DNA from: Nitrososphaerales archaeon
GTDB lineage: Archaea > Thermoproteota > Nitrososphaeria > Nitrososphaerales > UBA57
Assembly (NCBI GenBank): GCA_047517285.1
Contig: JAKZTE010000001.1
Coordinates: 27,498 to 91,497, forward strand
Length of the DNA: 64,000 nt
Direction: 5' to 3'
The notes under the pieces were generated by a model that was given only the letters and a program-made list of their open reading frames with translations, was not told the DNA's origin and ran no database searches. The position numbers were made by a program, and so were the translations under genes. This document shows, piece after piece, positions 1 through 64,000 of this stretch. How positions within the stretch are numbered: the stretch's first letter is position 1; each line of letters starts with the position of its first letter.

Positions 1-2
1 AT

Positions 3-410
3 CATAAAGATAACATCCCCCCAAACTATATTCCTTCTCGGAATTTAATTTTCTACTCGATTGCATTCTGGTGGGCAGAAACAACTGGAATTGAAACTAT
101 TGTTGGAGGACATAATAAGAATGATATTAATTCATTTCCTGATTCTAATGATGGGTTCTTTCAACATTTGAATCAATTAGTCAATGATTCAACATATGGA
201 TCACGTGAAATTTCATATAAGATACGTATGCCATTAAGTGGACTTAACAAAAGACAAGTAATTGAGGAAGCTTTACGTCTAAACGTACCACTTGAATTAA
301 CATGGTCTTGTGAAAGACAAGAAGATGTTCCATGCAAATTTTGTCGATCCTGTAAATTAAGAATCGATAGTTTTTCCGGACTAGGAATCCAAGATCCACT
401 AACTAAATAA
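3..410 (+). CDS. queC: preQ0 synthase QueC (7-cyano-7-deazaguanine synthase), C-terminal part; 5' end lies outside the window
   Basis: The frame is open from nt 3. My translation reads HKDNIPPNYIPSRNLIFYSIAFWWAETTGIETIVGGHNKNDINSFPDSNDGFF..., ending in the Cys cluster WSCERQEDVPCKFCRSCKLR typical of QueC/ExsB. The ORF track shows only the internal TTG-started piece 168..410. Confidence 0.7.
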   Translation, partial: HKDNIPPNYIPSRNLIFYSIAFWWAETTGIETIVGGHNKNDINSFPDSNDGFFQHLNQLVNDSTYGSREISYKIRMPLSGLNKRQVIEEALRLNVPLELTWSCERQEDVPCKFCRSCKLRIDSFSGLGIQDPLTK

Positions 411-419
411 TTAGCACTA

Positions 420-1217
420 TTGCCCTTTCGTTCATTAATTTTATATTATATCATGCACCTGTATAAAAATAACCGAGAGGATTATTTGTTAGACAAATCA
501 AAACAAAAGAAATTTTCATCTACTGATACTCTACCTGATATTCAGAATCAGAGCTCTTCTGTAGACGTTTCAGCAGGAATCTCAAATTTCAAAACTCTAT
601 ACAATGGCAATGTAGGCCCCTTATTTCTTAATTTTACCATCAGTGTCTCTACTCAGAATACTCGCGGAGTTCATATGAGCCGTTTAATTAAATCCACCCT
701 AAACCACACATCTGGCAGATACATTGAAGACTCGCTCATAAAAATTCATGATGAAATAACCCAAACGCAACCTAATTGTATCATTAATGTAAAATTCCAA
801 TTTCCTGTACAAGATCAATTTCTTGATACATCTATTACACTAGATCCGAACAAAGACTTTGATTATGTGTTTAAACTTACGGGCATTACCTCATGTCCTT
901 GTAGTAAAGCAATCTCTGGAGTTGGCCACATGCAAAGAACAATACTTACTCTCAAGTTACATCAGACTGACATGATAAATTTCGAAGAAGTTGCACTAAA
1001 TCTTAACGAATGTTTCTCTGCAAGTCTGAAAGAATTTCTTAACCGAGCAGACGAGGCAAACAAAATCATCGAAGCTCAAGATAACTCGAAGTTTGTTGAA
1101 GATGTAGTTCGTGATTGCTTAAAGAGATTTACTAATGCTAAATACATTCATGCACAAAGTTTAGAGTCAATTCATTCACACGACGCCATTGCAACATGGC
1201 CTGAAAATAGTATCTGA
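420..1217 (+). CDS. folE2: GTP cyclohydrolase FolE2/MptA family (type IB)
   Basis: Motifs TRGVHMSRL and TSCPCSKAIS match the FolE2/MptA signatures (GxHMSRF, CPCSK). The track start at 420 is TTG; the in-frame ATG at 453 is the more likely start. The gene is adjacent to queC. Confidence 0.7.
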   Translation: MPFRSLILYYIMHLYKNNREDYLLDKSKQKKFSSTDTLPDIQNQSSSVDVSAGISNFKTLYNGNVGPLFLNFTISVSTQNTRGVHMSRLIKSTLNHTSGRYIEDSLIKIHDEITQTQPNCIINVKFQFPVQDQFLDTSITLDPNKDFDYVFKLTGITSCPCSKAISGVGHMQRTILTLKLHQTDMINFEEVALNLNECFSASLKEFLNRADEANKIIEAQDNSKFVEDVVRDCLKRFTNAKYIHAQSLESIHSHDAIATWPENSI

Positions 1218-1234
1218 TTATTAATCAATTACTC

Positions 1235-1873
1235 TTAGCGATTCGCTGTTTTCATTACTGTCAAAAATTCTTCTTTATTCTCAAACTGAAGAAATGAATT
1301 ATGTCGTTTCTCATATCTGATGCTTGAAATCAGTCTAGACCCATAATCATGTCCAGGACAAATCTTTACATGGTCATCTAATTTCATAATCTTCTGAAAA
1401 CTTTTGAATAAGTCGGATTCTTTTCCACCTGGAAGATCGGTTCTTCCACATCCGCCTACAAATAATGTATCCCCTGTGAACAGATAGTTTTTCTTAGTAT
1501 CCGTTTTGTCAGATAATAAATAACATATTCCATCAGGTGTGTGTCCAGGAGTATGCATTATCCTTAAAGTTAATGCATCTAATTTTATCACTTCTTTATC
1601 CTTTAACCCTCTGTCTATACGTGTTGGTGAACTTTTATGTGCACAAATCTTCCCACCTGTTCTTTGCGCCGCTTCTTTATTTCCTATAGTATGATCCCAA
1701 TGGCTATGAGTATTGAAAATATATTTTATATTGATATCTAACTTTCTTACTGCAGTTATTACTTTATCAATATCATAAGAAGGGTCAATAATGAATCCGT
1801 TTCTTGTTTCACTATCGCCCACAACGTAAGTAAAATTTTTCATATTTCCGACGATAATCTGCATAAAATTCAT
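1235..1873 (-). CDS. MBL-fold metallo-hydrolase (glyoxalase II-like)
   Basis: Carries the HxHxDH motif (HTHSHWDH), plus downstream HTPGHT and GDTLF typical of the metallo-beta-lactamase fold. Confidence 0.8.
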   Translation of the reverse strand: MNFMQIIVGNMKNFTYVVGDSETRNGFIIDPSYDIDKVITAVRKLDINIKYIFNTHSHWDHTIGNKEAAQRTGGKICAHKSSPTRIDRGLKDKEVIKLDALTLRIMHTPGHTPDGICYLLSDKTDTKKNYLFTGDTLFVGGCGRTDLPGGKESDLFKSFQKIMKLDDHVKICPGHDYGSRLISSIRYEKRHNSFLQFENKEEFLTVMKTANR

Positions 1874-1918
1874 AAATTCTATATTTCCTACAATATGATT
1901 CTAATTGACGAATATATA

Positions 1919-2590
1919 CTATGGGTTATTTTCCAATTCAGGTGGTATTCCTATATCTACAATAACAATTTCACCAGTTATTTCATCTTTATCCAATAAT
2001 CCATCTTTACTCTTATGAAACGTTACAGTTAATTCTGCTTTTACAACATCACTAGAGATACTTCCATCCAATGGACTAAGTCCTGACGGAACATCTACTG
2101 CCACTATTGACTTTCCACTTTTGTTGATCTGATAAATCACATTCTCAAATTGTTCTTTTAGATCACCATGTAATCCAGTACCAAATAATGCATCTATGAT
2201 GATATCACATCTATTTATTTCATATTCACACTCATCTAAAAAATTACTATTCTGAAAAAATTCAATTTTCTTTATGTTTTTTATCTTATTAATTCTATTC
2301 CAATTTGTTCTTATTTCATCTGTTTTTAATTCCCCATCGATATTCAGTAAACAAATAGTTATGCCATCTGAAAATTCTAACAAATGTCTAGCACACACTA
2401 ATCCGTCTCCTCCATTATTTCCGCTACCACAAATTATTGTGATCTTCTTTGATGGTTTACTTGCATACCGCTTCTTAATTATTTTAGCTAATTGCAATCC
2501 GGCATTTTCCATTAAAACTAGTTTTGATATGCCCATTCGTTCTGCCATATCTTCCAAGGCCTTCATTTTGTCTGGATGAATTGATTCCAA
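1919..2590 (-). CDS. NAD(P)H-hydrate epimerase (YjeF N-terminal domain protein)
   Basis: The GSGNNGGDG motif and DALFGTG are characteristic of the YjeF_N/AIBP family. Confidence 0.8.
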   Translation of the reverse strand: MESIHPDKMKALEDMAERMGISKLVLMENAGLQLAKIIKKRYASKPSKKITIICGSGNNGGDGLVCARHLLEFSDGITICLLNIDGELKTDEIRTNWNRINKIKNIKKIEFFQNSNFLDECEYEINRCDIIIDALFGTGLHGDLKEQFENVIYQINKSGKSIVAVDVPSGLSPLDGSISSDVVKAELTVTFHKSKDGLLDKDEITGEIVIVDIGIPPELENNP

Positions 2591-2634
2591 TTAATACATA
2601 AATTTAAGTTAAACCAGTATTAATAAAATAGTAT

Positions 2635-2769
2635 ATGGAAGGTAGAAACTGTTCAGTTTGTAGTAAACCTATGGATAAAGTCCCCGTAAGCGATCATATT
2701 GATTTTGTATGTATATCTTGTGGCCCTTCTAGTCCTATATTCTGCACTAAAGATAACAAAGAACGCTGA
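2635..2769 (+). CDS. small zinc-ribbon protein (44 aa), hypothetical
   Basis: Translated by hand because it is below the ORF-track cutoff: MEGRNCSVCSKPMDKVPVSDHIDFVCISCGPSSPIFCTKDNKER. It has two CxxC pairs and fills an otherwise empty 235-nt gap. Confidence 0.4.
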   Translation: MEGRNCSVCSKPMDKVPVSDHIDFVCISCGPSSPIFCTKDNKER

Positions 2770-2825
2770 AATTATTGCTGTTTTTACTTTCTTAAATATT
2801 CAGTTCTACATTTTATAATCAATAT

Positions 2826-3455
2826 ATGAAAATACTGCCAAATTACGATAATCAAGATCTCCCTACAATTACTTCTACTCAATTTCTCAATCTCTTTGAC
2901 CATGAAATTTCTACGATCTATATGGAAACATCTAACACTAGAAAAAAAATTATTCCCATATTCTTATCTTCCACATCTGATTCAACACTAAATATCTATC
3001 TTGATTTTGACGCGTGGTTTCGTAGTTATCTGAGTATCTCCGAAAATAATCCACATGTATTACTATTTAAACCAACACAAATCAATCTTGAAGATTCACT
3101 TATTTCTCTCTTCTCTTGGACTAGACCAAAATTTGACTATCTAATTGTCGATTCGATTCCGTCATTTTACAAATTGATTAACAATGGAACTGAACCTAAT
3201 CGCGCAAGTGAATTATTATTTTATTATTTATCTTCATTAAGAAATTTTGTATGTAATGCTAATGCAAAAATGATATTACTAAACCTGCCAGCCTACAAAT
3301 CTCTTCCAAAGTCGAATACTAAATATATAGGAATGAAAGTTCTTAATCATGTCAGCGATACTATACTATACATGGATACTATTAACAATAAAACAAATAT
3401 TCACATTTTTAATAATGATCTTTCTGTAGAAAGATCTGTAAATCTAGAAAATTAA
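2826..3455 (+). CDS. RadB/RecA-fold-like protein with degenerate P-loop (hypothetical)
   Basis: FDYLIVDSIPSFYKL resembles the RecA/RadB Walker B strand (hhhhDS). NANAKMILLNLP and SDTILYMD parallel later RadB strands. Where GxxxxGKT is expected the sequence is YMETSNTRKK. Confidence 0.35.
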   Translation: MKILPNYDNQDLPTITSTQFLNLFDHEISTIYMETSNTRKKIIPIFLSSTSDSTLNIYLDFDAWFRSYLSISENNPHVLLFKPTQINLEDSLISLFSWTRPKFDYLIVDSIPSFYKLINNGTEPNRASELLFYYLSSLRNFVCNANAKMILLNLPAYKSLPKSNTKYIGMKVLNHVSDTILYMDTINNKTNIHIFNNDLSVERSVNLEN

Positions 3456-3877
3456 CCGCCTTTTAATGAAACCAAAAAGAAACCAATAATTAATCCAATA
3501 AATACTAAACTAAGACCTGAAATAATATACGCTGCTGTTGTTCTTCCCTTTGTAACTTGTTTAGTCGATCTGCTGATGAAAACAAAACCCAATGTACCAC
3601 ATAGTATTGCCGAACTAAAAATGACTGTTTCTGCTAGTGTCTGAGCCTGAAAATTTGCTATTATTGGTTGTCCTGATTGAGCATATCTAGATCCTTCTAA
3701 TAACGCATTGACAATACCAGTAGTAAATAAAACCATTAAAGTAATGTAAGCAAACTTCAAACCCCGTGTTTGAAATATTGACGATACAGAATTAAATGTA
3801 CTTTTTATAAATCCTACGCGCCTTATTCTGAAAAATATATTATTTGTTACCGAATCAATTTTCTGTTTTATTACCAT
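3452..3877 (-). CDS. hypothetical membrane protein
   Basis: Carries 3-4 hydrophobic segments and no recognised motif. Confidence 0.4.
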   Translation of the reverse strand: MVIKQKIDSVTNNIFFRIRRVGFIKSTFNSVSSIFQTRGLKFAYITLMVLFTTGIVNALLEGSRYAQSGQPIIANFQAQTLAETVIFSSAILCGTLGFVFISRSTKQVTKGRTTAAYIISGLSLVFIGLIIGFFLVSLKGG

Positions 3878-3886
3878 CTTATCTTC

Positions 3887-4102
3887 TTACCTTCCTAATT
3901 CATCCATTATTACTTGTTTTACCAATGTTCCAGTTGTTGATATTTCTAATAAGGTTTTCAGATACTGTTTCCTTTCTATGTAATCTACTCTATTTTTCCA
4001 AATCACATAACCTGAATTCAAGTTATCTAAGGCATTATTATGATATATGCAAAATTTACCTTTATTTTCTACAGTATTGTCACATAATTTACAAATATTC
4101 AT
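3887..4102 (-). CDS. small Cys/His zinc-finger protein, hypothetical
   Basis: N-terminal CKLCDNTVENKGKFCIYH (CxxC...CxxH). Its start overlaps the topA stop (4099-4102), which suggests co-translation. Confidence 0.4.
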   Translation of the reverse strand: MNICKLCDNTVENKGKFCIYHNNALDNLNSGYVIWKNRVDYIERKQYLKTLLEISTTGTLVKQVIMDELGR

Positions 4103-6201
4103 TTTTTCCTCTCTTTATTTTTACATTCTGGATTAGAACAAAAGTTCCATGGCTTTCCTTTGTACGAAGTTCTAATTTTTGGCCAAGAACACTTTATACA
4201 ACCATTTTTCTGTATTCTTATATATCCAAATTTTGGTAACGGTGATTTCATATTGCATTTATCCTTCATACTTCTTGAACAAACTAATGCACGATTTTTT
4301 GAATTTGACGTAATTATTAAATCACCTTCTTGACAAATAGTACACTTTCCTAGTGGTTTATTTGTTACAGGTTTGTTGTTTATCTTATCAGTTGCGGCAA
4401 TTAATACCCTGCCAATATTTTTATCATTTTCTTGGATAGATTTTATTATCAAGTCGAGGTCCTTTTTTGTCTTTTCTATAACCTGTTCTGATGTTATCGC
4501 GTTATTCTCTATTTCTCTTAAATTTTCTTCCATCCTCTTTGTCATTTCTGCCGATAATATTTCTGGCGAATAATCCTTCAGTGTATTGACCAGGGCTTTA
4601 GCTAACTCGGTTGGCGTTAATTCATTCTCATCTACGTACATTCTATCAATTATCGTACGAATAATATTCGCTCTTGTAGATTTAGTTCCAATTTCTTCCT
4701 TTTCCATTTTTTGCACAAGCGTCATTTGATTATACGAACTAACAGGTTCTTCGAAATTTTCAACTATTTTCATTCGTTTGATTTTTAGTTCATCTCCTAC
4801 AGCTAAATCTACCATGTCTTCCTTTTTTGCAGAATTTTCATTCCAACCTTGATCTGTTATTCTTTTAAAAGACGTATAAAAATCATATTTTCCAATTTTA
4901 AAACATACATCTCTTTTTTTGCCAATTGATGGCTCTCTAAACAAATTAAGAAATCTTTTTACAATTAAATTGAATATTTTCTTCTCTATGTCTGTTAATT
5001 TACTGATTGTAGTTTTTCCAGTAGGATAAATACTCGGATGTGCATTATCTGATCCTTTACCCTGAGTCGGACTGATATGCTGTTCTTTCAACAGCGTATT
5101 TGCCACATCTCTGAATTCAGATAAATTACTCAACTCTAAAATTATGCGACGACAATCCAGATTATGAGGTAATTTTTGACTATTTGTTCTAGGGTATGAA
5201 ATCAATGCATTTAGATAAAGTTTCTCCGCAATACTTAGTGTCTGGTGAGGATTTAATCTATAGAGTCTAAAAGCTTCTTTTTGTAATCCACTTAGGTTGA
5301 ACGGAATGGGAGGATTAATTTTGAAGCTAGATTCTTCAATTTTTTTTACTAATGCTTGTTCACCCTTACAATCATCAAGAATTATTTTTGCATTTTTATT
5401 TTTTAATATTTTCTGCTCAATATAATGAATCTTAATCCATTTTCCACTCTCATTCTTTATAGAATTGACGTACGTGTTTATTGACCAAAATGGCAATGGA
5501 ACGTGTGTTTCTCTTAATAATTCATTTTCCACTACATATGCAATAGTAGGCCCTTGAACTCGTCCAACACTTAATGTCCTGTACTTTTTACTGCTTGTCA
5601 TAAAAGCTCGTGTTAACGCCCTTGAAATATTCATTCCATATAAAAAATCTATTTCATGACGAGTTAGGCCAGCATAAGCTAAATTTATATTAATATTATT
5701 ATCCATATTCGCAAAAGCACTTTTTATATCATCTTCCATTAATGTAGAAAATTTTACACGCTTTGCAACATTTTGTTTTTCCTTACATGCATACTTCAAT
5801 ATATTATATCCGATTGTTTCACCTTCTTGGTCTAAGTCACAAGCAAGAATGAATTCCATTGCATTTTTTGATAATTTCTCGATAACCTTTATTCTTGCAT
5901 TTACCATTTTTGCTCTACTCTTTATTGATCTACTAATTGGCACCCATGAATAATCATATCTCGGTAATTTCTGTCGTTTTTTTATTAAATTTAGTGTATA
6001 AAGATGACCTATTGCAGAACATAATACATAATTTCTTTTTTTATACGTAACTAGGAATACATTTGTGTTGAAAATTTTTATCGTTTTATATCTATTATCT
6101 GATAATGCTTCTGAAATCTTTCTGGCAGCTTCAGATTTCTCACAAATTACTAGAGAATATTCTTCCACCCCTATGATGTCTTTTAGCTCTGATTTTTTCA
6201 T
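4099..6201 (-). CDS. topA: DNA topoisomerase I (type IA)
   Basis: Has an N-terminal Toprim domain (CEKSEAARKI, DLDQEGE), the active-site Tyr motif ISYPRTNS, and C-terminal Cys-rich zinc ribbons. Confidence 0.9.
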   Translation of the reverse strand: MKKSELKDIIGVEEYSLVICEKSEAARKISEALSDNRYKTIKIFNTNVFLVTYKKRNYVLCSAIGHLYTLNLIKKRQKLPRYDYSWVPISRSIKSRAKMVNARIKVIEKLSKNAMEFILACDLDQEGETIGYNILKYACKEKQNVAKRVKFSTLMEDDIKSAFANMDNNININLAYAGLTRHEIDFLYGMNISRALTRAFMTSSKKYRTLSVGRVQGPTIAYVVENELLRETHVPLPFWSINTYVNSIKNESGKWIKIHYIEQKILKNKNAKIILDDCKGEQALVKKIEESSFKINPPIPFNLSGLQKEAFRLYRLNPHQTLSIAEKLYLNALISYPRTNSQKLPHNLDCRRIILELSNLSEFRDVANTLLKEQHISPTQGKGSDNAHPSIYPTGKTTISKLTDIEKKIFNLIVKRFLNLFREPSIGKKRDVCFKIGKYDFYTSFKRITDQGWNENSAKKEDMVDLAVGDELKIKRMKIVENFEEPVSSYNQMTLVQKMEKEEIGTKSTRANIIRTIIDRMYVDENELTPTELAKALVNTLKDYSPEILSAEMTKRMEENLREIENNAITSEQVIEKTKKDLDLIIKSIQENDKNIGRVLIAATDKINNKPVTNKPLGKCTICQEGDLIITSNSKNRALVCSRSMKDKCNMKSPLPKFGYIRIQKNGCIKCSWPKIRTSYKGKPWNFCSNPECKNKERKK

Positions 6202-6296
6202 CTACTTAATTGTTGTCTATTAAATTACTTAACTCTAAATAGCGCTATTTCATGTTATATCTTTAAAACCTTAATTCTTAGAATTGAATAATTATT

Positions 6297-8303
6297 ATGA
6301 TGCGGAAAAATTTTGTCATACTTCTTATATTCATACTTATTTCAAACCCAGTTTTTCTCCCACAAATCTCATCTAATTCAAATGTAACAGGAAACGGAAT
6401 CACTATTGCAATTATCGATACCGGAATTGATTATAATCATCCTGATCTGGGAGGAGGTTTTGGCGATGGTAGGACCGTGATTGGCGGTTATGACTTTATT
6501 GATGATGATTCTGATCCAATGGATGAACTCGGTCACGGAACACATATTGCAGGAATAATAATCAACATTGCTCCTAATTCAAAACTATTGGCTTATCGGG
6601 TTGTTGATTACAACGGTCTCGTCAAATCAAGTGACGTAATTCGAGCAATGGATTTAGCTATTTCCGATGGAGCTGACGTAATTAATCTTAGTTTAGGGAG
6701 TATGTCTGAGTCAAACGAACTTCGAAAATCAATTAAACAACTTACTAATTCAGGTATAATTGTTGTAACTGCTGTTGGTAACAGCGGACCAATTTTTGGT
6801 AGTATTGGTGATCCAGCACAGTATGAAGACGTAATTTCTGTCGGTTCGCAATACACTGATGAAGTAAATTCAACCTTGGCAATAATTAATATTGATAGTA
6901 TTGAGGAAGACCTAATTGGCTTACCTCTGACTGACTCCGTGCCTCTCACTGATAATCTAAACGCCGAACTCAAATTTGTTAATTATGCACGCAATGAAGA
7001 TCTTATCGGAATTGATTTATCGGGTAAAATAGCTGTTGCAAAAAGACGTGGAGCAGAACCTAGTGACATTGTCTATTTCTCACAAAAAGAATCTAACGTG
7101 GCTAAAAATGGAGCATTAGGACTTATAATAATCAACACGATGCCCGGTTTAATCAAAGGTAGATTGCTTCATCCTGGTATGGCTATTGATTACAAACCAA
7201 GTATTCCTACTTTATTAATTACACAGGAAGACGGAGAAAAGATTCTTGAATATATAGAAGAATCAAATACCACTATTACTATGTCATTTCGTAACGATAA
7301 TCTTACAAACTTTGTTTCATTGTTTAGTTCTCGTGGACCCGTATCCTCTTTTTACACTAAACCTGATTTAGTTTCATTTGGCGAACAAGTTAATTCTACT
7401 TGGCTGGATAATTCTTACAAATTTCAAAACGGAACAAGTTTTTCAGCACCACAAGTTACTGGTACTGTCGCCTTGTTGTTGGAACTACACGGTGATCTCA
7501 ACAAAGATCAAATCCTTGGCATACTGGGGCCATCTGCGTCTCCATTAACTAATTCATATAATCTATATCTGCCATCCACTCTGCAAGGTTCAGGCAGTCT
7601 AAATATTGATAAAGCATTACAATCGCCTCTTTCTATTCATCAATCACAATTGTCTTTTAATCTTGGCAATCAACAACCAACTAACTCACAATTAATCACT
7701 TTAGAATCACTTGTATCAGATTCTCTTGAAATATCCCTTGATCATGACCTTCAAAACAAAGATATTGAAATCATTTTTAATTCAAGTACCTTTGTATTAA
7801 ATGGAAAAGAATCTGTTGTTGTTGAATTAAATAATAATTTACTCAAATCAATTCAGGAATCTCACGTTGATGAATTCCGACTTCTAATCAAAACTAATTA
7901 TTCCAATACTGTATTTACCATACCTGTATCAACTTACTTCCACACAATCTCTCTTGATATTGAAAATAACTCTGAATCTCATATTGTCCGCATTTTGGGA
8001 ATTGAAAACTATGATCAAGCTTTGTTACGTATATATAATACAGACAATGCCGAGGTTGACGAACAAATTTTCTCATTCAATGAAGAAATACTCCTAAACT
8101 TATCGCCAGGAACTTATTGGATTAATGCCATAATTTCTTCAAACGACAATTTCGAATTTGGCGGAATCGAATATATCGTCAATCCTAATTCTAATCTATC
8201 CATACTTGATTCCAATTATGATTCGTCTACTTGGATTTATGCGATAATTATACTTATTTCAATAATGATTCTGGTATATTATACTAGAAAATCATCTTTG
8301 TAG
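6297..8303 (+). CDS. secreted/membrane-anchored subtilisin-like serine protease (S8) with PA-like insert
   Basis: Catalytic triad motifs are IIDTGIDYNHPDL (Asp), HGTHIAG (His) and GTSFSAPQVTG (Ser). It has an N-terminal signal/TM segment and a C-terminal TM anchor (WIYAIIILISIMILVYY). Confidence 0.9.
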   Translation: MMRKNFVILLIFILISNPVFLPQISSNSNVTGNGITIAIIDTGIDYNHPDLGGGFGDGRTVIGGYDFIDDDSDPMDELGHGTHIAGIIINIAPNSKLLAYRVVDYNGLVKSSDVIRAMDLAISDGADVINLSLGSMSESNELRKSIKQLTNSGIIVVTAVGNSGPIFGSIGDPAQYEDVISVGSQYTDEVNSTLAIINIDSIEEDLIGLPLTDSVPLTDNLNAELKFVNYARNEDLIGIDLSGKIAVAKRRGAEPSDIVYFSQKESNVAKNGALGLIIINTMPGLIKGRLLHPGMAIDYKPSIPTLLITQEDGEKILEYIEESNTTITMSFRNDNLTNFVSLFSSRGPVSSFYTKPDLVSFGEQVNSTWLDNSYKFQNGTSFSAPQVTGTVALLLELHGDLNKDQILGILGPSASPLTNSYNLYLPSTLQGSGSLNIDKALQSPLSIHQSQLSFNLGNQQPTNSQLITLESLVSDSLEISLDHDLQNKDIEIIFNSSTFVLNGKESVVVELNNNLLKSIQESHVDEFRLLIKTNYSNTVFTIPVSTYFHTISLDIENNSESHIVRILGIENYDQALLRIYNTDNAEVDEQIFSFNEEILLNLSPGTYWINAIISSNDNFEFGGIEYIVNPNSNLSILDSNYDSSTWIYAIIILISIMILVYYTRKSSL

Positions 8304-10613
8304 CTTGTGCATAGCTCTTAAATCAGATTCAAATAACTCTAGATTTTTTGGTATTTCTATTGATATTCCATTCTTTAATGAAAGCCCTTGTTCTTTCTTC
8401 TTGTTCCATACAATCGAATTAAATTCGATTATATTTGCTGTAATTGCCGATAATTGATAATCATCTTTTGCTTCAGGAAAAATCTGTTTATGTATGCTCT
8501 CTTGTGAATATAATTCCCTCCAAATTTTATCTGTTATGAATGGAGTTATTGGCGCAAGAAGTAATAATAAATTCTTCATACATATATGTAAAGTTGACCA
8601 TGCCGCACGTGTAGATTTCTCATCAAATTCAATTCCATAAGCTCTTTGTTTAACTAATTCTATATAATGCGGCGCAAAAATATTCCAAATAAACTCTCTC
8701 ACTCTATTTGCAGGAATAAAGAAATTATAATCTTGGTAGCCCTCTAAAGATTCTTTTATTACTTTTGATAATTCATCTAAGATCCATTTGTCTGTTTCTA
8801 AAGGCTCTTCTTCAACAACAGGGAAATTTGAAATGAACCTGGCAGTGTTCCATAATTTGGATAAAAATTTTCCTACTCCTGTTATTTTTACTTCAGACAC
8901 ACGAAAGTCTGAACCAAGATTTACCTCTGATGCAGCCCATAACCTAAACATATCTGCGCCATTCTTTTCTAATATTGGAATTGGATCTATCGCATTGCCT
9001 TTACTTTTACTCATTTTTTCACCCCTTTCATCAACTCCATATCCCATGATCCATGCATGTGTAAAGGGAGGTTTTTTCGTTAATTGATTACATCTTAATA
9101 TCGTATAATGTAGCCATGTTCTGATTATATCTTTAGATTGCGGTCGTAGACTTGTTGGATAAGTCTTTTCAAAAAATTCTTGATCTCTATTATATTTTGT
9201 AATGAATAACGGAGATATGCTGGAGTCCATCCATGTATCAAATGTTCTTTCATCACCTACAAAATCATTTTCTCCACATTTCTTACAACTATCAAAAGGA
9301 GGTTTCTCTTTCCACGGTCTGACATATTTTCCAGGTTCAGGTAAATTTGCTTCATTACATGATTTACAATACCATACAGGAACTTCAGTTGCATTGTATC
9401 GTCTTCTTGATATCGGCCAATCAATTGAAATTGCTTCAATCCAATCAATCAATCTTCTTCTATGTTCCTCCGGATGAAACTTCAATGAACGTGCAATGTC
9501 TAATAATTCATTTTTATATTCTATTTGTTTTACATAGTATTCTTCCATTGGAATTATCTCCATAGGATTCTTACTTCTCTCACAACACGGAGTCCTATGT
9601 TTTATATTTTCAATTCGTTCTACCAAATCCATCTCTTGTAAATCCTGAATTATCTTTTCTCTAGCTTCCTTCACTTTTAGTCCCTGATATTTTCCTGCAT
9701 TATCTGTCATACGTCCAGCTGTATCAATACTAATTTTCTCTTGTAACTTTAATTCTCTAAATAATAATACATCTGTATAATCTCCATAGCTACAAATCAT
9801 TACCGCACCAGAACCAAATTCCATTTTCGCACTAGGATGTTGAACTATTTTTACATAATTCTCAAAGACAGGCACTTTCACTTCATTACCTACAAGTTTC
9901 TTAAATCTATCATCATCAGGATTAACTAATATGACTTGACAACTTGCTAAAAGTTCAGGTCTGGTAGTAGCAATTATAACATAATCTTCCTTTCCTTTAA
10001 TGTAAAATTTTAGATAAACTAATTTTGATGGTAATTCCTGGTAAAATATTTCTGCATCTGCAATAGTAGTACGGCATTTTGAGCAGTAGTTATTTGGCCT
10101 AGATGATTGATATATCTGATCTTTCTTCCATAATTCAATAAATGTAGATTGCGTGAGAGCTCTATATTCGTCTGAATCAGTTCTATAATATTCACTAAAT
10201 AATCCAGACAAACCCATGAGTTTCATTGTGGAAATCATCTCAGCCTCAAGGTCATCTAACGCAATTTTACAAAGACCTGTGAATTCTTCTCTTGGAGTAG
10301 ATATCATGCTCACTTTGAATTTCTTTTCAGTATAGATCTCTACCGGTAATCCGTTCCTATCAATCCCTATCGGAAACAACACATTAAAATTCATCATTCT
10401 AGCCGTTCTTGCAATCATATCTATCTGTGAATAATGTGCTGCCGCGCCAATATGCCAAGGTCTTCCCGAAGGATATGGCGGAGGTGTATCGATAGTAAAT
10501 ACCTCTCTCTTATCATGAATATCAAATTCATATAATGATTCTTTATTCCACATCTCTGCAATACTCTTTTCAATATCTACATTCCAACGGTTCTCTTTTA
10601 TTTTCGGTTCCAA
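8292..10613 (-). CDS. valS: valine--tRNA ligase
   Basis: Class I aaRS with TPPPYPSG...WHIGAA (HIGH region), the TTRPELL editing-domain motif and KMSKSKGN. The size and the TPPP motif fit archaeal ValRS. Confidence 0.8.
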   Translation of the reverse strand: MEPKIKENRWNVDIEKSIAEMWNKESLYEFDIHDKREVFTIDTPPPYPSGRPWHIGAAAHYSQIDMIARTARMMNFNVLFPIGIDRNGLPVEIYTEKKFKVSMISTPREEFTGLCKIALDDLEAEMISTMKLMGLSGLFSEYYRTDSDEYRALTQSTFIELWKKDQIYQSSRPNNYCSKCRTTIADAEIFYQELPSKLVYLKFYIKGKEDYVIIATTRPELLASCQVILVNPDDDRFKKLVGNEVKVPVFENYVKIVQHPSAKMEFGSGAVMICSYGDYTDVLLFRELKLQEKISIDTAGRMTDNAGKYQGLKVKEAREKIIQDLQEMDLVERIENIKHRTPCCERSKNPMEIIPMEEYYVKQIEYKNELLDIARSLKFHPEEHRRRLIDWIEAISIDWPISRRRYNATEVPVWYCKSCNEANLPEPGKYVRPWKEKPPFDSCKKCGENDFVGDERTFDTWMDSSISPLFITKYNRDQEFFEKTYPTSLRPQSKDIIRTWLHYTILRCNQLTKKPPFTHAWIMGYGVDERGEKMSKSKGNAIDPIPILEKNGADMFRLWAASEVNLGSDFRVSEVKITGVGKFLSKLWNTARFISNFPVVEEEPLETDKWILDELSKVIKESLEGYQDYNFFIPANRVREFIWNIFAPHYIELVKQRAYGIEFDEKSTRAAWSTLHICMKNLLLLLAPITPFITDKIWRELYSQESIHKQIFPEAKDDYQLSAITANIIEFNSIVWNKKKEQGLSLKNGISIEIPKNLELFESDLRAMHKLQR

Positions 10614-10630
10614 CTAAATCACTCTCCACC

Positions 10631-11881
10631 TTATTGCATCCTATACCTTAATATTGCTCCTAATCCGCTAAAACTCATTAACATTCTTCCTTCCTCTGAT
10701 CCACTTCCTAAAACCTCAATTCTCGTTCCAGTTTCAGAAGCTTTATCTTCTAAAATTTCGATTAAATCTGTTTCTGTTACAGTAAAATCTACAGATTGAC
10801 AAGATTCACACGACTCACTCAACAACTTCTGTTTCTCCTGAACGAATGACGTTCTATTTAGAATCTTATTCCTATCTACTGAACATCTATTACATTTTAG
10901 TAAAATATTTAACATATTCAAATCTTCTGAAGCAATTATTACTTCGACCGCTCCTTTGGTTGTTGCATCCATTACTTCTTTTATTCCATATGCAGCAAGA
11001 CTCTTTTCTTTATGTATTTCTGATAAAAATCTCTGAATCAACTTTTTCTCTTCAATCAATCTCATATCTTTTAGTACATCTGACGACTTCTCTATTGCTT
11101 CACGTACTCCTTCTGCACCAGAATACGCTCCATCTACTTCTGCTAAAATCTTTTCCTTTAATCGATAATCTAAATAATCACTTTTTAAAAATGAATCTTT
11201 TGTAGGACCTGGTCCACTTATTATTAGTCCTTTTATTTTGTTCTGTTCTAAAAAGAGTTTTTTTGCATGTTCAGCAACTCTTCTATAATATCCTGACAAA
11301 TTCATCTCTCTCAGTCTTTCATACCTTCTTGCCGATTGCCCACCTGCTCTTGTTTTTCCACCAACTCCCGATGTAAGAACTTCATCAACTACTGTTTTTG
11401 CACCTGTTAAAACCCCCAATCCTGCTTCTGTCGAATCTATTGAAATAACTCCAATCACATCAACTTCTTTAATCATATCCATCAGATATTCTAAATGAAA
11501 ATGATCATCACATCTGTAAAGATACGTTTGTACTGGCCTCGGAGGGATTATCTCATTAACAAATACTTGTTCACTGCCAGGACCATTTGTCATTAAAGAT
11601 CCAACAAATAATACTATTCCGTTTTCAGGAGTTTTCTTGAAAAGCTTTAGTCGTTGTTGAGTCTTTGTTAATGCATCCTGAACATGATTTCTAGTAGAAT
11701 CTGATTTTATGTTCGTTGCCGTTCCATATTCTTCTCGTAAATTATTCAACACTTCGTGCAGTGCTTTTTTTGGAGGAATATATAAGGAAATTAGCTCAGT
11801 TCCTTTTCCTGTCTTACTAGAGAGTTCTCTAAGCATCTTCCTTGTTTTATATAATGCTACTGAATCTATATTACTCGGCAA
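10631..11881 (-). CDS. prf1: peptide chain release factor aRF1
   Basis: NIKS motif (TATNIKS) and GGQ motif (AGGQSARRYERLR). The start at 11881 is TTG. Confidence 0.93.
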   Translation of the reverse strand: MPSNIDSVALYKTRKMLRELSSKTGKGTELISLYIPPKKALHEVLNNLREEYGTATNIKSDSTRNHVQDALTKTQQRLKLFKKTPENGIVLFVGSLMTNGPGSEQVFVNEIIPPRPVQTYLYRCDDHFHLEYLMDMIKEVDVIGVISIDSTEAGLGVLTGAKTVVDEVLTSGVGGKTRAGGQSARRYERLREMNLSGYYRRVAEHAKKLFLEQNKIKGLIISGPGPTKDSFLKSDYLDYRLKEKILAEVDGAYSGAEGVREAIEKSSDVLKDMRLIEEKKLIQRFLSEIHKEKSLAAYGIKEVMDATTKGAVEVIIASEDLNMLNILLKCNRCSVDRNKILNRTSFVQEKQKLLSESCESCQSVDFTVTETDLIEILEDKASETGTRIEVLGSGSEEGRMLMSFSGLGAILRYRMQ

Positions 11882-11984
11882 AAATTCACCCTTATAATTA
11901 TTCTACGAAGTGGTTTGATGTTATATTATATCTATTAATGTATGAAAATTAATAAGACAACTGTTCGTAGACATAAGTGGTTAA

Positions 11985-12659
11985 ATGAAAACCGTAGTAA
12001 TTAAATTAAGTGGAAGTTTATTCTCATTCGACAAAGATTATTCCCAAGTCAAGAAAATAACGAAAACCCTAGATGAGATTAGTCGTAATGGATATAAGGT
12101 CGTTGCAGTGGCAGGTGGTGGAAAAACTGCTCGGAATATGCAAAATGCAGCTAGAAACTTTCATGCAGACGAAGCCTTTCTTGATCAACTTGGAATTGAT
12201 GTTTCTCGTATCCATGCAAAAATACTCACAACTTGTACTACTAACTCCTGTCAAGACATACCAAAAACTTTAGATGAAGTAGTTCGATGTCTGTCATCTT
12301 CAAAAATTGTTTTTACTGGCGGTTTATCACCTGGTCAAAGTACAAATGCAACTGCTGCTTTAATTGCCGAAAGGACTAAAGCTAAACTGTTTGTCAATGC
12401 TACTGATGTTGATGGCGTCTTTACTTCCGACCCAAGAAAAAATAAAAATGCAAAGCTGATTAAATCAATTACTACAAAAAATTTACTAAGTAAAGTTGTT
12501 AATGATAAGATGAGTGCTGGAACTTACGATTTAATGGATTTACTTTCCCTAAAAATTATTGAACGATCTAAAATTCCTACTATTGTAATTAAATGCGATG
12601 GTGGACGAATCAAATCTGCAATCTCTGGTAAATCTAAAGGTACTAAAATCACATCTTAG
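11985..12659 (+). CDS. pyrH: uridylate (UMP) kinase
   Basis: Amino-acid-kinase fold with N-terminal VVIKLSGSLF, VVAVAGGG and TDVDGVFTSDP. The 224-aa length is typical of archaeal PyrH. Confidence 0.88.
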   Translation: MKTVVIKLSGSLFSFDKDYSQVKKITKTLDEISRNGYKVVAVAGGGKTARNMQNAARNFHADEAFLDQLGIDVSRIHAKILTTCTTNSCQDIPKTLDEVVRCLSSSKIVFTGGLSPGQSTNATAALIAERTKAKLFVNATDVDGVFTSDPRKNKNAKLIKSITTKNLLSKVVNDKMSAGTYDLMDLLSLKIIERSKIPTIVIKCDGGRIKSAISGKSKGTKITS

Positions 12660-12989
12660 CTAAATCAAATCTCTTTGAAAACATGTTTTTGTATTTTTGT
12701 GACAAGCATTGCCAAATTGTTCTACTAAATAAATTAGTGTATCTTCATCACAATCTATCTTTATTTCGAGTACTTTCTGTACATTTCCAGATTCTTCACC
12801 TTTTTTCCAAAGTTTGTTTCTAGACCTGCTCCAATAATGACCATATCCTGTTCTAACAGTCTCTTCTATCGCTAATCGATTTGCATAAGCCAACATTAGT
12901 ATATCTCTTGATTTACTATCTTGCACTATAACCGGAACCAATCCCTGACTCTTTTCAAAATCAATATCATCTATAGATAATTTTGTCAT
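12660..12989 (-). CDS. hisI: phosphoribosyl-AMP cyclohydrolase (monofunctional HisI, no HisE domain)
   Basis: GLVPVIVQD...[17 protein letters not shown]...DCDEDTL...CH is typical of HisI. The protein is only 109 aa. Confidence 0.9.
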
Positions 12990-13747
12990 ATTCTCACTAA
13001 AACCTCGTTCTCTTTTAAAAATCTCTTTAATGCAGATACATCAAATTGGTTATAGTGGAATACCGACGCTGCTAGAGCTGCATCTACGTTAGTTTTATCA
13101 AATACATCAACAAAATGTTCCATGCTTCCACATCCACCGCTTGCAATAACAGGTATATTCACTTTATCCACGATTTCTTTTGTTAATTCTATATCAAAAC
13201 CATCTTTAGTTCCATCTCTGTCAATTGATGTCAATAATATCTCGCCTGCTCCAAGTTTTTCTACTTCTTGTGACCATTGTATTGCATCGATTCCTGTTGA
13301 TTTTCTTGCACCATAACTAAATACTTCAAACATATTGTTCTCATTTCTTTTTGCATCGATAGCTACAACACAACATTGTCTTCCAAATCGTTCGGAAATT
13401 TCTGTAATTAATTCAGGTTTTTCAATCGCCATTGTATTTATTCCGACTTTGTCTGCTCCACTACAAAGAATATTTCTTGCATCTTCTATACTACTTATTC
13501 CTCCTCCTACCGTGAAAGGTATGTCTAATTTCGAAGCTACGTTACGAACCATTTCACTAACTGTCTTACGTTTTTCTGGCGAAGCTGTAATATCAAGAAA
13601 CACCAATTCATCTGCTCCATCATCTCTATATTTTGAACCTAGTTCTACAGGGTCTCCTGCATCCTTTAAATTAACAAAATGTTCACCTTTTACTACTCTT
13701 CCTTCTTTAACATCTAAGCACGGTATGATTCTTTTTGATAACGTCAT
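12986..13747 (-). CDS. hisF: imidazole glycerol phosphate synthase, cyclase subunit
   Basis: [27 protein letters not shown] and GADKVGINT are classic HisF motifs. Confidence 0.95.
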
Positions 13748-13749
13748 TG

Positions 13750-14472
13750 TTAATCCTCCAATGTAATAGCCTGTTCTATTGTAATTATTTTACTATGCAA
13801 TGCTCTACCTAAAATTACGTATTCCACGCCTATTTCTTTCACTTTGTTTATGTCCTCTATAGAACTAATTCCGCCACTAGCTTGAATTTGTATACTGGTG
13901 TTATTTCTAATTTTTCTCAAAGTTTCCATATCAGGTCCCTCCAGCATTCCATCTTTTTTAATTGCAGTTAGTAAAATCGTTTCAATTCCATAATCCGCAA
14001 AGTCTGAAACTGCTTTATCTAATTCTATTCCAGAACTATCCCTCCAACCATTAATCATAATCTGATTGCCAACATAATCGAGTGATATTATAATTTTTGA
14101 TACACCGACTTCTCTACAAATCTCTTCAAATAATCTTCTGTTATTTACTGCAACAGTTCCAATTACAACCTTGCTTACATTCCCAGAAATTTTTTTAGCA
14201 TAATCCACGTCGCGTATTCCTCCTCCAACTTGTATCTCCATTTCCGTACTTTCTGAAACTGTTTTAATTAATTCGTAATTATTTCCTCGTTCTAATGTTG
14301 CATCTAAATCTACTATGTGCATCCGACTAATTCCAATTCCTTGCCATTTTTTAACAAGTTGTACTGGACTGTAATCATAAAACGTAGCTAAATCTGGGTT
14401 TCCTTGTTTTAATCTTACTACTTTTCCATCTAAGAGATCTATCGATGGTACTATTTTCATAAATCCCCACAA
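13750..14472 (-). CDS. hisA: ProFAR isomerase
   Basis: [18 protein letters not shown] and the (beta/alpha)8 HisA pattern; located in the his operon. Confidence 0.92.
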
Positions 14473-15065
14473 ACTGACACAAAATTCTCTAGTATTCTTG
14501 CTCCAGCCTTTCCTGATTTCTCTGGATGAAATTGAGTTCCAAATATATTGTTCTTATTTACCATTGATGTAAATTCTGTACCGTAGTCTGTCGTAGTGGA
14601 TATAATTTCAGAATCAGTTGGTTTTGGATACAAAGAATGAACAAAATATGCCCAAGATTGATCTTCAACACCGTCTAAAATACGATCTTTATTGTTCTGT
14701 TTTAGAGTATTCCATCCTATATGAGGCACTTTTACATTATTCGAAAAAAATATTATTTCACCTTCGAAAAATCCTAATCCATCTCCTGGACCTTCCGCGC
14801 TTTTTTCAAAGAACAATTGCATTCCCAAACATACACCTAAAATTGGCTTATTATTTTCATAATAATCATTTAAAATTCTCTGATTTACTTGTATCCTCTT
14901 CACTGCGTGTTTCCAACCTCCTACACCTGGAAGAATAATTCCGTCATATTCTAAATTTACATCTAATTCTGATGTTACAATAGTTGTAACTCCTAGCTTT
15001 TCTAGTGCAGTTTGAATACTAAATAAATTACCTACACCATAATCTAATATGGCAATCTTTATCAT
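14457..15065 (-). CDS. hisH: imidazole glycerol phosphate synthase, glutaminase subunit
   Basis: IAILDYGVGNLFS, GVCLGMQ (catalytic Cys) and QFHPEKS are class I amidotransferase motifs. Confidence 0.95.
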   Translation of the reverse strand: MIKIAILDYGVGNLFSIQTALEKLGVTTIVTSELDVNLEYDGIILPGVGGWKHAVKRIQVNQRILNDYYENNKPILGVCLGMQLFFEKSAEGPGDGLGFFEGEIIFFSNNVKVPHIGWNTLKQNNKDRILDGVEDQSWAYFVHSLYPKPTDSEIISTTTDYGTEFTSMVNKNNIFGTQFHPEKSGKAGARILENFVSVCGDL

Positions 15066-15649
15066 TACATCATTCCCTTCGATGAGGGAGTTCCATCTCT
15101 TCTACTGTCTGGCGACATTGCTTCTCTCATTGATAATGCCATTGCTTTTATTGCAGCTTCCACTTTGTGGTGATCATTGTTTCCATATTCTACAATGACA
15201 TGAATGTTTGCTTGTAGACTAGTTGAAAACGACTGAATAAAATGATAAATATCTTCTGCAGGCATATCTTCAATTCCTTCTTTATCTATCTTCAAATCTG
15301 CAACTTGAAATGGACGTTTAACTAAATCTACCGCTGAATATGCTAATGCATCATCCATTGGGACAATCGCAAAACCAAATCTCTTTATAGATTTTCGTTC
15401 TCCAAGTGCTTTGTTAATTGCTTCACCTATTGTTAGTGCAACGTCTTCAGCTGTATGATGAATTAAATCTCCTGTCGCATCAATTTGAATATCAATCAAG
15501 CTATGTGTAGCAAATGAAGTAACCAAGTGGTCTAAGAATTTTACCGAAGTATTAATCTTTACATTTCCGGTTCCTTCTAATTGTACTCTTACTGTAATGT
15601 CCGTTTCCTTCGTTTTTCTTGTTACTTCAGCTTCTCTCAATTCACTCAC
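15065..15649 (-). CDS. hisB: imidazoleglycerol-phosphate dehydratase
   Basis: RKTKETDI, DxHH motifs (LIHHTAEDV, NNDHHKVEA) and SSKG. It is a monofunctional IGPD with no fused phosphatase. Confidence 0.93.
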   Translation of the reverse strand: MSELREAEVTRKTKETDITVRVQLEGTGNVKINTSVKFLDHLVTSFATHSLIDIQIDATGDLIHHTAEDVALTIGEAINKALGERKSIKRFGFAIVPMDDALAYSAVDLVKRPFQVADLKIDKEGIEDMPAEDIYHFIQSFSTSLQANIHVIVEYGNNDHHKVEAAIKAMALSMREAMSPDSRRDGTPSSKGMM

Positions 15650-16799
15650 TAAATAATTCAGGTATATCGTTAATATTACTTATTATTATGTCCGCTTTCT
15701 TGTCCTTAAACAGCTTAATTTTATTTCGTTCTGACCTTGAGGAGCCATATATTCCTGCAAATATATACTGTTGATTATTGGCTCTATTTGCCGCTTTTGT
15801 CATTAATAGATCCTCCATAGAATCACCAACATACAGTATATTTCCTTTTGAAGCTAAATTTGTTATAGATTTTTTTAATGCTATGGGGCTGGGTTTATCA
15901 ATTCTGGCGCCATATTCTGGAATACGTGCCAAATCTTCGATAAATACGTTGCCTTTTACATTAAAATATCTAAACAAGTTTCCTAGTGTGAATTTTGTCC
16001 CAATCTTACCCCTTCCCGATACAATTGCAATATTCTTCTGAAATCTCTTTTTTAATGCAGTTAATGTCGATTCCTTAACAATCAACTTTTCACTTTCGAT
16101 GGTTCCTTTACGATTGAAAGTAATAGTATTTGTTTTTCTGGCCTTTTTTATTAGATTCTTTCCGTAGAAATATTCATCAAATACATTGGTTACGATGTTA
16201 TTCCTTCTATCATTTGTAAAATTCAAAAACCTTTTAGCAGAATATAATAATTCTTTTTGTTCCTTATCTAATCCTTTACTAATCAATAATTCGATAGATT
16301 CTATATCAAATTTCTTTATCTCTTTTGCAAGTTCGTTCAATTCTCTTGTAAAATTAATCCTTGTATTCTTGGCATTTAATCCGATTTTATTCAATTCTAT
16401 TAATTCTAATTTTCTAAATGAATTCGAAATATTTCTCATATTAATATTGTTTAATTCTTGTTCATATGCCTCTGATAAACTCTTTGGCAACATCGATATA
16501 ATCTTTAATATTATTACATAACAAAACTTGTAATCATTATTGAATCCCCCAGTTTGTCTAAAAAGTTCTAGTGTTGTTTTTGATATTTTATACCTGCTAA
16601 ATTTCATATTTACTATATTCTTCAAGATATATGAAATTGTAAGATCTATGCATACATCATAGGATTTTTTTGAATCAATTAACACTCCATCACAATCAAA
16701 AATTATTGTATTAATATTTTTAACATTCCTATCTGAAATCCTTTGATAGGCTACTCTGTTGTTAATTATTTTTTTTTGATATACTTTTGACATTTTCAT
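15642..16799 (-). CDS. HAD-superfamily hydrolase with large cap insertion (candidate histidinol-phosphatase)
   Basis: HAD motif I is IIFDCDGVLIDS, motif II IAIVSGRG, the motif III Lys lies in DKPSP, and motif IV is YVGDSMEDL. The gene overlaps hisD (upstream) and hisB (downstream) inside the his operon. Confidence 0.6.
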   Translation of the reverse strand: MKMSKVYQKKIINNRVAYQRISDRNVKNINTIIFDCDGVLIDSKKSYDVCIDLTISYILKNIVNMKFSRYKISKTTLELFRQTGGFNNDYKFCYVIILKIISMLPKSLSEAYEQELNNINMRNISNSFRKLELIELNKIGLNAKNTRINFTRELNELAKEIKKFDIESIELLISKGLDKEQKELLYSAKRFLNFTNDRRNNIVTNVFDEYFYGKNLIKKARKTNTITFNRKGTIESEKLIVKESTLTALKKRFQKNIAIVSGRGKIGTKFTLGNLFRYFNVKGNVFIEDLARIPEYGARIDKPSPIALKKSITNLASKGNILYVGDSMEDLLMTKAANRANNQQYIFAGIYGSSRSERNKIKLFKDKKADIIISNINDIPELFSE

Positions 16800-18123
16800 T
16801 TACAAATCTTGCTTTTGCTGATTCTCCGTGATTGATTAAACCCTCTTGGTTTGATAATTTTTCAATCTTCTCTAAATTATTCTTTAATTTCTCTTTAGTT
16901 GTTTTTGCAATAAAAAACCTTCTCGTAAAATCAATACTAGATAATGCAGAATAAAATTTTCCTGAACCGCCTGTTGGTAAGACGTGATTTGTACCCAATC
17001 CATAGTCACTAAATGCAGCCGGCGTATAGTTTCCTATCAATACCACTCCACTTGACGTCATCTCTTTTGCTACGGAATCTTGATTCTCAGTCATAATCTC
17101 TAAATGCTCTGACGCAAAATCATTTGCAAAATCAATACATTCTTGCATGCTTTTACAATATACTATGAATCCATTCTTCAATAATGATTTGCTGACTATG
17201 TCTCTACGCTCGATTTGCGGCAATCTTTCTTGTATTAATCTGATTAAATCTTTAGCAAGTCTTTTCGACGTTGTAACTACCCCACATAAGCTATCAGTAC
17301 CGTGTTCAGCCTGTGCAAATAGATCACTTATGATTAATTCTTTATCAGCACTATTGTCTGCAATTATCAGTAATTCTGAAGGACCTGCAGGTAAATCTAT
17401 TCCTACATCTTCAGATATTATTTTCTTAGCTTGATATACGAAAATATTTCCTGGTCCTGCAATTTTCTCGACTGGTTTTATCGCATTTGTTCCATAACCC
17501 ATTGCCGCTATCGCTTGAGCTCCCCCTACTTTGTATATCTCATCGACTTGGCAAATATCTGCTGCCACAAGCACTGACGGATTAATTTTCTTATCTAAAG
17601 ATGGAGGCGAACAAACAATTATTCTTTTTACACCTGCTATCTTTGCTGGAACTGATGACATAACCAAAGATGATGGATACACTGCTTTTCCTCCTGGAAC
17701 ATAACATCCAACACTTTCTAACGGAACCATGTTGTATTTTATGTAGCTGCGCTTATCCCTTATTTCAACATCATTAACAAAATTAGAGAACGATTTCATT
17801 ATCTTCTTTTCAGTTTTCTCTACAGATTTTTTTAGAATCTTTAATTCTTTTACTATTTCTGAATCAATGATTGAGTATGCTTCTTTAATCTCTTTATTAT
17901 TAACTCTTAATTGATTGGGAAGTAGTTTTACTCTGTCAAACTTTGACGTATACTTCAATAAGGCTTTGTCGTTGTTCTTTTTTACGTCATTCATTATCTT
18001 TTTTACGTAATCTGTGTCAGTAGATTTTACCGCTCGACGACGAATTTTTTTTGAAGTTTGTTCTACTGTTGATAATCTGTTGATCTCAAAATACTGAATC
18101 AAACTATTTACCTTCATCTTCAT
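16762..18123 (-). CDS. hisD: histidinol dehydrogenase
   Basis: PAGPSELLIIAD, AQAEHG and the GxNHVLPT-like LGTNHVLPTGG motif. The gene overlaps hisG by about 20 nt. Confidence 0.93.
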   Translation of the reverse strand: MKMKVNSLIQYFEINRLSTVEQTSKKIRRRAVKSTDTDYVKKIMNDVKKNNDKALLKYTSKFDRVKLLPNQLRVNNKEIKEAYSIIDSEIVKELKILKKSVEKTEKKIMKSFSNFVNDVEIRDKRSYIKYNMVPLESVGCYVPGGKAVYPSSLVMSSVPAKIAGVKRIIVCSPPSLDKKINPSVLVAADICQVDEIYKVGGAQAIAAMGYGTNAIKPVEKIAGPGNIFVYQAKKIISEDVGIDLPAGPSELLIIADNSADKELIISDLFAQAEHGTDSLCGVVTTSKRLAKDLIRLIQERLPQIERRDIVSKSLLKNGFIVYCKSMQECIDFANDFASEHLEIMTENQDSVAKEMTSSGVVLIGNYTPAAFSDYGLGTNHVLPTGGSGKFYSALSSIDFTRRFFIAKTTKEKLKNNLEKIEKLSNQEGLINHGESAKARFVNENVKSISKKNN

Positions 18124-19081
18124 GAATTTTCTCTAATGGCAGTACCTGGACAGGTCTATGTACAATCAAACCTTGTGCGTATTTTCTAAGATATGGTAAT
18201 ATCTGAAGAAATTCATCTTTAGGTATTACAGTATTAATCGAATACCATTCATCTTTTGATAATTCACTAATGGTGGGGGATTCTAATGCCGGAATAATCT
18301 TTAAGACACGCTCTAAGTTGTTCTTTTTTACATTCATAAATATATGTACTTTGGATTTTGCTTCTACTACTCCCTTACATAAACTAATAACATCATAAAT
18401 TTTCTGTCTTTTTTTGGGATCTTTTAATGCCGTTTTATTTGCAATTAAATAAGCGGAAGATTCCATTATCGTATCCACAACTTTAAGATTATTTTGCGCT
18501 AAAGTTGAACCGGTTTCAATCACATCAAATATTACGTCCGCCTCTTCTGGAGGTTTTGCTTCTGTTGCTCCAAAAGAAAACACGACTTTAACATCTTTGT
18601 TTGTTCCAGTACTAAACCATGGTGTGACAATCGACGGTGATTTGTTTCCATATTTCTTTTTGTATATCTCATTATTGAGCAAATATTCTCTTGCCAAATT
18701 CAGATACTCGGTTGAAATTCGTAATTGTTTTTTATCTTTTATATGATTCTTTAATAAATCTGAGAAATTTTTGCTCTTATTTGCATCTGGTAACGCAACT
18801 ACTATTCTCACCTTGCCATATTCTAAATTGAGTAATTTTACTACGTTTGCTTTGTTTTCTCTTATCCAATCTTCTCCTGATACTCCTATATCTTGAGTTC
18901 CTTCCTGTACGTTCTTTGGTATCTCTTGAGGTCTTAATATCTTCACGCTAATACTACTATCATTTATTATTGGCCTGTATGTTCTTGACTGGCCTTTTAT
19001 TGTATATCCTGCAGTTTCAAAGAACTGATATGTTGCTTTTTCCAAAGATCCCTTTGGCAGAGCTAATTTAATTACTGACAT
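18104..19081 (-). CDS. hisG: ATP phosphoribosyltransferase
   Basis: N-terminal IKLALPKGSLEKAT and ETGSTLAQNNLKV motifs. It is the first gene of the his operon. Confidence 0.9.
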   Translation of the reverse strand: MSVIKLALPKGSLEKATYQFFETAGYTIKGQSRTYRPIINDSSISVKILRPQEIPKNVQEGTQDIGVSGEDWIRENKANVVKLLNLEYGKVRIVVALPDANKSKNFSDLLKNHIKDKKQLRISTEYLNLAREYLLNNEIYKKKYGNKSPSIVTPWFSTGTNKDVKVVFSFGATEAKPPEEADVIFDVIETGSTLAQNNLKVVDTIMESSAYLIANKTALKDPKKRQKIYDVISLCKGVVEAKSKVHIFMNVKKNNLERVLKIIPALESPTISELSKDEWYSINTVIPKDEFLQILPYLRKYAQGLIVHRPVQVLPLEKIHEDEGK

Positions 19082-19271
19082 AAAATTTCAATCCTCTTTT
19101 TCATAAAAACTAACGATAACTTGCCTATTAAAGATAGTAAAATATTATAGTCAAGACTGGAAAATGTACAAAAACGATTATTCGAGGTGAATACAATCAC
19201 TCATTTTCTTCAAATAAATTCATCTTAATACTTTATTTAAGCATTTGTTGTAATAATTAAATAATAATCGG

Positions 19272-19402
19272 GCAGGGGTAGCGAATCTTAACAGAGCGAA
19301 GCCCGGTCAACCGCGGATTAACAAAGCGGAAAGGACTCAAGATCGGCTTGTTGTGATATCCTCTCCTCTAGAGGTTCATGGGTTCAAATCCCATCCCCTG
19401 CA
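19272..19402 (+). tRNA. tRNA-Leu(CAA), 131-nt gene requiring removal of three introns (mature 85 nt)
   Basis: Acceptor GCAGGGG/CCCCTGC, T arm ATGGG-TTCAAAT-CCCAT, long variable arm TCCTCTAGAGGTTC and anticodon loop CTCAAGA. A cloverleaf forms only after excising about 19284..19298, 19317..19331 and 19342..19357. Confidence 0.85.
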
Positions 19403-19447
19403 CTTTCCATCGATACTTTTTTTGGATGGAAAATACTTACAACTATC

Positions 19448-19954
19448 ATGATTATTGAATTTAATGCCAACACCCCAAAAATTCAATCCGGTGTGTTTCT
19501 TGCTAGCAGTGCAGATGTTATTGGCGATGTTGTATTAGCAAATGATGTAAGTGTTTGGTATAACTCTGTAATTCGTGGAGATTTTAATTCTATTATCGTC
19601 GAGGATTCTTCCAATATACAAGATAATAGTATCCTACATGTTGACGCTGATGAACCTCTTAGCATTGGTAAAAATACAACAGTTGGTCATGGATGCATAA
19701 TACACGGATGTACAATTGGAAATTCCTGTTTAATAGGAATGGGATCACTAATCATGAACCGCGTTACAATTGGTTCTAATTGTATAATTGGCGCAGGTAC
19801 TCTAATAACGCAGGATACAAAAATTCCTGATAATAGTGTTGTAGTAGGAAGACCAGGAAAAATTATCAGACAGATTACTCAATCCGATTTGGCATATATT
19901 AATTCTAATGCCAAAGCTTACGTGTCTCTTAAAAACAAATACCTTAATCGTTAA
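19448..19954 (+). CDS. gamma-class carbonic anhydrase family / hexapeptide-repeat (LbH) protein
   Basis: Left-handed beta-helix repeats, VIRGD...I.IG..SNIQDNS.LH and the GHGCIIHG His pattern of the Cam/YrdA family. Confidence 0.8.
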   Translation: MIIEFNANTPKIQSGVFLASSADVIGDVVLANDVSVWYNSVIRGDFNSIIVEDSSNIQDNSILHVDADEPLSIGKNTTVGHGCIIHGCTIGNSCLIGMGSLIMNRVTIGSNCIIGAGTLITQDTKIPDNSVVVGRPGKIIRQITQSDLAYINSNAKAYVSLKNKYLNR

Positions 19955-19958
19955 TTTA

Positions 19959-20354
19959 TTATTCTTTAATAAATTCTAACGATACTGAATTAATACAATA
20001 TCTTTTACCTGATGGAAACGGCCCATCATCAAATACATGTCCTAGATGCGAATCACATTTTTTACATAGTACTTCCGTTCTAGCCATTCCTGCTATCTGA
20101 TCAATTTCAAATCTCACTGAATCACTATTATGCGGTTCAAAAAAGCTTGGCCAACCAGTTCCCGAATCAAATTTTGTATTTGATTTGAATAAATTATTAT
20201 CACAACATATGCATTTGTAAACCCCTTTATCCTTTGTTTCATAGTATTTACCACTAAACGGAATCTCTGTTGATTTATTACGACATACATCAAATTGTTC
20301 ATCGGATAAAATCTCCTTCCATTCACTCTCATTTTTACGTATTTTATCTTCCAT
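19959..20354 (-). CDS. msrB: peptide-methionine (R)-S-oxide reductase
   Basis: Two CxxC pairs (CICC-type CxxC, CKKC), GTGWPSF and RYCINS are MsrB (SelR) motifs. Confidence 0.92.
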
Positions 20355-20409
20355 ACTAAAATTTAGTTGTAAATTGTTATAACTTTTATCGAAATCTCAT
20401 TGTGAAATA

Positions 20410-20496
20410 TGGGCCCGGAGGGATTTGAACCCACGACTTTTGGTTATCTTCTATAATCCGAAGACCAACGCCCTATCCGGGCTGGGCTACGGGCCC
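20410..20496 (-). tRNA. tRNA-Arg(UCG) with 12-nt canonical (37/38) intron
   Basis: The reverse complement reads GGGCCCG TA GCCC AGCCCGGATA GGGC G TTGGT CTTCGG[ATTATAGAAGAT]A ACCAA AAGTC GTGGG TTCAAAT CCCTC CGGGCCC A. The CTTC/GAAG helix with flanking 3-nt bulges gives a BHB-like motif. The T stem has one U-U mismatch. The intron lies at 20446..20457. Confidence 0.8.
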
Positions 20497-20581
20497 AACA
20501 TTACTGAAGTAATTTAATATAAAAGTACAAATTTATGGGAAAAATATATTCACTATCAATTACTTAACTCCTATTGTATGT

Positions 20582-21133
20582 GTGAACGACAAATTGGAAG
20601 AAACAACTGATATTATTCAAGCAATAGAGAGCAGCAAGGGATTTTTGATTAAAGATAACGACTCCCGTCAAGAATTGAAAATTCGTGGTTTCGGCGAAGG
20701 AAAAAAACATGGATTATTATTAAGAGACTATGAAGCTCTTTATTTAATCTATTCTTCCAAACTTGATGTTATCAAGGATAATAAAAAGATAACTTTTAAT
20801 GACGTTCTTCAAACTGCTCTAATACGTGATGAACACGCTTGGACAAAATTCTTAATTTACCAAGATATTAGAACTCGTGGTTATGTAGCTAAAGAAGGCT
20901 TTGGTTTTGGTGCAGATTTTCGTGTTTATGATAAAGGAAATTTTGGTTCAAAAGCTGCAAAATATATTGTCTTTGCTATGAACGAAGGCAATGAAATAAA
21001 TACAAAATCTTTGACCGATTCTGTAAAACAAATTTCTAGAATGGGCAAAGTTCCAATTATTGCAGTTGTTGAAAGACGAGGTGAAGTTATTTATTATCGT
21101 TTATCTAAATCTCATTTTCGTGACTTGCTTTGA
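20582..21133 (+). CDS. endA: tRNA-splicing endonuclease family protein (EndA homolog; catalytic His apparently absent)
   Basis: FLIYQDIRTRGYVAKEGFGFGADFRVY...PIIAVV...EVIYY parallels M. jannaschii EndA as I recall it. The start is GTG. At the His position (about Y+10) the sequence reads KAAKY. Confidence 0.75.
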   Translation: MNDKLEETTDIIQAIESSKGFLIKDNDSRQELKIRGFGEGKKHGLLLRDYEALYLIYSSKLDVIKDNKKITFNDVLQTALIRDEHAWTKFLIYQDIRTRGYVAKEGFGFGADFRVYDKGNFGSKAAKYIVFAMNEGNEINTKSLTDSVKQISRMGKVPIIAVVERRGEVIYYRLSKSHFRDLL

Positions 21134-21981
21134 CATTTAATTTCATTGCTTTGCTTTCTCTAATTCGTCCGATAAATTCATTCATGATTGGTTTAGCTGT
21201 TATTGTAGGAATTGCAATTGGTTCTCCTGATATGTTATTCTCAAGACTATCAATTTATGGATTCATTACTGGATTCTCTATATCTTCTTATTCTATGATA
21301 ATCAACGATGTTTACGATATTGAAATTGATAAAGTCAATCAACCAGAACGCCCTCTTCCCAAACAATTAATCTCTGTCAATTCTGCATTATCATTATCTC
21401 TAATCCTATTATTAATTGGTCTTACCAGTTCATTACTAATTTCTTATTACCATATTATTATCACTGTAATCTTCTCTTTCTTATCTTGGTTCTATAATAT
21501 CTGGGGTAAAAAACAAGGACTAATTGGAAATTCTATAGTTGCATCTTCAATGTCTATCCCATTTATTTTTGGGGGCATAATCACTGGTAATATTTCATTA
21601 TTAGTTTGGTCCATCTCTCTCATAGCTTTTCTCTCAGGAATGGGTAGGGAAATAATCAAAACAATTGCTGATGTCGAAGGAGATCAGATTAAAGGTGTAA
21701 AATCCATTTCTATTCAATTTGGATTGCGTAATGCAATGCTCATTGCCTGCATCTTTATAGTCGGCTCTATTATTGTTTCATTTATTCCAGTTTATTTTGG
21801 TTTGATTCAAATCTATTATGTTCCATTATTGCTATTGACTGACCTGATTTTACTCTATTCGGTATCTATCATCTCAAAAAATTATTCAAAATCTGAATCA
21901 TTAAAAGTAAAAAAACTAATACTTTATGCAATGTTGTTTGGATTGATAACTTTTCTTGCTAATAGTGTGATTGTATGGTAG
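21130..21981 (+). CDS. digeranylgeranylglyceryl phosphate synthase (UbiA prenyltransferase family)
   Basis: UbiA motif NDVYDIEIDKVNQPERPLP and multiple TM helices, in an archaeal context. The start is TTG and overlaps the endA stop. Confidence 0.8.
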   Translation: MTFNFIALLSLIRPINSFMIGLAVIVGIAIGSPDMLFSRLSIYGFITGFSISSYSMIINDVYDIEIDKVNQPERPLPKQLISVNSALSLSLILLLIGLTSSLLISYYHIIITVIFSFLSWFYNIWGKKQGLIGNSIVASSMSIPFIFGGIITGNISLLVWSISLIAFLSGMGREIIKTIADVEGDQIKGVKSISIQFGLRNAMLIACIFIVGSIIVSFIPVYFGLIQIYYVPLLLLTDLILLYSVSIISKNYSKSESLKVKKLILYAMLFGLITFLANSVIVW

Positions 21982-21993
21982 GGGTGTTTCTTA

Positions 21994-23193
21994 ATGTGGA
22001 CTGAAAAATATCGACCAAAAGTTCTTAGCGAGGTAGCTGGCAACGACGATTTACGCGGTAAAATAAATAAATGGTTACGTACTTGGGATAAATCTTTCAA
22101 GCCTATTTTATTACAAGGAACACCAGGTGTTGGTAAAACTTCTCTCGTCTACGCTCTTGCTAAAGAACTTGATTATCATGTAATTGAACTTAATGCTAGT
22201 GATAAACGAACGAGGAATAATCTTCAATCTTCACTTGAACCTCTTTTTCAATCTACTACTCTGTTTAATGAAAAGATTTTAGTATTAATTGAAGAAGTCG
22301 ATGGCCTTGATTCACGAGCAGACTATGGCGGTGTAGACTTTCTTATTGAAACAATCGACAGTATAACTGTTCCAATCATTATTACTTGTAATTCCTCAGA
22401 TTCTAAAAAACTCTCCAAATTACTAAAAAAATGCCAGGTCTATAAATTCAAAAAAATCGATCCACGCCAAATAAGCTTAGTACTAGAATCAATTGTAAAA
22501 AAAGAAAAACTTACACTTCCTCTCGACGATATTGTCAATATTTCAACTACTTCTAATGGTGATTTACGTCATGCTATTAATGCTCTCCAGACATACGATT
22601 CGACCATAGAACAACCACGTTCATTTATTTCTAAATCATTATCTCTTGATCAAGGAATTCGACAATATTTTGATTCTGTTGATATGTCAGAGGCAATGAA
22701 TTCACTTCTTAATACTCATTCTAACCCAAACGACATATTACGTGCCATTTTTAGCAGTGTGGTCTCAAGTTCTAAAAAAATTCCAAATAATGAATTATCT
22801 AAAATCCTCTCAATACTGTCTGACATTGACTTGTTACTGGGACGTATAATAAAAACTCGTGAATGGAGACAATTAAGATACTTTAATTCCCTTCTTGTTT
22901 ATTCATTATTCGAAACTCTAACTCATCAACCAATTAAATTCAGTTTGTATCAAAATCCATTTCCATTACAAGTTCGTATCTGGAATGACGGCCGAAACTT
23001 TCGTACCATTGTAAAATCACTCAATAAATATACTAATGAATCAACCGATAATCTAGTAGATTTAATTCCTTATTTTATACTAATTCTATCAAAACAAGAA
23101 AACCGAAATAATCTTCTAACTCGTTTAGGATTAGAAGATAAAGAAATCAACACAATAAATAGAGAAATTACAAATATTTCTAAATCTAAGTAG
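21994..23193 (+). CDS. rfcL: replication factor C large subunit
   Basis: N-terminal WTEKYRP, Walker A GTPGVGKTS, Walker B LIEEVDG and sensor SNGDLRHAIN. Confidence 0.9.
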   Translation: MWTEKYRPKVLSEVAGNDDLRGKINKWLRTWDKSFKPILLQGTPGVGKTSLVYALAKELDYHVIELNASDKRTRNNLQSSLEPLFQSTTLFNEKILVLIEEVDGLDSRADYGGVDFLIETIDSITVPIIITCNSSDSKKLSKLLKKCQVYKFKKIDPRQISLVLESIVKKEKLTLPLDDIVNISTTSNGDLRHAINALQTYDSTIEQPRSFISKSLSLDQGIRQYFDSVDMSEAMNSLLNTHSNPNDILRAIFSSVVSSSKKIPNNELSKILSILSDIDLLLGRIIKTREWRQLRYFNSLLVYSLFETLTHQPIKFSLYQNPFPLQVRIWNDGRNFRTIVKSLNKYTNESTDNLVDLIPYFILILSKQENRNNLLTRLGLEDKEINTINREITNISKSK

Positions 23194-24460
23194 GCGTTAT
23201 TTCTTTCTGATTATTCATATAACTTCTTAATGCTCTTGGAATTGTAATACTTCCATCTTCGTTTTGATAATTCTCTATTATTGCAATTAAAGTACGTTCT
23301 GTAGCAGTCAATGTACTGTTTAGTGTATGCGTTAAAATACTTTCTTCGTGTGGTTTATTTCTAAATTTTATACCTAGTCTACGAGACTGAAAATCCGTAC
23401 AATTACTACAAGAAACTAATTCTCTGTAGTTGTTTTGTCCAGGCAACCAAGCTTCAATATCAAAAGTTTTTGCTGCAACTTTACCCATGTCCCCAGAACT
23501 CAGTAACATAATTCTATATGGTATTTCTAATTCTTTATAGAATTGTTTTACATCTGATAGAATTTCTTCATGCTGGTTCCAGGAACTTTCTGGATCAGCA
23601 ATCGAAAAAATTTCTACTTTTTCAAATTGATGTACTCTGAATATTCCTTTTGTATCTCTTCCATGAGATCCCGCTTCCTTTCTAAAACATGGACTAATTG
23701 ACGCATATTTTCTAGGCAAATCATCTTTAGAGAATATTTCATCTGAATGCATTGCGGCTAAGGCATGTTCTGACGTTCCAATTAAGTATAAATCCTGACC
23801 TTCGATTTTGTAAATCACTTCTTCAAAATCTGATAATATTACTGCTCCACTCATTGGTTTCCTATTCATTAGATATGGAGGTTGTAACATGGCATATCCT
23901 TTCTTATTGATATATTCAAGAGCAAATGCAATTAATGCATAATTCATTTTCACCAATTCATTTTTCAAAAAGTAAAATCTTGAACCTGAAATTTTACTTG
24001 CTCTCTCTATATCAATCAAGTCATTTTTTTCAGATAATTCTATGTGATCCAATGAATTCTTGTTTAACCCTGTTTCAGGCTGCCACTTCTCAATCTCTTT
24101 ATTTGACTTATCATCTATTCCTATTGGTACTGAATCATGGATTAAATTTGGTATGGATTCTAGACGATTATTATATTCATCTTGACTTTTTTTAGCGTTA
24201 TTTTGTAAATCTTCAATTTTAGTCGATATATTCTTCATTTCTGTTAATGTTTCTGTTATGTCAATTCCTTGTCTTTTCTTTGTTGATATATCCTTAGAAA
24301 TATTATTCCTTTGCATCTTATACGACTCTAGTTCAGTAATTAATTCTCTTCTTCCTCTATCTATTTCTAGAAGTTCTGAGATATCTAATTCTACATTCCT
24401 ATCTTTCAGCATATTGATGACTTTTTCTGGTTCTGCCCTCATTAACTTTGGATCAATCAA
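23186..24460 (-). CDS. serS: serine--tRNA ligase
   Basis: N-terminal coiled-coil arm and class II motifs (FRKEAGSHGRDTKGIFRVHQF, GxGxG-like core). Confidence 0.92.
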   Translation of the reverse strand: MIDPKLMRAEPEKVINMLKDRNVELDISELLEIDRGRRELITELESYKMQRNNISKDISTKKRQGIDITETLTEMKNISTKIEDLQNNAKKSQDEYNNRLESIPNLIHDSVPIGIDDKSNKEIEKWQPETGLNKNSLDHIELSEKNDLIDIERASKISGSRFYFLKNELVKMNYALIAFALEYINKKGYAMLQPPYLMNRKPMSGAVILSDFEEVIYKIEGQDLYLIGTSEHALAAMHSDEIFSKDDLPRKYASISPCFRKEAGSHGRDTKGIFRVHQFEKVEIFSIADPESSWNQHEEILSDVKQFYKELEIPYRIMLLSSGDMGKVAAKTFDIEAWLPGQNNYRELVSCSNCTDFQSRRLGIKFRNKPHEESILTHTLNSTLTATERTLIAIIENYQNEDGSITIPRALRSYMNNQKEITPT

Positions 24461-24461
24461 A

Positions 24462-24713
24462 TCATTTCACCTTTTCTAATGTTTTACTTGTCATATCAAT
24501 CATTGATAAAACTTCATCTACTGTATTTAACAAAGTTTCCATTACATTATTAGATTTGAAATTAATCTCTAAAATATTGTTCTTCACACTCTGACTCATT
24601 GTCATTCCTTCTGGAAAATCTTTATTATCTGGATCTAATGATTTTGCTATAATTGCTGCTGTAGACTTTTCTCTGAACTTCAAACTAATATCGATTTCTA
24701 TATTTTTTTTCAT
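24462..24713 (-). CDS. pcc1: KEOPS complex subunit Pcc1-like
   Basis: At 83 aa, its pattern (A..I..SL.PD...I...V..N.L.I.F.S.....L..TV...L) resembles archaeal Pcc1. It lies close to kae1 and bud32. Confidence 0.55.
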   Translation of the reverse strand: MKKNIEIDISLKFREKSTAAIIAKSLDPDNKDFPEGMTMSQSVKNNILEINFKSNNVMETLLNTVDEVLSMIDMTSKTLEKVK

Positions 24714-24744
24714 ATCTATTGTTTTAGATATTAATATTTTGTAC

Positions 24745-25191
24745 CTAGGCTAATTGAGCAACTACAGATTTATATTTCCACTTTTTAGGAATGATATTCT
24801 TCTTTTTGTAATATTTAGAAAGTCTGTGTACCTTGGCTTCTAACATCTCCAAAGATCTTACGTTTTTTCTATCTCCTCTATTTGATTTCAAATGGTTCTG
24901 CAAGCTTACAGCTCTTTTTACTAAAGTTTCCAAATCTTCAGGTATCTCTTGTTTTACCCCATTCTCTTCCATGAATTCTTTCATTTTCTTTCCAGTTACT
25001 GCTTTTATTGAAGAAACAGCATATTCATCTCTTAATTTAGTTCCTATCTGACTGGCATTCAATCCTTCTTTATTCATTTCAACAATAAGTTTTCCGATTT
25101 CTTCAGGAGTGACCTTCACCCAATCAGACTTCATAGTAGATGGCCTCATAGATTGAGATTTTCCTCTACTGTTTCCATGTATTCTAGTCAA
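24745..25191 (-). CDS. rps15: 30S ribosomal protein uS15 (S15P/S13e)
   Basis: N-terminal MTRIHGNSRGKS...RP and the C-terminal S15 helical domain (LQNHL..N..D......L...E.K..RL..YY). Confidence 0.9.
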   Translation of the reverse strand: MTRIHGNSRGKSQSMRPSTMKSDWVKVTPEEIGKLIVEMNKEGLNASQIGTKLRDEYAVSSIKAVTGKKMKEFMEENGVKQEIPEDLETLVKRAVSLQNHLKSNRGDRKNVRSLEMLEAKVHRLSKYYKKKNIIPKKWKYKSVVAQLA

Positions 25192-25239
25192 TTGTTCTCT
25201 TTTCCATATATGATGTTTATAATGATAAGTCTTGCGTTT

Positions 25240-25815
25240 TTATTGACTTTTTTCTAACCATTCCGCAAATGTTCGTGCTGCTTTTGACCTATGAGATGTT
25301 TGATTTTTTTCACTTAATGACATCTCTGCAAAAGTTTTGTTTTTTCCCTTTGGTGTAAATATCGGATCATAACCAAAACCTTGATTTCCTTGTAAATTTG
25401 CAGAAATATTTCCCTCGCAAATTCCTATGAAACTCTTTACAACTTTTCCCTTATCACCATACACAATAGCTGAATGGAATTCTGCTGTTTTATCTTCTCG
25501 ATTCCTTAGCAATCTAACTATTCCACCAAGTCCAATAGTTTTATACACAAATGCTGAATACGGACCTGGAAAACCATATAATGAATTAATATATACGCCA
25601 GAATCTTCTACAATGAATGCTTCATCAGTTTTTGTTGATATTTCTTTTGCTGAGTGTTCAGCAACCGATAATACACTAAATGCTTGTATTTCTGTTCCCT
25701 TTAAATCAACAACCCGAAGATCTAAGTCATAATTATCTAATATGTTCCTCATCTCTTCGTATTTGTCCATATTCTTTGTCGCCAAATTGATTTTTTTATT
25801 AGTCAACTCTTGCAT
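25240..25815 (-). CDS. non-canonical purine NTP pyrophosphatase (HAM1/RdgB family)
   Basis: ATKN..K..E, EDSG...N...GFPG.YSA and GFGYDPIF motifs. Confidence 0.88.
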   Translation of the reverse strand: MQELTNKKINLATKNMDKYEEMRNILDNYDLDLRVVDLKGTEIQAFSVLSVAEHSAKEISTKTDEAFIVEDSGVYINSLYGFPGPYSAFVYKTIGLGGIVRLLRNREDKTAEFHSAIVYGDKGKVVKSFIGICEGNISANLQGNQGFGYDPIFTPKGKNKTFAEMSLSEKNQTSHRSKAARTFAEWLEKSQ

Positions 25816-26455
25816 ATCTCCCTCTCATTTCAATTTTCTTTACAATGGAAAAAATTTCCTCCGACGAAAGCTTCATTACTGATTCGTAACCCTTCTTAAA
25901 ATTATTAAACACTTCATTAAAAACATCGTGATGAGCACTCTGTAAAATGCCTTTAAATAATCTTATATCTACTCCTTTATCCTCTGATTTTCTGCTTGTC
26001 GTAGATAATCCAAAATCAATCAAACATATACTTCCATTATCTCTTATTATCATATTTGACGTCGTTAAATCTCCATGAATCGTGTTGTTCTTATGCAATA
26101 CTGCGACTATTTCTCCAATCTTTTTACCTATATCTGACTTATTAGAATCATTTTTCATTAATACATCTCTCACTTTCATACCATCTACATTTTCCATTAT
26201 TATTTCTGATTTCTTTAAATCAACGAAATAAATAATTGGAACATCTAATTTTTCTCTTATCTTGTTTATCATGTTTGCTTCCTTCAAAGTTCTGCTAGAT
26301 CTAATAAATTCATCTATCTCCTGATGTCTATATTTCTTAATATCACGACGTTTTGAAATAGCCGATTTTCCAAACCATTCAGTAGAAGATACTATAGCTT
26401 CTGCACCAATATTGATTATTTTCGCCATTTTACATCTACTCTGTCTAATCTCCAT
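25799..26455 (-). CDS. bud32: KEOPS Bud32-type protein kinase
   Basis: RIO/Bud32-like small kinase with GAEA, HGDLTTSNMI and IDFGLS. The more likely start is the ATG at 26428 (MAKIINIGAEA), which overlaps the kae1 stop by 13 nt. Confidence 0.85.
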   Translation of the reverse strand: MEIRQSRCKMAKIINIGAEAIVSSTEWFGKSAISKRRDIKKYRHQEIDEFIRSSRTLKEANMINKIREKLDVPIIYFVDLKKSEIIMENVDGMKVRDVLMKNDSNKSDIGKKIGEIVAVLHKNNTIHGDLTTSNMIIRDNGSICLIDFGLSTTSRKSEDKGVDIRLFKGILQSAHHDVFNEVFNNFKKGYESVMKLSSEEIFSIVKKIEMRGRYARVD

Positions 26456-27414
26456 GATTGTTTAACCCAACTTTCTTCTACTGACACTTTTGTTCCACTA
26501 TTATATGCCAATATTCCAGCCCATGCAATCTGTGCACCACAATCTCCTGCGTAATTTCTGGGAATCACTGATAGCTTTGAACCCCTCTCTTTACACATGA
26601 CTTCTAACATTTCTTTCAATCTAGTGCTTGCTGCTACCCCTCCTGTTATTATCACTTCTTTCTTTTCTAAGAACGACAAAGCTCTTTCTGTCACTTCTGC
26701 TAACATGGCATATGATGTTTCTTGCAATGAAAAACATACATCTTCTATTTTCTCTCCCTTGTCAATCATCTTTTTTGCACTAGTTAAAATTCCAGAGAAC
26801 GAAACATCATTACCTTTTACAGAATAAGGTAATCTTAGAAAATTTTCTGATTCACTTGCTAATTTTTCGATAATTGCCCCCGCTGGGGAACTATATCCTG
26901 CATACCTTCCTATCTGATCAATGAGTTGACCTATTGTCAAGTCTAATGTTTCTCCAAACACTCTCCATTTTCCTGAATTAAATCCTAAAATCATTGTATG
27001 ACCTCCAGAAACTAAAAGATTTACAGGATCTGTTGCACGTGTCAATAAACAGCCTAGTTCAATATGTCCAATTGCATGATTTACTGGAACAAGAGGCTTG
27101 TTTAATTTCAGTGATAATGCTCGTGCTGCAGTTGCACCAACTCGGAGACATGGCCCTATCCCAGGTCCAGCCGAATACGAAATAATATCTAATTCTGTAT
27201 ATTTGATTTTTGCCTGTTCAATTGCTTTTTGTATTACTTCGTTTGCAATATTTGAATGATGCCTAGATGCTTCACGGGGATGTATTCCTGAACCTTTCGG
27301 CGCTTTGTAAATATCCTTCACATCTGAGAATATGTTTCCATTAGTATCAACGATAGACGCCCCAAATGTATGCGCTGTTGATTCTAAACCTATGCAAATT
27401 TGACTATTCTTCAT
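26416..27414 (-). CDS. kae1: tRNA N6-adenosine threonylcarbamoyltransferase Kae1
   Basis: ASKHA fold with GLESTAHTFG, HH.N, GPG.G.CLRVG and HIELG, typical of Kae1/TsaD. It is encoded separately from bud32. Confidence 0.92.
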   Translation of the reverse strand: MKNSQICIGLESTAHTFGASIVDTNGNIFSDVKDIYKAPKGSGIHPREASRHHSNIANEVIQKAIEQAKIKYTELDIISYSAGPGIGPCLRVGATAARALSLKLNKPLVPVNHAIGHIELGCLLTRATDPVNLLVSGGHTMILGFNSGKWRVFGETLDLTIGQLIDQIGRYAGYSSPAGAIIEKLASESENFLRLPYSVKGNDVSFSGILTSAKKMIDKGEKIEDVCFSLQETSYAMLAEVTERALSFLEKKEVIITGGVAASTRLKEMLEVMCKERGSKLSVIPRNYAGDCGAQIAWAGILAYNSGTKVSVEESWVKQSWRLDRVDVKWRK

Positions 27415-27439
27415 TAGTTAACATTTAAGAATCTCAATT

Positions 27440-27913
27440 ATGAATATATCTCTAACTATATTGAAAAAAACACAAAAAAAATTGGATTTTCGAACCATTG
27501 AAATTACTTTTGTCATTCATGAGACTGAGAATATTGATAAATTCTTATCTCATTTATTCGAAATCTTTGGTTTATCTGATACTGATCTCAGCATAAAAAA
27601 AACTGAAGGGCATCATAGGAACATTATACAATTGATTCGCGCTTATCTTATTCGAGACAGGGTACCTGAAATAACCGAAAAAATTCTTTCTTCTATTAAT
27701 ATAGCTGATCTTAAAACTATTAACAATGATCTACTTTACTATCTAGACGACAAATTCACTTTGTACTTACGGTTTAATAAACAAGATATAATTGACAACG
27801 TTCTAACACTTTCTTATGATGATTCTGTTCGCATCAAAATGAAACCAAAAATTAAATTAAATAAAGATAAAGCAATAGCTTCATACAAGGAACTATTGAG
27901 TGAATATTCATGA
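27440..27913 (+). CDS. DUF54/COG1325-like RNA-binding protein (predicted exosome-associated)
   Basis: VIHETENIDK resembles the HxTED motif of this family. Sitting immediately upstream of, and overlapping, a Pop5-like gene matches the conserved archaeal arrangement. Confidence 0.45.
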   Translation: MNISLTILKKTQKKLDFRTIEITFVIHETENIDKFLSHLFEIFGLSDTDLSIKKTEGHHRNIIQLIRAYLIRDRVPEITEKILSSINIADLKTINNDLLYYLDDKFTLYLRFNKQDIIDNVLTLSYDDSVRIKMKPKIKLNKDKAIASYKELLSEYS

Positions 27914-28137
27914 GAGTAAAACGAAGATATCTACTAACTGATAACGATAATCTTGCTAACATCAAATCATTAAATTTAAAGAACACTCGAATTGTACGAA
28001 ATAGCTTTAGCAAAACAATAATTCTAAAAGTAAACCTAGATTACATTCAGGAAATAAAACAACAACTTTCTAGTCATAATATTCAAATTCTTCAAGTTTC
28101 AGGCACTCTAAAATCAATCAAAAACAAGAAGAATTAA
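27910..28137 (+). CDS. RNase P protein component 2 (Pop5 homolog), short form
   Basis: N-terminal KRRYLL and C-terminal ILQVSGTLKSIKNK match Pop5 termini (KKRY..., V.GVSGTIKR...). At 75 aa it is shorter than the roughly 120 aa typical of the family. Confidence 0.5.
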   Translation: MRVKRRYLLTDNDNLANIKSLNLKNTRIVRNSFSKTIILKVNLDYIQEIKQQLSSHNIQILQVSGTLKSIKNKKN

Positions 28138-28262
28138 ATTATCTTAATACAATATAGTTTTGGGATGAAGTATTAGTCGCCCCAGACTGAATTCAGATGA
28201 AGCTCCAGGACATTGATCCTCTTTTACTCTGAATTATGAGGACACTGCGACGAAACTGACCA

Positions 28263-28745
28263 CTATTCTTTCCATGCAAGTATTATGTTTATTATTCCAA
28301 ATAAATTACCAAATAAAATTAATCCAATTCCCAGTCCACTTGGTATTGTAGCGAATTCCATCATTACTCCAACTACAAATTCTGACATGCCAGAATAAGA
28401 CGCAGACGATCCTACATAACCTCCCCAATACATGAAAATACAAGCTAACAATGCACCAATTTCTGTCAATATAATTTGCGCATAAAATAAATTTTTCTTT
28501 ATTAATTTGATTTCATATAATTTCCAAAGTAAATAGTACACGAATGTCCATGCAATAAATCCAACTACTGCCGAAAATAGAAATATAAAGTACGCTAAAA
28601 CCATATAGATTCCCGGCCATTCGGTAATTAGTATTGGAAAAGCTAATTGAGGAATTAAAATAGGAAACAAAAATATTATCGCAACAATTGTGTTTAATAC
28701 CGATAATTTCAGAAAATTCTTTATAACAGTTTCAATCCTAATCAT
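28263..28745 (-). CDS. hypothetical integral membrane protein
   Basis: Has 4-5 hydrophobic helices and no recognised motif. Confidence 0.45.
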   Translation of the reverse strand: MIRIETVIKNFLKLSVLNTIVAIIFLFPILIPQLAFPILITEWPGIYMVLAYFIFLFSAVVGFIAWTFVYYLLWKLYEIKLIKKNLFYAQIILTEIGALLACIFMYWGGYVGSSASYSGMSEFVVGVMMEFATIPSGLGIGLILFGNLFGIINIILAWKE

Positions 28746-28746
28746 G

Positions 28747-29058
28747 TTATTTTCTCTCCAAAGACTTTATTCCTGATATTATTAAAATTACCGAATATAT
28801 AGAACCTGTAAGTACTATTATTGATGCAATTCTCTTCCATATTCCTAAATCTTCTCGAAACGTCTGAACCTCTAATTGACTCAATAAAAATAAGAATATG
28901 ACTCCAAATAATATGGTGAAATTTCCCCATAAAACCGACATCTGTAATTCTCTCTTTTTTTCTATAAAAATATAAAATAACAGTCCTAAAAAAAATATTA
29001 ATATTGGCATAATTAAATACGGATTTAGTAAAATTAAAAAATAAATTTGATACAGCAA
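28747..29058 (-). CDS. hypothetical integral membrane protein
   Basis: Has three clear TM helices. I prefer it over the overlapping 28742..29077 frame, whose product is not membrane-like. Confidence 0.4.
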   Translation of the reverse strand: MLYQIYFLILLNPYLIMPILIFFLGLLFYIFIEKKRELQMSVLWGNFTILFGVIFLFLLSQLEVQTFREDLGIWKRIASIIVLTGSIYSVILIISGIKSLERK

Positions 29059-29165
29059 GCACTATACTCAACAACATAATTATATTTGAAAATTAGCTTC
29101 CGGATAATTGTACTAAATCAATGATTAATTTCGTAATATTTAATACAATTTACATTAATTATAAT

Positions 29166-31478
29166 ATGGTAATGTCTGATTCCTATATTCGACCACTTGA
29201 CTCTTTAAATCGTAAAGACGGAGATATCGTAGGTGGAAAAAGCGCTAATCTTGGCGAATTATTGAACGCAGGTCTTCCAGTTCCTGGTGGATTTGCTATA
29301 ACTACTGCGGTTTACAAAGAATTAGTTATAGAAACAGAATCAAAGAACCAGATTCATGATTTATTGAATAATTTGGATATGGATGATTTTGATTCAATAA
29401 ATTCGTGTAGTGCGCAAATTCGTGAATTAATCGAAAAAATTCCTCTTCCTGAAGCTCTAATATCTGAAATTCAATCTTCTTATCGCTCATTAGGAGATGA
29501 TATTGAAGTTGCAGTAAGAAGCAGTGCCACTGCCGAAGATCTCCCATCTGCTAGTTTTGCAGGTCAAATGGATTCTTTTTTGTATATTAAAGGAATTGAA
29601 AATGTTCTAAAGTCAGTTAAAAAATGCATTAGTTCAGTTTTTTCATCTCGTGCAATATCTTATAGACATGAAAAAAACTTTGATCATTTTATTGTTCTTG
29701 CAAGTGTTACTATTCAAAAAATGCTAGATCCTGAATCTGCCGGTGTTATGTTTACACTTAATCCTGTAACTGGTGCAACAAACGAAATATACATAGAAGG
29801 TTCATGGGGAGTTGGCGAAACCATAGTACAAGGTAAAGTTGATCCTGATTCTTTTATTGTTCAAAAACCTGAATTAAATATCTCGTCTCGTACTATTAAC
29901 ACTAAAAAACTTATGACCATTCGTGGAGCAACACAAGGAAAATTCTCAATTGCTGACCGTGCTTCTGCAACAGAAATTGATGTTCCCCTTGATATACAAA
30001 ATAAACCATCAATCGATGACAATACCGTTAAACTTCTATCTGATTATGCAGTTAAAATCGAGAAACATTACAGCAAACCTATGGATATAGAATGGGTTCT
30101 TGAAAAAAATTCACATCAGATCTTTATTGTACAAGCTCGTCCAGAAACTGTTCATTCAAAACCTCAAAATAATAATGAAATTATCTTAAAAGGTATTGGA
30201 GCTTCTTCTGGTGTTAGTTTCGGTCCTGTAAATGTTATTTTAGATATTAAGAACATCGCTAGTTTCATCGACAAACAGGTTCTTGTTACTCAAATGACTA
30301 CTCCTGATTGGACACCAATTATGAAACGCGCTTCTGCAATTATTACTCAATCAGGCGGGGCTACTGCTCATGCTGCTATCGTTTCTAGGGAATTGGGAAT
30401 TCCGTGTATTGTAGGCGCGAAAGATGCAACAAACATATTGAAAACTGGACAAGAAGTTACAGTAGATGGTTCTACTGGATGTATATACGATGGCAAAATT
30501 GAAATCCAAAATAAATCTGAAACTCAATCTTCTTCATTTGAAAGTGAATCTTGGCCTATAACTGCCACCCAAATATATATGAATTTAGGTTCTCCTGACC
30601 TTATTGATAAATATAAAGTTCTTCCATTTGATGGAATAGGTTTAATGCGTCTTGAATTCTTAATTGCAGATAAAATATCTAAACACCCATTAAAAATAAT
30701 TGAGGATAATGAATCAGACAAATTTGTTAACGAACTCTTTAACGGCATAAATAAAGTAGCTAGTACTATCTTTCCACGACCTCTCGTTGTACGTTTTAGC
30801 GATTTCAAATCTAATGAGTATCGTAAACTTGAAGGCGGAGAAAAATACGAACCACATGAAGAAAATCCAATGATTGGCTGGAGAGGTATTTCTAGATATA
30901 TTAGTCCTGATTACCAACCTGCATTTCGTTTAGAATGTAAGGCAATTAAAAAATTAAGGGATGCAGGTATGTCAAATGTTTGGGTGATGTTACCATTTGC
31001 TAGAACAATTCCTGAAGTAAAAGAAACATTGAAGATCATGCAAGAAGAAGGACTAGAACGCAGTGATGATTTTAAAGTATGGTTAATGGCAGAAACTCCT
31101 AGCCTTGTAATTCAAGCAGATGATTTTGCAAAGCTATGCGATGGATTTTCTATCGGCAGTAATGATTTAACCCAGCTTATGTTAGGCGTTGACCGTGATT
31201 CTGAGTTATTACACCGCCTTGGATATTTCAACGAACGCGATCCTGCAGTTCTGAAAGCAATCAAAACTCTCATACGCGCTGCACATGATAACGATATAAC
31301 AATCTCTATCTGCGGACAAGCTCCATCATTATACCCTGATTTTGCTGCTTGGTTAGTAAAAGAAGGAATTGATAGCATTAGTGCAAATCCTGATTCTGTC
31401 ATAAGGACTCGCCGCTCAGTTGCAGGAGCAGAAAGAAAAGAACTTCTTAGACTACGACAAAATTCAAATTCTGAATAA
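29166..31478 (+). CDS. ppsA: phosphoenolpyruvate synthase (pyruvate, water dikinase)
   Basis: VGGKSANLGEL, the phospho-His swivel domain (GGATAHAAIVSRELGIPCIVG) and the C-terminal PEP-utilising TIM barrel (GSNDLTQL, C in ICGQAP). The track start of 29121 adds an implausible Ile/Asn-rich leader; the ATG at 29166 fits the family N-terminus. Confidence 0.92.
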   Translation: MVMSDSYIRPLDSLNRKDGDIVGGKSANLGELLNAGLPVPGGFAITTAVYKELVIETESKNQIHDLLNNLDMDDFDSINSCSAQIRELIEKIPLPEALISEIQSSYRSLGDDIEVAVRSSATAEDLPSASFAGQMDSFLYIKGIENVLKSVKKCISSVFSSRAISYRHEKNFDHFIVLASVTIQKMLDPESAGVMFTLNPVTGATNEIYIEGSWGVGETIVQGKVDPDSFIVQKPELNISSRTINTKKLMTIRGATQGKFSIADRASATEIDVPLDIQNKPSIDDNTVKLLSDYAVKIEKHYSKPMDIEWVLEKNSHQIFIVQARPETVHSKPQNNNEIILKGIGASSGVSFGPVNVILDIKNIASFIDKQVLVTQMTTPDWTPIMKRASAIITQSGGATAHAAIVSRELGIPCIVGAKDATNILKTGQEVTVDGSTGCIYDGKIEIQNKSETQSSSFESESWPITATQIYMNLGSPDLIDKYKVLPFDGIGLMRLEFLIADKISKHPLKIIEDNESDKFVNELFNGINKVASTIFPRPLVVRFSDFKSNEYRKLEGGEKYEPHEENPMIGWRGISRYISPDYQPAFRLECKAIKKLRDAGMSNVWVMLPFARTIPEVKETLKIMQEEGLERSDDFKVWLMAETPSLVIQADDFAKLCDGFSIGSNDLTQLMLGVDRDSELLHRLGYFNERDPAVLKAIKTLIRAAHDNDITISICGQAPSLYPDFAAWLVKEGIDSISANPDSVIRTRRSVAGAERKELLRLRQNSNSE

Positions 31479-31501
31479 ATTACTGATCTTTTAATTTTAT
31501 A

Positions 31502-32578
31502 CTATGCAGGACTTGGTAATCCTTCTATGCCTAATTGTATTTTAACTATAGATGGACCTATTCCTAATGAATTATCTTCATTATCTCCCATTCCTCCTAT
31601 GTCAAAATTAGTTACGTATATTGCTTCACCTGAGAATGCTACACTTGATGGAAATTCTAATGGTCCAGTATTGTCATTTTTAGATACTTCGATAATTCTT
31701 CTTCCACCATCGCCCTCTGGAGTTATTGCCATTATTGCATTCCTTCTATTAACTGCTACCCATAAATTGCCTGCTTTATCAAAAGCAATTCCATCTGCAC
31801 CTAATAACGCTTCATGACTTCTCCATACGGTTACAGATACTATTGCACCATCTTCTTTTCTAGTTTCAACTTTATGAATTACACCATTACCTGTATTTGA
31901 AAAATATAATGTTCCATCATCATCAAATGCAAGTCCATTAATTCCAAACGGAAATGTTGGATCTCTCGATACTAACTGATTTGCAAATTCTCTCTCCATT
32001 TTTGTCTGCATATCAACTTCCCAGAGTACTCCGCTTATACTGTTTGATACAAACATTCTACCAAAGTTGTCAAACGCTATGTCATTTGTAAACCCTAATC
32101 CAGATTTAAATATTTTAGCTTTACCAGGAGAAGCTGCACTTATATCGTCTTTATCTAATTTCCATATCTGTCCACGTCCTCCAGTCGCAACAAAAAGATC
32201 ACCTTCATGATCAAATTTTATACCAAAAAGACCAATTCCTTCGCCATCTGCTTCTACCCTACCAACAACATCCGCTTTCCCAGTTAATGGATCAATTCGT
32301 ATAATATTTCCTGTATTTTCCCCGATGTATAAATTTCCATCTTTATCCGAAGTAATACCTTCAGCAAAATTCGTCATTTCATTTGAATTAGGATCTAAGT
32401 CCAAAAGTAATTGTGGTTTTAATCCTGGTCTTGGATCATAGGATATCTGACGGTCAAATACAAATACTCCTAAAAACATCACTGACAAGCCTAATACTAC
32501 TAAAATAATTAACATATTTTTTTGTTCCATCCTATCTTCCCCCTTACTGATATTTCTTATTAACTTGCTTATAGGCAT
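31502..32578 (-). CDS. SMP-30/gluconolactonase/strictosidine-synthase-like beta-propeller protein, N-terminally membrane anchored
   Basis: One TM segment (LIILVVLGLSVMFLGVFVF) is followed by repeated DG.L(Y/F)V...G motifs typical of six-bladed propellers. Confidence 0.6.
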   Translation of the reverse strand: MPISKLIRNISKGEDRMEQKNMLIILVVLGLSVMFLGVFVFDRQISYDPRPGLKPQLLLDLDPNSNEMTNFAEGITSDKDGNLYIGENTGNIIRIDPLTGKADVVGRVEADGEGIGLFGIKFDHEGDLFVATGGRGQIWKLDKDDISAASPGKAKIFKSGLGFTNDIAFDNFGRMFVSNSISGVLWEVDMQTKMEREFANQLVSRDPTFPFGINGLAFDDDGTLYFSNTGNGVIHKVETRKEDGAIVSVTVWRSHEALLGADGIAFDKAGNLWVAVNRRNAIMAITPEGDGGRRIIEVSKNDNTGPLEFPSSVAFSGEAIYVTNFDIGGMGDNEDNSLGIGPSIVKIQLGIEGLPSPA

Positions 32579-33080
32579 TTTGCCTGAATTAACAATCTTT
32601 AATTTTGAGACTTGCTATATAAATAACATATTGTCTTCTATTGACGAAACCGATCAAAAAATAATCTCCGAATACCTCAAAGATTCACGAATTTCATATA
32701 GAGAGGTTGCTAAACGTTTGCACATAGCTGTTGGAACAGTTCTCACAAGAACAAAAAAACTCGAAAATGAAGGTATAATTAAATCATATTCTGCTATTCT
32801 CAATTATGATAAATTGGGATATGATATAATTGCAATATCTGACATTACAGTGTCCAAAGGAAAACTTACTGAAGTTGAGAATGCAATTGCTAAATTATCT
32901 CCTACGTGCGCTGTTTATGATGTTACAGGAGAAAATGATGTAATTGTTATATCAAAATTTAAAAGCCGAGAAGAAATGAGCGATTTCACTAAGAAACTTT
33001 TGTCTATGTCTAATGTTGAACGAACTAATAGCAAATTAGTACTTAATACAGTTAAAGAAGACTTTCGTTTATCGCCATAA
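32565..33080 (+). CDS. Lrp/AsnC family transcriptional regulator
   Basis: IDETDQKIISEYLKDSRISYREVAKRLHIAVGTVLTRTKKLENEGIIKSY forms the HTH, followed by an RAM/ACT-like C-terminal domain. The true start is probably downstream of 32565, for example the in-frame TTG at 32631. Confidence 0.82.
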   Translation: MLIGILPELTIFNFETCYINNILSSIDETDQKIISEYLKDSRISYREVAKRLHIAVGTVLTRTKKLENEGIIKSYSAILNYDKLGYDIIAISDITVSKGKLTEVENAIAKLSPTCAVYDVTGENDVIVISKFKSREEMSDFTKKLLSMSNVERTNSKLVLNTVKEDFRLSP

Positions 33081-33127
33081 TCGATATACTTAATACCAAT
33101 TTATTCAAACTTTACTATGGGGAGAAA

Positions 33128-33532
33128 ATGAGCGACGAAAAACTAATGAAAGAGTATCGCGGACCATCTAGACAATATCCAACAATAGAACGCAAGTATT
33201 TTATTCGAATATTTGCAGGTTTGATGATTATTCTTCTTGGTGTTGTTGGTCAACAAATAAATGTTGAACTTAGTGAGACAACCGTTTTAGTACCAGGTCC
33301 TGATCCAGGAGCTGGACCTAGTGAAGTATCTTCTGGTATTGACGTAACTCGTACTGGTGGTATGCTTGCAATGCTTGTTGGCTCTGTTATCAATCTGAGA
33401 GCAATAACTACATATCGTGAAGAGTACGGAGAAATAAAAGATACTGAAAAACGCCCTGAGATGTTATTTATTCTTGGTGCATTAATACTAACTATAGCTG
33501 CAATAGGACTGGCAGGCAGTCTTATTATCTAA
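33128..33532 (+). CDS. hypothetical membrane protein
   Basis: Has three hydrophobic segments and no recognised motif. Confidence 0.4.
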   Translation: MSDEKLMKEYRGPSRQYPTIERKYFIRIFAGLMIILLGVVGQQINVELSETTVLVPGPDPGAGPSEVSSGIDVTRTGGMLAMLVGSVINLRAITTYREEYGEIKDTEKRPEMLFILGALILTIAAIGLAGSLII

Positions 33533-33536
33533 TAAA

Positions 33537-34217
33537 TTATTTAATTAACGCTAAAGCCATTTCAGTTAAAACTTCTTTAGGATTATCTGCAGTAACGAAT
33601 GCTCTACTAGCTCCTACCCCTTGCATTCCTAATTCAACAGCTTTCGTAACATCATCTTTTGTTGATATGCCTGATCCAGAAATAACAAATATTTTCTCAT
33701 CAATTTTTTTAATTACATTTATTGCATTGATAACTACTTCAGGATTTACAGTAGAAATCGCTTTTCCGGTCCCAATCAATTCAGGTATCTCCACAATCAT
33801 CATATCTGGATGCTTTTTGGCTATAGATTCTGTCTCTTCAGCGTTACTGGCACATAAACATGATATTAATTCACTCTCTTTACATCGATTAATTGTTAAT
33901 TCTATCTCGTTCAAAGATAATGGCTTCTCTGAATGATTAATTAATGCTCCAAAACATCCAGACTTTTTAATCGATTCTGGAATTATATGACCTGTATTTC
34001 TACCTGGTTTAGTATAATCTACATGCTGTGCAAAAATTGGCATATCATATTTTGTAATTATTGAATTAATGTCCATAAATTGTGGCGAAACAAATATTGT
34101 TATTCCTAATTCATTTGATACATCATTGATAATTTCAGCTAACTGCATTGCCTTTTCTGCAGTAGCTTCTGGATACGTTTTAAAATTAATGAATATTAAA
34201 GGCTCTTTTATTGTCAA
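33537..34217 (-). CDS. tpiA: triosephosphate isomerase (short archaeal type)
   Basis: LIFINFKTY, INHSE (catalytic region) and SGSGIS. The 226-aa length is typical of archaeal TIM. Confidence 0.9.
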   Translation of the reverse strand: MTIKEPLIFINFKTYPEATAEKAMQLAEIINDVSNELGITIFVSPQFMDINSIITKYDMPIFAQHVDYTKPGRNTGHIIPESIKKSGCFGALINHSEKPLSLNEIELTINRCKESELISCLCASNAEETESIAKKHPDMMIVEIPELIGTGKAISTVNPEVVINAINVIKKIDEKIFVISGSGISTKDDVTKAVELGMQGVGASRAFVTADNPKEVLTEMALALIK

Positions 34218-34225
34218 TTACTAAT

Positions 34226-34411
34226 TTAACGTTTTTTCTTATTTAGTAAGGCTACTTGTTTATCAACCCAATCTTGAAATGTATTATCAAGACCAGACGT
34301 TAATGGTTTATTGCTGTTGGCTTTCTTTGCTGCCTTACGCTTTGGGGCTGCCTTCTTAGATGCTGCCTTACGCTTTGGAGCAGCTTTCTTTCCAACTTTC
34401 TTTTTAACCAT
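34226..34411 (-). CDS. small lysine/alanine/proline-rich basic protein with tandem KKAAPKRKAA repeat
   Basis: MVKKKVGKKAAPKRKAASKKAAPKRKAAKKANSNKP... followed by a short acidic/aromatic tail. The repeat is also visible at the DNA level. Confidence 0.5.
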   Translation of the reverse strand: MVKKKVGKKAAPKRKAASKKAAPKRKAAKKANSNKPLTSGLDNTFQDWVDKQVALLNKKKR

Positions 34412-34472
34412 ATTATTTCACTATAACCATTACTTTTCAGTCTTATAACATTGACGTCTTTATTATTATAAA

Positions 34473-34560
34473 TGGACCGGAAGGGAATTGAACCCTCGAC
34501 CTTCCGAGTTCTTGGTTTTTTACATGCAAGTCGGATATTCTACCGCTGAACTACCGGCCC
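34473..34560 (-). tRNA. tRNA-Ala(UGC) with 16-nt canonical intron
   Basis: The reverse complement reads GGGCCGG TA GTTC AGCGGTA GAAT A TCCGA CTTGCA[TGTAAAAAACCAAGAA]C TCGGA AGGTC GAGGG TTCAATT CCCTT CCGGTCC A. The G3:U70 Ala identity pair is present. The CTTG/CAAG helix with bulges CA|T and AA|C forms a BHB motif. The intron lies at 34509..34524. Confidence 0.88.
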
Positions 34561-34598
34561 TATATTCTGTTGAAATCTAATAGTTTTATAAAATATAT

Positions 34599-36230
34599 CT
34601 AATCTATTTCAATGTATATTTCTTCATCTTGTATCTTAACATTATATACTGCTAATTCATCTATCGCAGGTGGATTAAGTGATTTACCTGTTTTTAAGTT
34701 AAATTTTGATAAATGCAATGGACATGTTATATCCTCTCCTACTATGAACCCATCTTCTAAATTAACTTCTTGATGGGTACATTGGCCACCAGTTGCAAAT
34801 ATCTTGTTATTAATATTTGATAAAAGAATGTTTTTGCCATCAATTAACATATTCTTCATTTCACCATTCTGTATTTCCGACAGTTTGCAAAGCTTCTTGA
34901 ACTCACCTTTTACGGCCAATATCTCTTCCCGTTCATCCTGAATTGCTGTCAACGATATTTCATCAAACTTGAACTTTATCATTTCGGCGATTTGTTCTTT
35001 AATTGCTTCTACTTCCATTCTTTTTAATATCGATTCTAAAAATCCTGTAACAATTAACTTTATTGCCGCATTCTTATCTAGTGATCTCGATTGCATATAG
35101 AATAATAGATCTTCGTCAATTGGAGCAACTGCTGCGGAATGTTTTGCCTGAACATTTCTATTATTGATCTCTAATCCAGGAATAATATTTGCTCGTGCTT
35201 TATTTCCAAGCAGTATTGCATGCCCTCCTAAAAATGTGTCTGCGTTATGTGCATGCTTTTCGATTTTATTCATTCCTTTTAGTGTCATCTGCGACTTTCC
35301 AGTTAAAACTCCTTTTACATCTACGCTCCCTTTCGTGCCTTTTGCAGAATGGCAAACACTTGTAACTAAATCGTGTCTTTCTTCCTTTGCCCCAATTACT
35401 AGGTGTAAATCTTGTATTGTTGAATTATCACCTATTAAACTCGAATAACTTCTTGATCTAGATACCTTTCCACCTAAATACCCTACTGCCAATTTCACAG
35501 AGCTTTGTTTCCCGATTTCTGCTCTTTTATTCATAAAAGAAATCATATTATTATCAAATAATTGCATCTCAGTAATTGATAATTTTGCATTATTCGCAAC
35601 AAAAATATCTTTTGAATAACCGAATATTGAATCTATATTTTGTGATTTTATCGAAGAATAATGTTCAATAAATAAATTAAAATCTGAATTGTCTTCTAGT
35701 ATTATCAAATTCTTGTTAAATATTCCGCTGTTTGTATTTTCTTGTCTATTGATATATCTGATAGTATCTAACATCTTCACATCTTTTGGAATATGTACAA
35801 ATAATCCAGTTTGAAATATCGCATCCGCAAGATATTCGAACTTATCACGTATGGGATTTTTCTCTATGTACGACTTGACAATATCTGGATATTTACTTAT
35901 TGCTTCATTGATATCTGTTAATATTGCATCATTACTATTCTCAATATTCTTTTCAACAATTTTATTGTTAACCTGTAAAAAGTTGATATGTCTTCCTCTA
36001 TGTTCTGTTTCCGTCTCTTGATTATTTGCCTCAAAATTAATATCTTCTAAACTCAATTTTGTAAGAAAATCATTATATTTCTTAAATAAAATCGATTGTT
36101 CAAAGGATGATTCCTGGAATTTCTTAAAACTTTTTAACCTATATTCTAACATCCAAGATGGCTCGTTGTTCTTCTTTGAAATTACTTTAACTATATCTGT
36201 GGATATGCTGTCAAAAATATTCTTTCGCAT
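34599..36230 (-). CDS. sufD: Fe-S cluster assembly protein SufD fused to a C-terminal Rieske [2Fe-2S] domain
   Basis: The SufBD-family beta-helix core is followed, in the last ~100 aa, by CTHQEVNLEDGFIVGEDITCPLH (CxH-x16-CxxH, the Rieske signature). Confidence 0.8.
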   Translation of the reverse strand: MRKNIFDSISTDIVKVISKKNNEPSWMLEYRLKSFKKFQESSFEQSILFKKYNDFLTKLSLEDINFEANNQETETEHRGRHINFLQVNNKIVEKNIENSNDAILTDINEAISKYPDIVKSYIEKNPIRDKFEYLADAIFQTGLFVHIPKDVKMLDTIRYINRQENTNSGIFNKNLIILEDNSDFNLFIEHYSSIKSQNIDSIFGYSKDIFVANNAKLSITEMQLFDNNMISFMNKRAEIGKQSSVKLAVGYLGGKVSRSRSYSSLIGDNSTIQDLHLVIGAKEERHDLVTSVCHSAKGTKGSVDVKGVLTGKSQMTLKGMNKIEKHAHNADTFLGGHAILLGNKARANIIPGLEINNRNVQAKHSAAVAPIDEDLLFYMQSRSLDKNAAIKLIVTGFLESILKRMEVEAIKEQIAEMIKFKFDEISLTAIQDEREEILAVKGEFKKLCKLSEIQNGEMKNMLIDGKNILLSNINNKIFATGGQCTHQEVNLEDGFIVGEDITCPLHLSKFNLKTGKSLNPPAIDELAVYNVKIQDEEIYIEID

Positions 36231-36249
36231 AATGAAATCTTTTCTCTTT

Positions 36250-37647
36250 TTAACCTATTGAACCTTCCATTTCTAAGGACATCAATTTGTTTAATTCTAC
36301 TGCATATTCCATTGGTAATTCTTTAAGAAATGGTTCAAAAAATCCTAATACTACGATTCTTGTCGCTTCATCTTCTGTCAATCCTCTGGACATTAAATAA
36401 AATAATTGATCCTCACCAATTTTTCCGACAGTTGCTTCATGCGTAAGTGTGGCATCTTCCTCAATAATCTCATTATATGGATAAGTATCAGAAATAGATT
36501 CATCATCTAATATTAAAGCATCACACCTGACAGTAGATTTCACATTTGTTGCTCCTTCTGCAATATGCAATAAACCTCTATAACTGGATCTTCCTCCATC
36601 CTTTGATATGGATTTTGCAATAATTTTTGACGATGTATTAGGTGCAAGGTGTACTACTTTTCCTCCAGAATCTTGATGTTGATTCTTTCCTGCATAAGCA
36701 CAAGATAATATCTCTGCTTTTGCACCATCTCCTAATAGATATACTGCAGGATATTTCATGGTTATTTTACTACCTATATTTCCATCTATCCATTCTACTG
36801 TTGCATTGTCATATGCATGTGCACGTTTTGTCACCAAATTGTATACGTCACTAGACCAATTTTGTATTGTTGTGTAACGAATCTTTGCACCTTTTTTCGC
36901 TATTAATTCTACTACTGCAGAATGTAAAGACTCAGACGAATAAACTGGAGCCGTACATCCCTCAATATAATGCACAGAACTTCCTTCATCAGCTATAATT
37001 AATGTTCTTTCAAATTGACCTATATTTTCCGCATTTATTCTAAAGTAGGCTTGTAATGGCATGTCCACATGTACACCTTTAGGAATATATACAAAAGAAC
37101 CTCCACTCCATACTGCACTGTTCAATGCTGCAAATTTATTATCTTCTGGAGGAATAATTTTACTAAAATATTCTTTCACAAGGTCTTCATGTTTCTCTAA
37201 ACCTTCATCCATTCCATAAAATATCACTCCTTGTTCTTCCAAATCTTTTCTTAGACTGTGATATACTACATCTGATTCATATTGAGCTCCTACTCCTGCT
37301 AAGAACTTTCTTTCCGCTTCTGGTATTCCTAACTTATCAAATGTATTTTTGATATCTTTTGGAACATCGTCCCAATCCTTTGCTTGTTTCTCAGTTGGCC
37401 TAGCGTAATAGTAAATATTATCGAAGTTAATCTGCGATAAATCTGCTCCCCATTTTGGCATCTCTTTTGAGTAAAATAATTTAAGTGATCTTAACCTGAA
37501 GTCAAGCATCCATTCCGGTTCATTTTTTGTTTCCGAAATCATTCTGACTACGTCTTCAGACAAACCTCTTTCGCCTTTATATACATAATTTTTAGTAGAA
37601 TCTTTAAAATCATACTTGTCATAATCAAATGAGACTTCTTCTGTCAT
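36250..37647 (-). CDS. sufB: Fe-S cluster assembly protein SufB
   Basis: Strong SufB pattern throughout ([37 protein letters not shown]). Confidence 0.93.
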
Positions 37648-37756
37648 AGTATATGGTTAATTTTGGCATTTATAGATATTACTATTGTTATATATTTCTA
37701 CTAAAATCTGAATATAAATATCATTTAAATAAACGATTGTGAAAGAGAACCCAGTA

Positions 37757-37858
37757 GGGCCATTAGCTCAGCTTGGTTAGAGTATAACACGGCAAAAGCG
37801 TTCGACTGATAATGTTTCAGACATCGAAAGGCCGAGAGTTCAAATCTCCCATGGCCCA
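37757..37858 (+). tRNA. tRNA-Ile(GAU) with two introns (16 nt at about 26/27 and 11 nt canonical)
   Basis: GGGCCAT TA GCTC AGCTTGGTTA GAGT A [TAACACGGCAAAAGCG] TTCGA CTGATA[ATGTTTCAGAC]A TCGAA AGGCC GAGAG TTCAAAT CTCCC ATGGCCC A. The canonical intron has a clean BHB: CTGA/TCAG helix with bulges TA|A and AC|A. The T stem has one A-C mismatch. Confidence 0.8.
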
Positions 37859-37898
37859 CTATTATTATAAATCTCGATATAATAGAACTATGTGATAT

Positions 37899-38174
37899 AT
37901 GATGACGGAAAAAGATAATGAAAATCAAGAGCTTCTGAATAAGGCCACTGTTATTCTCTTATCCGTATCAGATAATCCAAGTACTCCACGAAATATACGT
38001 AAATTGATTAAAGATTCAATTGACACCCTTAAAGATGAGTCACTTAGTGTAGGTGTTCGAGCTGCAAATGCCATTAGTATGCTTGAAGATGTCTCTCAAG
38101 ACCCCAATATTCCATCATTTTCTCGTGTAACTATTTGGAGTGCTGTTAGTAGCTTAGAAAGTATAAGAGACTAA
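37899..38174 (+). CDS. UPF0147 family protein (conserved archaeal, unknown function)
   Basis: D...PRNIR......I..L........VRAANAIS.LE....DPN.P...R..IW is the pattern I recall for UPF0147. Confidence 0.6.
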   Translation: MMTEKDNENQELLNKATVILLSVSDNPSTPRNIRKLIKDSIDTLKDESLSVGVRAANAISMLEDVSQDPNIPSFSRVTIWSAVSSLESIRD

Positions 38175-38221
38175 CATAAAAAAATAAGAGTTTATTAGTC
38201 TTAACTTTTCAAATAATCATA

Positions 38222-40303
38222 ATGAGTCAAATAACTAAGTTAAACCTTGATGATTTTATTCAAGGTCAATTTAAGAATAACACTGAAATGGTAGTTCGTC
38301 TTAATGATGGATCTATTATATTTGTAGACGAACAAGCCCTTGACAAAAACAAAATGAGTGACGAGGGTTGCCCCGTTAAAACCTTTGGAGTTAGGTATCG
38401 CGTTATGAGTGATGATATGAAAACTGTTACTGCTAAATACCTTATTCCTAATGAAGTTCTAAGTCTTGCTAAAACAAGAGGAAAAGAATTTGCTGGTATA
38501 AAACTTCCTGTGGGTATTCTAACAAATGATCAAACTCCAAAGTTTGGCGTTTGGCTAAAAATTTATCCAAACTTCCAACAAATCGGAACAAACGATCGTG
38601 GTGAAATAGTATTACGTGATCGAAAAGATTTCCAACCCATGACTGGTGCAGTAATTAATTCAAATAACACCATTATAATGGGCCGAGCAGAACGTCTTGT
38701 TACACGTCTATCTAAAGAAGATAGTTCTCTAGATTGTACCGAAGCAGATGCTTGGTTGAAGGCATTTGAAATTCTTGACGATACAGCTACCCTAACTCGC
38801 GACTATCTATGCGCTGGTATTAAATACCGCCATGAAGGAAATGCACCTTATCTAAATATAACTACTGAAGTTAATTTCTTTGATATCCAAGACAAAGAAA
38901 TGCTTGATCTCAGGAGCACTATCCAATCTAGATTTGATAAAATCAATCGAACTATTCCTAATGTTAAGATTAGATCAGTTATCAATCTTCCAAAAACCGA
39001 AGAGGATTTCAAATCAATACTTTCTAAACTACAAGAAAAAGGCTCTTCCGCAAAAGAACTAGGTTTGCCTGAATCTTATTCTGATTCACGATTCTACGAT
39101 CCAAAGAATAATACAATTGCATCATCAAACTTTGTACTATTCGTACCATTGGCAGACTTACCTGACGAGATTACAATCACAACAATTAATACTGATTATC
39201 ATGGTGAAGTAAAGTCTCGTGGTGTATTATCCCCATTGATGGCAATATTATCTCTTGTAAACGTTATTTCTGCACATGCAGGATCAGGTGTTTTAAGCCA
39301 AAATGGAACTGCTACTACATTTACAGGTCCTACAGGCACTGGTAAAACCACTGCAACGTCATTCTTTGCTGAAAAGAATGAAAAGTTTCGAAGACAAGAA
39401 TTACGTCGCAGATACGAAATCATTCTTAAAAAACAACATTCTGACCTTTCTGATAGCGACTTCCAAGTAAAAGTTGACGAAGTAGTTGCAGGAGTTGGTA
39501 TCTTATGCCAAGAAGACTGGATTGAAATTGCAGAAGGAGATGATGGTAAATGGTCATTCTGGCCAACTGAAAAATCTATGTATGCACGAACTGGAGGTTT
39601 CCCAGGATTAGATTTCATTCTAATTGAAAATGAACCTATGCTCGAAAATGCATTAGCAGACTTCGGTGCATCCGGCTGTAAAAAATACCTTGGTAAAGTC
39701 ACACACGAATTCTTCCCTGAAAGAATTTTCTATGAACCAAGTTGGGGTCATTTACTGTATGATCGATCTTCAAGACCAATCTCTGCACATGTATTTCTTG
39801 AAAGAAATGCTGACTTAGATTTCTTTGCAAAACGAGTTAGTGCAAAAGAAGCTGTTGAATACTTACTTGTAGGAAGAACTCCATCAGGTAAATATGAACC
39901 TATGTACAATGCATATCCTGACTTCAGTGGTTTCCTTATGGAACATGGAATAATCGGCCCTAAACTTGTTGAAGCATACGCTAAAGCAAAAGCAGGAGAT
40001 TATTCTGTAATTGGCGCTGGTGATGCATCTACTGGCAAAGCAGTATTTGAAAAGCTAGATATTCAATTACGACTTTGGGAAAAGAGCTGTGAAGTCACGC
40101 CTCCATTCATCGTCAATGGAGCACCTGGACTCTTTATCACACAGGACGTTAATTGGTTGCTCTCCGAGATGCCAGATATATTCGACAATTGGAAACACGT
40201 TACCTTGGATGACTACAAAGCCTTCATGGAAAAGGAATTCGGCGTAACTTACGGTCCAAAAGGCGAATGGACTCATTTGAAAAAATTCAATATTGAATAT
40301 TAG
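38222..40303 (+). CDS. highly divergent ATP-type PEP carboxykinase-like P-loop protein (693 aa)
   Basis: NTDYHGEVKSRG...ISAHAGSG...TFTGPTGTGKTT parallels the ATP-PEPCK core GTDYAGEMKKG...SMHCSAN...FFGLSGTGKTT. Downstream, LCQEDW...DDGKWSFWPTEKSMYART parallels LIGDDEHGW...DDGVFNFEGGCYAKT. It has large extra segments. Confidence 0.5.
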   Translation: MSQITKLNLDDFIQGQFKNNTEMVVRLNDGSIIFVDEQALDKNKMSDEGCPVKTFGVRYRVMSDDMKTVTAKYLIPNEVLSLAKTRGKEFAGIKLPVGILTNDQTPKFGVWLKIYPNFQQIGTNDRGEIVLRDRKDFQPMTGAVINSNNTIIMGRAERLVTRLSKEDSSLDCTEADAWLKAFEILDDTATLTRDYLCAGIKYRHEGNAPYLNITTEVNFFDIQDKEMLDLRSTIQSRFDKINRTIPNVKIRSVINLPKTEEDFKSILSKLQEKGSSAKELGLPESYSDSRFYDPKNNTIASSNFVLFVPLADLPDEITITTINTDYHGEVKSRGVLSPLMAILSLVNVISAHAGSGVLSQNGTATTFTGPTGTGKTTATSFFAEKNEKFRRQELRRRYEIILKKQHSDLSDSDFQVKVDEVVAGVGILCQEDWIEIAEGDDGKWSFWPTEKSMYARTGGFPGLDFILIENEPMLENALADFGASGCKKYLGKVTHEFFPERIFYEPSWGHLLYDRSSRPISAHVFLERNADLDFFAKRVSAKEAVEYLLVGRTPSGKYEPMYNAYPDFSGFLMEHGIIGPKLVEAYAKAKAGDYSVIGAGDASTGKAVFEKLDIQLRLWEKSCEVTPPFIVNGAPGLFITQDVNWLLSEMPDIFDNWKHVTLDDYKAFMEKEFGVTYGPKGEWTHLKKFNIEY

Positions 40304-40310
40304 GAAAGAT

Positions 40311-41321
40311 CTATTTCTTTCCTAAAGCATTCAATCTCTTCGTGATATTTGGATGTGTACTCAAAAGTTCAAGGAGATGCTCCTTGAACGAAATTTCTTT
40401 TTTTGCATATTTCTCTACCAGTTCTCTATCGGATAATTTAATTTTAGATTTTTGAAGAGATACGATGTTTTTATGCGAAGAATCTGGATTACTTATCATT
40501 AATGTATTAAATCCAGAAATTTTCATATCTTTGTGTTTTTTTAACCTTAATTCTTCCTGACTTTCAACAATTTTTACCAAGCCTTCTTGTAATTTTCTTC
40601 CGCCTTCCTTTACATGTTGTCTTGCAAACATATCTGCATAATCTTCTCTTCTACGACCTAAAGACTTGCACACTAAACCTAAAATAAACGCTCCAATAAT
40701 TGCCGCAAATGCTATTGCAAGCGTTCCTCCACTGTTTCTTCTGTTGAACATTGAACTCCAAATCAAGCTATGTCCAAGAGTTGTAAGTATAGCTGGTAAA
40801 AATGTCGCTACCATCATAACGTCAACGTCTCTATTTTTTATATGGCCTAATTCATGTCCTATTATTGCTTCTATTTCTTCAAGTTCAATAGGATGACTCT
40901 TCATGCCCGATATTAATCCTTGTGTTATGGCTATTCTTTTTCCATATTTTGGTGAACCATATGCAAATGCATTTGGTACTTTAATATCTGAATACATGAT
41001 TTTTGGAACTGGCATATTTGCACTCTTGCAAATTCTTTCTACTGTCTCGTAAATCCATTGTCCACTAACACTCTTTATTTCAGGATTATCACAGGATATA
41101 GTATCTGTTTTTTTTAATTCTCTAACTTTGTACTGCTTTTCTACAAATTTTGGTCCATAGATCCACTGAATAAAATGAAAAATACCTACCAAAACAATTA
41201 TGAACCATATATTATACGTTCCTCCTAACATCAATAGAATTATTGAAAAAATTAATGTTGATAACCCAATTAATAATCCCATCGTACCTAAAATCGTTAA
41301 TTGTAATTTCAATAGTCTCAT
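40311..41321 (-). CDS. htpX: M48 family zinc metalloprotease (HtpX-like), membrane bound
   Basis: N-terminal TM helices and the HELGHIKNRD (HExxH) motif, with further TM segments after the motif. Confidence 0.8.
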   Translation of the reverse strand: MRLLKLQLTILGTMGLLIGLSTLIFSIILLMLGGTYNIWFIIVLVGIFHFIQWIYGPKFVEKQYKVRELKKTDTISCDNPEIKSVSGQWIYETVERICKSANMPVPKIMYSDIKVPNAFAYGSPKYGKRIAITQGLISGMKSHPIELEEIEAIIGHELGHIKNRDVDVMMVATFLPAILTTLGHSLIWSSMFNRRNSGGTLAIAFAAIIGAFILGLVCKSLGRRREDYADMFARQHVKEGGRKLQEGLVKIVESQEELRLKKHKDMKISGFNTLMISNPDSSHKNIVSLQKSKIKLSDRELVEKYAKKEISFKEHLLELLSTHPNITKRLNALGKK

Positions 41322-41351
41322 ACTAATTACTCATCTTGTTCTAAATTATAT

Positions 41352-42227
41352 CTATTCCTTGAATCCGTAATACCTTGCTACAAATGAACCTAGTATCATT
41401 AATGATATCGAGAATCCTGCAAGTACTTGAAAATCAAAAATTACATTGCTGGTTATCTCTCCAGTAATGAATAAAGTTCTAGTTAGATCTGCTGAATATG
41501 TTATAGGGTTTACTCTAGCAATTGTTTGTAGCCAGTCTGGCATAAATGAGATTGGGAACAATGCCCCACTTGCAAATAATAAAGGAAGGTTAACTAGGTT
41601 CGCGACTGCAATTAATGTCTCCCATTTTCTCATTCTCAAGGCCATTGCTGTAAATAAGCATGCAAATCCTGTCGCTAACATAAATAATGAAACAAACACA
41701 ACTACAATAATTGTAATATTGAGTTTAGCAAGTACTAATCCTCCAGGAATCAATGATGCTATGATGAATACAAGCGAACATTGAATTAACGCTTTGATAA
41801 CTGTTGAAAAAACCTTTGCATAGTATATTGAACTTCTTGGTATCGGTGCAACTAGTAGCTTATCCAGAAAACCAAATCTTCTATCCCATATTACTGAACT
41901 TCCACTAAATGCCGAAGAGAATAATATTAATGTCGATAGAACTCCACCTGTTAAATATGTTAAATAATTAGGCGCACCCTGAAATGTTTGCTCAAGAATC
42001 AAATTACTTGAATTGGCAAAAAACTCTTTTATCCCCATGACAACTTCAGGAGGCATATTCTCTGAAAATGTTAGGTTTTCAAATGAAATTATCTTTGTTG
42101 GATTAAATGAATTTCCAAACAAAGCTATCCAAACCACTGGTTGAATTAATGCCGAAAAAATCAACGCCGGTACTTTATACCATTTTTCTAATTCACGTTT
42201 TACTAGTACCCATGTCTCAATAATCAT
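41352..42227 (-). CDS. ABC-2 type transporter permease
   Basis: Six TM helices in the ABC-2 pattern. The gene directly abuts the upstream ATPase gene. Confidence 0.75.
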   Translation of the reverse strand: MIIETWVLVKRELEKWYKVPALIFSALIQPVVWIALFGNSFNPTKIISFENLTFSENMPPEVVMGIKEFFANSSNLILEQTFQGAPNYLTYLTGGVLSTLILFSSAFSGSSVIWDRRFGFLDKLLVAPIPRSSIYYAKVFSTVIKALIQCSLVFIIASLIPGGLVLAKLNITIIVVVFVSLFMLATGFACLFTAMALRMRKWETLIAVANLVNLPLLFASGALFPISFMPDWLQTIARVNPITYSADLTRTLFITGEITSNVIFDFQVLAGFSISLMILGSFVARYYGFKE

Positions 42228-43217
42228 TTATCTCGCCTTCCATAGTCTCTGCATTGCAGCCTTATCGCTAAAACCTGTCCCTGTATCTCGTAATGATCTT
42301 CCTGTATATTCTAGAAATACTTCATCTAACGATGGCTTAGAGAGTGCCACAGTCTTTACATTAATCTTGTTTGCTTTGCAAATTTCTAGTATTAACGGCA
42401 ATACTTCATCCCCTTTATTCGTCTTAATTCGAAGTTTCTGTCCAACCGTGTCAATCTTTTCTACAGAATTTAATTCAGATATTAATTCCTTAGCTTTCAC
42501 ATTGTCGTCTACTGATATTTCTATCATATCTCCACCTAATTTCTGTTTCAGATTTGATGGTGTGTCTTCTACTAAGATCTTACCCTGGTCAATAATTGCT
42601 ATCCTATCACACAGTAAATCAGCTTCTTCCAAATAATGTGTTGTAATAAAAATTGTCAAACCATTTTCCTTATTCAATTTCTTAAGATAGTCCCAAATTA
42701 CTGAACGTGTTTGAATATCTAGACCTAAAGTTGGTTCATCTAGAAATAATACTTTTGGATTATGTATTAATCCGATAATTAATTCCAATCTCTTTCTCAT
42801 TCCACCTGAGTAAGTTGATACGTCTCGTTCAGCAGCATCTTTCAGACCTACCAATTTTAATAACTCATCTGCTCGTTCTTTTGCAATTTTATCAGGAACA
42901 CGATATAATTTTGCAGATAATAGTAAATTCGTCATTCCTTTTAGATCATCGTCTAATGTTAATGCTTGCGGTACAATTCCTATGGACCTTCTTACAGAAT
43001 CAGGTTTTTTTCTAACATCAAACGTAGCTATATTTACTTGACCATTAGTAGGCTGCAATAAAGTTGTCAAAACTTTAATTGTTGTGGTCTTTCCTGCACC
43101 ATTTGGCCCTAAAAAACCAAAAATCTCGCCTTCCTTTACATGAAATGATATGTTATCTACTGCAACTATCTCTTTATCAAAAACTTTACTCAAATTCTCT
43201 ACTTGTACTATCTCCAT
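42228..43217 (-). CDS. ABC transporter ATP-binding protein (DrrA/CcmA-like exporter ATPase)
   Basis: Walker A GPNGAGKTT, signature YSGGMRKRL, Walker B LFLDEPT and an extended C-terminal domain. Confidence 0.88.
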   Translation of the reverse strand: MEIVQVENLSKVFDKEIVAVDNISFHVKEGEIFGFLGPNGAGKTTTIKVLTTLLQPTNGQVNIATFDVRKKPDSVRRSIGIVPQALTLDDDLKGMTNLLLSAKLYRVPDKIAKERADELLKLVGLKDAAERDVSTYSGGMRKRLELIIGLIHNPKVLFLDEPTLGLDIQTRSVIWDYLKKLNKENGLTIFITTHYLEEADLLCDRIAIIDQGKILVEDTPSNLKQKLGGDMIEISVDDNVKAKELISELNSVEKIDTVGQKLRIKTNKGDEVLPLILEICKANKINVKTVALSKPSLDEVFLEYTGRSLRDTGTGFSDKAAMQRLWKAR

Positions 43218-43271
43218 ATCATATCTCTGATGTTAGATTAATAAATAATCTTTCTGTCGGATAATATACTA

Positions 43272-44399
43272 ATGCATAGCGAATTTATAATTCTTGGCGC
43301 AGGAATTTCAGGTATAAGTACTTCGTACTTTCTTGAAAAATCAGGTTTTAGTTCTATTGTTTTGGATATTAGTAATCCATTATCTGGCTCTGGTTCAACA
43401 ATGAAATCCGCAGGTATTATATCTCATTTCTTCCCTTTCAAAGAAGAAATTAAAGCAGTTTCTAATAGTCTAAAATTTTATGACGAAATAATTAATGACT
43501 CATCGGAAAATATCTCTTATAACAATTCTGGCCTACTTGCTTTTTGCCACAATTCTGATAAAGAAACTCTGTCTCAATTCTTAGATGTTATGAAATCTTC
43601 AAATGCGGATTACTCATTATTTGACTCAAAGGAACTCAGCGATATCTATCCAATGCTCTCTATGCCTTCTGATGAAATTGCTGTTCTCTCTAAGAACAGT
43701 GGTTATTATAATATTGATCACTTATTTCCTATTATTCTCAAACAATTAAAGTCCAAAAATATTAATTTCTTTAATAATATTGAAATTAAAACTATTAAAC
43801 GCCAGAACTATTTCACATTTCATACCAATCATGGTATATTCACATCTGATAAAGTAATAATTACTGGTGGAGCCTGGTCTAATAAAATTGCAAATATGTT
43901 TAATTGTACTATTAACTTTGATACATATTCTACTCAAGCAGCTATTTTCTCAATTCCTCAAGCATCTGATAACAATCTCTCATCGTTACCAATTCTGTAT
44001 AAAATGAGTAATGGCGTTTATGGTAGACCTGTTTCCTCTTCGTCATTCTTATTTGGCGATGGTTCTACAAAATATTCTGGCGATCCTGATAACTTTAAAT
44101 TTGAAAACGATAAAAATTTTCTTGAATATATACTCCAGCAAGCAAATACCTTTTTCCCTGATCAAAAAATAGGCCCTATTCAAAAAAACTGGTCTGGATT
44201 ATATACCTCTAGTGAAGATTCAAGACCATTAATTGGTAAATTGGACGACGATCTATTCTTTTTAGGATGTTTTAACGGACTTGGAATAATGCTTGCTCCA
44301 GGCTGCTCCAAATTATTAGTAGATCATATTACCAAAAACATAATCAACGATGATTTTTCTTCTTTCAATATTCAACGTTTTAACAATAATAATATATGA
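43272..44399 (+). CDS. FAD-dependent oxidoreductase (DAO family)
   Basis: N-terminal dinucleotide fold FIILGAGISGISTSYFL, with size and C-terminal pattern typical of glycine/D-amino-acid/sarcosine oxidase-like enzymes. Confidence 0.7.
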   Translation: MHSEFIILGAGISGISTSYFLEKSGFSSIVLDISNPLSGSGSTMKSAGIISHFFPFKEEIKAVSNSLKFYDEIINDSSENISYNNSGLLAFCHNSDKETLSQFLDVMKSSNADYSLFDSKELSDIYPMLSMPSDEIAVLSKNSGYYNIDHLFPIILKQLKSKNINFFNNIEIKTIKRQNYFTFHTNHGIFTSDKVIITGGAWSNKIANMFNCTINFDTYSTQAAIFSIPQASDNNLSSLPILYKMSNGVYGRPVSSSSFLFGDGSTKYSGDPDNFKFENDKNFLEYILQQANTFFPDQKIGPIQKNWSGLYTSSEDSRPLIGKLDDDLFFLGCFNGLGIMLAPGCSKLLVDHITKNIINDDFSSFNIQRFNNNNI

Positions 44400-44420
44400 G
44401 CAATTGTATACAATATTATA

Positions 44421-44876
44421 ATGATAAAAATTGTTCAAGATCTTTATGTTACTGAATTAACAATCTCAAATGTTTCCAATGCTCCATTCATCATTGACGC
44501 AGTGGGTAGTTATCCGAATAAATTAATTGTAAATGACGAGATTCTCCAATCCTGGAGTATTGAACCTGACCGCACGCTTATAGGAAAAAATCTAATTATC
44601 ACTCTTGAACCATTAGAAAAGTCGGAAGACGATGTCAATTCTCTACAAATCAATCATCTTGAAAAAGTGACTAGAAGACGTTATAGATATTTATCTGAAC
44701 CATCATTTCTTGAAGAACTCGAATTCATTCTATCTTGCATTTCGCCTAGGGTGAAATCTGAGCCAAATCCATGCCCAAACTATCAAATTAAATTATCAAT
44801 CAAAGAATCTGACTATCTCGAATTATATGAATTGTCTGCAGCTACTTTACTAAAAATCAGTTGCCAGATTAAGTAA
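44421..44876 (+). CDS. hypothetical protein
   Basis: Open frame of 151 aa with no motif I recognise. Confidence 0.35.
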   Translation: MIKIVQDLYVTELTISNVSNAPFIIDAVGSYPNKLIVNDEILQSWSIEPDRTLIGKNLIITLEPLEKSEDDVNSLQINHLEKVTRRRYRYLSEPSFLEELEFILSCISPRVKSEPNPCPNYQIKLSIKESDYLELYELSAATLLKISCQIK

Positions 44877-45621
44877 TATATCCGCTTACTTTCTTCTCAG
44901 AATCCTCAATAATTTTAGATTCCAAGCTAGTTTGTAGTTTTTTCAATCGTTTCTCTTCACTTGACAAAGCACGCAGATTAGGTTTAATTCCTGTTATTAC
45001 TGTTAAAACTTTAATCAATTCTTTTGCAGCACTAATATCTGGAAACTCTCCTTTTGTTTCAGCATATATTCCAAAACCCTTCATCTTACTATCCTTCGCC
45101 AAAGATACTAAAATTCCATTCATTCCTATTATATTACTTTCTTTCATATTTTCTATTCCAAATTCTTGTAAATCCTTTAATAATGATTCCGAAATAGCTG
45201 CACCATAAATTTTTGGTGGTATGGATAAATCGTTTGTAATTAAACCACCTATGGCATATACTGTTTTACAACCTAAGCCTTTTACGAACTTTAATAAATC
45301 TCTTGAAACATTATATTGACCTTCAGGTGTTTCAGATTGAGCATCTCCCGTAAAAATTAACAAATCGTTTTTACCTTTCTTATAATAGAATTCAAATTTC
45401 AATGGCTCAATAGTTCCATCTTCATTTACAATTGTTTGTGCAGGTAAATGAGAAGAATACATGTCCGCAAATTTTTCTGCCTTTATTCCTTTTGCAAAAT
45501 GGTAGCTCGCAATTTTACCCACAAATCCCGAATCAGGTAATCCACAAATCAATATTGGATTCTTTAGTTTTATCTTCGTTCTTTTTACTATCTCAACATC
45601 CTTCATATCATAGTCTATCAT
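44869..45621 (-). CDS. PAC2 (proteasome assembly chaperone 2-like) family protein
   Basis: N-terminal ILICGLPDSGFVGKIASYHF and the overall pattern match archaeal PAC2/COG1938 proteins. Confidence 0.6.
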   Translation of the reverse strand: MIDYDMKDVEIVKRTKIKLKNPILICGLPDSGFVGKIASYHFAKGIKAEKFADMYSSHLPAQTIVNEDGTIEPLKFEFYYKKGKNDLLIFTGDAQSETPEGQYNVSRDLLKFVKGLGCKTVYAIGGLITNDLSIPPKIYGAAISESLLKDLQEFGIENMKESNIIGMNGILVSLAKDSKMKGFGIYAETKGEFPDISAAKELIKVLTVITGIKPNLRALSSEEKRLKKLQTSLESKIIEDSEKKVSGYIT

Positions 45622-45701
45622 AAAGAAATAAAAAAACCTGTCTCATCTCATCCTAAAATTACCCATATTTACTTATCTATAACTATATTGAAGTAGAAGT
45701 A

Positions 45702-46925
45702 ATGGTAGATTTTAATATCGATTTATCAATAAAAGATGTAAAAAAAGCACAAGCTGCACTCTCTACTGTTGTCAAGGAAACTCCATTGGATTATTCTAAC
45801 ACACTATCACAACTCACTGATTCTCAAGTATATCTTAAACTCGAAAACCTTCAAAAGACCGGTTCCTTCAAGGTTCGAGGAGCATATTGGAAAATGCTTA
45901 ATGTTGATCGATCTGTTGCCAAAAGTGTTGTAGCTGCTTCTGCAGGTAACCACGCACAAGGAACTGCATATGCTGCGTCTCATCTTGATATTCCTTGTAC
46001 TATTGTTATGCCCGAGAATGCATCTACTACTAAAGTTGCAGCTACATCTGGTTATGGCGCTTCAATTCTTTTATCAGGTTCCAATTATGACGAATCTTAT
46101 TCTGCAGCGGAAGACTTTGCAAAGAAACATTCTGCCACTATGATTCATCCTTTTGATGATCCTTTTGTCATCGCTGGTCAAGGAACAGTTGGCTTAGAAA
46201 TTGTTGAGTCTTTCAAAGACGTTGACATAATAATTGCTGCCGTAGGAGGCGGAGGTTTAATTAGCGGTTTATGCGTTGCACTAAAAGAGAAATACCCTCA
46301 AATAAAAATTATTGGTGTTCAAGCTTCCAACTCAGCTTCTATGGTGGAATCAAAGAAAAATCGTAAACTTACTACTATTCAATCTCATTTTACTATTGCT
46401 GATGGAATTGATGTAAAAACTCCAGGCAAACTCACTTTTGATATTGTTAAAAAGCACGTTGATAAATTGATTACTGTTAGCGACGTTGAAATTGCCGAAG
46501 CTATGTTCCTCTTACTGGAACGTGGTCGAATAGTTTCTGAACCAGCTGGAGCTGCACCTGTCGCAGGTTTATTATCGGGTCAATTATCTGTAAAAGGAAA
46601 AAATGTCGTTCCTATTATCTGCGGAGGTAATGTGGATATGTCTCTAATGAATAAGCTGGTTACCCGTGGTTTAATCAGCGCTGGTAGAATTGTTCGTATG
46701 ATAGTAGGTTTGACTGATAAGCCTGGTGCACTCAAAGACGTCCTTGATGTTATTGGATCCAGAAATGCAAATATTCTAGACGTTCAAGTAGATAGATTTT
46801 ATAAAAAAATTGGTTTAGGTCCTGTTGAAGTTCTCATTAGCATGGAAACAAAAAGTAAGGAACATACAAAAGAAATGCTCAAGACTCTTAAACAACAAGG
46901 ATTTACATACAGATTAATAGAATAA
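45702..46925 (+). CDS. ilvA: threonine ammonia-lyase (threonine dehydratase) with C-terminal ACT-like domain
   Basis: PLP-Lys motif GSFKVRGA, AASAGNHAQG and GGGGLISG, plus a regulatory C-terminal domain. Confidence 0.88.
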   Translation: MVDFNIDLSIKDVKKAQAALSTVVKETPLDYSNTLSQLTDSQVYLKLENLQKTGSFKVRGAYWKMLNVDRSVAKSVVAASAGNHAQGTAYAASHLDIPCTIVMPENASTTKVAATSGYGASILLSGSNYDESYSAAEDFAKKHSATMIHPFDDPFVIAGQGTVGLEIVESFKDVDIIIAAVGGGGLISGLCVALKEKYPQIKIIGVQASNSASMVESKKNRKLTTIQSHFTIADGIDVKTPGKLTFDIVKKHVDKLITVSDVEIAEAMFLLLERGRIVSEPAGAAPVAGLLSGQLSVKGKNVVPIICGGNVDMSLMNKLVTRGLISAGRIVRMIVGLTDKPGALKDVLDVIGSRNANILDVQVDRFYKKIGLGPVEVLISMETKSKEHTKEMLKTLKQQGFTYRLIE

Positions 46926-46926
46926 T

Positions 46927-48051
46927 CTATACTTCAATTAATTCTCGTGAAACTTTTGTTAATATTTCAGGTCCATTCTTTCTTACAATAATATCGTCTT
47001 CTATTCTTACACCACCAATTTTTGGTAAATATACTCCGGGTTCTATTGTAAATGCCATTCCTTCTTCTAGAATCACTGGTGATTTTCTACTTATCGATGC
47101 ACCATCATGAACATTCAGTCCAATACTATGACCTGTTGAATGAATAAATCTTCCATTATATTTTGTAGAGTTGATGTAATCTTCCACTGCATTATGAACA
47201 TCACTTGCCTTAACGCCTGATTTAACTTTCTTTAATCCTATTTCACTTGCATTCAGTACTGTTTCATACATGTCTCTAATCCTATTATCTATCCTACCAA
47301 AAAATACAGTTCTTGTTATATCGGAACAGTACCTGTTGTAACGTGCACCATAATCACAAAGCACCAGTTTATTCTTCTTTAATTTAAAATTCTGTGGTGC
47401 ATAATGTGGTTCTGCTGTATGTTTGCCAAATGCTACAATGGTCTGAAACGATGGACCTGCTGCACCTTGTTTCTCTAAATCATGATTTATTATCGAAGAC
47501 AACTGATTCTCAGTCATATTCTCTTTTAATGAATCCACAATTGTCTGAAATGTATTACTTGCGATTTTTGCACTTTTTCTTAATTCTCTTATTTCTATCT
47601 CATCTTTTATGCACCGAGCTTCTCCGATTGGCTTGCTCACATTCACTTCTTGTTTTATATTTTTCAAAAGCATTCGTATCCAACGATAATTTGCATAAGA
47701 AATCTCATTATAATTCATTCCTAAAGATTTTACTTTTGATAATTTCTTCTTTAAAAGTTCCTTGTATTCAAGTTCAGTTCCAAACGCATTAATTTCAATA
47801 TGCGGTGTATTTAATGCACTTTGTTCCTCTAATTTGGAAGTTAATAGACATACCTTTCCTGTTGGATATGCAATTATTGAACATCCTTCAAATAATCCTG
47901 ATCTGATTCCTGTTAAATAAAAAAATGTTGAATCTAGTTGCCCTTCTATGCCATTTTTAATCAATATTGCATCAGGTTCAACTTTCAATGATTTTGTAAA
48001 CGAGAAAATCTTTTTCACTCGCGCTTTGATGATATTGTTCATATTAATCAA
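46927..48051 (-). CDS. M24 family Xaa-Pro aminopeptidase/dipeptidase
   Basis: Pita-bread fold metal ligands are present: DYGARYNRYCSDITRT, HSTGHSIGLNVHD, EPGVY and RIEDD. Confidence 0.88.
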   Translation of the reverse strand: MINMNNIIKARVKKIFSFTKSLKVEPDAILIKNGIEGQLDSTFFYLTGIRSGLFEGCSIIAYPTGKVCLLTSKLEEQSALNTPHIEINAFGTELEYKELLKKKLSKVKSLGMNYNEISYANYRWIRMLLKNIKQEVNVSKPIGEARCIKDEIEIRELRKSAKIASNTFQTIVDSLKENMTENQLSSIINHDLEKQGAAGPSFQTIVAFGKHTAEPHYAPQNFKLKKNKLVLCDYGARYNRYCSDITRTVFFGRIDNRIRDMYETVLNASEIGLKKVKSGVKASDVHNAVEDYINSTKYNGRFIHSTGHSIGLNVHDGASISRKSPVILEEGMAFTIEPGVYLPKIGGVRIEDDIIVRKNGPEILTKVSRELIEV

Positions 48052-49203
48052 CTAAGCTCTAAATAGCAAGCTTTCCTTATGGAAAATCCAGCTTGCTATG
48101 GATATTAATATTATAGAAATAACTAAAGTGGAAGTCACAGTTAATGCTAGATGCAGTATGTTTAAATTATTTACCAGTACTTCCTGAATAATTAAAGTTA
48201 CATTTAGTATTGGAACCAAAAATGGAATTAATCCTATATCTTCTATCGATAATCCGTAAGAACCAAAGGATAGAATTACAATAAGGAAAAGCATTGGCGT
48301 TAAGTAATTATTCGCTTCTTTGAAACTCTTTGCAAAACTTGCTATAGCCATTCCTAACGAAGCGATCATAATTGCCATCAATGATAGAATCACAGTGACA
48401 ATAATTGAAGTCTGTAATGTTAGAAATATCTGCATCTGCTGGACGGATAATGTTGATAAATAGCCTACTGAACCTGATAGACTTAGCATAATGAATGCTA
48501 TTGAAACCAAAGTAGTAGAAAATACAGCTAAAAATTTCCCTGTAATTAAATCACGCCTACTGGTCGATGTCACTAAAAGAGCTTCTAATGTATGCCTCTC
48601 TTTTTCACCTACTGTTAGATCTATTGCTGCATTCATTCCGCCTGTAGCCACAATTATTGATAATAACGGAGGTAAAATTAACGAAAGTAAATATCCTGAT
48701 ACTTCGTCTTTTGTGGCTACGTCCGAAGCATAAACTTGTATTGGACTTAATATTTGTGGATCAATTTCTCTATTAACTAGCCTTTCATCTACTGTATTTT
48801 TGCTATACATACTAAGGAATTGCATAATCTTTGAATATGCTACGTTGGACGTTCTACTCGATGCATCATAATATATTGTTATATTTACATTTTGTTCATT
48901 TAATATCCTATTATCAAAATCTCTGGGTATTTCTACTCCAGCTGCAACTGTTCCATTTCTAATTGCTTCATCAATTGGTTTATCTATGACAACTACTCTC
49001 AACGATCTACTTCCATCAATTAACTTGGTAAATTCTTCTGACGACTCATAATTAATTATTGCAATATATTGTGTCTGTTCTACTATTTGTTGTTCTGTAC
49101 TAGAAAATAATAATGGTATCCCAAAAGTCATTAATGGAATCAGTAAGATGGGAATAATAACTGTTGCAAATAATGTTCGCCTATCTCTCAGTATGTCCTT
49201 CAT
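48052..49203 (-). CDS. ABC-2 family transporter permease (NatB-like)
   Basis: An N-terminal TM helix, a large extracytoplasmic loop, then five TM helices. It lies downstream of a NatA-like ATPase. Confidence 0.7.
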   Translation of the reverse strand: MKDILRDRRTLFATVIIPILLIPLMTFGIPLLFSSTEQQIVEQTQYIAIINYESSEEFTKLIDGSRSLRVVVIDKPIDEAIRNGTVAAGVEIPRDFDNRILNEQNVNITIYYDASSRTSNVAYSKIMQFLSMYSKNTVDERLVNREIDPQILSPIQVYASDVATKDEVSGYLLSLILPPLLSIIVATGGMNAAIDLTVGEKERHTLEALLVTSTSRRDLITGKFLAVFSTTLVSIAFIMLSLSGSVGYLSTLSVQQMQIFLTLQTSIIVTVILSLMAIMIASLGMAIASFAKSFKEANNYLTPMLFLIVILSFGSYGLSIEDIGLIPFLVPILNVTLIIQEVLVNNLNILHLALTVTSTLVISIILISIASWIFHKESLLFRA

Positions 49204-49238
49204 TTCTTTTTCATATACTGCTCTAATATGTTTTATAG

Positions 49239-49958
49239 CTAAGATCTCTCACCTTTTACTGCTGTAATGAATGCTTTTTCAAGCGAACCATGTTCTTTTC
49301 GAATATGTTCTATTGAATCAGTCATCAATATCTTTCCATCGTGTATGACTGCTATCTTGTCGCAAATTTCCTCAGTCTCATACATTGAATGCGATGAGTA
49401 TAATATGGTTCTTCCATCATCTTTACATTGTTTCACAAAATCAAGTACTGCACGTGATGATATTACATCTAAACCAGACGTTGGCTCATCAAAAATAAAA
49501 ACTGGCGGTTCATGAATTATTGCTCTTGCAATTGCAACTTTCTGTTTATTACCTCTAGATAATTTTCCACATCGTCTGTTTGCATATTCTACAAGCGATA
49601 ACTTCTCCAGCACTTCATCAATCTTATCATCAATTTTACTCTCGTCTATATCATTTAATATTCCAAAATATTTTATTACTTCTCTAGCAGTTAATCTGTC
49701 ATACAGTCCTACTTCCGTGGGCAAGAATCCAATATTTCTACGAACTTTTGATGAATCACTTTTTGAATTAAAACCATTAACAGTTATGTTGCCTTCCGAT
49801 GGCTGAAATACTGTAGAAACCATTCTCTGTGTGGTAGTCTTTCCGGCTCCATTGAGTCCTAATAACCCAAAAATCTCACCTTTCTCCACTTCAATATTAA
49901 TATTATCTACTGCCTTGAATTTTCCAAACCATTTGGAAACATTTTGTATCGATATCAA
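49239..49958 (-). CDS. ABC transporter ATP-binding protein (NatA-like)
   Basis: Walker A GLNGAGKTT, signature LSRGNKQKV and Walker B FIFDEPTSGLD. Confidence 0.88.
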   Translation of the reverse strand: MISIQNVSKWFGKFKAVDNINIEVEKGEIFGLLGLNGAGKTTTQRMVSTVFQPSEGNITVNGFNSKSDSSKVRRNIGFLPTEVGLYDRLTAREVIKYFGILNDIDESKIDDKIDEVLEKLSLVEYANRRCGKLSRGNKQKVAIARAIIHEPPVFIFDEPTSGLDVISSRAVLDFVKQCKDDGRTILYSSHSMYETEEICDKIAVIHDGKILMTDSIEHIRKEHGSLEKAFITAVKGERS

Positions 49959-49991
49959 TTATCATTAAATAAGTATAGTTCTATAAAATAA

Positions 49992-51092
49992 TTGGCAATG
50001 ATTGACAGAAGTATCCTACAAAAAACCGTAAAAAGCTACGATACTAATAATATATCTATTGCTGCCCTTGGTAGCCATTCTGCTCTCGACATCATGGATG
50101 GGGCTACTTCTGAAAATCTAAATACTATAGTAATTTGTCAAAAAGGCCGCGAGACAACATATAAACACTTTCATCGAATTATTAATGATGTCATAACTTT
50201 ACCTAAATTTTCCGATTTACTTACCGACGACGTACAAAAATCCTTAATCTCTAATAATTCTATTTTAATTCCTCATCGTTCATTCACTACATACATTGAT
50301 TATGATTCTATTGAAAATAACCTTCAAGTTCCTATCTTTGGTAATAGAGAAATGCTACGCACTGAAGAAAGAAATGTTGAAAAAAACCAATATTATCTTC
50401 TTGAAAAAGCTAACATTAAATATCCTAAATTATTTAACAAACCTGAAGATATTGATCGCCTTGTAATCGTAAAGGTAATGGAATCAACACGTAAAATTGA
50501 ACGTGCATTCTTTACAGCTTCTAGTTTTAAAGAATTCAATGAAAAAGCAGAAAAACGTATTGCTCAAGGTATAATAAATGCCGAGGATTTAGCTGATGCA
50601 CGTATAGAAGAGTTTGTTTTAGGCACTTATTTTAATTTTAATTTCTTTTATTCAATACTTCATGATCGTGTAGAATTTCTTGGCATAGATCGACGTCTAC
50701 AGACCAATCTTAATGACTTCACTTCATTACCTGCCAAACAACAACTGGAGATTGATGTCGAATTACAGAATATTGAAGTCGGACATATGCCTGCCACAAT
50801 TCGTGAATCATTTCTTGAAAAAGTTTTTGAAATGGGTAATAAATTTGTCGACTCTACTAAAAAAGAATTTGATCCAGGTATGATTGGACCATTTGCATTA
50901 CAAAGCGCAATTACAAAAGACTTTGAACTAGTTGTATTTGATGTTTCACCTCGTGTTCCTGGAAGTCCTGTTTTAATGATGAGCCCTTACACTCACTATT
51001 ATTATGGCGAATCATTTGGCGCTGGTAAAAGAATCGCAATGGAAATATCTGAAGCAATAAAAGAAGAACGATTAGATGAGGTGGTTACCTGA
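49992..51092 (+). CDS. purP: 5-formaminoimidazole-4-carboxamide ribonucleotide (FAICAR) synthetase PurP
   Basis: N-terminal IAALGSHSALDI and the ATP-grasp core, with DRRLQTN...E and a C-terminal region typical of archaeal PurP. Confidence 0.8.
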   Translation: MAMIDRSILQKTVKSYDTNNISIAALGSHSALDIMDGATSENLNTIVICQKGRETTYKHFHRIINDVITLPKFSDLLTDDVQKSLISNNSILIPHRSFTTYIDYDSIENNLQVPIFGNREMLRTEERNVEKNQYYLLEKANIKYPKLFNKPEDIDRLVIVKVMESTRKIERAFFTASSFKEFNEKAEKRIAQGIINAEDLADARIEEFVLGTYFNFNFFYSILHDRVEFLGIDRRLQTNLNDFTSLPAKQQLEIDVELQNIEVGHMPATIRESFLEKVFEMGNKFVDSTKKEFDPGMIGPFALQSAITKDFELVVFDVSPRVPGSPVLMMSPYTHYYYGESFGAGKRIAMEISEAIKEERLDEVVT

Positions 51093-51106
51093 ATAGTATT
51101 GCTACT

Positions 51107-52114
51107 TTGGGTTCTCATTGTGCTTTACAAGTCCTCAAAGGCGCTAAAGAAGAGGGTTTTAATACAGTCTTGGTTACTAAATCGTCTCGAGAAAAACTCT
51201 ATAGACGATATGATTTTATTGACGAATATATTGTCGTAGAAGATTTCCAAGAAATTACGAATGAGGATATCACAAATAAACTGACGGAACTGGATTCAAT
51301 TTTAATTCCTCATGGCACTTTAATTTCTGAAGTAGGAATTGAAAAAATCGAAAAACTTAATGTTCCAATCTTTGGAAACAGACATATCTTACGATGGGAA
51401 GCAGATCGAGATCTTAAAACTAAATTAATGGAAAAATCAGGTGTTTCTATTCCGAAAATATTCAATTCTCCAGAAGAAATTGATTGCCTAACAATTTCTA
51501 AATTGTCCGGAGCTCGTGGAGGCTCTGGTTATTTTCTTGCTAAAAATTCAGAAGATTATTATTCTAACGTGGATAAATTCAAAAAACAAGGTTTAATGAC
51601 TGATGCAGACGAACTCCAAATACAAGAGTACATTGTAGGCGTTCCAGTATATTTGCAATACTTTCAGTCTCCTCTCAAAAATGAATTGGAACTCTTTGGA
51701 ATAGATAAACGATATGAAACTAATGTCGATAGTTTAGGACGGATTCCAAGTACTGACCAAAATGAACTTAAAATATCTCCTACGTATATCGTAGTTGGTA
51801 ACCTGCCTCTAGTTCTCAGAGAATCTCTCCTTGTCGAAGTATATGATATTGGGGACAACTTTGTAACAGCAAGTAAAGAGTTAGTTCCACCAGGTATGCC
51901 TGGACCATTTTGTATGGAGGGCGTTTATGATTCAAATGGAAAATTCATTGCATTTGAATTTTCTGCTCGTATAGTTGCTGGTACTAATATATTTACTACA
52001 GGTTCACCATATTCTTACTTGACTCATGGCGCAAATATGAGTATGGGTAGAAGAATTGCTTTAGAAATCAAAACTGGCATCGACAATAACACATTAGATG
52101 ATTTACTTACATGA
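51107..52114 (+). CDS. PurP paralog (second FAICAR synthetase-like ATP-grasp protein)
   Basis: TLGSHCALQVLKGAKEEGFNTVLV and colinear similarity to the upstream PurP. The start is TTG at 51107; an in-frame stop at 51077 limits any 5' extension. Confidence 0.75.
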   Translation: MGSHCALQVLKGAKEEGFNTVLVTKSSREKLYRRYDFIDEYIVVEDFQEITNEDITNKLTELDSILIPHGTLISEVGIEKIEKLNVPIFGNRHILRWEADRDLKTKLMEKSGVSIPKIFNSPEEIDCLTISKLSGARGGSGYFLAKNSEDYYSNVDKFKKQGLMTDADELQIQEYIVGVPVYLQYFQSPLKNELELFGIDKRYETNVDSLGRIPSTDQNELKISPTYIVVGNLPLVLRESLLVEVYDIGDNFVTASKELVPPGMPGPFCMEGVYDSNGKFIAFEFSARIVAGTNIFTTGSPYSYLTHGANMSMGRRIALEIKTGIDNNTLDDLLT

Positions 52115-52891
52115 TCATCTGAGTGTTTCTAAAGACTTGCTATCTGGCCTCAACAAGTTCATTAATATCTCAAAATACTCGATTAATACGGATGCAAAGT
52201 TACCATCATCATTCAACTCAAACTTTGTTAGAAACTCCTCGTATTTCTCATATTTTTGTTTATTTGCATATTTATAAAATGAAAGAAATTGTGTATTTTT
52301 ACTAATCATTAACTTAGATAATTCTGACGATTCACTCAAAAAATTACGTCTCTTTAATGAAGCCAATGCAAACGCATTTCTTGCCAATAAAGAAGCATCT
52401 ATCAGATTATTTCCTGTAGGCTCATCCGACATCCATGTCACAAAAAAATTCTGAACCAGCTTTCTCTCTCTCTCATTGTTCATTAACTGAAAAACAATAT
52501 CATCTACAATCATGTTTTGAAGATGATTAAAACCTTCACTCAATGAACGCGCTTCTAAGTTGTTTAATCCTTCTTGCTCAACGACATGTGATATCACTTC
52601 ATTAATAATTTCTGTTTGATGCGACGGTGAATTTATTTCTGTAAAATATATATGTGCTAATTCATGAAGAATTAATCCATTTAACATATCCGAGTCTAAT
52701 GCCCAATCTGCAATTACAATTGAACTATTATTGGAATCAATTTTTGCATAACCCATGAATTGTAATTCGGAATCAATTTCAATAGATACCTTATTGTGCA
52801 GTTCATAACCCGCATTCTTCATATTTTTAATCGCCAAATCAAGCGATTCTTCTAAAAACTTATCCTGACTCGTCGATTTCATTCTAATCAA
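52115..52891 (-). CDS. hypothetical protein with HExxH zinc-metallopeptidase motif
   Basis: The only recognisable motif is ILHELAHIYF. Confidence 0.4.
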   Translation of the reverse strand: MIRMKSTSQDKFLEESLDLAIKNMKNAGYELHNKVSIEIDSELQFMGYAKIDSNNSSIVIADWALDSDMLNGLILHELAHIYFTEINSPSHQTEIINEVISHVVEQEGLNNLEARSLSEGFNHLQNMIVDDIVFQLMNNERERKLVQNFFVTWMSDEPTGNNLIDASLLARNAFALASLKRRNFLSESSELSKLMISKNTQFLSFYKYANKQKYEKYEEFLTKFELNDDGNFASVLIEYFEILMNLLRPDSKSLETLR

Positions 52892-52930
52892 TAAATAATT
52901 GCTTTCTAATGGTTATAAATTTAAAGAAAA

Positions 52931-53032
52931 TGGACCGGAAGGGAATTGAACCCTCGACCTTATGGGATAGTGATCTTTCCGCATGCGAAGCGGATAGTAT
53001 ATCTTTCGATTCTACCGCTGAACTACCGGCCC
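52931..53032 (-). tRNA. tRNA-Ala(CGC) with two non-canonical introns (13 nt after position 25; 17 nt after position 43/44)
   Basis: The reverse complement reads GGGCCGG TA GTTC AGCGGTA GAAT [CGAAAGATATACT] A TCCGC TTCGCAT GCGGA [AAGATCACTATCCCATA] AGGTC GAGGG TTCAATT CCCTT CCGGTCC A. G3:U70 is present. Outside the anticodon arm the exons are identical to tRNA-Ala(UGC) at 34473..34560. Confidence 0.82.
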
Positions 53033-53112
53033 TGACTTCTATATGAGATATTCACATAATTGTTTATCCAATAACTCAAAACTTAAAGAAGGCTAATATT
53101 AAGTTAATTAGA

Positions 53113-53187
53113 GCGGTCATCGTATAGTTTGGTTTAATACGTTAGCTTGCCAAGTTGATAACTCGGGTTCAAATCCCGGTGACCGCA
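53113..53187 (+). tRNA. tRNA-Gly(GCC), intron-less
   Basis: GCGGTCA TC GTAT AGTTTGGTTTA ATAC G TTAGC TTGCCAA GTTGA TAAC TCGGG TTCAAAT CCCGG TGACCGC A. This is a continuous 75-nt cloverleaf. Confidence 0.88.
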
Positions 53188-53197
53188 TATAATAAAA

Positions 53198-54466
53198 TTA
53201 TTTATCTAATTCCTTGATCAGTTCTTTCGCACGCAGAAACTTTACATCTTTCTCTTGAATCATTATTTCTGTAACTTTTTCTATTAATTTACCTCTTGCA
53301 CCTGCTGATATTGCTATATTCTTTGCATGAAGTTTCATATGACCTTCTTGAATTCCTTCAGACACTAATGCACGAAGCGCAGCAAGATTCTGTGCAAGAC
53401 CTATTGAAGCCATAATCTCGCTTAATTGAGCTGCAGTCTTCACTCTAAGAATTTTTAAACAAATCTTTGAACTTGGATGCACTGACGCTGTACCGCCTAC
53501 TATTCCTACTGGAATTGGTATTTTTATAGTCCCAAATAAATTTCCCGACGAATCTTTTTCCCATGTTGTTAATGGAATATATCTTCCTAATATCGAAGCG
53601 TATGCATGAACTGATGATTCTATAGCTCTTGTATCTTGTCCAGTTGCAATCGCTATAGCAGTTATTCCATTCATTATTCCTTTATTGCTTGTTACAGCTC
53701 TGTATGCATCATTATGTGCAAATTCTGATGCATCTAATATTGATTCAACAACCTGTTCACCGCCTAGTGACTCTTTATCAAACGTTGCAGAAGCTTCAAC
53801 AATCCTTCCAATAGCAAGATTTGAAACAATTTTTAATAGTGATTTTCCTCCCGATATTTCTTCCATTCTTGAAGATAATGATTCTGCTACTGTATTACAG
53901 GCATTAGCTCCCATTGCATCTTTACAGTCAATTAATATTTCCACAATTAACATCTTACCTCGTTTCGTATCTAGCTCTTTCAATTGTATGTCTTTTGCGC
54001 CTCCTCCCAACGACGATAATGTGGGAGTTTCTTCACAAGCTAGTTCTAGTAATATCGATTTATTGTCTAAAATATTCTTTTTTGCTAATGAAATATCGTC
54101 TATGTTGATGAGTTGTATTTGTGCACGCATGATATTTCCCATACTCTTTGCCGAAAATCCACCTCTTTCCCGTCCAAGACCTGCAGCATTACTACATGCA
54201 GCTATTACTGACGGTTCTTCTGTTGCTAAAGGAACTAAATATTCATTCTCATTAATGATAAAATTCGTGGCTATTCCTATGGGTATGGAAATTCCTCCTA
54301 TTGCATTTTCGATCATGTTTGATGCATCATCAATGTCAATTCCAGACATTGACTCCATAATCTTCAACTCTTCATCTGTTAAATCGGCAAATTCCTTCAA
54401 TTTATTTAATCTTTCATGAGCATTTAATTTGTAAAAACCAGGAATTCTTGAGTTTTTTTCTGACAT
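53198..54466 (-). CDS. hmgA: HMG-CoA reductase, class II type
   Basis: MIENAIGGISIPIGIA.NF.IN......VPLATEEPSVIAA, DAMGANA and C-terminal EGHMKLHAKN match class II (Pseudomonas mevalonii-type) motifs rather than the class I pattern. Confidence 0.85.
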   Translation of the reverse strand: MSEKNSRIPGFYKLNAHERLNKLKEFADLTDEELKIMESMSGIDIDDASNMIENAIGGISIPIGIATNFIINENEYLVPLATEEPSVIAACSNAAGLGRERGGFSAKSMGNIMRAQIQLINIDDISLAKKNILDNKSILLELACEETPTLSSLGGGAKDIQLKELDTKRGKMLIVEILIDCKDAMGANACNTVAESLSSRMEEISGGKSLLKIVSNLAIGRIVEASATFDKESLGGEQVVESILDASEFAHNDAYRAVTSNKGIMNGITAIAIATGQDTRAIESSVHAYASILGRYIPLTTWEKDSSGNLFGTIKIPIPVGIVGGTASVHPSSKICLKILRVKTAAQLSEIMASIGLAQNLAALRALVSEGIQEGHMKLHAKNIAISAGARGKLIEKVTEIMIQEKDVKFLRAKELIKELDK

Positions 54467-54511
54467 GTATAGTAGATATAAACAATAGTCAGTAAAATGA
54501 TTATCTATGAA

Positions 54512-54886
54512 TTACTTGACTGAATCGAAAGATTCTAACTCAAATCCGTATAAATTGTCTAGCGCTACTGAATAATTCTCAGTTAGGTATTCTTTAGCTT
54601 TATCACTTAATGACGCTTTATTGACCATAACTTTAAAATTAAATTCTGGAGCGTCTCCCGATTTATTATGTTGTTCTTCTAAATTTTTTAACATTTTCTT
54701 CTCTCCAATTACTAGTGTTGCAATCCGTCTTCCATCAGGTAATTGTTCATAAAACTGTACATCTATCTTCTTCTCTTTTTTATTAACTTCTAGTAAATAC
54801 CCGGTAAGTTCTAGTGTATTGGATTTTTTCATTTTTACTGAAGAAATTTCTTCTGCTAACCATTTCGGAAATTCTTGTTTACCCAC
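54512..54886 (-). CDS. hypothetical protein (124 aa), last gene of the R15P-isomerase/prs/pgk operon
   Basis: Open frame 9 nt downstream of pgk on the same strand, with no motif I recognise. Confidence 0.4.
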   Translation of the reverse strand: MGKQEFPKWLAEEISSVKMKKSNTLELTGYLLEVNKKEKKIDVQFYEQLPDGRRIATLVIGEKKMLKNLEEQHNKSGDAPEFNFKVMVNKASLSDKAKEYLTENYSVALDNLYGFELESFDSVK

Positions 54887-54895
54887 TTATCATCA

Positions 54896-56095
54896 TCACT
54901 TTGTATGTATGTTCGCAGAATTATTTAAAGCATTTAACAATGGTAATTCTTCACCAGTGAGATACCTAATTAATGCACCTCCTGCTGTACTGACATGATA
55001 AATCTTGTCCTTCAAATCTAATTGTGAAAGTACTGCACTTAGATGACCTCCACTGGTTATCGTTCTCGCATTTGTATTTGATAATTTAGTAAGAATTTCC
55101 GTAGTTCCAAGCCTAAATTCAGAATTCTCAAACATCCCTAATGGCCCTGTTATGAAAATATTTTCCGCATTATCAATCTGTTGAGAATATTTATTGATAG
55201 TTTTTTGCCCAATATCAAAAATCCGATCTGATAAATCTAGTTCTGATAAAGATTTTTCTATTCTCTTTCCATCAACTTCTACTGCAACGTCATCTGCTAA
55301 CATGAATTTTTCTGGATATTTCTCTAATAATAATTTTGCAGTATTGATTGATTCTTCATCATCTATTGACGTCACTTCCAGAGGAACTTTTTTAGTTGCT
55401 GCCAAAAAAACATTTCCAATTAAACCACCTAATAACACTTTTTCTATTCTGCCTGCTTCAATTAATTTTTGAATTGATTTTAACCTATCGGGAATTTTTG
55501 CACCACCTAAGATTGCAGTAAATTTTGTATTAGAATCTTCAACTATTCCTTTTAACGCATTGACTTCCCGTTCAACAATCTTACCTGCACACGTCGGTAT
55601 TAGTTCTGCAAATCCTACTATGGATGGGTGTGATCTATGCGATGTTGAAAATGCATCTAATACACAATAATCTATATGTTCTGCTAATTTACTAACAAGA
55701 TGCGATTTAACCGCATCTTTAGGTAACATTTCTGCATTTTCTTCTGCTGTAAATCTTAGATTGTCTAATAATAATATATCTCCTGTCTTGAGATTCTTTA
55801 TTGTATTTATTGCAGTAGGTCCAAAAACATCTGGAACAAAATTTATTTTTCTATTTAATAACTTTGAAAGTGCAGGGGCATGCTGTTCCATTGAAACATA
55901 GTCTGATTTTCCTAGTCGACCCTGGTGAGACGCGACAATTAATTTCGAATCTTTTAGTGCATCAATAGTTTCTGCAACTTCTAATAATCGTGAATCATCT
56001 AGTATCTTTAACGAGTCTGGATCAATAGGACTATTTATATCACATCGTAAGAAAACTGTCTTTCCCTTGATGTCTAAGTCTTGTATTGATAGCAT
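54896..56095 (-). CDS. pgk: phosphoglycerate kinase
   Basis: V.LR.D.N.P, ASHQGR and the C-terminal SGGH/STAGGA motifs. Length is 399 aa. Confidence 0.93.
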   Translation of the reverse strand: MLSIQDLDIKGKTVFLRCDINSPIDPDSLKILDDSRLLEVAETIDALKDSKLIVASHQGRLGKSDYVSMEQHAPALSKLLNRKINFVPDVFGPTAINTIKNLKTGDILLLDNLRFTAEENAEMLPKDAVKSHLVSKLAEHIDYCVLDAFSTSHRSHPSIVGFAELIPTCAGKIVEREVNALKGIVEDSNTKFTAILGGAKIPDRLKSIQKLIEAGRIEKVLLGGLIGNVFLAATKKVPLEVTSIDDEESINTAKLLLEKYPEKFMLADDVAVEVDGKRIEKSLSELDLSDRIFDIGQKTINKYSQQIDNAENIFITGPLGMFENSEFRLGTTEILTKLSNTNARTITSGGHLSAVLSQLDLKDKIYHVSTAGGALIRYLTGEELPLLNALNNSANIHTK

Positions 56096-56123
56096 GTTTA
56101 ATCATACTCCCCGATTATAATTC

Positions 56124-57041
56124 TTATTCGAGTGTATCTTTTATTGTTCTGGCAATTACGTCAGATACACTGACATAACTAACTGGACTTGGAACTGTAT
56201 CTGTTCCCACCACTATTGAAACACCAGAATTGTATATGTTTGCTAGGGCCGAGTCAAATGGCGTTTTTCCACGAAGTACAGGATGCGTACATCCAACGAC
56301 AATTTTACCTGCGCCTGCTTCTTGAATTAATTTTACTGCTTCAATAATTGTACCGCCAGAACTAATGATGTCGTCAATGATGACAACATCTTTTCCCTTT
56401 ACGGGAAGAAGTTTACCCTCCCTTGTAGTAATGCTGACTTCTGTAGCACTGTATCTTGTTTTAAACATAATCTCATAATCAACTCCCATTGTCTCTGCAG
56501 CTACTTTTGCCCATTGTTCTGATTCTTCATCAGGTCCTATGACTAATGTATTCTGTAATCCTGCATTCTCTTTAATCCATTTTGCAATATCTGGAACTGC
56601 ACTGAGATTCTTTGTAGGAGTATTCTTGATTAAATCACTCAAATCATTAACTCTCTGAAGATGCAAGTCAATTGTATAGATCATATCTATTCCTAAATTA
56701 TCTATTATTTTAGAAACTAAATGGAAACTTCCAGGTTCGCCTGGATTGAATCTAGAATCTTGTCGAGCATATGCGAAGTATGGCACAAATGTAGTAATTG
56801 ATTTTGCCTTTCCATCCTTCAATGCAGAACAAATTAAAAGATATTCAATAAATAATTCATCTGGTTTCAAACCCATTGGATGAATTAATACAACATCTTC
56901 ATTCTCAATTTCATCATGATAGCGAACATATTTTTCACCATCTGGAAACTTTGTTATTTCAATCTGACCTAGTTTCGCATCAAGTAATTTAGCTACTTTT
57001 GTTGCCAAAACTTGGCCTTCTGATCCACCGTATATTATCAT
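56124..57041 (-). CDS. prs: ribose-phosphate pyrophosphokinase (PRPP synthetase)
   Basis: FPDGE, YARQD, DLH and the PRPP-binding loop VVIIDDIISSGGT. Confidence 0.9.
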   Translation of the reverse strand: MIIYGGSEGQVLATKVAKLLDAKLGQIEITKFPDGEKYVRYHDEIENEDVVLIHPMGLKPDELFIEYLLICSALKDGKAKSITTFVPYFAYARQDSRFNPGEPGSFHLVSKIIDNLGIDMIYTIDLHLQRVNDLSDLIKNTPTKNLSAVPDIAKWIKENAGLQNTLVIGPDEESEQWAKVAAETMGVDYEIMFKTRYSATEVSITTREGKLLPVKGKDVVIIDDIISSGGTIIEAVKLIQEAGAGKIVVGCTHPVLRGKTPFDSALANIYNSGVSIVVGTDTVPSPVSYVSVSDVIARTIKDTLE

Positions 57042-57054
57042 TTCATATTACCTT

Positions 57055-58029
57055 TTACATCAGTTCTATTAAATCTTTTATTACTAAAGATGCAGCTGAA
57101 GGCGGTATTATACCTTTCTCAGTAACAATAATGTCAATATTCTCTGGCGGCGTTACATCAAATACAGGATTTCTAATTTTTATATTCGGATATGCTTTTA
57201 GATATTCTTCTGAACAAACTTCTGTAGCATCTCTTTCTTCAATTTCTGTAAGTTCTCCATACATTGTATCTGCATAAAATTTGTATGTCTCTGCTGCAGC
57301 CATTAATTTAACACGTGATTCATGAGCTATTGCAGCTAATTGAGACGTACCTATTTTATTAACTAAAGCTCCATTAACTGCTACTGCATCTGCTCCACAT
57401 ACTGCACGATCAACTTTATCCATAAATCTTCTTACTGCAGAATCTATTATTATCGTGACGTCACAACCATGTTTGGACAATGTTGCTGCAGTCTTATGAC
57501 CCTGAAACAATGGCCTAGTTTCACAACAAATTATCTTTATTCCTTTACCCATGTCATGGGCTTTTTTTAATATGCTTATTGCAGCCTCACTATTACATAT
57601 TGTAATTACTGTATCACCATTTCTAACTCGCTTTCCACCATATTCGCCAATTTTATTATAGGCGTCTAAACTGTTATGCACGAATTGTTCTGCCGCCTTA
57701 ATAGTAACTTCTTTTATGTTATCTGAAGATTCCCCTGCGTTGTAAGATTTTCTAGTCGATGCTAAAACAATATTTACTCCGTTTGGAAGTGAAACTGCAG
57801 TTGGTCTGGCAGATCGTAATTTTTTCCCTTCTTTCATTATATTGTTATAGAACTGTTCACGATCTGAACTGTTCGTATTCTCTACATAATTCTTTAAAGC
57901 ACTTGCCGCTAATCTTGCAATTCGTCCTGCCCCGTGAATACGCATATCTTTAATTTGGCTGTACGCTGTATCTACATCAATATCTACGACCCCCGAAACT
58001 GTGGGAATATTAATTGGATCTTCTACCAT
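57055..58029 (-). CDS. eIF-2B alpha/beta/delta-like family protein, probable ribose-1,5-bisphosphate isomerase
   Basis: RIHGAGRIA, TICNSEA (conserved Cys) and CGADAVAVNGALVNKIGT are family motifs. The assignment to R15P isomerase rather than MtnA or aIF-2B rests on the linkage to RuBisCO. Confidence 0.65.
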   Translation of the reverse strand: MVEDPINIPTVSGVVDIDVDTAYSQIKDMRIHGAGRIARLAASALKNYVENTNSSDREQFYNNIMKEGKKLRSARPTAVSLPNGVNIVLASTRKSYNAGESSDNIKEVTIKAAEQFVHNSLDAYNKIGEYGGKRVRNGDTVITICNSEAAISILKKAHDMGKGIKIICCETRPLFQGHKTAATLSKHGCDVTIIIDSAVRRFMDKVDRAVCGADAVAVNGALVNKIGTSQLAAIAHESRVKLMAAAETYKFYADTMYGELTEIEERDATEVCSEEYLKAYPNIKIRNPVFDVTPPENIDIIVTEKGIIPPSAASLVIKDLIELM

Positions 58030-58142
58030 ATCAATAAAAAATATTACTAATACCTTACTTAAGTGTTGAGAAATATTTTTTAATTACGAAATTGGGAATT
58101 TAAAATTTTTTATAGTTGAATAAAAGAATTAATATAATACTC

Positions 58143-58793
58143 ATGAAAATTGCACCATCGATGTTAGCATCAAAACCTGAAAATTATGTCCAAGACGTAC
58201 AAATTCTAGAAAAGGCCAATGTTGAGTGGTTTCATATAGATGTGTTAGACGGAACTTTTACTGATACATATGCCTTTCCTGTAGAACATCTTGAAATTAT
58301 TAATAATGCAACAGACTTTCCCATGGATATTCATTTAATGACAAACCATGCAATTGAGTCTCTTCCTAAATATATTGAAGCTGGCGGTGATATGCTTACG
58401 GCCCATGTAGAAGCAGTAAACCCAAGAAAGTATATCGACGCTGTTAAAAAACATGATAAAATGGTCGGCCTTGCAATTAATCCTGACACCCCTCTTTCTT
58501 CTATCATAGACTACATCGATGAATTAGATAGAATATTGGTTATGACTGTAGTTCCTGGTAAAACAGGTCAATCATTTATAGAATATCCCTTATCAAAGGT
58601 CAGAGAAGCTCGCGCACTTATTGACAAACATCAATATAATGTAGAATTATGTGTAGATGGAGGAATCAATGAAAAAACAGCACCACTTGCTTTTGAAGCA
58701 GGTGTTGACGTAGTTGTTTGTGGAGCTGGAATTCTCTATAAAGATGATATGATTCAAGCAGTTGAAGATTTACGTGCACTTGCATCTAAATAA
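58143..58793 (+). CDS. rpe: ribulose-phosphate 3-epimerase
   Basis: MKIAPSMLA, H.DV.DG.F, H.M, V.PG..GQ.F and DGG. The ATG at 58143 fits the family N-terminus better than the track TTG at 58116. Confidence 0.9.
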   Translation: MKIAPSMLASKPENYVQDVQILEKANVEWFHIDVLDGTFTDTYAFPVEHLEIINNATDFPMDIHLMTNHAIESLPKYIEAGGDMLTAHVEAVNPRKYIDAVKKHDKMVGLAINPDTPLSSIIDYIDELDRILVMTVVPGKTGQSFIEYPLSKVREARALIDKHQYNVELCVDGGINEKTAPLAFEAGVDVVVCGAGILYKDDMIQAVEDLRALASK

Positions 58794-58803
58794 AAAATAT
58801 ATT

Positions 58804-60816
58804 TTATTTCTTCAATAATTCAAGACTTTTATTTACAACATTATCTACAGTAAAACCAAATTTCTTCATAACTTCATTTCCAGGGGCCGACGTACCAAAA
58901 GTTGTCATCCCAATTGCCTTTCCTTCTAAACCAATATATTTTTCCCAACCAAATGTACTTGCCGCTTCAACTGAAACTCGTTTTTTGATTGCAATTGGTA
59001 ATACTTGTTCTTTATAATCGTCTGATTGTTTTTCAAATAATTCCCAACTTGGTATACTTACTACCCTGACATTTACTCCCTTGTTTTTCAATTCTTTCTG
59101 AGCTTCAACAGCCAAGTGTAATTCAGAACCAGTTGCAATTATAATTAATTCCGGCAATCCATCTGAATCAACAAGTGTATATCCACCTTTTTGTAAATTT
59201 TCAGGTGAAGAAACCTCATTTTTATTTGACTCTCCATATAAAACAGGTAATGCTTGTCTTGTAAGGATTAAAGCAGTAGGACCACTTGTTATTTGCAATG
59301 CAGTTTTCCACGCTATCACTGTTTCATTTGCATCTCCTGGTCTTATTACAGTAAGATTGGGTACTGCCCGTAAATTCGATACTTGTTCTATGGGTTGATG
59401 TGTAGGTCCATCTTCACCTACTCCTATACTATCGTGTGTATAGACAAAAACAATCCGTAAGCCCATTAATGATGCTAAACGTATCGATCCTCTCATATAA
59501 TCCGAGAAAATCAGGAATGTACTTCCAAAAGGAATTACTCCGCCGTATGCTGCCATTCCATGTAGAATTGCACCCATTGCATGTTCCCTTATACCAAAGT
59601 GAATATTTCGTCCATGAGGAGCTTCTGGCAACGAATCAACCGAAGTTTTAATTCGTACATTTGTAGAATCCATTAAATCTGCAGATCCACCAATTATTGC
59701 AGGAATATTCTCAGCTAATATATTTAGTGTTTTTCCTGATGCCTGTCTTGTTGCAAGAGATTCATCTAAATTGAATATTGGTGTGTTTTTATCCCAATTT
59801 TCTGGCAGCTTTCCTCTAATCAAATTCTCAAATTCTTCTGCTAATTCTTTATTGCCATTCTTATATGATTCATAAATCTCATTCCATCTTCTTTCATAGT
59901 CATTTCCATTCGTTACAACTTTCTGAAATTCTTGTTTTACTTCATCAGGAATGTGAAATGTAGGTTCAAGAGGCCAATCTAGATTTTCTTTAGTCAATTT
60001 AGTTTCATCCGGTCCTAAAGGCGCTCCGTGTGCAGCTTCACTGTCTTGTTTATTAGGACTACCAAAACCAATATGCGTTCGTGCTATGATTAGAGATGGT
60101 TTCTCTTCTTGCCCTTGGCTATTTTTTATTGCTTCACTAAAATCTTGTAAATCATTTCCTTCAATATTCTGAACAAACCACCCATGAGCTTCAAATCTCT
60201 TTTTTATATCTTCTTTTGTGGTTAGTTCTGTATTTCCATCAATGCTGATATGATTATCTAAGTAGACGTATATTAAATTGTTAAACTTTTGATGACCTGC
60301 AACCGCAGCCGCCTCTGAAGAAATTCCTTCCATTAAATCTCCATCACTACAAAATGCGTATATTTTATGGTCGATAATTTTATGATTCTTTGTATTGAAT
60401 CTATTAGCTAAATATCTCTGCGCAAACGCCATTCCAATACCTGCACTGAATCCTTGTCCTAATGGTCCAGTTGTTGTTTCTACACCTGGCGTTTCTCCAT
60501 ATTCAGGATGACCCGGCGCTTTACTTCCAATCTGCCTAAAATTTTTAATCTCGTCTAAAGCAAGATCATATCCACACAGATGCAGTAAAGAATATAGTAT
60601 CATTGAACCATGTCCCGACGATAAAATAAACCGATCTCGGTTAGCCCATTTTGGATTGCTAGGATTATGCTTTAGTATCTGTGTAAACAATTTGTAGCCC
60701 ATTGCTGCTGCCTCCATGGGTTGACCAGGATGGCCTGATTTTGCTGCTTCTACAGCATCCACCGACAAAAATCTAATCGTATTAATACATAATTCTTCAA
60801 TCTTCTCGTTTGTCAT
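58804..60816 (-). CDS. tkt: transketolase (single full-length polypeptide)
   Basis: SGHPG, the GHGS.L.Y..LHL region, the GDG.L.EG TPP motif (SDGDLMEG) and THDSIGVGEDGPTHQP. Confidence 0.95.
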   Translation of the reverse strand: MTNEKIEELCINTIRFLSVDAVEAAKSGHPGQPMEAAAMGYKLFTQILKHNPSNPKWANRDRFILSSGHGSMILYSLLHLCGYDLALDEIKNFRQIGSKAPGHPEYGETPGVETTTGPLGQGFSAGIGMAFAQRYLANRFNTKNHKIIDHKIYAFCSDGDLMEGISSEAAAVAGHQKFNNLIYVYLDNHISIDGNTELTTKEDIKKRFEAHGWFVQNIEGNDLQDFSEAIKNSQGQEEKPSLIIARTHIGFGSPNKQDSEAAHGAPLGPDETKLTKENLDWPLEPTFHIPDEVKQEFQKVVTNGNDYERRWNEIYESYKNGNKELAEEFENLIRGKLPENWDKNTPIFNLDESLATRQASGKTLNILAENIPAIIGGSADLMDSTNVRIKTSVDSLPEAPHGRNIHFGIREHAMGAILHGMAAYGGVIPFGSTFLIFSDYMRGSIRLASLMGLRIVFVYTHDSIGVGEDGPTHQPIEQVSNLRAVPNLTVIRPGDANETVIAWKTALQITSGPTALILTRQALPVLYGESNKNEVSSPENLQKGGYTLVDSDGLPELIIIATGSELHLAVEAQKELKNKGVNVRVVSIPSWELFEKQSDDYKEQVLPIAIKKRVSVEAASTFGWEKYIGLEGKAIGMTTFGTSAPGNEVMKKFGFTVDNVVNKSLELLKK

Positions 60817-60913
60817 TATTGATACCTTTTCTTACCTATTAGTGAAATTAAGCCATATATAAATCGAAAAGAAAGATTTTATTATAGCAAAAATTGTATA
60901 ATAATGATAATAG

Positions 60914-61606
60914 ATGAAATTCTTCTTAGATACAGCAAATATTGATCAAATAAAAGAAGCAAAAGATATGGGAATGTTGGACGGCGTTACAACTAACCCT
61001 ACTCTAGTTGCAAAAGAAAATAAAGAAACCCATGAATTATATTCAGAAATCGTAGAAATCTGTAACGGTAAACCCGTTAGTTTAGAAACTACCACGAACG
61101 ATACCGCAAAGATTGTCAAAGAAGGTCAAGACCTAGTTAACACATACGGTAAAAACAGTAGTAAAATCTATGTTAAAGTTGCAAATACAAAGGCCGGACT
61201 AAAAGCAGTCCGACAATTGTTTGACTCTGGAATTGATTGCAATGTCACTCTCACTTTCTCTGCCGCTCAATATCTATTGGCTGCAAAAGCAGGTGCAAGA
61301 GTTGTTAGTCCATTTATAGGAAGACTAGATGATATTGGCCTTGATGGTAATTTACATCTTATAGAGGAAATTGAACAAATTCGAAATAATTATAAAGATA
61401 ACGAGGAACACATTCCAAATAAAGCAGACACATTAGTTTCTAGTATTCGACATCCTGTTCATGTAGTGCAAGCTGCCATGATGGGGGCTCCTCTAGCTAC
61501 AATGCCATTCAAAGTACTAGATATGATGTTTAAACATCCATTAACCAAGATCGGATTTGATCAATTCATGTCAGACTTAGGCTCTGACGAAACATTACAA
61601 CAATAG
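60914..61606 (+). CDS. transaldolase / fructose-6-phosphate aldolase (short TalC/FSA type)
   Basis: MKFFLDTANIDQIKEA...GVTTNPTL, the Schiff-base Lys region VKV, and SPF.GR.DD. Confidence 0.88.
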   Translation: MKFFLDTANIDQIKEAKDMGMLDGVTTNPTLVAKENKETHELYSEIVEICNGKPVSLETTTNDTAKIVKEGQDLVNTYGKNSSKIYVKVANTKAGLKAVRQLFDSGIDCNVTLTFSAAQYLLAAKAGARVVSPFIGRLDDIGLDGNLHLIEEIEQIRNNYKDNEEHIPNKADTLVSSIRHPVHVVQAAMMGAPLATMPFKVLDMMFKHPLTKIGFDQFMSDLGSDETLQQ

Positions 61607-61609
61607 GGA

Positions 61610-62569
61610 ATGTCGAAAATGAAAGTTCTTATAACCGGTACAGGAGGGATGGGAGCGCACATCTCAAAAGTTCTGATTGATAAAAATGTCGATACATCAT
61701 TATATGGAACATGTCGTCAAACTGAAGCTATTTCTAAAATTGTGGATATTGATAGAGTCGAGATGCACAAAGGCGATATTTTAGATTCTGCAAAACTCGA
61801 ATCTGTTATCAAAGATAACGATATTGACCATATCATTCATACTGCTGGACCTCGTGCCACTCAATGTAGAAATCATGATTATACAAATGACTCTGAAACA
61901 GGAATTCGCGTTCATACTATGGGTACCTCTAATGTTCTAGAAGCTGCACGTAAACTTGGCGTTAAAAGAGTTATTTACACTAGTACTGGTTCCGTATATC
62001 TTGCAAACAAAGTTCATCCTCCTGACGGAACATTCATTAAAGAAACAGATGCTGTAGTACCTTTTGATAGCAGTGACATTTATGCCTCTGGTAAAGTTGC
62101 TTGTGAGTATCAAGGATTTAATTATGCAAAAGCTTATGGAATAGAATTTGCTTCTATCCGAATGGCACATGTTTATGGACCTTGGCCTGGAGAAATGGGA
62201 AGAGGTAGATCAGTTGGCGAAATGGTAGATGCTTTTCTTAATGACCAAGAAATCACTGTTGAAGAACAAGTTGCACAATGGACTTACCTTTATGATTTAG
62301 CAGAAGAGCATTATGCAGCTTTAACTTCTCCAAATCTCAAACATGAAATATTTAATGCAGGTTCCGGAACAGTATCCGGATTATCTGATGTAAAAGATAT
62401 TTTAGGTAAAAAAGGAGATGTATCAAAAATTCATGTTGATGACTCTAAACCTGGTTCAAAGAAATTCCCATTCGACATGAGTGCAGCAGAAGACAAATTA
62501 AATTTCAAAAATAAATATGATTTGGAAGCCGGCGTCGAAAACCTTATTAGTTGGTATTCGAAAAAATAA
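61610..62569 (+). CDS. NAD-dependent epimerase/dehydratase (extended SDR)
   Basis: TGTGGMGAHI (TGxxGxxG) and the catalytic YASGK (YxxxK). The start lies 3 nt after the transaldolase stop. Confidence 0.75.
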   Translation: MSKMKVLITGTGGMGAHISKVLIDKNVDTSLYGTCRQTEAISKIVDIDRVEMHKGDILDSAKLESVIKDNDIDHIIHTAGPRATQCRNHDYTNDSETGIRVHTMGTSNVLEAARKLGVKRVIYTSTGSVYLANKVHPPDGTFIKETDAVVPFDSSDIYASGKVACEYQGFNYAKAYGIEFASIRMAHVYGPWPGEMGRGRSVGEMVDAFLNDQEITVEEQVAQWTYLYDLAEEHYAALTSPNLKHEIFNAGSGTVSGLSDVKDILGKKGDVSKIHVDDSKPGSKKFPFDMSAAEDKLNFKNKYDLEAGVENLISWYSKK

Positions 62570-62585
62570 TCTCTAATTACCCATA

Positions 62586-62612
62586 ATAGGAATTCCTATA
62601 AACCTATAAATA
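62586..62612 (+). promoter_or_regulatory. 14-bp perfect palindrome ATAGGAATTCCTAT followed by a TATA-like box (CTATAAATA) about 30 nt upstream of the RuBisCO ATG
   Basis: Read directly: palindrome at 62586..62599, TATA-like CTATAAATA at 62604..62612, ATG at 62641. The spacing fits an archaeal promoter with a very short leader. Confidence 0.4.
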
Positions 62613-62640
62613 TCCCAAAGCACAATTTTTTTTGATTAAG

Positions 62641-64000
62641 ATGCCAGAAATTAAAAGACAATGGAATACACCAACTGTTGAACACAGTGAAAGTAGTGTA
62701 TTTCAAACAACCCCTGATCAAATAGATCCAGACAAGTACGTTATCGCAACATATTTCATCACATGTGATCCTAGAATGACTATCGATCACGCCGGTGTAA
62801 TTATTGCTGCTGAACAATCAGTAGGTACTTTTACTGACGTTTCTACTGCAACTGATTTAGCACACAAAACTGCTGCTAAAGTATTCTCCTGGGAGTATGA
62901 AGATCCAAGTGGATCTATTAAACATTCAGGTTACGTAAAAGTTGCATATCCGCTTTATCTTCTAGATATAGATAATCGTGGTATTCCTGACCTATTTACA
63001 TTTATTACAGGAAATTGGATGGGATTCACTCCAATTCCTAATTGTAAATGGGTTGACCTAGAATTACCTAAGAGTATTCTCAAACTCTTCAAAGGCCCTC
63101 AATTTGGTGTTGAAGGTATGAGAAAAATCTGTGGTACAACAGAGACAAGAAGACCTCATCTTGGTGCTACATTGAAACCTAAAATGGGTGTTACAGACCA
63201 AGGCGCAGCTGATCAATTCTATGATGCAGCTTGTGGTGATTTTGACACTTACAAAGATGATGAGACTTATCATAATCAATGGTGTTCTCCTTTAATGGAT
63301 CGAATTACTAAGGTTTATGAAGCACTTGATAAAGCTAAATCTGAAGGACATCATCCTGAAGGTGAGATGTTCTATGTTCCACAAGTCACTACTGACTTGG
63401 AAACTACCTTGGAAACTGCAGATCGAATGATTGCACATGGTGCTCGAGGAATGATGTTAAACTTTATGTGTACATGGTATCCTGCACTTCGTGCTCTTGC
63501 AGAAGATGCTAGTATCAATGTTCCAATTCACTTACATCGTGCATCACATGCAGCACTTACACGTCATCCAAGACATGGGATTAATCTTCCAGTCACTGAC
63601 TATATTGCAAGAATTGCAGGTGGTGATATGGTTCATGTTGGAACTGCACGAGGTAAACTCGGCGATGCGAATAAATTCACTGAAATTCCTCAGATTATGA
63701 ATAAGATCCAGGATCCATTAGAACACATTAAACCAATGATGGGAATCTGTTCAGGTGGATTGACACCTCAAAACTACCATTTCTCAATTGATTTAATGGG
63801 TAATGATATCCAACTTCAGAATGGAGGAGGAATTCATGGCCATCCTTGGGGAACCAAAGGAGGCGCAATTGGTGCACGACAAGCTGTTGATGCTTACATG
63901 CAATCAATTCCAGTCGAAGAATATGCTAAGACACACGAAGAACTTGCAGGTACTATTCAAGCATTTGGTAACAAATACGCCGTTGCATCTGAAGAATCTG
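62641..64000 (+). CDS. rbcL: ribulose-1,5-bisphosphate carboxylase/oxygenase large subunit (form III-like); 3' end outside the window
   Basis: Translated by hand (453 codons, no stop; absent from the ORF track). AEQSVGTF, ITGNWMGF, GATLKPKMG, CGDFDTYKDDE (carbamylated Lys plus Asp/Glu), IHLHRASHAA, VHVGTARGKLGD, GICSGGL and NGGGIHGHPWG cover all the RuBisCO active-site positions I can recall. Confidence 0.85.
   Translation, partial: MPEIKRQWNTPTVEHSESSVFQTTPDQIDPDKYVIATYFITCDPRMTIDHAGVIIAAEQSVGTFTDVSTATDLAHKTAAKVFSWEYEDPSGSIKHSGYVKVAYPLYLLDIDNRGIPDLFTFITGNWMGFTPIPNCKWVDLELPKSILKLFKGPQFGVEGMRKICGTTETRRPHLGATLKPKMGVTDQGAADQFYDAACGDFDTYKDDETYHNQWCSPLMDRITKVYEALDKAKSEGHHPEGEMFYVPQVTTDLETTLETADRMIAHGARGMMLNFMCTWYPALRALAEDASINVPIHLHRASHAALTRHPRHGINLPVTDYIARIAGGDMVHVGTARGKLGDANKFTEIPQIMNKIQDPLEHIKPMMGICSGGLTPQNYHFSIDLMGNDIQLQNGGGIHGHPWGTKGGAIGARQAVDAYMQSIPVEEYAKTHEELAGTIQAFGNKYAVASEES

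What the first reader, a model, noticed from the sequence alone, without database searches (positions are those of the whole stretch)
38222..40303. 693-aa, highly divergent PEP-carboxykinase-like P-loop protein
The central region reproduces the order and spacing of ATP-PEPCK core motifs:
- NTDYHGEVKSRG (compare GTDYAGEMKKG)
- SAHAGSG (compare SMHCSAN, the metal-binding His)
- GPTGTGKTT at 39326..39352 (compare GLSGTGKTT)
- LCQEDW...DDGKWSFWPTEKSMYART (compare LIGDDEHGW..DDGVFNFEGGCYAKT)

Several features depart from the family. The protein is about 150 aa longer than E. coli PckA. It has a roughly 35-aa charged insertion (EKNEKFRRQELRRRYEIILKKQHSDLSDSDF) between the P-loop and the kinase-2 Asp. 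Its N-terminal domain is barely recognisable. I could not find the ENTR-type Arg.

It could be a genuine but very divergent gluconeogenic PEPCK, since ppsA, tpiA and pgk are nearby. It could also be a PEPCK-fold kinase with a different phospho-acceptor. Because the RuBisCO module in this window lacks an assigned kinase or phosphatase step, its substrate is worth testing.
Basis: partly seen in the sequence, partly recalled or inferred. Interest (0 to 1): 0.6.

Follow-up and report, generated by a model that had tools for sequence, protein, structure and literature searches.

The report
Orphan PEP-carboxykinase-like enzyme, marine archaeon
This gene encodes a real, well-conserved enzyme with the overall shape and most catalytic residues of PEP carboxykinase, but it belongs to a small unstudied branch of that superfamily found only in uncultured microbes, so its exact reaction still has to be measured.

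Summary
It is a true PEPCK-superfamily protein. Pfam PEPCK_ATP just passes threshold on an 85-residue core. Profile-profile alignment to canonical ATP-PEPCKs gives 95.9% probability. A confident AlphaFold model (pLDDT 91) matches ATP-PEPCK crystal structures full-length (Foldseek E~1e-14, 12% identity).

Three things differ from canonical PEPCK:
- the Mn-ligand Lys213 is replaced by Ser-Arg;
- a 42-residue helical hairpin with an invariant Arg cluster follows the P-loop;
- a ~110-aa N-terminal module has no fold match.

The family is tiny and isolated (52 hits among 1.84 billion representatives). It occurs only in uncultured lineages: heterotrophic marine Thaumarchaeota (the host), Eisenbacteria, Binatia and myxobacteria-like MAGs. 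The archaeal copies nest among bacterial ones, which suggests horizontal transfer. dN/dS is ~0.1. No conserved operon and no link to the RuBisCO module 16-22 kb away was found.

Best guess: a working nucleotide-dependent OAA/PEP carboxykinase (~0.5). The main rival is a different acceptor or reaction (~0.35), because Binatota appear to carry a canonical pckA as well. It is a new variant of a known kind.

The parts
38222..40303 (+). Coding sequence of the 693-aa PEPCK-superfamily protein
   Evidence: ORF list. Its exact sequence occurs on 29 public contigs. dN/dS is 0.09-0.14 among five marine thaumarchaeal orthologues. AF2 pLDDT 91.4.
38191..38197 (+). TTTATTA, a TATA-box-like element ~28 nt before the ATG, preceded by an A-rich stretch. 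It suggests an own promoter and a leaderless mRNA (inference only).
   Evidence: Read directly from the sequence. Not tested; the sigma-70 scan is irrelevant for an archaeon.
38222..38554 (+). N-terminal extension, aa 1-111: a family-specific alpha/beta module with no counterpart in canonical PEPCK
   Evidence: It lies outside the hhalign match, which starts at aa 112. It is the least conserved region (0.26 identity to non-archaeal members). Modelled alone, aa 1-145 reach pLDDT 82.9 and have no Foldseek PDB match (best E=0.41).
38555..39106 (+). N-terminal (substrate-binding) domain core, aa 112-295
   Evidence: Covered by the full-length Foldseek alignments to PEPCK and by the global hhalign, but not significant by sequence on its own.
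38681..38707 (+). GRAERLVTR loop, aa 154-162: candidate counterpart of the PckA TGRSPKDK loop that carries R65. R155 is Arg in 40/45 members, R158 in 44/45 and R162 in 45/45.
   Evidence: hhalign mapping and column counts. Low-confidence alignment. The 37%-identity subfamily has Leu155 but keeps R158 and R162.
39188..39223 (+). NTDYHGEVKSRG, aa 323-334: Y326 = PckA Y207 and K331 = K212. The Lys213 (Mn ligand) position is occupied by S332/R333, and there is an extra near-invariant H327.
   Evidence: HMMER and hhalign alignments. Conservation is 41-44 of 45.
39269..39289 (+). SAHAGSG, aa 350-356: H352 = PckA H232 (Mn ligand), invariant
39326..39352 (+). Walker A / kinase-1a P-loop GPTGTGKTT, aa 369-377 (K375 = K254, T376 = T255)
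39359..39496 (+). Family-specific helical hairpin insertion, aa 380-425 (helices 388-405 and 411-424). The first helix carries invariant R391, E393, L394, R396, R397 and Y398; the second helix and linker are variable.
   Evidence: Secondary structure of the AF2 model. K254->D269 is 15 residues in PckA against K375->D432 = 57 here. Conservation is 0.69 for aa 380-400 against 0.17 for aa 401-425. Invariant columns are listed.
39503..39520 (+). Kinase-2 strand LCQEDW, aa 428-433: E431/D432 are proposed equivalents of PckA D268/D269 (Mn ligand)
   Evidence: Strand order in the model (E426-428, E433-438, E444-447, E453-456) and near-invariance. hhalign itself misplaces this segment across the insertion, so this mapping is my inference.
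39557..39592 (+). FWPTEKSMYART, aa 446-457: E450 = PckA E282 (invariant), Y454 = Y286, R456 = K288
39713..39739 (+). FPERIFYEP, aa 498-506: R501 is the proposed equivalent of PckA R333 (the ENTR Arg), invariant 45/45
   Evidence: hhalign mapping. The spacing K288->R333 = 45 equals R456->R501 = 45, and the following FLT/FLE strand sits at +26 in PckA against +24 here. Beta-strand 501-504 in the model.

Best explanation
The gene encodes a catalytically competent, nucleotide-triphosphate-dependent enzyme of the PEP-carboxykinase superfamily. It most likely interconverts oxaloacetate and phosphoenolpyruvate.

Proposed mechanism, by analogy with E. coli PckA:
- The Walker-A loop (K375, T376) holds Mg-NTP.
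- H352 and D432 hold the second metal. S332/R333, and perhaps H327, take the place of the usual Lys ligand.
- Y326, K331, R501 and an Arg of the GRAERLVTR loop hold oxaloacetate or the enolate plus CO2.
- The gamma-phosphate is transferred to the enolate of pyruvate.

In this small-genome heterotrophic marine thaumarchaeon it is the only PEPCK-like gene found in the stored part of the published pangenome table. The enzyme could draw PEP from the TCA cycle for gluconeogenesis. Run in reverse, it could give PEP an exit towards oxaloacetate in an organism with no recognised pyruvate kinase.

The gene was probably acquired from bacteria.

What is shown: the fold, the motif conservation, purifying selection and the distribution. 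What is inferred: the substrate, the metal usage, the nucleotide and the physiological direction.
For: Fold:
- The AF2 model has pLDDT 91.4 and pTM 0.88.
- The top 35 Foldseek PDB hits are all ATP-PEPCKs (E 6e-15 to 1e-12, probability 1.0, 530-710 aligned columns), followed by GTP-PEPCKs.

Sequence:
- PF01293 passes its gathering threshold.
- hhalign against 9 canonical ATP-PEPCKs gives 95.9% probability, E=5e-9, over aa 112-681 against PckA 6-528.

Residues:
- Y207, K212, H232, the whole P-loop, E282, Y286, K288(R) and R333 have counterparts conserved in 41-45 of 45 family members.
- Anchor spacings match PckA to within 0-2 residues, apart from the one insertion.
- These residues go beyond a generic P-loop; they are the PEPCK-specific metal and substrate set.
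- The PDB entry 2py7 (E. coli K213S with ATP-Mg2+-Mn2+, listed) shows that a Ser at position 213 still allows Mn binding in the crystal.

Selection:
- dN/dS is 0.09-0.14.
- The 90%-identity cluster has 228 members.

Host context:
- The HMT pangenome table, as far as it is stored, lists this family (cluster_2502, 689 aa, 6 genomes, no_ko) as its only 'carboxykinase' entry.
- The paper states that the PEP-to-pyruvate step is unresolved and that the organism has a TCA cycle, beta-oxidation and ppsA.
- ppsA, tpiA and pgk are in the same window.

Origin:
- The archaeal clade nests among bacterial sequences.
- The closest outgroup, P0006, lies on a contig that carries bacterial-type genes such as a sigma-70 factor.
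Against: - The Mn-ligand Lys213, invariant in my 9 canonical sequences, is replaced by Ser-Arg in 44/45 members.
- The adenine-stacking R449 aligns to Ala, though in a low-confidence region.
- The equivalence of R65 is uncertain, and the deeper subfamily has Leu at that column.
- The N-terminal domain is not alignable by sequence.
- Curated PEPCK equivalog models score 10-23 bits against cut-offs of 369-815, and KEGG assigned no KO.
- The Binatota paper reports pckA in all genomes, using HMM hits of at least 100 bits. This family reaches only 2-31 bits against a canonical PEPCK HMM. Binatota carriers, including UBA1149 = L029, therefore probably hold a canonical PEPCK as well, which argues against simple redundancy.
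- The strongly conserved Arg-rich helix next to the P-loop and the extra N-terminal module have no role in the canonical mechanism.
- No operon context supports a gluconeogenic role.
Confidence: 0.5

Rival explanations
1. It is a PEPCK-fold phosphotransferase or lyase that has diverged to a different substrate or a different metal chemistry. Examples would be another 2-oxo or enol acid, or a larger and more anionic phospho-acceptor held by the Arg-rich helix. Under this reading it works alongside, not instead of, a canonical PEPCK.
For: - Extreme isolation in sequence space: only 52 hits at E<=1e-3 among 1.84 billion representatives, and canonical PEPCKs are barely reached. The score gap against a canonical HMM is 2-31 against 509-881 bits.
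- Lys213 is replaced by Ser-Arg, and there is a new near-invariant His327.
- A 42-residue insertion whose first helix (R390/R391/R396/R397, Y398) is as conserved as the catalytic core.
- A novel N-terminal module.
- Probable coexistence with canonical pckA in Binatota.
- Tight same-strand linkage to glutamine-dependent NAD synthetase in six Eisenbacteria/Binatia loci (gaps -8 to +1), and an adenosine deaminase just downstream in P0006's contig. These are weak hints towards nucleotide-related chemistry.
Against: - The residues that in PckA contact oxaloacetate, CO2 or PEP, as opposed to the nucleotide (Y207, K212, R333, probably the R65 loop, and the His/Asp metal site), are the ones best conserved. 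That would not be expected if the acceptor had changed radically.
- No alternative substrate is suggested by any conserved neighbourhood across clades.
- In the host archaeon no other PEPCK was found in the stored part of the table.
Confidence: 0.35
2. It supplies the RuBisCO module of this genome, for example by phosphorylating a pentose phosphate to make ribose-1,5-bisphosphate or ribulose-1,5-bisphosphate.
For: The window does carry RuBisCO (cut, ~62.6-64.0 kb), an IF-2B-family (R15P-isomerase-like) gene, PRPP synthetase, transketolase and transaldolase. The published model for this lineage has steps of 'uncertain enzymology'.
Against: - The gene is 16-22 kb from that module, with unrelated genes in between.
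- tblastn with RuBisCO, the isomerase, PRPP synthetase, PGK and transketolase finds none of them in 38 loci that carry the family.
- Most carriers are bacteria with other neighbourhoods.
- The conserved active-site set is that of an oxo-acid carboxykinase.
- The published route for this lineage starts from PRPP, and converting PRPP to R15P would, on my reading, need a phosphohydrolase and not a kinase.
Confidence: 0.03
3. It is a non-catalytic (pseudoenzyme, regulatory or scaffolding) member of the family.
For: Some relatives have lost the P-loop Lys or the metal Asp yet keep the insertion's Arg cluster: P0009 K375M; P0064 K375Q/D432N; P0060 D432G; P0085 with GPAGPARA. The fold therefore can serve a role independent of catalysis.
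Against: The window protein and all its close marine orthologues keep every catalytic residue under strong purifying selection.
Confidence: 0.03

Closest known systems
ATP-dependent PEP carboxykinase (PckA; Pfam PF01293, EC 4.1.1.49), e.g. E. coli 1aq2/2pxz and Thermus 1j3b
   Same: - Two-domain PEPCK fold (Foldseek E~1e-14).
- Same order and spacing of motifs: Y-x-G-E-x-K, the His motif, the GxxGxGKTT P-loop, the acidic kinase-2 strand, E...YA(K/R)T, and R-x-x-Y.
   Different: - ~12% identity, and scores of 10-31 bits against full-length PEPCK models.
- 153 aa longer.
- Lys213 replaced by Ser-Arg.
- A 42-residue helical insertion after the P-loop.
- A ~110-aa N-terminal module with no fold match.
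- The N-domain is unalignable by sequence.
- The adenine pocket is not recognisably conserved.
GTP-dependent PEP carboxykinase (EC 4.1.1.32), e.g. M. tuberculosis 4wie, rat 4gnm, Polaromonas 9e32
   Same: Same superfamily fold. Second tier of Foldseek hits (E 1e-10 to 1e-8).
   Different: Weaker structural match than the ATP type. No Pfam hit to GTP-type models even at E<=10.
Other orphan PEPCK-like proteins found by the profile search (P0123, 745 aa; P0128, 556 aa, with a weak HPr-kinase C-terminal hit)
   Same: They share the Y-G-x-L-K-S-(K/W) variant of the Lys motif with an inserted Ser, the His motif and a GxxGxGK(T/S)T P-loop. They have no Pfam assignment.
   Different: Only E~1e-4 to 1e-6 to this family's profile. 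They lack the Arg-rich insertion. They are likewise uncharacterised.
HPr kinase/phosphorylase (PEPCK-like P-loop domain)
   Same: A P-loop domain of the same structural class (my own knowledge).
   Different: No Pfam Hpr_kinase hit for this protein at E<=10. The first 50 Foldseek hits listed are all PEPCKs. This protein has the PEPCK N-terminal domain and the Mn-site His and Asp.

Membership tests
PEPCK superfamily (fold level) | Two-domain PEPCK architecture recognisable by structure comparison | tested here: met
   AF2 pLDDT 91.4. Foldseek PDB top 50 are all PEPCKs; best E=6e-15, probability 1.0, TM (target-normalised) ~0.5, 530-710 aligned columns.
ATP-PEPCK (PF01293 / PckA, EC 4.1.1.49) | Pfam PF01293 score above the gathering threshold | tested here: met
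   27.9 bits against 26.5, but only aa 294-379 match profile positions 148-227 of 465. This is a marginal, partial match.
ATP-PEPCK (PF01293 / PckA, EC 4.1.1.49) | Full-length match to curated PckA equivalog or subfamily models (TIGR00224, NF006819-23) | tested here: not met
   10.5-23.2 bits against cut-offs of 369-815. 26.5 bits against my own canonical HMM, where canonical sequences score 509-881. KEGG gave no KO.
ATP-PEPCK (PF01293 / PckA, EC 4.1.1.49) | Kinase-1a P-loop GxxGxGKT with Lys254 and Thr255 | tested here: met
   GPTGTGKTT, aa 369-377. K375 is conserved in 43/45 and T376 in 41/45.
ATP-PEPCK (PF01293 / PckA, EC 4.1.1.49) | Mn2+ ligands His232 and Asp269 | tested here: met
   H352 is invariant. 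D432 in LCQEDW is >=90% conserved. The Asp assignment rests on strand order and spacing, not on hhalign.
ATP-PEPCK (PF01293 / PckA, EC 4.1.1.49) | Mn2+ ligand Lys213 (second Lys of the GEMKKG motif) | tested here: not met
   The motif is GEVKSRG. HMMER puts S332 at position 213; hhalign puts R333 there. There is no Lys in 45/45 members (44 Arg, 1 His).
ATP-PEPCK (PF01293 / PckA, EC 4.1.1.49) | Substrate/CO2-binding Tyr207 and Lys212 | tested here: met
   Y326 in 41/45 and K331 in 44/45, within the high-confidence aligned core.
ATP-PEPCK (PF01293 / PckA, EC 4.1.1.49) | Arg333 of the ENTR motif (binds the phosphoryl group and oxaloacetate) | tested here: met
   R501 is invariant (45/45), aligned by hhalign, lies exactly 45 residues after YA(K/R)T as in PckA, and sits on a beta-strand. 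This is motif- and spacing-based; no 3D superposition was possible.
ATP-PEPCK (PF01293 / PckA, EC 4.1.1.49) | Arg65 of the N-terminal domain (binds the oxaloacetate/PEP carboxylate) | tested here: inconclusive
   R155 aligns (40/45) but in a low-confidence region, and the deep subfamily has Leu there. Nearby R158 (44/45) and R162 (45/45) are alternatives.
ATP-PEPCK (PF01293 / PckA, EC 4.1.1.49) | Adenine-binding residues (Arg449, Ile450, Ile452, Thr455), i.e. ATP specificity | tested here: inconclusive
   They align to A607, V608, E610 and C623, but with no alignment confidence.
ATP-PEPCK (PF01293 / PckA, EC 4.1.1.49) | Catalysis of OAA + ATP <-> PEP + ADP + CO2 | not testable with these tools
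   No member of this family comes from a cultured organism, and no paper describing it was found.
GTP-PEPCK (PF00821/PF17297) | Match to GTP-type PEPCK models | tested here: not met
   No such Pfam hit at E<=10. Foldseek hits are weaker than to the ATP type.
HPr kinase/phosphorylase | Match to Hpr_kinase domains or structures | tested here: not met
   No Pfam hit. None among the top 50 structural matches.
Anti-phage defence proteins | Match to any PADLOC model | tested here: not met
   0 families at E<=0.01.

The most novel reading that the evidence does not exclude
This is the founding, still uncharacterised member of a separate nucleotide-dependent clade of the PEPCK superfamily. Its second-metal site has been rebuilt (Lys replaced by Ser-Arg, plus a new His), and it has gained an Arg-rich helix beside the P-loop and a new N-terminal module. 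On this reading it catalyses a reaction other than the classical OAA/PEP interconversion. It coexists with canonical PEPCK in Binatota, has spawned catalytically dead offshoots, and was passed from bacteria to heterotrophic marine Thaumarchaeota.
Probability: 0.3. Interest if true: 0.7.

Novelty: new variant of a known kind. Interest (0 to 1): 0.45.

Why it matters
PEPCK sits at the PEP-pyruvate-oxaloacetate node, which decides whether carbon goes to sugar synthesis or to respiration. Heterotrophic marine Thaumarchaeota are abundant in the dark ocean. Their published metabolic maps leave this node open and omit this gene, which received no KO.

If the protein is a working PEPCK, it closes that gap. 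It would also show that the Mn-binding Lys, thought essential, can be replaced.

If it does something else, it is a new enzyme activity on an old fold, shared by several phyla known only from metagenomes. In that case the automatic database label 'PEPCK (ATP)' would be misleading, and carbon-flow models built on it would be wrong.

Tried and rejected
- Model coordinates are not exposed, so no 3D superposition on PckA-ligand complexes could be made. Residue equivalences therefore rest on profile alignment, motif spacing and secondary structure.
- hhalign of the N-terminal 295 aa alone (probability 0.15%) and of the part after the insertion alone (E=0.022) gave nothing significant.
- Fold search of aa 1-145 alone found nothing.
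- Comparison with a divergent haloarchaeal PEPCK was no closer (probability 23%).
- Neighbourhood clustering over 38 loci plus the window found no neighbour conserved across clades. Several apparent overlapping upstream 'genes' in high-GC loci are Arg-rich spurious ORFs.
- tblastn for RuBisCO-module genes, ppsA, TIM or canonical PEPCK near family members found none. Only SufB recurred.
- PADLOC gave no hit.
- Literature searches for this family, for PEPCK in these lineages and for 'PEPCK-like' proteins found no description of this family.
- The GC content of the gene (37.3%, z=1.7; GC3 z=0.9) shows no recent-transfer signature.
The Binatota argument is therefore indirect.
- The antisense ORF 39199..39702 (167 aa) and other overlapping ORFs were not examined further. 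I treat them as by-products of the long conserved + strand frame.
Full report
**1.

The ORF listing gives an ATG-initiated ORF at 38222..40303 (+) of 693 aa.
- NTDYHGEVKSRG, aa 323-334
- SAHAGSG, aa 350-356
- GPTGTGKTT, aa 369-377 = nt 39326..39352
- the charged stretch, aa 384-414
- LCQEDW...FWPTEKSMYART, aa 428-457

The gene is real. Its exact product is on 29 public contigs from NCBI, JGI, ENA, Logan and Tara data, and its 90%-identity cluster has 228 members. Nei-Gojobori dN/dS against four orthologues is 0.09-0.14.

A TTTATTA element about 28 nt before the ATG, behind an A-rich stretch, suggests an own archaeal promoter and a leaderless transcript. This is read and is inference only.

The neighbours are:
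- a 91-aa UPF0147 protein, 47 nt upstream on the same strand;
- SufB and a SufD-Rieske fusion further upstream on the other strand;
- a convergent M48 (HtpX-like) peptidase 7 nt downstream.

**2. It is a PEPCK-superfamily protein**

Sequence evidence:
- Pfam PF01293 (PEPCK_ATP) scores 27.9 bits against a cut-off of 26.5, but only over aa 294-379.
- Curated full-length PckA models score 10-23 bits against cut-offs of 369-815.
- phmmer against PDB sequences finds only PEPCKs, best E=0.0019, over aa 322-379.

For a stronger test I built a 45-sequence family alignment (A1). I also built a reference alignment of nine canonical ATP-PEPCKs taken from E. coli and from the plasmid collection. hhalign between the two gives 95.9% probability, E=5e-9, spanning aa 112-681 against PckA 6-528.

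Structural evidence:
- AlphaFold2 on A1 gives a confident model (pLDDT 91.4, pTM 0.88).
- Foldseek against the PDB returns ATP-PEPCKs as the top 35 hits (E 6e-15 to 1e-12, probability 1.0, 530-710 aligned columns, ~12% identity).
- GTP-PEPCKs follow at E 1e-10 to 1e-8.

**3. Residue anatomy**

From the profile-profile alignment and column counts, the mapping from E. coli PckA to this protein is:

| PckA residue | This protein | Conservation in the family |
|---|---|---|
| Y207 | Y326 | 41/45 |
| K212 | K331 | 44/45 |
| H232 | H352 | 45/45 |
| P-loop G248..T256 | G369..T377 | K375 43/45 |
| E282 | E450 | 45/45 |
| Y286 | Y454 | 44/45 |
| K288 | R456 | 44/45 |
| R333 | R501 | 45/45 |

It is supported by spacing:
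- K288->R333 is 45 residues, and R456->R501 is also 45.
- The next hydrophobic strand follows at +26 in PckA and +24 here.
- Y207->H232 is 25 against 26.
- H232->K254 is 22 against 23.

hhalign misplaces the kinase-2 Asp pair across the insertion.

The departures from canonical PEPCK are:
- **Lys213.** The Mn-ligand Lys213 is absent. The motif is GEVK-S-R-G, so position 213 is S332 by HMMER or R333 by hhalign. The neighbouring H327 is a new near-invariant His.
- **Insertion.** K375->D432 is 57 residues against 15 in PckA, a 42-residue insertion. In the model it forms a helical hairpin (helices 388-405 and 411-424). Its first helix (R390, R391, E393, L394, R396, R397, Y398) is as conserved as the catalytic core (0.69 against 0.68 identity to non-archaeal members). 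The second helix is variable (0.17).
- **N-terminal extension.** aa 1-111 precede the region alignable to PckA and are the least conserved part (0.26). Modelled alone (pLDDT 82.9), aa 1-145 have no structural match in the PDB (best E=0.41).
- **R65 counterpart.** It is uncertain. R155 aligns, but the N-domain is not significantly alignable on its own and a deep subfamily has Leu155. R158 and R162 in the same loop are more conserved.
- **Adenine pocket.** It cannot be mapped, so nucleotide specificity is open.

**4. The family and its distribution**

The word-indexed search found 78 relatives:
- 88-92% identical marine sequences;
- a band at ~50% identity;
- a deeper subfamily at 36-38%.

An exhaustive HMM scan of 1.84 billion cluster representatives found only 52 hits at E<=1e-3. 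Nearly all were members or fragments. Canonical PEPCK fragments appear only at E~5e-4. Against my canonical PEPCK HMM the family scores 2-31 bits, while canonical enzymes score 509-881, with nothing in between.

In one genome per species of GTDB, 38 loci carry it:
- heterotrophic marine Thaumarchaeota MAGs (90-96% identity; ATL, ASW8, ALOHA bins). These identify the window's organism.
- MAGs labelled Eisenbacteria, Binatia, Deltaproteobacteria/Myxococcales, Acidobacteria gp22 and UBP10.
- one groundwater 'Thaumarchaeota' bin.

None of the 38 is a cultured organism.

A neighbour-joining tree nests the marine archaeal clade among bacterial sequences. Its nearest outgroup, P0006, lies on a contig with bacterial-type genes (sigma-70 factor, FtsX, S41 peptidase). 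Transfer from bacteria to the archaeal lineage is therefore the simplest reading. GC and GC3 of the gene are within the host range, so the transfer is not recent.

Databases label members either 'hypothetical protein' or, automatically, 'phosphoenolpyruvate carboxykinase (ATP)'. The paper describing the host lineage lists the family in its pangenome table (cluster_2502, 689 aa, 6 genomes, PEPCK_ATP 29.6 bits, no KO). It does not use the gene in its metabolic reconstruction. No paper describing the family was found.

**5. Context**

Gene neighbourhoods are conserved within clades but not between them:
- **Marine archaea:** SufD-SufB / tRNA / UPF0147 / gene / HtpX / ABC transporter.
- **Eisenbacteria type:** SufBC, LuxC/LuxE-like genes, and a glutamine-dependent NAD synthetase directly upstream on the same strand (gaps -8 to +1 nt in six loci).
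- **Myxo/Binatia type:** MoaE, MoaB-like, MiaB-like, a JAB-domain protein upstream, and LPG-synthase-like membrane proteins downstream.

None of these points to a pathway.

The window's RuBisCO module lies 16-22 kb away: pgk, PRPP synthetase, an IF-2B-family isomerase, transketolase, transaldolase and a RuBisCO cut by the window end. None of these genes occurs near the family's gene elsewhere.

**6. What it most likely does**

The residues retained are not just a P-loop. They are the PEPCK-specific set that holds the second metal, the enolate/oxaloacetate and the transferred phosphate. I therefore favour a working NTP-dependent oxaloacetate/PEP carboxykinase (confidence ~0.5).

Physiologically this fits a host that respires amino and fatty acids through a TCA cycle, has ppsA but no recognised pyruvate kinase, and has no other 'carboxykinase' in the stored part of its pangenome table.

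The PDB entry for E. coli K213S with ATP-Mg-Mn (2py7, listed) shows that a Ser at that position does not preclude Mn binding.

Three things count against a simple reading:
- the lost Lys;
- the conserved Arg-rich helix and the extra module, which have no canonical role;
- an indirect sign of coexistence with canonical PEPCK.

On the last point, the Binatota study reports pckA in all genomes using HMM hits of at least 100 bits. This family can never reach that score. Binatota carriers, including UBA1149 (locus L029), therefore probably have both enzymes.

That keeps a diverged function at ~0.35. A RuBisCO-feeding kinase (~0.03) and a non-catalytic role (~0.03) are unlikely for this copy. However, a clade of relatives has lost the P-loop Lys or the metal Asp while keeping the insertion's Arg cluster. 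This suggests that the helix serves a structural or binding role independent of catalysis.

**7. Verdict**

The finding is real, and the fold assignment is correct. The protein fails the full-length membership tests for PckA and one defining catalytic residue (Lys213). It meets the fold test and most of the active-site tests. It is best described as a new variant within the PEPCK superfamily, unstudied, and sometimes auto-labelled as ordinary PEPCK.

Interest is moderate (0.45):
- It would fill a gap in the carbon metabolism of an abundant deep-ocean archaeal group.
- It offers a natural experiment on the PEPCK metal site.
- The function is not established, and the most likely outcome is a known reaction.

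Noticed in passing
window 37757..37859 (+): An intron-containing tRNA-Ile(GAU) lies between SufB and the UPF0147 gene. ARAGORN finds it only with its intron option (16-nt intron reported, gene ~103 nt, so possibly a second intron). The default ARAGORN run and Rfam (E<=0.01) both missed it. The 67-aa ORF 37725..37928 (-) overlapping it is therefore spurious.
   Followed up: partly
window 34599..37647 (-); loci L008, L009, L012, L013, L016, L034, left edges: Suf iron-sulfur assembly genes lie within ~8 kb upstream of the PEPCK-like gene both in the marine archaea and in the Eisenbacteria/Binatia carriers. The archaeal SufB is 49-66% identical to theirs. This could be chance or a trace of co-transfer. 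I did not test whether the archaeal SufB is closer to bacterial than to other thaumarchaeal SufB.
   Followed up: no
window 34599..36230 (-): The SufD/SufB-core protein carries a C-terminal Rieske [2Fe-2S] domain (Pfam SUFBD_core plus Rieske), which I take to be an unusual fusion.
   Followed up: no
loci L008, L009, L013, L016, L030, L034 (~7.8-8.0 kb in each): A glutamine-dependent NAD+ synthetase (CN_hydrolase + NAD_synthase) sits directly upstream of the PEPCK-like gene on the same strand, with gaps of -8 to +1 nt, which looks like an operon. In P0006's contig an adenosine deaminase follows ~100 nt downstream. Any functional meaning is unknown.
   Followed up: partly
proteins P0009, P0060, P0064, P0065, P0085, P0090, P0092 (relatives, not in the window): A clade of relatives has lost catalytic residues: P-loop Lys to Met or Gln, metal Asp to Asn or Gly, or the whole P-loop. 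It keeps the invariant Arg cluster of the insertion and R501. These are probable pseudoenzymes derived from this family.
   Followed up: partly
proteins P0123 (745 aa) and P0128 (556 aa): Two further PEPCK-like P-loop proteins have the Y-G-x-L-K-S-x motif, the His motif and GxxGxGK(T/S)T, with no Pfam family (P0128 has only a weak HPr-kinase C-terminal hit). They hint at more uncharacterised branches of this superfamily.
   Followed up: no
locus L026 (CAXQPB010000101.1, labelled Nitrosopumilus sp.): This contig has the same gene order as the Myxococcales/Binatia loci (MoaE, MiaB-like, hydrolase, JAB protein, gene, LPG-synthase-like), and its protein clusters with them. It is probably a bacterial contig mis-binned into an archaeal MAG.
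   Followed up: partly
window 54896..64000: A pentose/RuBisCO cluster: pgk (54896..56095, -), PRPP synthetase (56124..57041, -), IF-2B-family isomerase (57055..58029, -), transketolase (58804..60816, -), transaldolase (60914..61606, +), an NAD-dependent epimerase (61610..62569, +) and a RuBisCO large-subunit-like gene running off the window end (~62.6-64.0 kb, +).
   Followed up: partly
window 49992..52114 (+): Two tandem paralogues with DUF1246 + DUF1297 domains, which I recognise as the PurP (archaeal FAICAR synthetase) type, lie side by side.
   Followed up: no
window 38222..40303 versus loci L002-L005: The window protein is 693 aa, whereas its marine orthologues are 688 aa. The tblastn matches cover query residues 1-687, so the difference is at the C-terminus.
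   Followed up: partly

What the first reader, a model, noticed from the sequence alone, without database searches (positions are those of the whole stretch)
62641..64000. RuBisCO large subunit missed by the ORF track: catalytic residues intact, several atypical motif variants, at least 453 aa
The ORF track lists only three short spurious ORFs in this region. Frame +1 from the ATG at 62641 is nevertheless open to the window end.

All the positions I know to be required for carboxylation are present:
- Glu in AEQS and Thr in GTF
- Asn in GNW
- the two Lys of LKPKMG
- KDDE
- HRASH
- H in VHVGT and K in GKL
- SGG and GGG

The region around the carbamylated Lys reads CGDFDTYKDDETY instead of the usual GGLDFTKDDEN. 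The N-terminus carries about 20 extra residues. At 453 aa the protein has still not terminated, which is longer than the 420-445 aa I recall for typical form III enzymes. It may therefore represent a divergent form III (or II/III-like) lineage.
Basis: seen in the sequence. Interest (0 to 1): 0.7.

Follow-up and report, generated by a model that had tools for sequence, protein, structure and literature searches.

The report
Known deep-sea archaeal RuBisCO gene

Summary
Frame +1 from ATG 62641 is open to the window end (453 codons). It has both RuBisCO large-subunit Pfam domains and every catalytic residue. The ORF tool skipped it only because it does not list ORFs that run off the end.

The gene is not new. 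It is 99% identical to the gene of MAG ASW8_bin1 (Reji & Francis) and 92-97% identical to ASW2_bin45, HMT 'ATL' (Aylward & Santoro), UBA223, SAT139 and others. In those genomes the ORF ends 10 codons past the window (463 aa). dN/dS against these orthologues is 0.05-0.2 in seven of eight comparisons.

[quoted passage not shown] That work reports an Asp-for-Gly and a Tyr-for-Phe change that I infer lie in CGDFDTYKDDE. It also notes the missing AMP phosphorylase and phosphoribulokinase, a PRPP-to-ribose-1,5-bisphosphate route, and co-location of pathway genes.

My additions are modest:
- Gly-to-Asp is limited to one marine subclade.
- Trp66-to-Phe and GNW are clade-wide.
- Soil relatives exist at 74-80% identity and a sister group at 53%. 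The link rbcL / ribose-1,5-bisphosphate isomerase / PRPP synthase holds in the clade loci long enough to show it and in one sister locus.
- A TATA-like box is conserved upstream of the ATG.

Verdict: already known, low interest.

The parts
62641..64000 (+). rbcL, RuBisCO large subunit. This is the 5' 453 codons of a 463-codon gene; the last 10 codons and the stop lie beyond the window.
   Evidence: The frame is open. Pfam finds both RuBisCO domains, and the PDB and NCBIfam matches agree. Orthologues L001 and L003-L009 end ...ASEES|VVPELGEGE[K/Q]*, or ...GEGSN* in L009. The AF2 model has pLDDT 89.5, and its best PDB matches are type III RuBisCOs with TM 0.84-0.93.
62605..62612 (+). TATAAATA, a TATA-box-like element 29-36 nt upstream of the ATG. 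I infer it is the rbcL promoter and gives a leaderless or near-leaderless mRNA.
   Evidence: An (A/T)ATAAATA-like element sits at a similar distance upstream of the ATG in marine, intermediate and soil clade members, while the surrounding sequence diverges. Its function as a promoter is inferred, not shown.
61610..62569 (+). NAD-dependent epimerase/dehydratase (SDR) gene directly upstream of rbcL. Its role is unknown.
   Evidence: Pfam Epimerase, 125 bits. No NCBIfam equivalog is reached. It is kept in this position in marine and 78-80% clade loci.
60914..61606 (+). Transaldolase / fructose-6-phosphate aldolase family gene.
   Evidence: Pfam TAL_FSA, 169 bits. TIGR00875 scores 224.5 bits, just under its cut-off of 246.
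58804..60816 (-). Transketolase, the fused bacterial-type form of 670 aa.
   Evidence: TIGR00232 scores 884 bits against a cut-off of 682. Pfam finds Transketolase_N, Transket_pyr and the C-terminal domain.
58116..58793 (+). Ribulose-phosphate 3-epimerase.
   Evidence: Pfam Ribul_P_3_epim, 179 bits. NF004076 scores 199 bits against a cut-off of 165.
57055..58029 (-). Ribose-1,5-bisphosphate isomerase (e2b2 family). It makes RuBP, the RuBisCO substrate.
   Evidence: TIGR00511 ribulose_e2b2 scores 370.6 bits against a cut-off of 314. It is linked to rbcL in every clade locus that extends far enough (L004-L006, L008-L010, L012, L014-L018, L024-L026) and in sister locus L022.
56124..57041 (-). Ribose-phosphate diphosphokinase (PRPP synthase), 13 bp downstream of the isomerase gene on the same strand.
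   Evidence: TIGR01251 scores 264 bits against a cut-off of 113. NF002095 scores 288 bits against a cut-off of 296. The Prs-R15Pi pair stays next to rbcL in soil relatives and in the 53% sister locus L022.
54896..56095 (-). Phosphoglycerate kinase. It takes the RuBisCO product 3-phosphoglycerate toward gluconeogenesis.
   Evidence: Pfam PGK, 359 bits. It is syntenic in L004-L006 and L008-L010.

Best explanation
This is the rbcL gene of a heterotrophic marine thaumarchaeon (HMT, the pSL12-like lineage, Nitrososphaerota). [quoted passage not shown]

**The enzyme.** It is most likely an active, small-subunit-free carboxylase that converts ribulose-1,5-bisphosphate plus CO2 into two 3-phosphoglycerate.

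**The proposed pathway.** The surrounding genes suggest that RuBP is made without phosphoribulokinase and without AMP phosphorylase:
1. Ribose-5-phosphate comes from the non-oxidative pentose-phosphate enzymes encoded alongside (transketolase, transaldolase, Rpe).
2. PRPP synthase converts it to PRPP.
3. PRPP loses a phosphate to give ribose-1,5-bisphosphate. The enzyme is not identified; the literature proposes a Nudix hydrolase or spontaneous loss.
4. The adjacent ribose-1,5-bisphosphate isomerase makes RuBP.
5. RuBisCO fixes CO2.
6. The adjacent phosphoglycerate kinase starts the return path through gluconeogenesis.

**Shown here:** gene identity, an intact active site, purifying selection, the gene neighbourhood and its conservation.

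**Inferred, not shown:** carboxylase activity, the PRPP-to-R15P step, and operation as a cycle. The literature supplies the high in situ expression.
For: **Identity**
- 99% aa identity to ASW8_bin1. 97% to a 150-kb Nitrosopumilales MAG contig. 96% to ASW2_bin45 and an ALOHA MAG. 95% to HMT 'ATL', 94% to UBA223 and 92% to SAT139.

**Family and fold**
- Both Pfam RuBisCO domains are present.
- The best PDB sequence hits are type III enzymes, E 3e-63.
- The AF2 model has pLDDT 89.5, with best fold matches 2cwx, 2d69 and 3a12, TM 0.84-0.93.

**Active site**
- All catalytic and RuBP-binding positions are conserved across the clade.

**Function retained**
- dN/dS is 0.05-0.20 against seven orthologues. 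It is 0.34 against the N-containing L008.
- The length is 463 aa in all marine orthologues read.

**Pathway context in the window**
- R15P isomerase is above its equivalog cut-off. PRPP synthase, PGK, Rpe, Tkt and Tal all lie within 8 kb.
- The same order is found in L004-L006, L008-L010 and L012. L012 lacks a PGK match.
- rbcL with R15Pi and Prs also occurs in soil relatives and as an rbcL-R15Pi-Prs same-strand run in sister locus L022 (53% identity).
- No AMP phosphorylase, phosphoribulokinase, Nudix or PfkB gene is among the window ORFs scanned.

**Literature**
- The same gene, the 17 of 19 conserved residues, the missing AMPase and PRK, the PRPP route and the co-location of pathway genes are all published.
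- It is classed as form III-A of HMT in a 2025 survey.
- rbcL is among the most expressed HMT genes.
Against: - No enzyme assay exists for this clade in the literature I could search.
- The protein is very divergent. It scores 279 bits against the form III equivalog model (cut-off 497), which is no better than a Chloroflexota RuBisCO-like protein scores against that model (272 bits).
- Gly-to-Asp five residues before the carbamylated Lys, and Trp66-to-Phe, change positions that are otherwise highly conserved.
- The step that makes ribose-1,5-bisphosphate is not encoded in the window.
- PRPP synthase is a housekeeping enzyme (the window also holds a His operon that uses PRPP), so its adjacency could be incidental.
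- Only 64 kb of the genome was seen. Absence of AMPase and PRK genome-wide rests on the cited papers.
Confidence: 0.85

Rival explanations
1. It is an undescribed, novel RuBisCO lineage (new form III or II/III-like).
For: Scores against curated form III and II/III models are low (279 and 180 bits, against cut-offs of 497 and 489). Identity drops sharply from 74% to 54% to 45% outside the clade.
Against: It is 92-99% identical to genes of published MAGs: ASW8_bin1, ASW2_bin45, HMT 'ATL', UBA223 and SAT139. The enzyme, its divergence and its two variant residues were reported in 2019-2020 and reused in 2025-2026 studies.
Confidence: 0.02
2. It is a RuBisCO-like protein (form IV type) that does not carboxylate RuBP and instead acts as an enolase, isomerase or decarboxylase on another sugar phosphate.
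For: Its overall profile scores are no higher than those of a true RuBisCO-like protein (L020 scores 272 bits against TIGR03326). It gives a secondary hit to the DK-MTP-1-P enolase model, 183 bits. Gly-to-Asp and Trp-to-Phe fall at conserved positions.
Against: - All carboxylation residues are kept, including K179, K181, K205, D207, E208, H299, R300, H303, H332, K339 and the SGG and GGG motifs. The RLP L020 has lost several of them: KPCAG, no HR..H, no H327.
- The enolase model score is far below its cut-off of 409 and below the RuBisCO scores.
- The gene is linked to the RuBP-forming isomerase across the clade, wherever the locus is long enough to show it.
Confidence: 0.05
3. It works in the classical archaeal AMP-salvage (pentose bisphosphate) pathway, as in Thermococcus kodakarensis. 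There AMP phosphorylase or a ribose-1-phosphate kinase supplies ribose-1,5-bisphosphate from nucleotides or nucleosides, and there is no PRPP route or cycle.
For: - R15P isomerase lies in the same cluster, about 4.6 kb upstream of rbcL.
- The best structural relatives are AMP-pathway enzymes.
- Soil relatives carry a PfkB-family kinase divergently adjacent to rbcL.
Against: - No AMPase or PfkB gene is in the window.
- Both genome papers report no AMPase in HMT MAGs.
- The PfkB kinase is absent from the marine clusters. Elsewhere in Nitrososphaerota it heads the pentose-phosphate operon without rbcL, so it is not RuBisCO-specific.
Confidence: 0.12
4. It is a pseudogene or an assembly artefact truncated near the window end.
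For: The stop codon is not visible in the window.
Against: Eight independent marine assemblies carry the same 463-aa ORF ending 10 codons later. dN/dS is well below 1. Expression is reported in metatranscriptomes.
Confidence: 0.01

Closest known systems
RuBisCO of heterotrophic marine Thaumarchaeota / pSL12-like lineage (Reji & Francis, bioRxiv 10.1101/2019.12.22.886556 and ISME J 2020; Aylward & Santoro 2020, PMC7300363)
   Same: It is the same gene.
- 99% identity to ASW8_bin1, 96% to ASW2_bin45 and 95% to HMT 'ATL'.
- The two published variant residues (Asp for Gly, Tyr for Phe) appear to be those of this motif.
- The neighbours match, and the published pathway proposal covers them.
   Different: Nothing of substance differs. 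This copy has 6 aa differences from ASW8_bin1 over 453 residues.
Form III-b RuBisCO of Thermococcus kodakarensis / Pyrococcus horikoshii (AMP salvage pathway; PDB 1geh, 3a12, 2cwx)
   Same: The fold matches (TM 0.84-0.93) and the active-site residues are the same. No small-subunit gene is encoded next to it. It is partnered with ribose-1,5-bisphosphate isomerase.
   Different: - Only 30-32% identity.
- 463 aa against 430-444 aa, the excess coming from short insertions and a C-terminal tail carrying a VPELG motif.
- No AMP phosphorylase is nearby.
- The host is an aerobic, cold-water mesophile.
Form III-a RuBisCO of methanogens (reductive hexulose-phosphate pathway with phosphoribulokinase)
   Same: The literature places the HMT enzyme with form III-a, on a long branch.
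   Different: - Identity to methanogen III-a is reported as only 30-35%, and no phosphoribulokinase is found in the MAGs.
- No PRK is in the window.
- The closest non-clade relatives I found are Thermoproteota (TACK) sequences at 43-54% identity.
- I could not test the III-a placement, because no named III-a reference was available to me.
Form IV RuBisCO-like proteins (for example the Chloroflexota locus L020)
   Same: They share the superfamily and fold, and have comparable profile scores against the form III model.
   Different: RuBisCO-like proteins lack several catalytic residues that this protein keeps.

Membership tests
RuBisCO large-subunit superfamily | N-terminal alpha/beta domain plus C-terminal TIM-barrel catalytic domain | tested here: met
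   PF02788 scores 61 bits and PF00016 scores 170 bits, both above their cut-offs. The AF2 model has TM 0.84-0.93 to solved RuBisCOs.
Bona fide (carboxylating) RuBisCO, as opposed to form IV RLP | Full set of catalytic and RuBP-binding residues. In spinach numbering: E60, T65, N123, T173, K175, K177, K201, D203, E204, H294, R295, H298, H327, K334, L335, S379, G380, G381, G403, G404. | tested here: met
   All are present. In window numbering: E58, T63, N125, T177, K179, K181, K205, D207, E208, H299, R300, H303, H332, K339, L340, S371-G373, G395-G396. The mapping to spinach numbers rests on my knowledge of the motifs. W66 is Phe (F64) throughout the clade.
Bona fide (carboxylating) RuBisCO, as opposed to form IV RLP | Measured RuBP carboxylase activity | not testable with these tools
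   No assay of this clade was found in the searchable literature.
Form III RuBisCO | Archaeal-type enzyme with no small subunit, closest to type III enzymes by sequence and structure | tested here: met
   - The top PDB hits by sequence and fold are type III.
- The gene downstream of rbcL in orthologous loci has no RbcS domain; it gives only a weak PaREP1 hit.
- No RbcS domain was found among the window ORFs scanned.
- The host genes are archaeal: eRF1, tRNA intron endonuclease, RFC, Kae1.
Form III RuBisCO | Score above the curated cut-off of the NCBIfam equivalog model TIGR03326 (rubisco_III) | tested here: not met
   It scores 279 bits against a cut-off of 497. Sister group P0012/P0014 scores 379 and TACK relatives score 434-461. 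This measures divergence; it is not a biochemical criterion.
Form III-a (methanogen-type) RuBisCO | Groups phylogenetically with the methanogen III-a enzymes | not tested
   No named III-a reference sequence could be obtained with the tools. The placement rests on the published trees. My NJ tree shows only that the clade plus P0012-14 is monophyletic (bootstrap 99-100) among Thermoproteota sequences.
Form III-a (methanogen-type) RuBisCO | Co-occurrence with phosphoribulokinase (RHP pathway) | tested here: not met
   No PRK domain is present in the window ORFs scanned or in the precomputed Pfam tables of related loci. It is reported absent from the MAGs. Only 64 kb of this genome was examined.
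Archaeal AMP / pentose-bisphosphate pathway module | Ribose-1,5-bisphosphate isomerase partner | tested here: met
   Window 57055-58029(-) scores 370.6 bits against TIGR00511, above the cut-off of 314.
Archaeal AMP / pentose-bisphosphate pathway module | AMP phosphorylase or ribose-1-phosphate kinase supplying ribose-1,5-bisphosphate | tested here: inconclusive
   Neither is in the 64-kb window. Both papers report AMPase absent from HMT MAGs. The rest of this genome was not available.
HMT / pSL12-like RuBisCO clade | Near-identity to the published MAG genes, with shared motif and synteny | tested here: met
   - 92-99% identity to the genes of ASW8_bin1, ASW2_bin45, 'ATL', UBA223 and SAT139.
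- CGDFDTYKDDE is shared.
- The order HMGR-orf124-PGK-Prs-R15Pi-Rpe-Tkt-Tal-Epim-RbcL is shared.
- The marine clade has bootstrap 100.

The most novel reading that the evidence does not exclude
The HMT enzyme, its soil and peat relatives (74-80% identity) and the 53% sister group may together form a Thermoproteota-specific RuBisCO sublineage distinct from methanogen form III-a.

Its hallmark would be an ancestral genetic link between rbcL, ribose-1,5-bisphosphate isomerase and PRPP synthase. That link would mark a CO2-incorporating pentose cycle that needs neither PRK nor AMPase.

On this reading, the Gly-to-Asp change next to the carbamylated lysine, found only in one marine subclade, would be an adaptation of activation or catalysis to cold, oxic deep water.

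The pathway idea itself is published. Only the depth of the gene linkage, the non-marine relatives and the subclade restriction of the Asp would be new.
Probability: 0.3. Interest if true: 0.4.

Novelty: already known. Interest (0 to 1): 0.15.

Why it matters
How an aerobic heterotrophic archaeon of the dark ocean uses a highly expressed RuBisCO without phosphoribulokinase or AMP phosphorylase is still an open biochemical question. It bears on dark-ocean CO2 incorporation. That question was raised with this very gene in 2019-2020. The window adds no new gene, motif or pathway component. Its use is confirmatory: it gives a clean 64-kb context showing the RuBisCO embedded in a cluster of pentose-phosphate, PRPP and R15P-isomerase genes.

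Tried and rejected
- **Pseudogene or truncation.** Rejected from orthologous loci and dN/dS.
- **RuBisCO-like protein.** Rejected from the residue table compared with a true RLP, L020.
- **PfkB kinase as the missing R15P source.** Soil relatives carry an RfaE-domain-I-like PfkB kinase next to rbcL. I spent a database search and a context look-up on it.
  - The kinase is widespread in Nitrososphaerota.
  - In another genome it heads the transketolase/Rpe/transaldolase operon with no rbcL nearby.
  - It is absent from the marine loci I fetched.
  - It is therefore not a RuBisCO-specific partner. The top-120 hit list was saturated at 59% identity or more, so whether marine HMT have a distant copy elsewhere stays unknown.
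- **Published classification of the exact sequence.** I looked for it in the supplement of the 2025 rubisco survey, but the sequence table is not held.
- **How the CGDFDTY strand packs.** The structure model confirms the fold but does not answer this, because coordinates are not returned.
- **ISME J version of Reji & Francis.** It is not held, so the preprint was used.
Full report
**1. The observation**

Translating window 62641-64000 in frame +1 gives 453 codons without a stop, starting MPEIKRQW.... The ORF tool lists only three short ORFs there: 62596-62817(-), 63064-63279(-) and 63491-63700(+). By its own description it omits ORFs that run off an end of the source. The 'missed gene' is therefore an edge effect.

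Family assignment:
- Pfam assigns RuBisCO_large_N (residues 31-145, 61 bits) and RuBisCO_large (169-441, 170 bits, E 9e-50).
- The best solved relatives are archaeal type III enzymes: P. horikoshii 2cwx at E 3e-63, then 8dht, Hyperthermus 6hun and T. kodakarensis 1geh/3a12.
- An AlphaFold2 model built on a 59-sequence alignment has mean pLDDT 89.5 and pTM 0.89. Its best PDB matches are the same type III structures, TM 0.84-0.93.

Most are invariant in that alignment: E58, T63, K179, K205 (the carbamylated Lys), D207, E208, H299, R300, H303, H332, K339, S371-G373 and G395-G396. N125 and K181 are at least 90% conserved.

The segment before the carbamylated Lys reads A-A-C-G-D-F-D-T-Y-K-D-D-E-T. 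There is no length change relative to the usual GGxDFxKDDE. D200 replaces a Gly that is at least 90% conserved.

Two details are overstated:
- The N-terminus is only 7-13 residues longer than in three type III structures (2cwx, 8dht, 1geh). It is 6 residues shorter than in Hyperthermus 6hun, and no longer than in M. burtonii or form I enzymes.
- The protein is not open-ended (section 2).

**2. Completing the gene and identifying the organism**

The closest database proteins are 96% and 95% identical (463 and 456 aa). The next is an NCBI 'Nitrososphaerales archaeon' protein at 80%.

A contig carrying the 96% protein aligns base for base with the window. It shows the reading frame continuing for 10 codons (VVPELGEGEK) to a stop.

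A scan of one genome per GTDB species returned 18 loci. The best matches were:

| Locus source | aa identity |
|---|---|
| 'Thaumarchaeota archaeon ASW8_bin1' | 99% |
| Nitrosopumilales MAG, 150-kb contig | 97% |
| ASW2_bin45 | 96% |
| ALOHA MAG | 96% |
| isolate 'ATL' | 95% |
| UBA223 | 94% |
| SAT139 | 92% |

In every marine locus read, the ORF is 463 aa. dN/dS between the window and these orthologues is 0.05-0.20. It is 0.34 against L008, which contains Ns. The pseudogene worry is therefore excluded.

The rest of the window is ordinary archaeal chromosome at 32-37% GC. It encodes eRF1, tRNA intron endonuclease, RFC, Kae1/Bud32, ribosomal protein S15, a His operon, SufBD, PEP synthase, TIM and tRNA-Gly.

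**3. It is already described**

ASW8 and ASW2 are the two MAGs of Reji & Francis. 'ATL' corresponds to one of the HMT MAGs of Aylward & Santoro. Those papers describe a pSL12-like lineage, the heterotrophic marine Thaumarchaeota (HMT). It lacks ammonia oxidation and the 3HP/4HB cycle and 'unexpectedly' encodes a form III RuBisCO.

They report the following:
- It groups with methanogen form III-a on a long branch, at 30-35% identity.
- 17 of 19 functional residues are conserved. The exceptions are an Asp for Gly and a Tyr for Phe or another hydrophobic residue, at alignment positions 223 and 226. I infer these lie in the GDFDTYK segment.
- AMP phosphorylase and phosphoribulokinase are absent; R15P isomerase is present.
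- They propose the route R5P to PRPP to R15P (Nudix hydrolase or abiotic) to RuBP to 3-PGA, closed through gluconeogenesis and the non-oxidative pentose-phosphate pathway.
- Several of these genes are co-located on the contigs.
- The gene is highly expressed.

A 2025 survey lists these as form III-A rubiscos of HMT. A 2026 study of 104 genomes again finds rbcL among the most expressed genes. I found no biochemical characterisation.

That criterion is met.

**4. What the surroundings show**

Upstream of rbcL, going from far to near, the window encodes:

| Coordinates | Strand | Gene | Score |
|---|---|---|---|
| 54896-56095 | - | PGK | |
| 56124-57041 | - | PRPP synthase | |
| 57055-58029 | - | ribose-1,5-bisphosphate isomerase | TIGR00511, 371 bits, above cut-off |
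| 58116-58793 | + | Rpe | |
| 58804-60816 | - | fused bacterial-type transketolase | TIGR00232, 884 bits |
| 60914-61606 | + | transaldolase/FSA | |
| 61610-62569 | + | SDR epimerase/dehydratase | |

Conservation of this arrangement:
- The same order is found in L004-L006, L008-L010 and L012. L012 lacks a PGK match.
- A less marine group at 78-80% identity largely keeps it.
- Soil and peat relatives at 74-75% keep Prs-R15Pi within 2 kb of rbcL, next to a split-transketolase/Rpe/Tal operon.
- A sister group exists at 53% identity. One of its two loci has rbcL-R15Pi-Prs as a same-strand run. The other shows no such neighbours downstream.

No AMP phosphorylase, phosphoribulokinase, Nudix or PfkB gene occurs among the window ORFs scanned.

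A TATAAATA element lies 29-36 nt upstream of the ATG (62605-62612). A similar element sits at a similar distance in marine, intermediate and soil members, while the flanking sequence diverges. I infer from this that rbcL has its own promoter, a near-leaderless transcript, and that the ATG at 62641 is the true start.

**5. Position among relatives**

An NJ tree of 58 sequences (424 columns, 100 bootstraps) gave these supports:

| Group | Bootstrap |
|---|---|
| marine clade | 100 |
| marine + intermediate + soil | 100 |
| that clade plus the 53% group | 99 |
| subclade carrying Asp200 | 97 |

Distribution of the variant residues:
- Asp200 occurs only in the window and L001, L003-L008.
- L009 and L010 read CGGFDTYK.
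- The 74-80% relatives read GG[G/A/V]DTFK.
- Phe for Trp66 (GTF) and GNW are clade-wide. Outgroups keep GTW.

Scores against the form III equivalog model fall stepwise (cut-off 497):

| Group | Bits |
|---|---|
| Thermoproteota relatives | 434-461 |
| sister group | 379 |
| this clade | 270-282 |
| a Chloroflexota RuBisCO-like protein | 272 |

That RuBisCO-like protein has lost the catalytic residues. So the clade is a fast-evolving offshoot that kept its active site. I could not test the form III-a assignment, because no named III-a reference was available. That label rests on the cited trees.

**6. Mechanism, with what is shown and what is inferred**

Shown:
- Gene identity and an intact active site.
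- Purifying selection.
- Type III fold.
- Conserved linkage to R15P isomerase, PRPP synthase, PGK and the non-oxidative pentose-phosphate genes.

From the literature:
- High expression.
- Absence of AMPase and PRK in the MAGs.

Inferred:
- The enzyme carboxylates RuBP made by the adjacent isomerase from ribose-1,5-bisphosphate.
- That intermediate derives from PRPP.
- 3-PGA returns to pentose phosphates, giving net CO2 incorporation at the cost of ATP-to-AMP per turn.

The PRPP-to-R15P step has no candidate in the window. It is the weakest link.

**7. A side lead that did not hold**

In the soil relatives, a PfkB kinase closest to heptose-7-phosphate 1-kinase lies divergently next to rbcL (TIGR02198, 230 bits, below cut-off). 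It looked like a possible R15P-forming kinase.

Its homologues are very common in Nitrososphaerota. In another genome the kinase heads the same pentose-phosphate operon with no rbcL nearby. It is also missing from the marine loci I fetched. It is not a RuBisCO-specific partner.

**8. Verdict**

However, the gene, its motif variants, its context and its proposed role are all published.

My additions are incremental:
- the subclade restriction of the Gly-to-Asp change;
- the non-marine relatives;
- the depth of the rbcL / R15Pi / Prs linkage;
- the conserved TATA element.

Novelty: already known. Interest: low.

Noticed in passing
L001:1657-2184 (+), also L003:4699-5226 and L004:11395-11922; just beyond the window end: A 175-aa ORF starts 3 nt after the rbcL stop in marine HMT loci. 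It gives only a weak PaREP1 Pfam hit (E 5e-4) and no NCBIfam hit. A homologue (36-43% identity) stays within about 0.3-6 kb of rbcL in all intermediate and soil clade loci, despite inversions and rearrangements. It could be a RuBisCO-associated factor or simply a passenger gene.
   Followed up: partly
L024:7280-8314 (-); L014-L018 equivalents; L027:7001-8035: Soil and peat relatives have an RfaE-domain-I-like PfkB kinase divergently adjacent to rbcL. It heads a PfkB-TktN-Rpe-TktC-Tal operon. The same kinase/pentose-phosphate operon occurs without rbcL in another Nitrososphaerota genome, and the kinase is missing from the marine loci fetched. Its substrate is unknown.
   Followed up: yes
window 58804-60816 (-) versus L024:4761-7276 and L002:225-2023: Marine HMT carry a fused, bacterial-type transketolase (670 aa; TIGR00232, 884 bits). 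Soil and some intermediate relatives carry the split archaeal TktN/TktC pair in the equivalent cluster. This suggests the gene was replaced, possibly by horizontal transfer.
   Followed up: no
window 61610-62569 (+): An SDR-type NAD-dependent epimerase/dehydratase sits directly upstream of rbcL in marine and 78-80% clade loci. It reaches no specific NCBIfam equivalog. Its role in a pentose/RuBisCO cluster is unexplained.
   Followed up: partly
window 34599-36230 (-): A 543-aa protein combines a SufB/SufD core with a C-terminal Rieske [2Fe-2S] domain. It lies next to a normal SufB/D paralogue (36250-37647). This is an unusual fusion for an Fe-S assembly scaffold.
   Followed up: no
window 38222-40303 (+): A 693-aa ORF has no NCBIfam hit. 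Its only Pfam hit is weak and local: PEPCK_ATP / P-loop, 28 bits, residues 294-379. Function is unknown.
   Followed up: no
window 49992-51092 (+) and 51107-52114 (+): Two tandem paralogues carry DUF1246 + DUF1297. From my own knowledge this is the PurP-type ATP-grasp, the archaeal FAICAR synthetase family.
   Followed up: no
window 19448-19954 (+): A gamma-class carbonic-anhydrase-like hexapeptide protein (NF050158, 179 bits, cut-off 250). It is probably the cytoplasmic gamma-CA that Reji & Francis linked to CO2 supply for RuBisCO.
   Followed up: partly
window 54512-54886 (-): A 124-aa ORF lies between the HMG-CoA reductase and PGK genes. It has no family hit but is conserved (44-90% identity) at the same position in all marine loci that reach it, and in L012.
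   Followed up: partly
window 1-64000: GC skew is negative in every 4-kb bin (down to -0.26) and the cumulative skew falls monotonically. The window therefore shows no skew turning point that would mark a replication origin or terminus.
   Followed up: no
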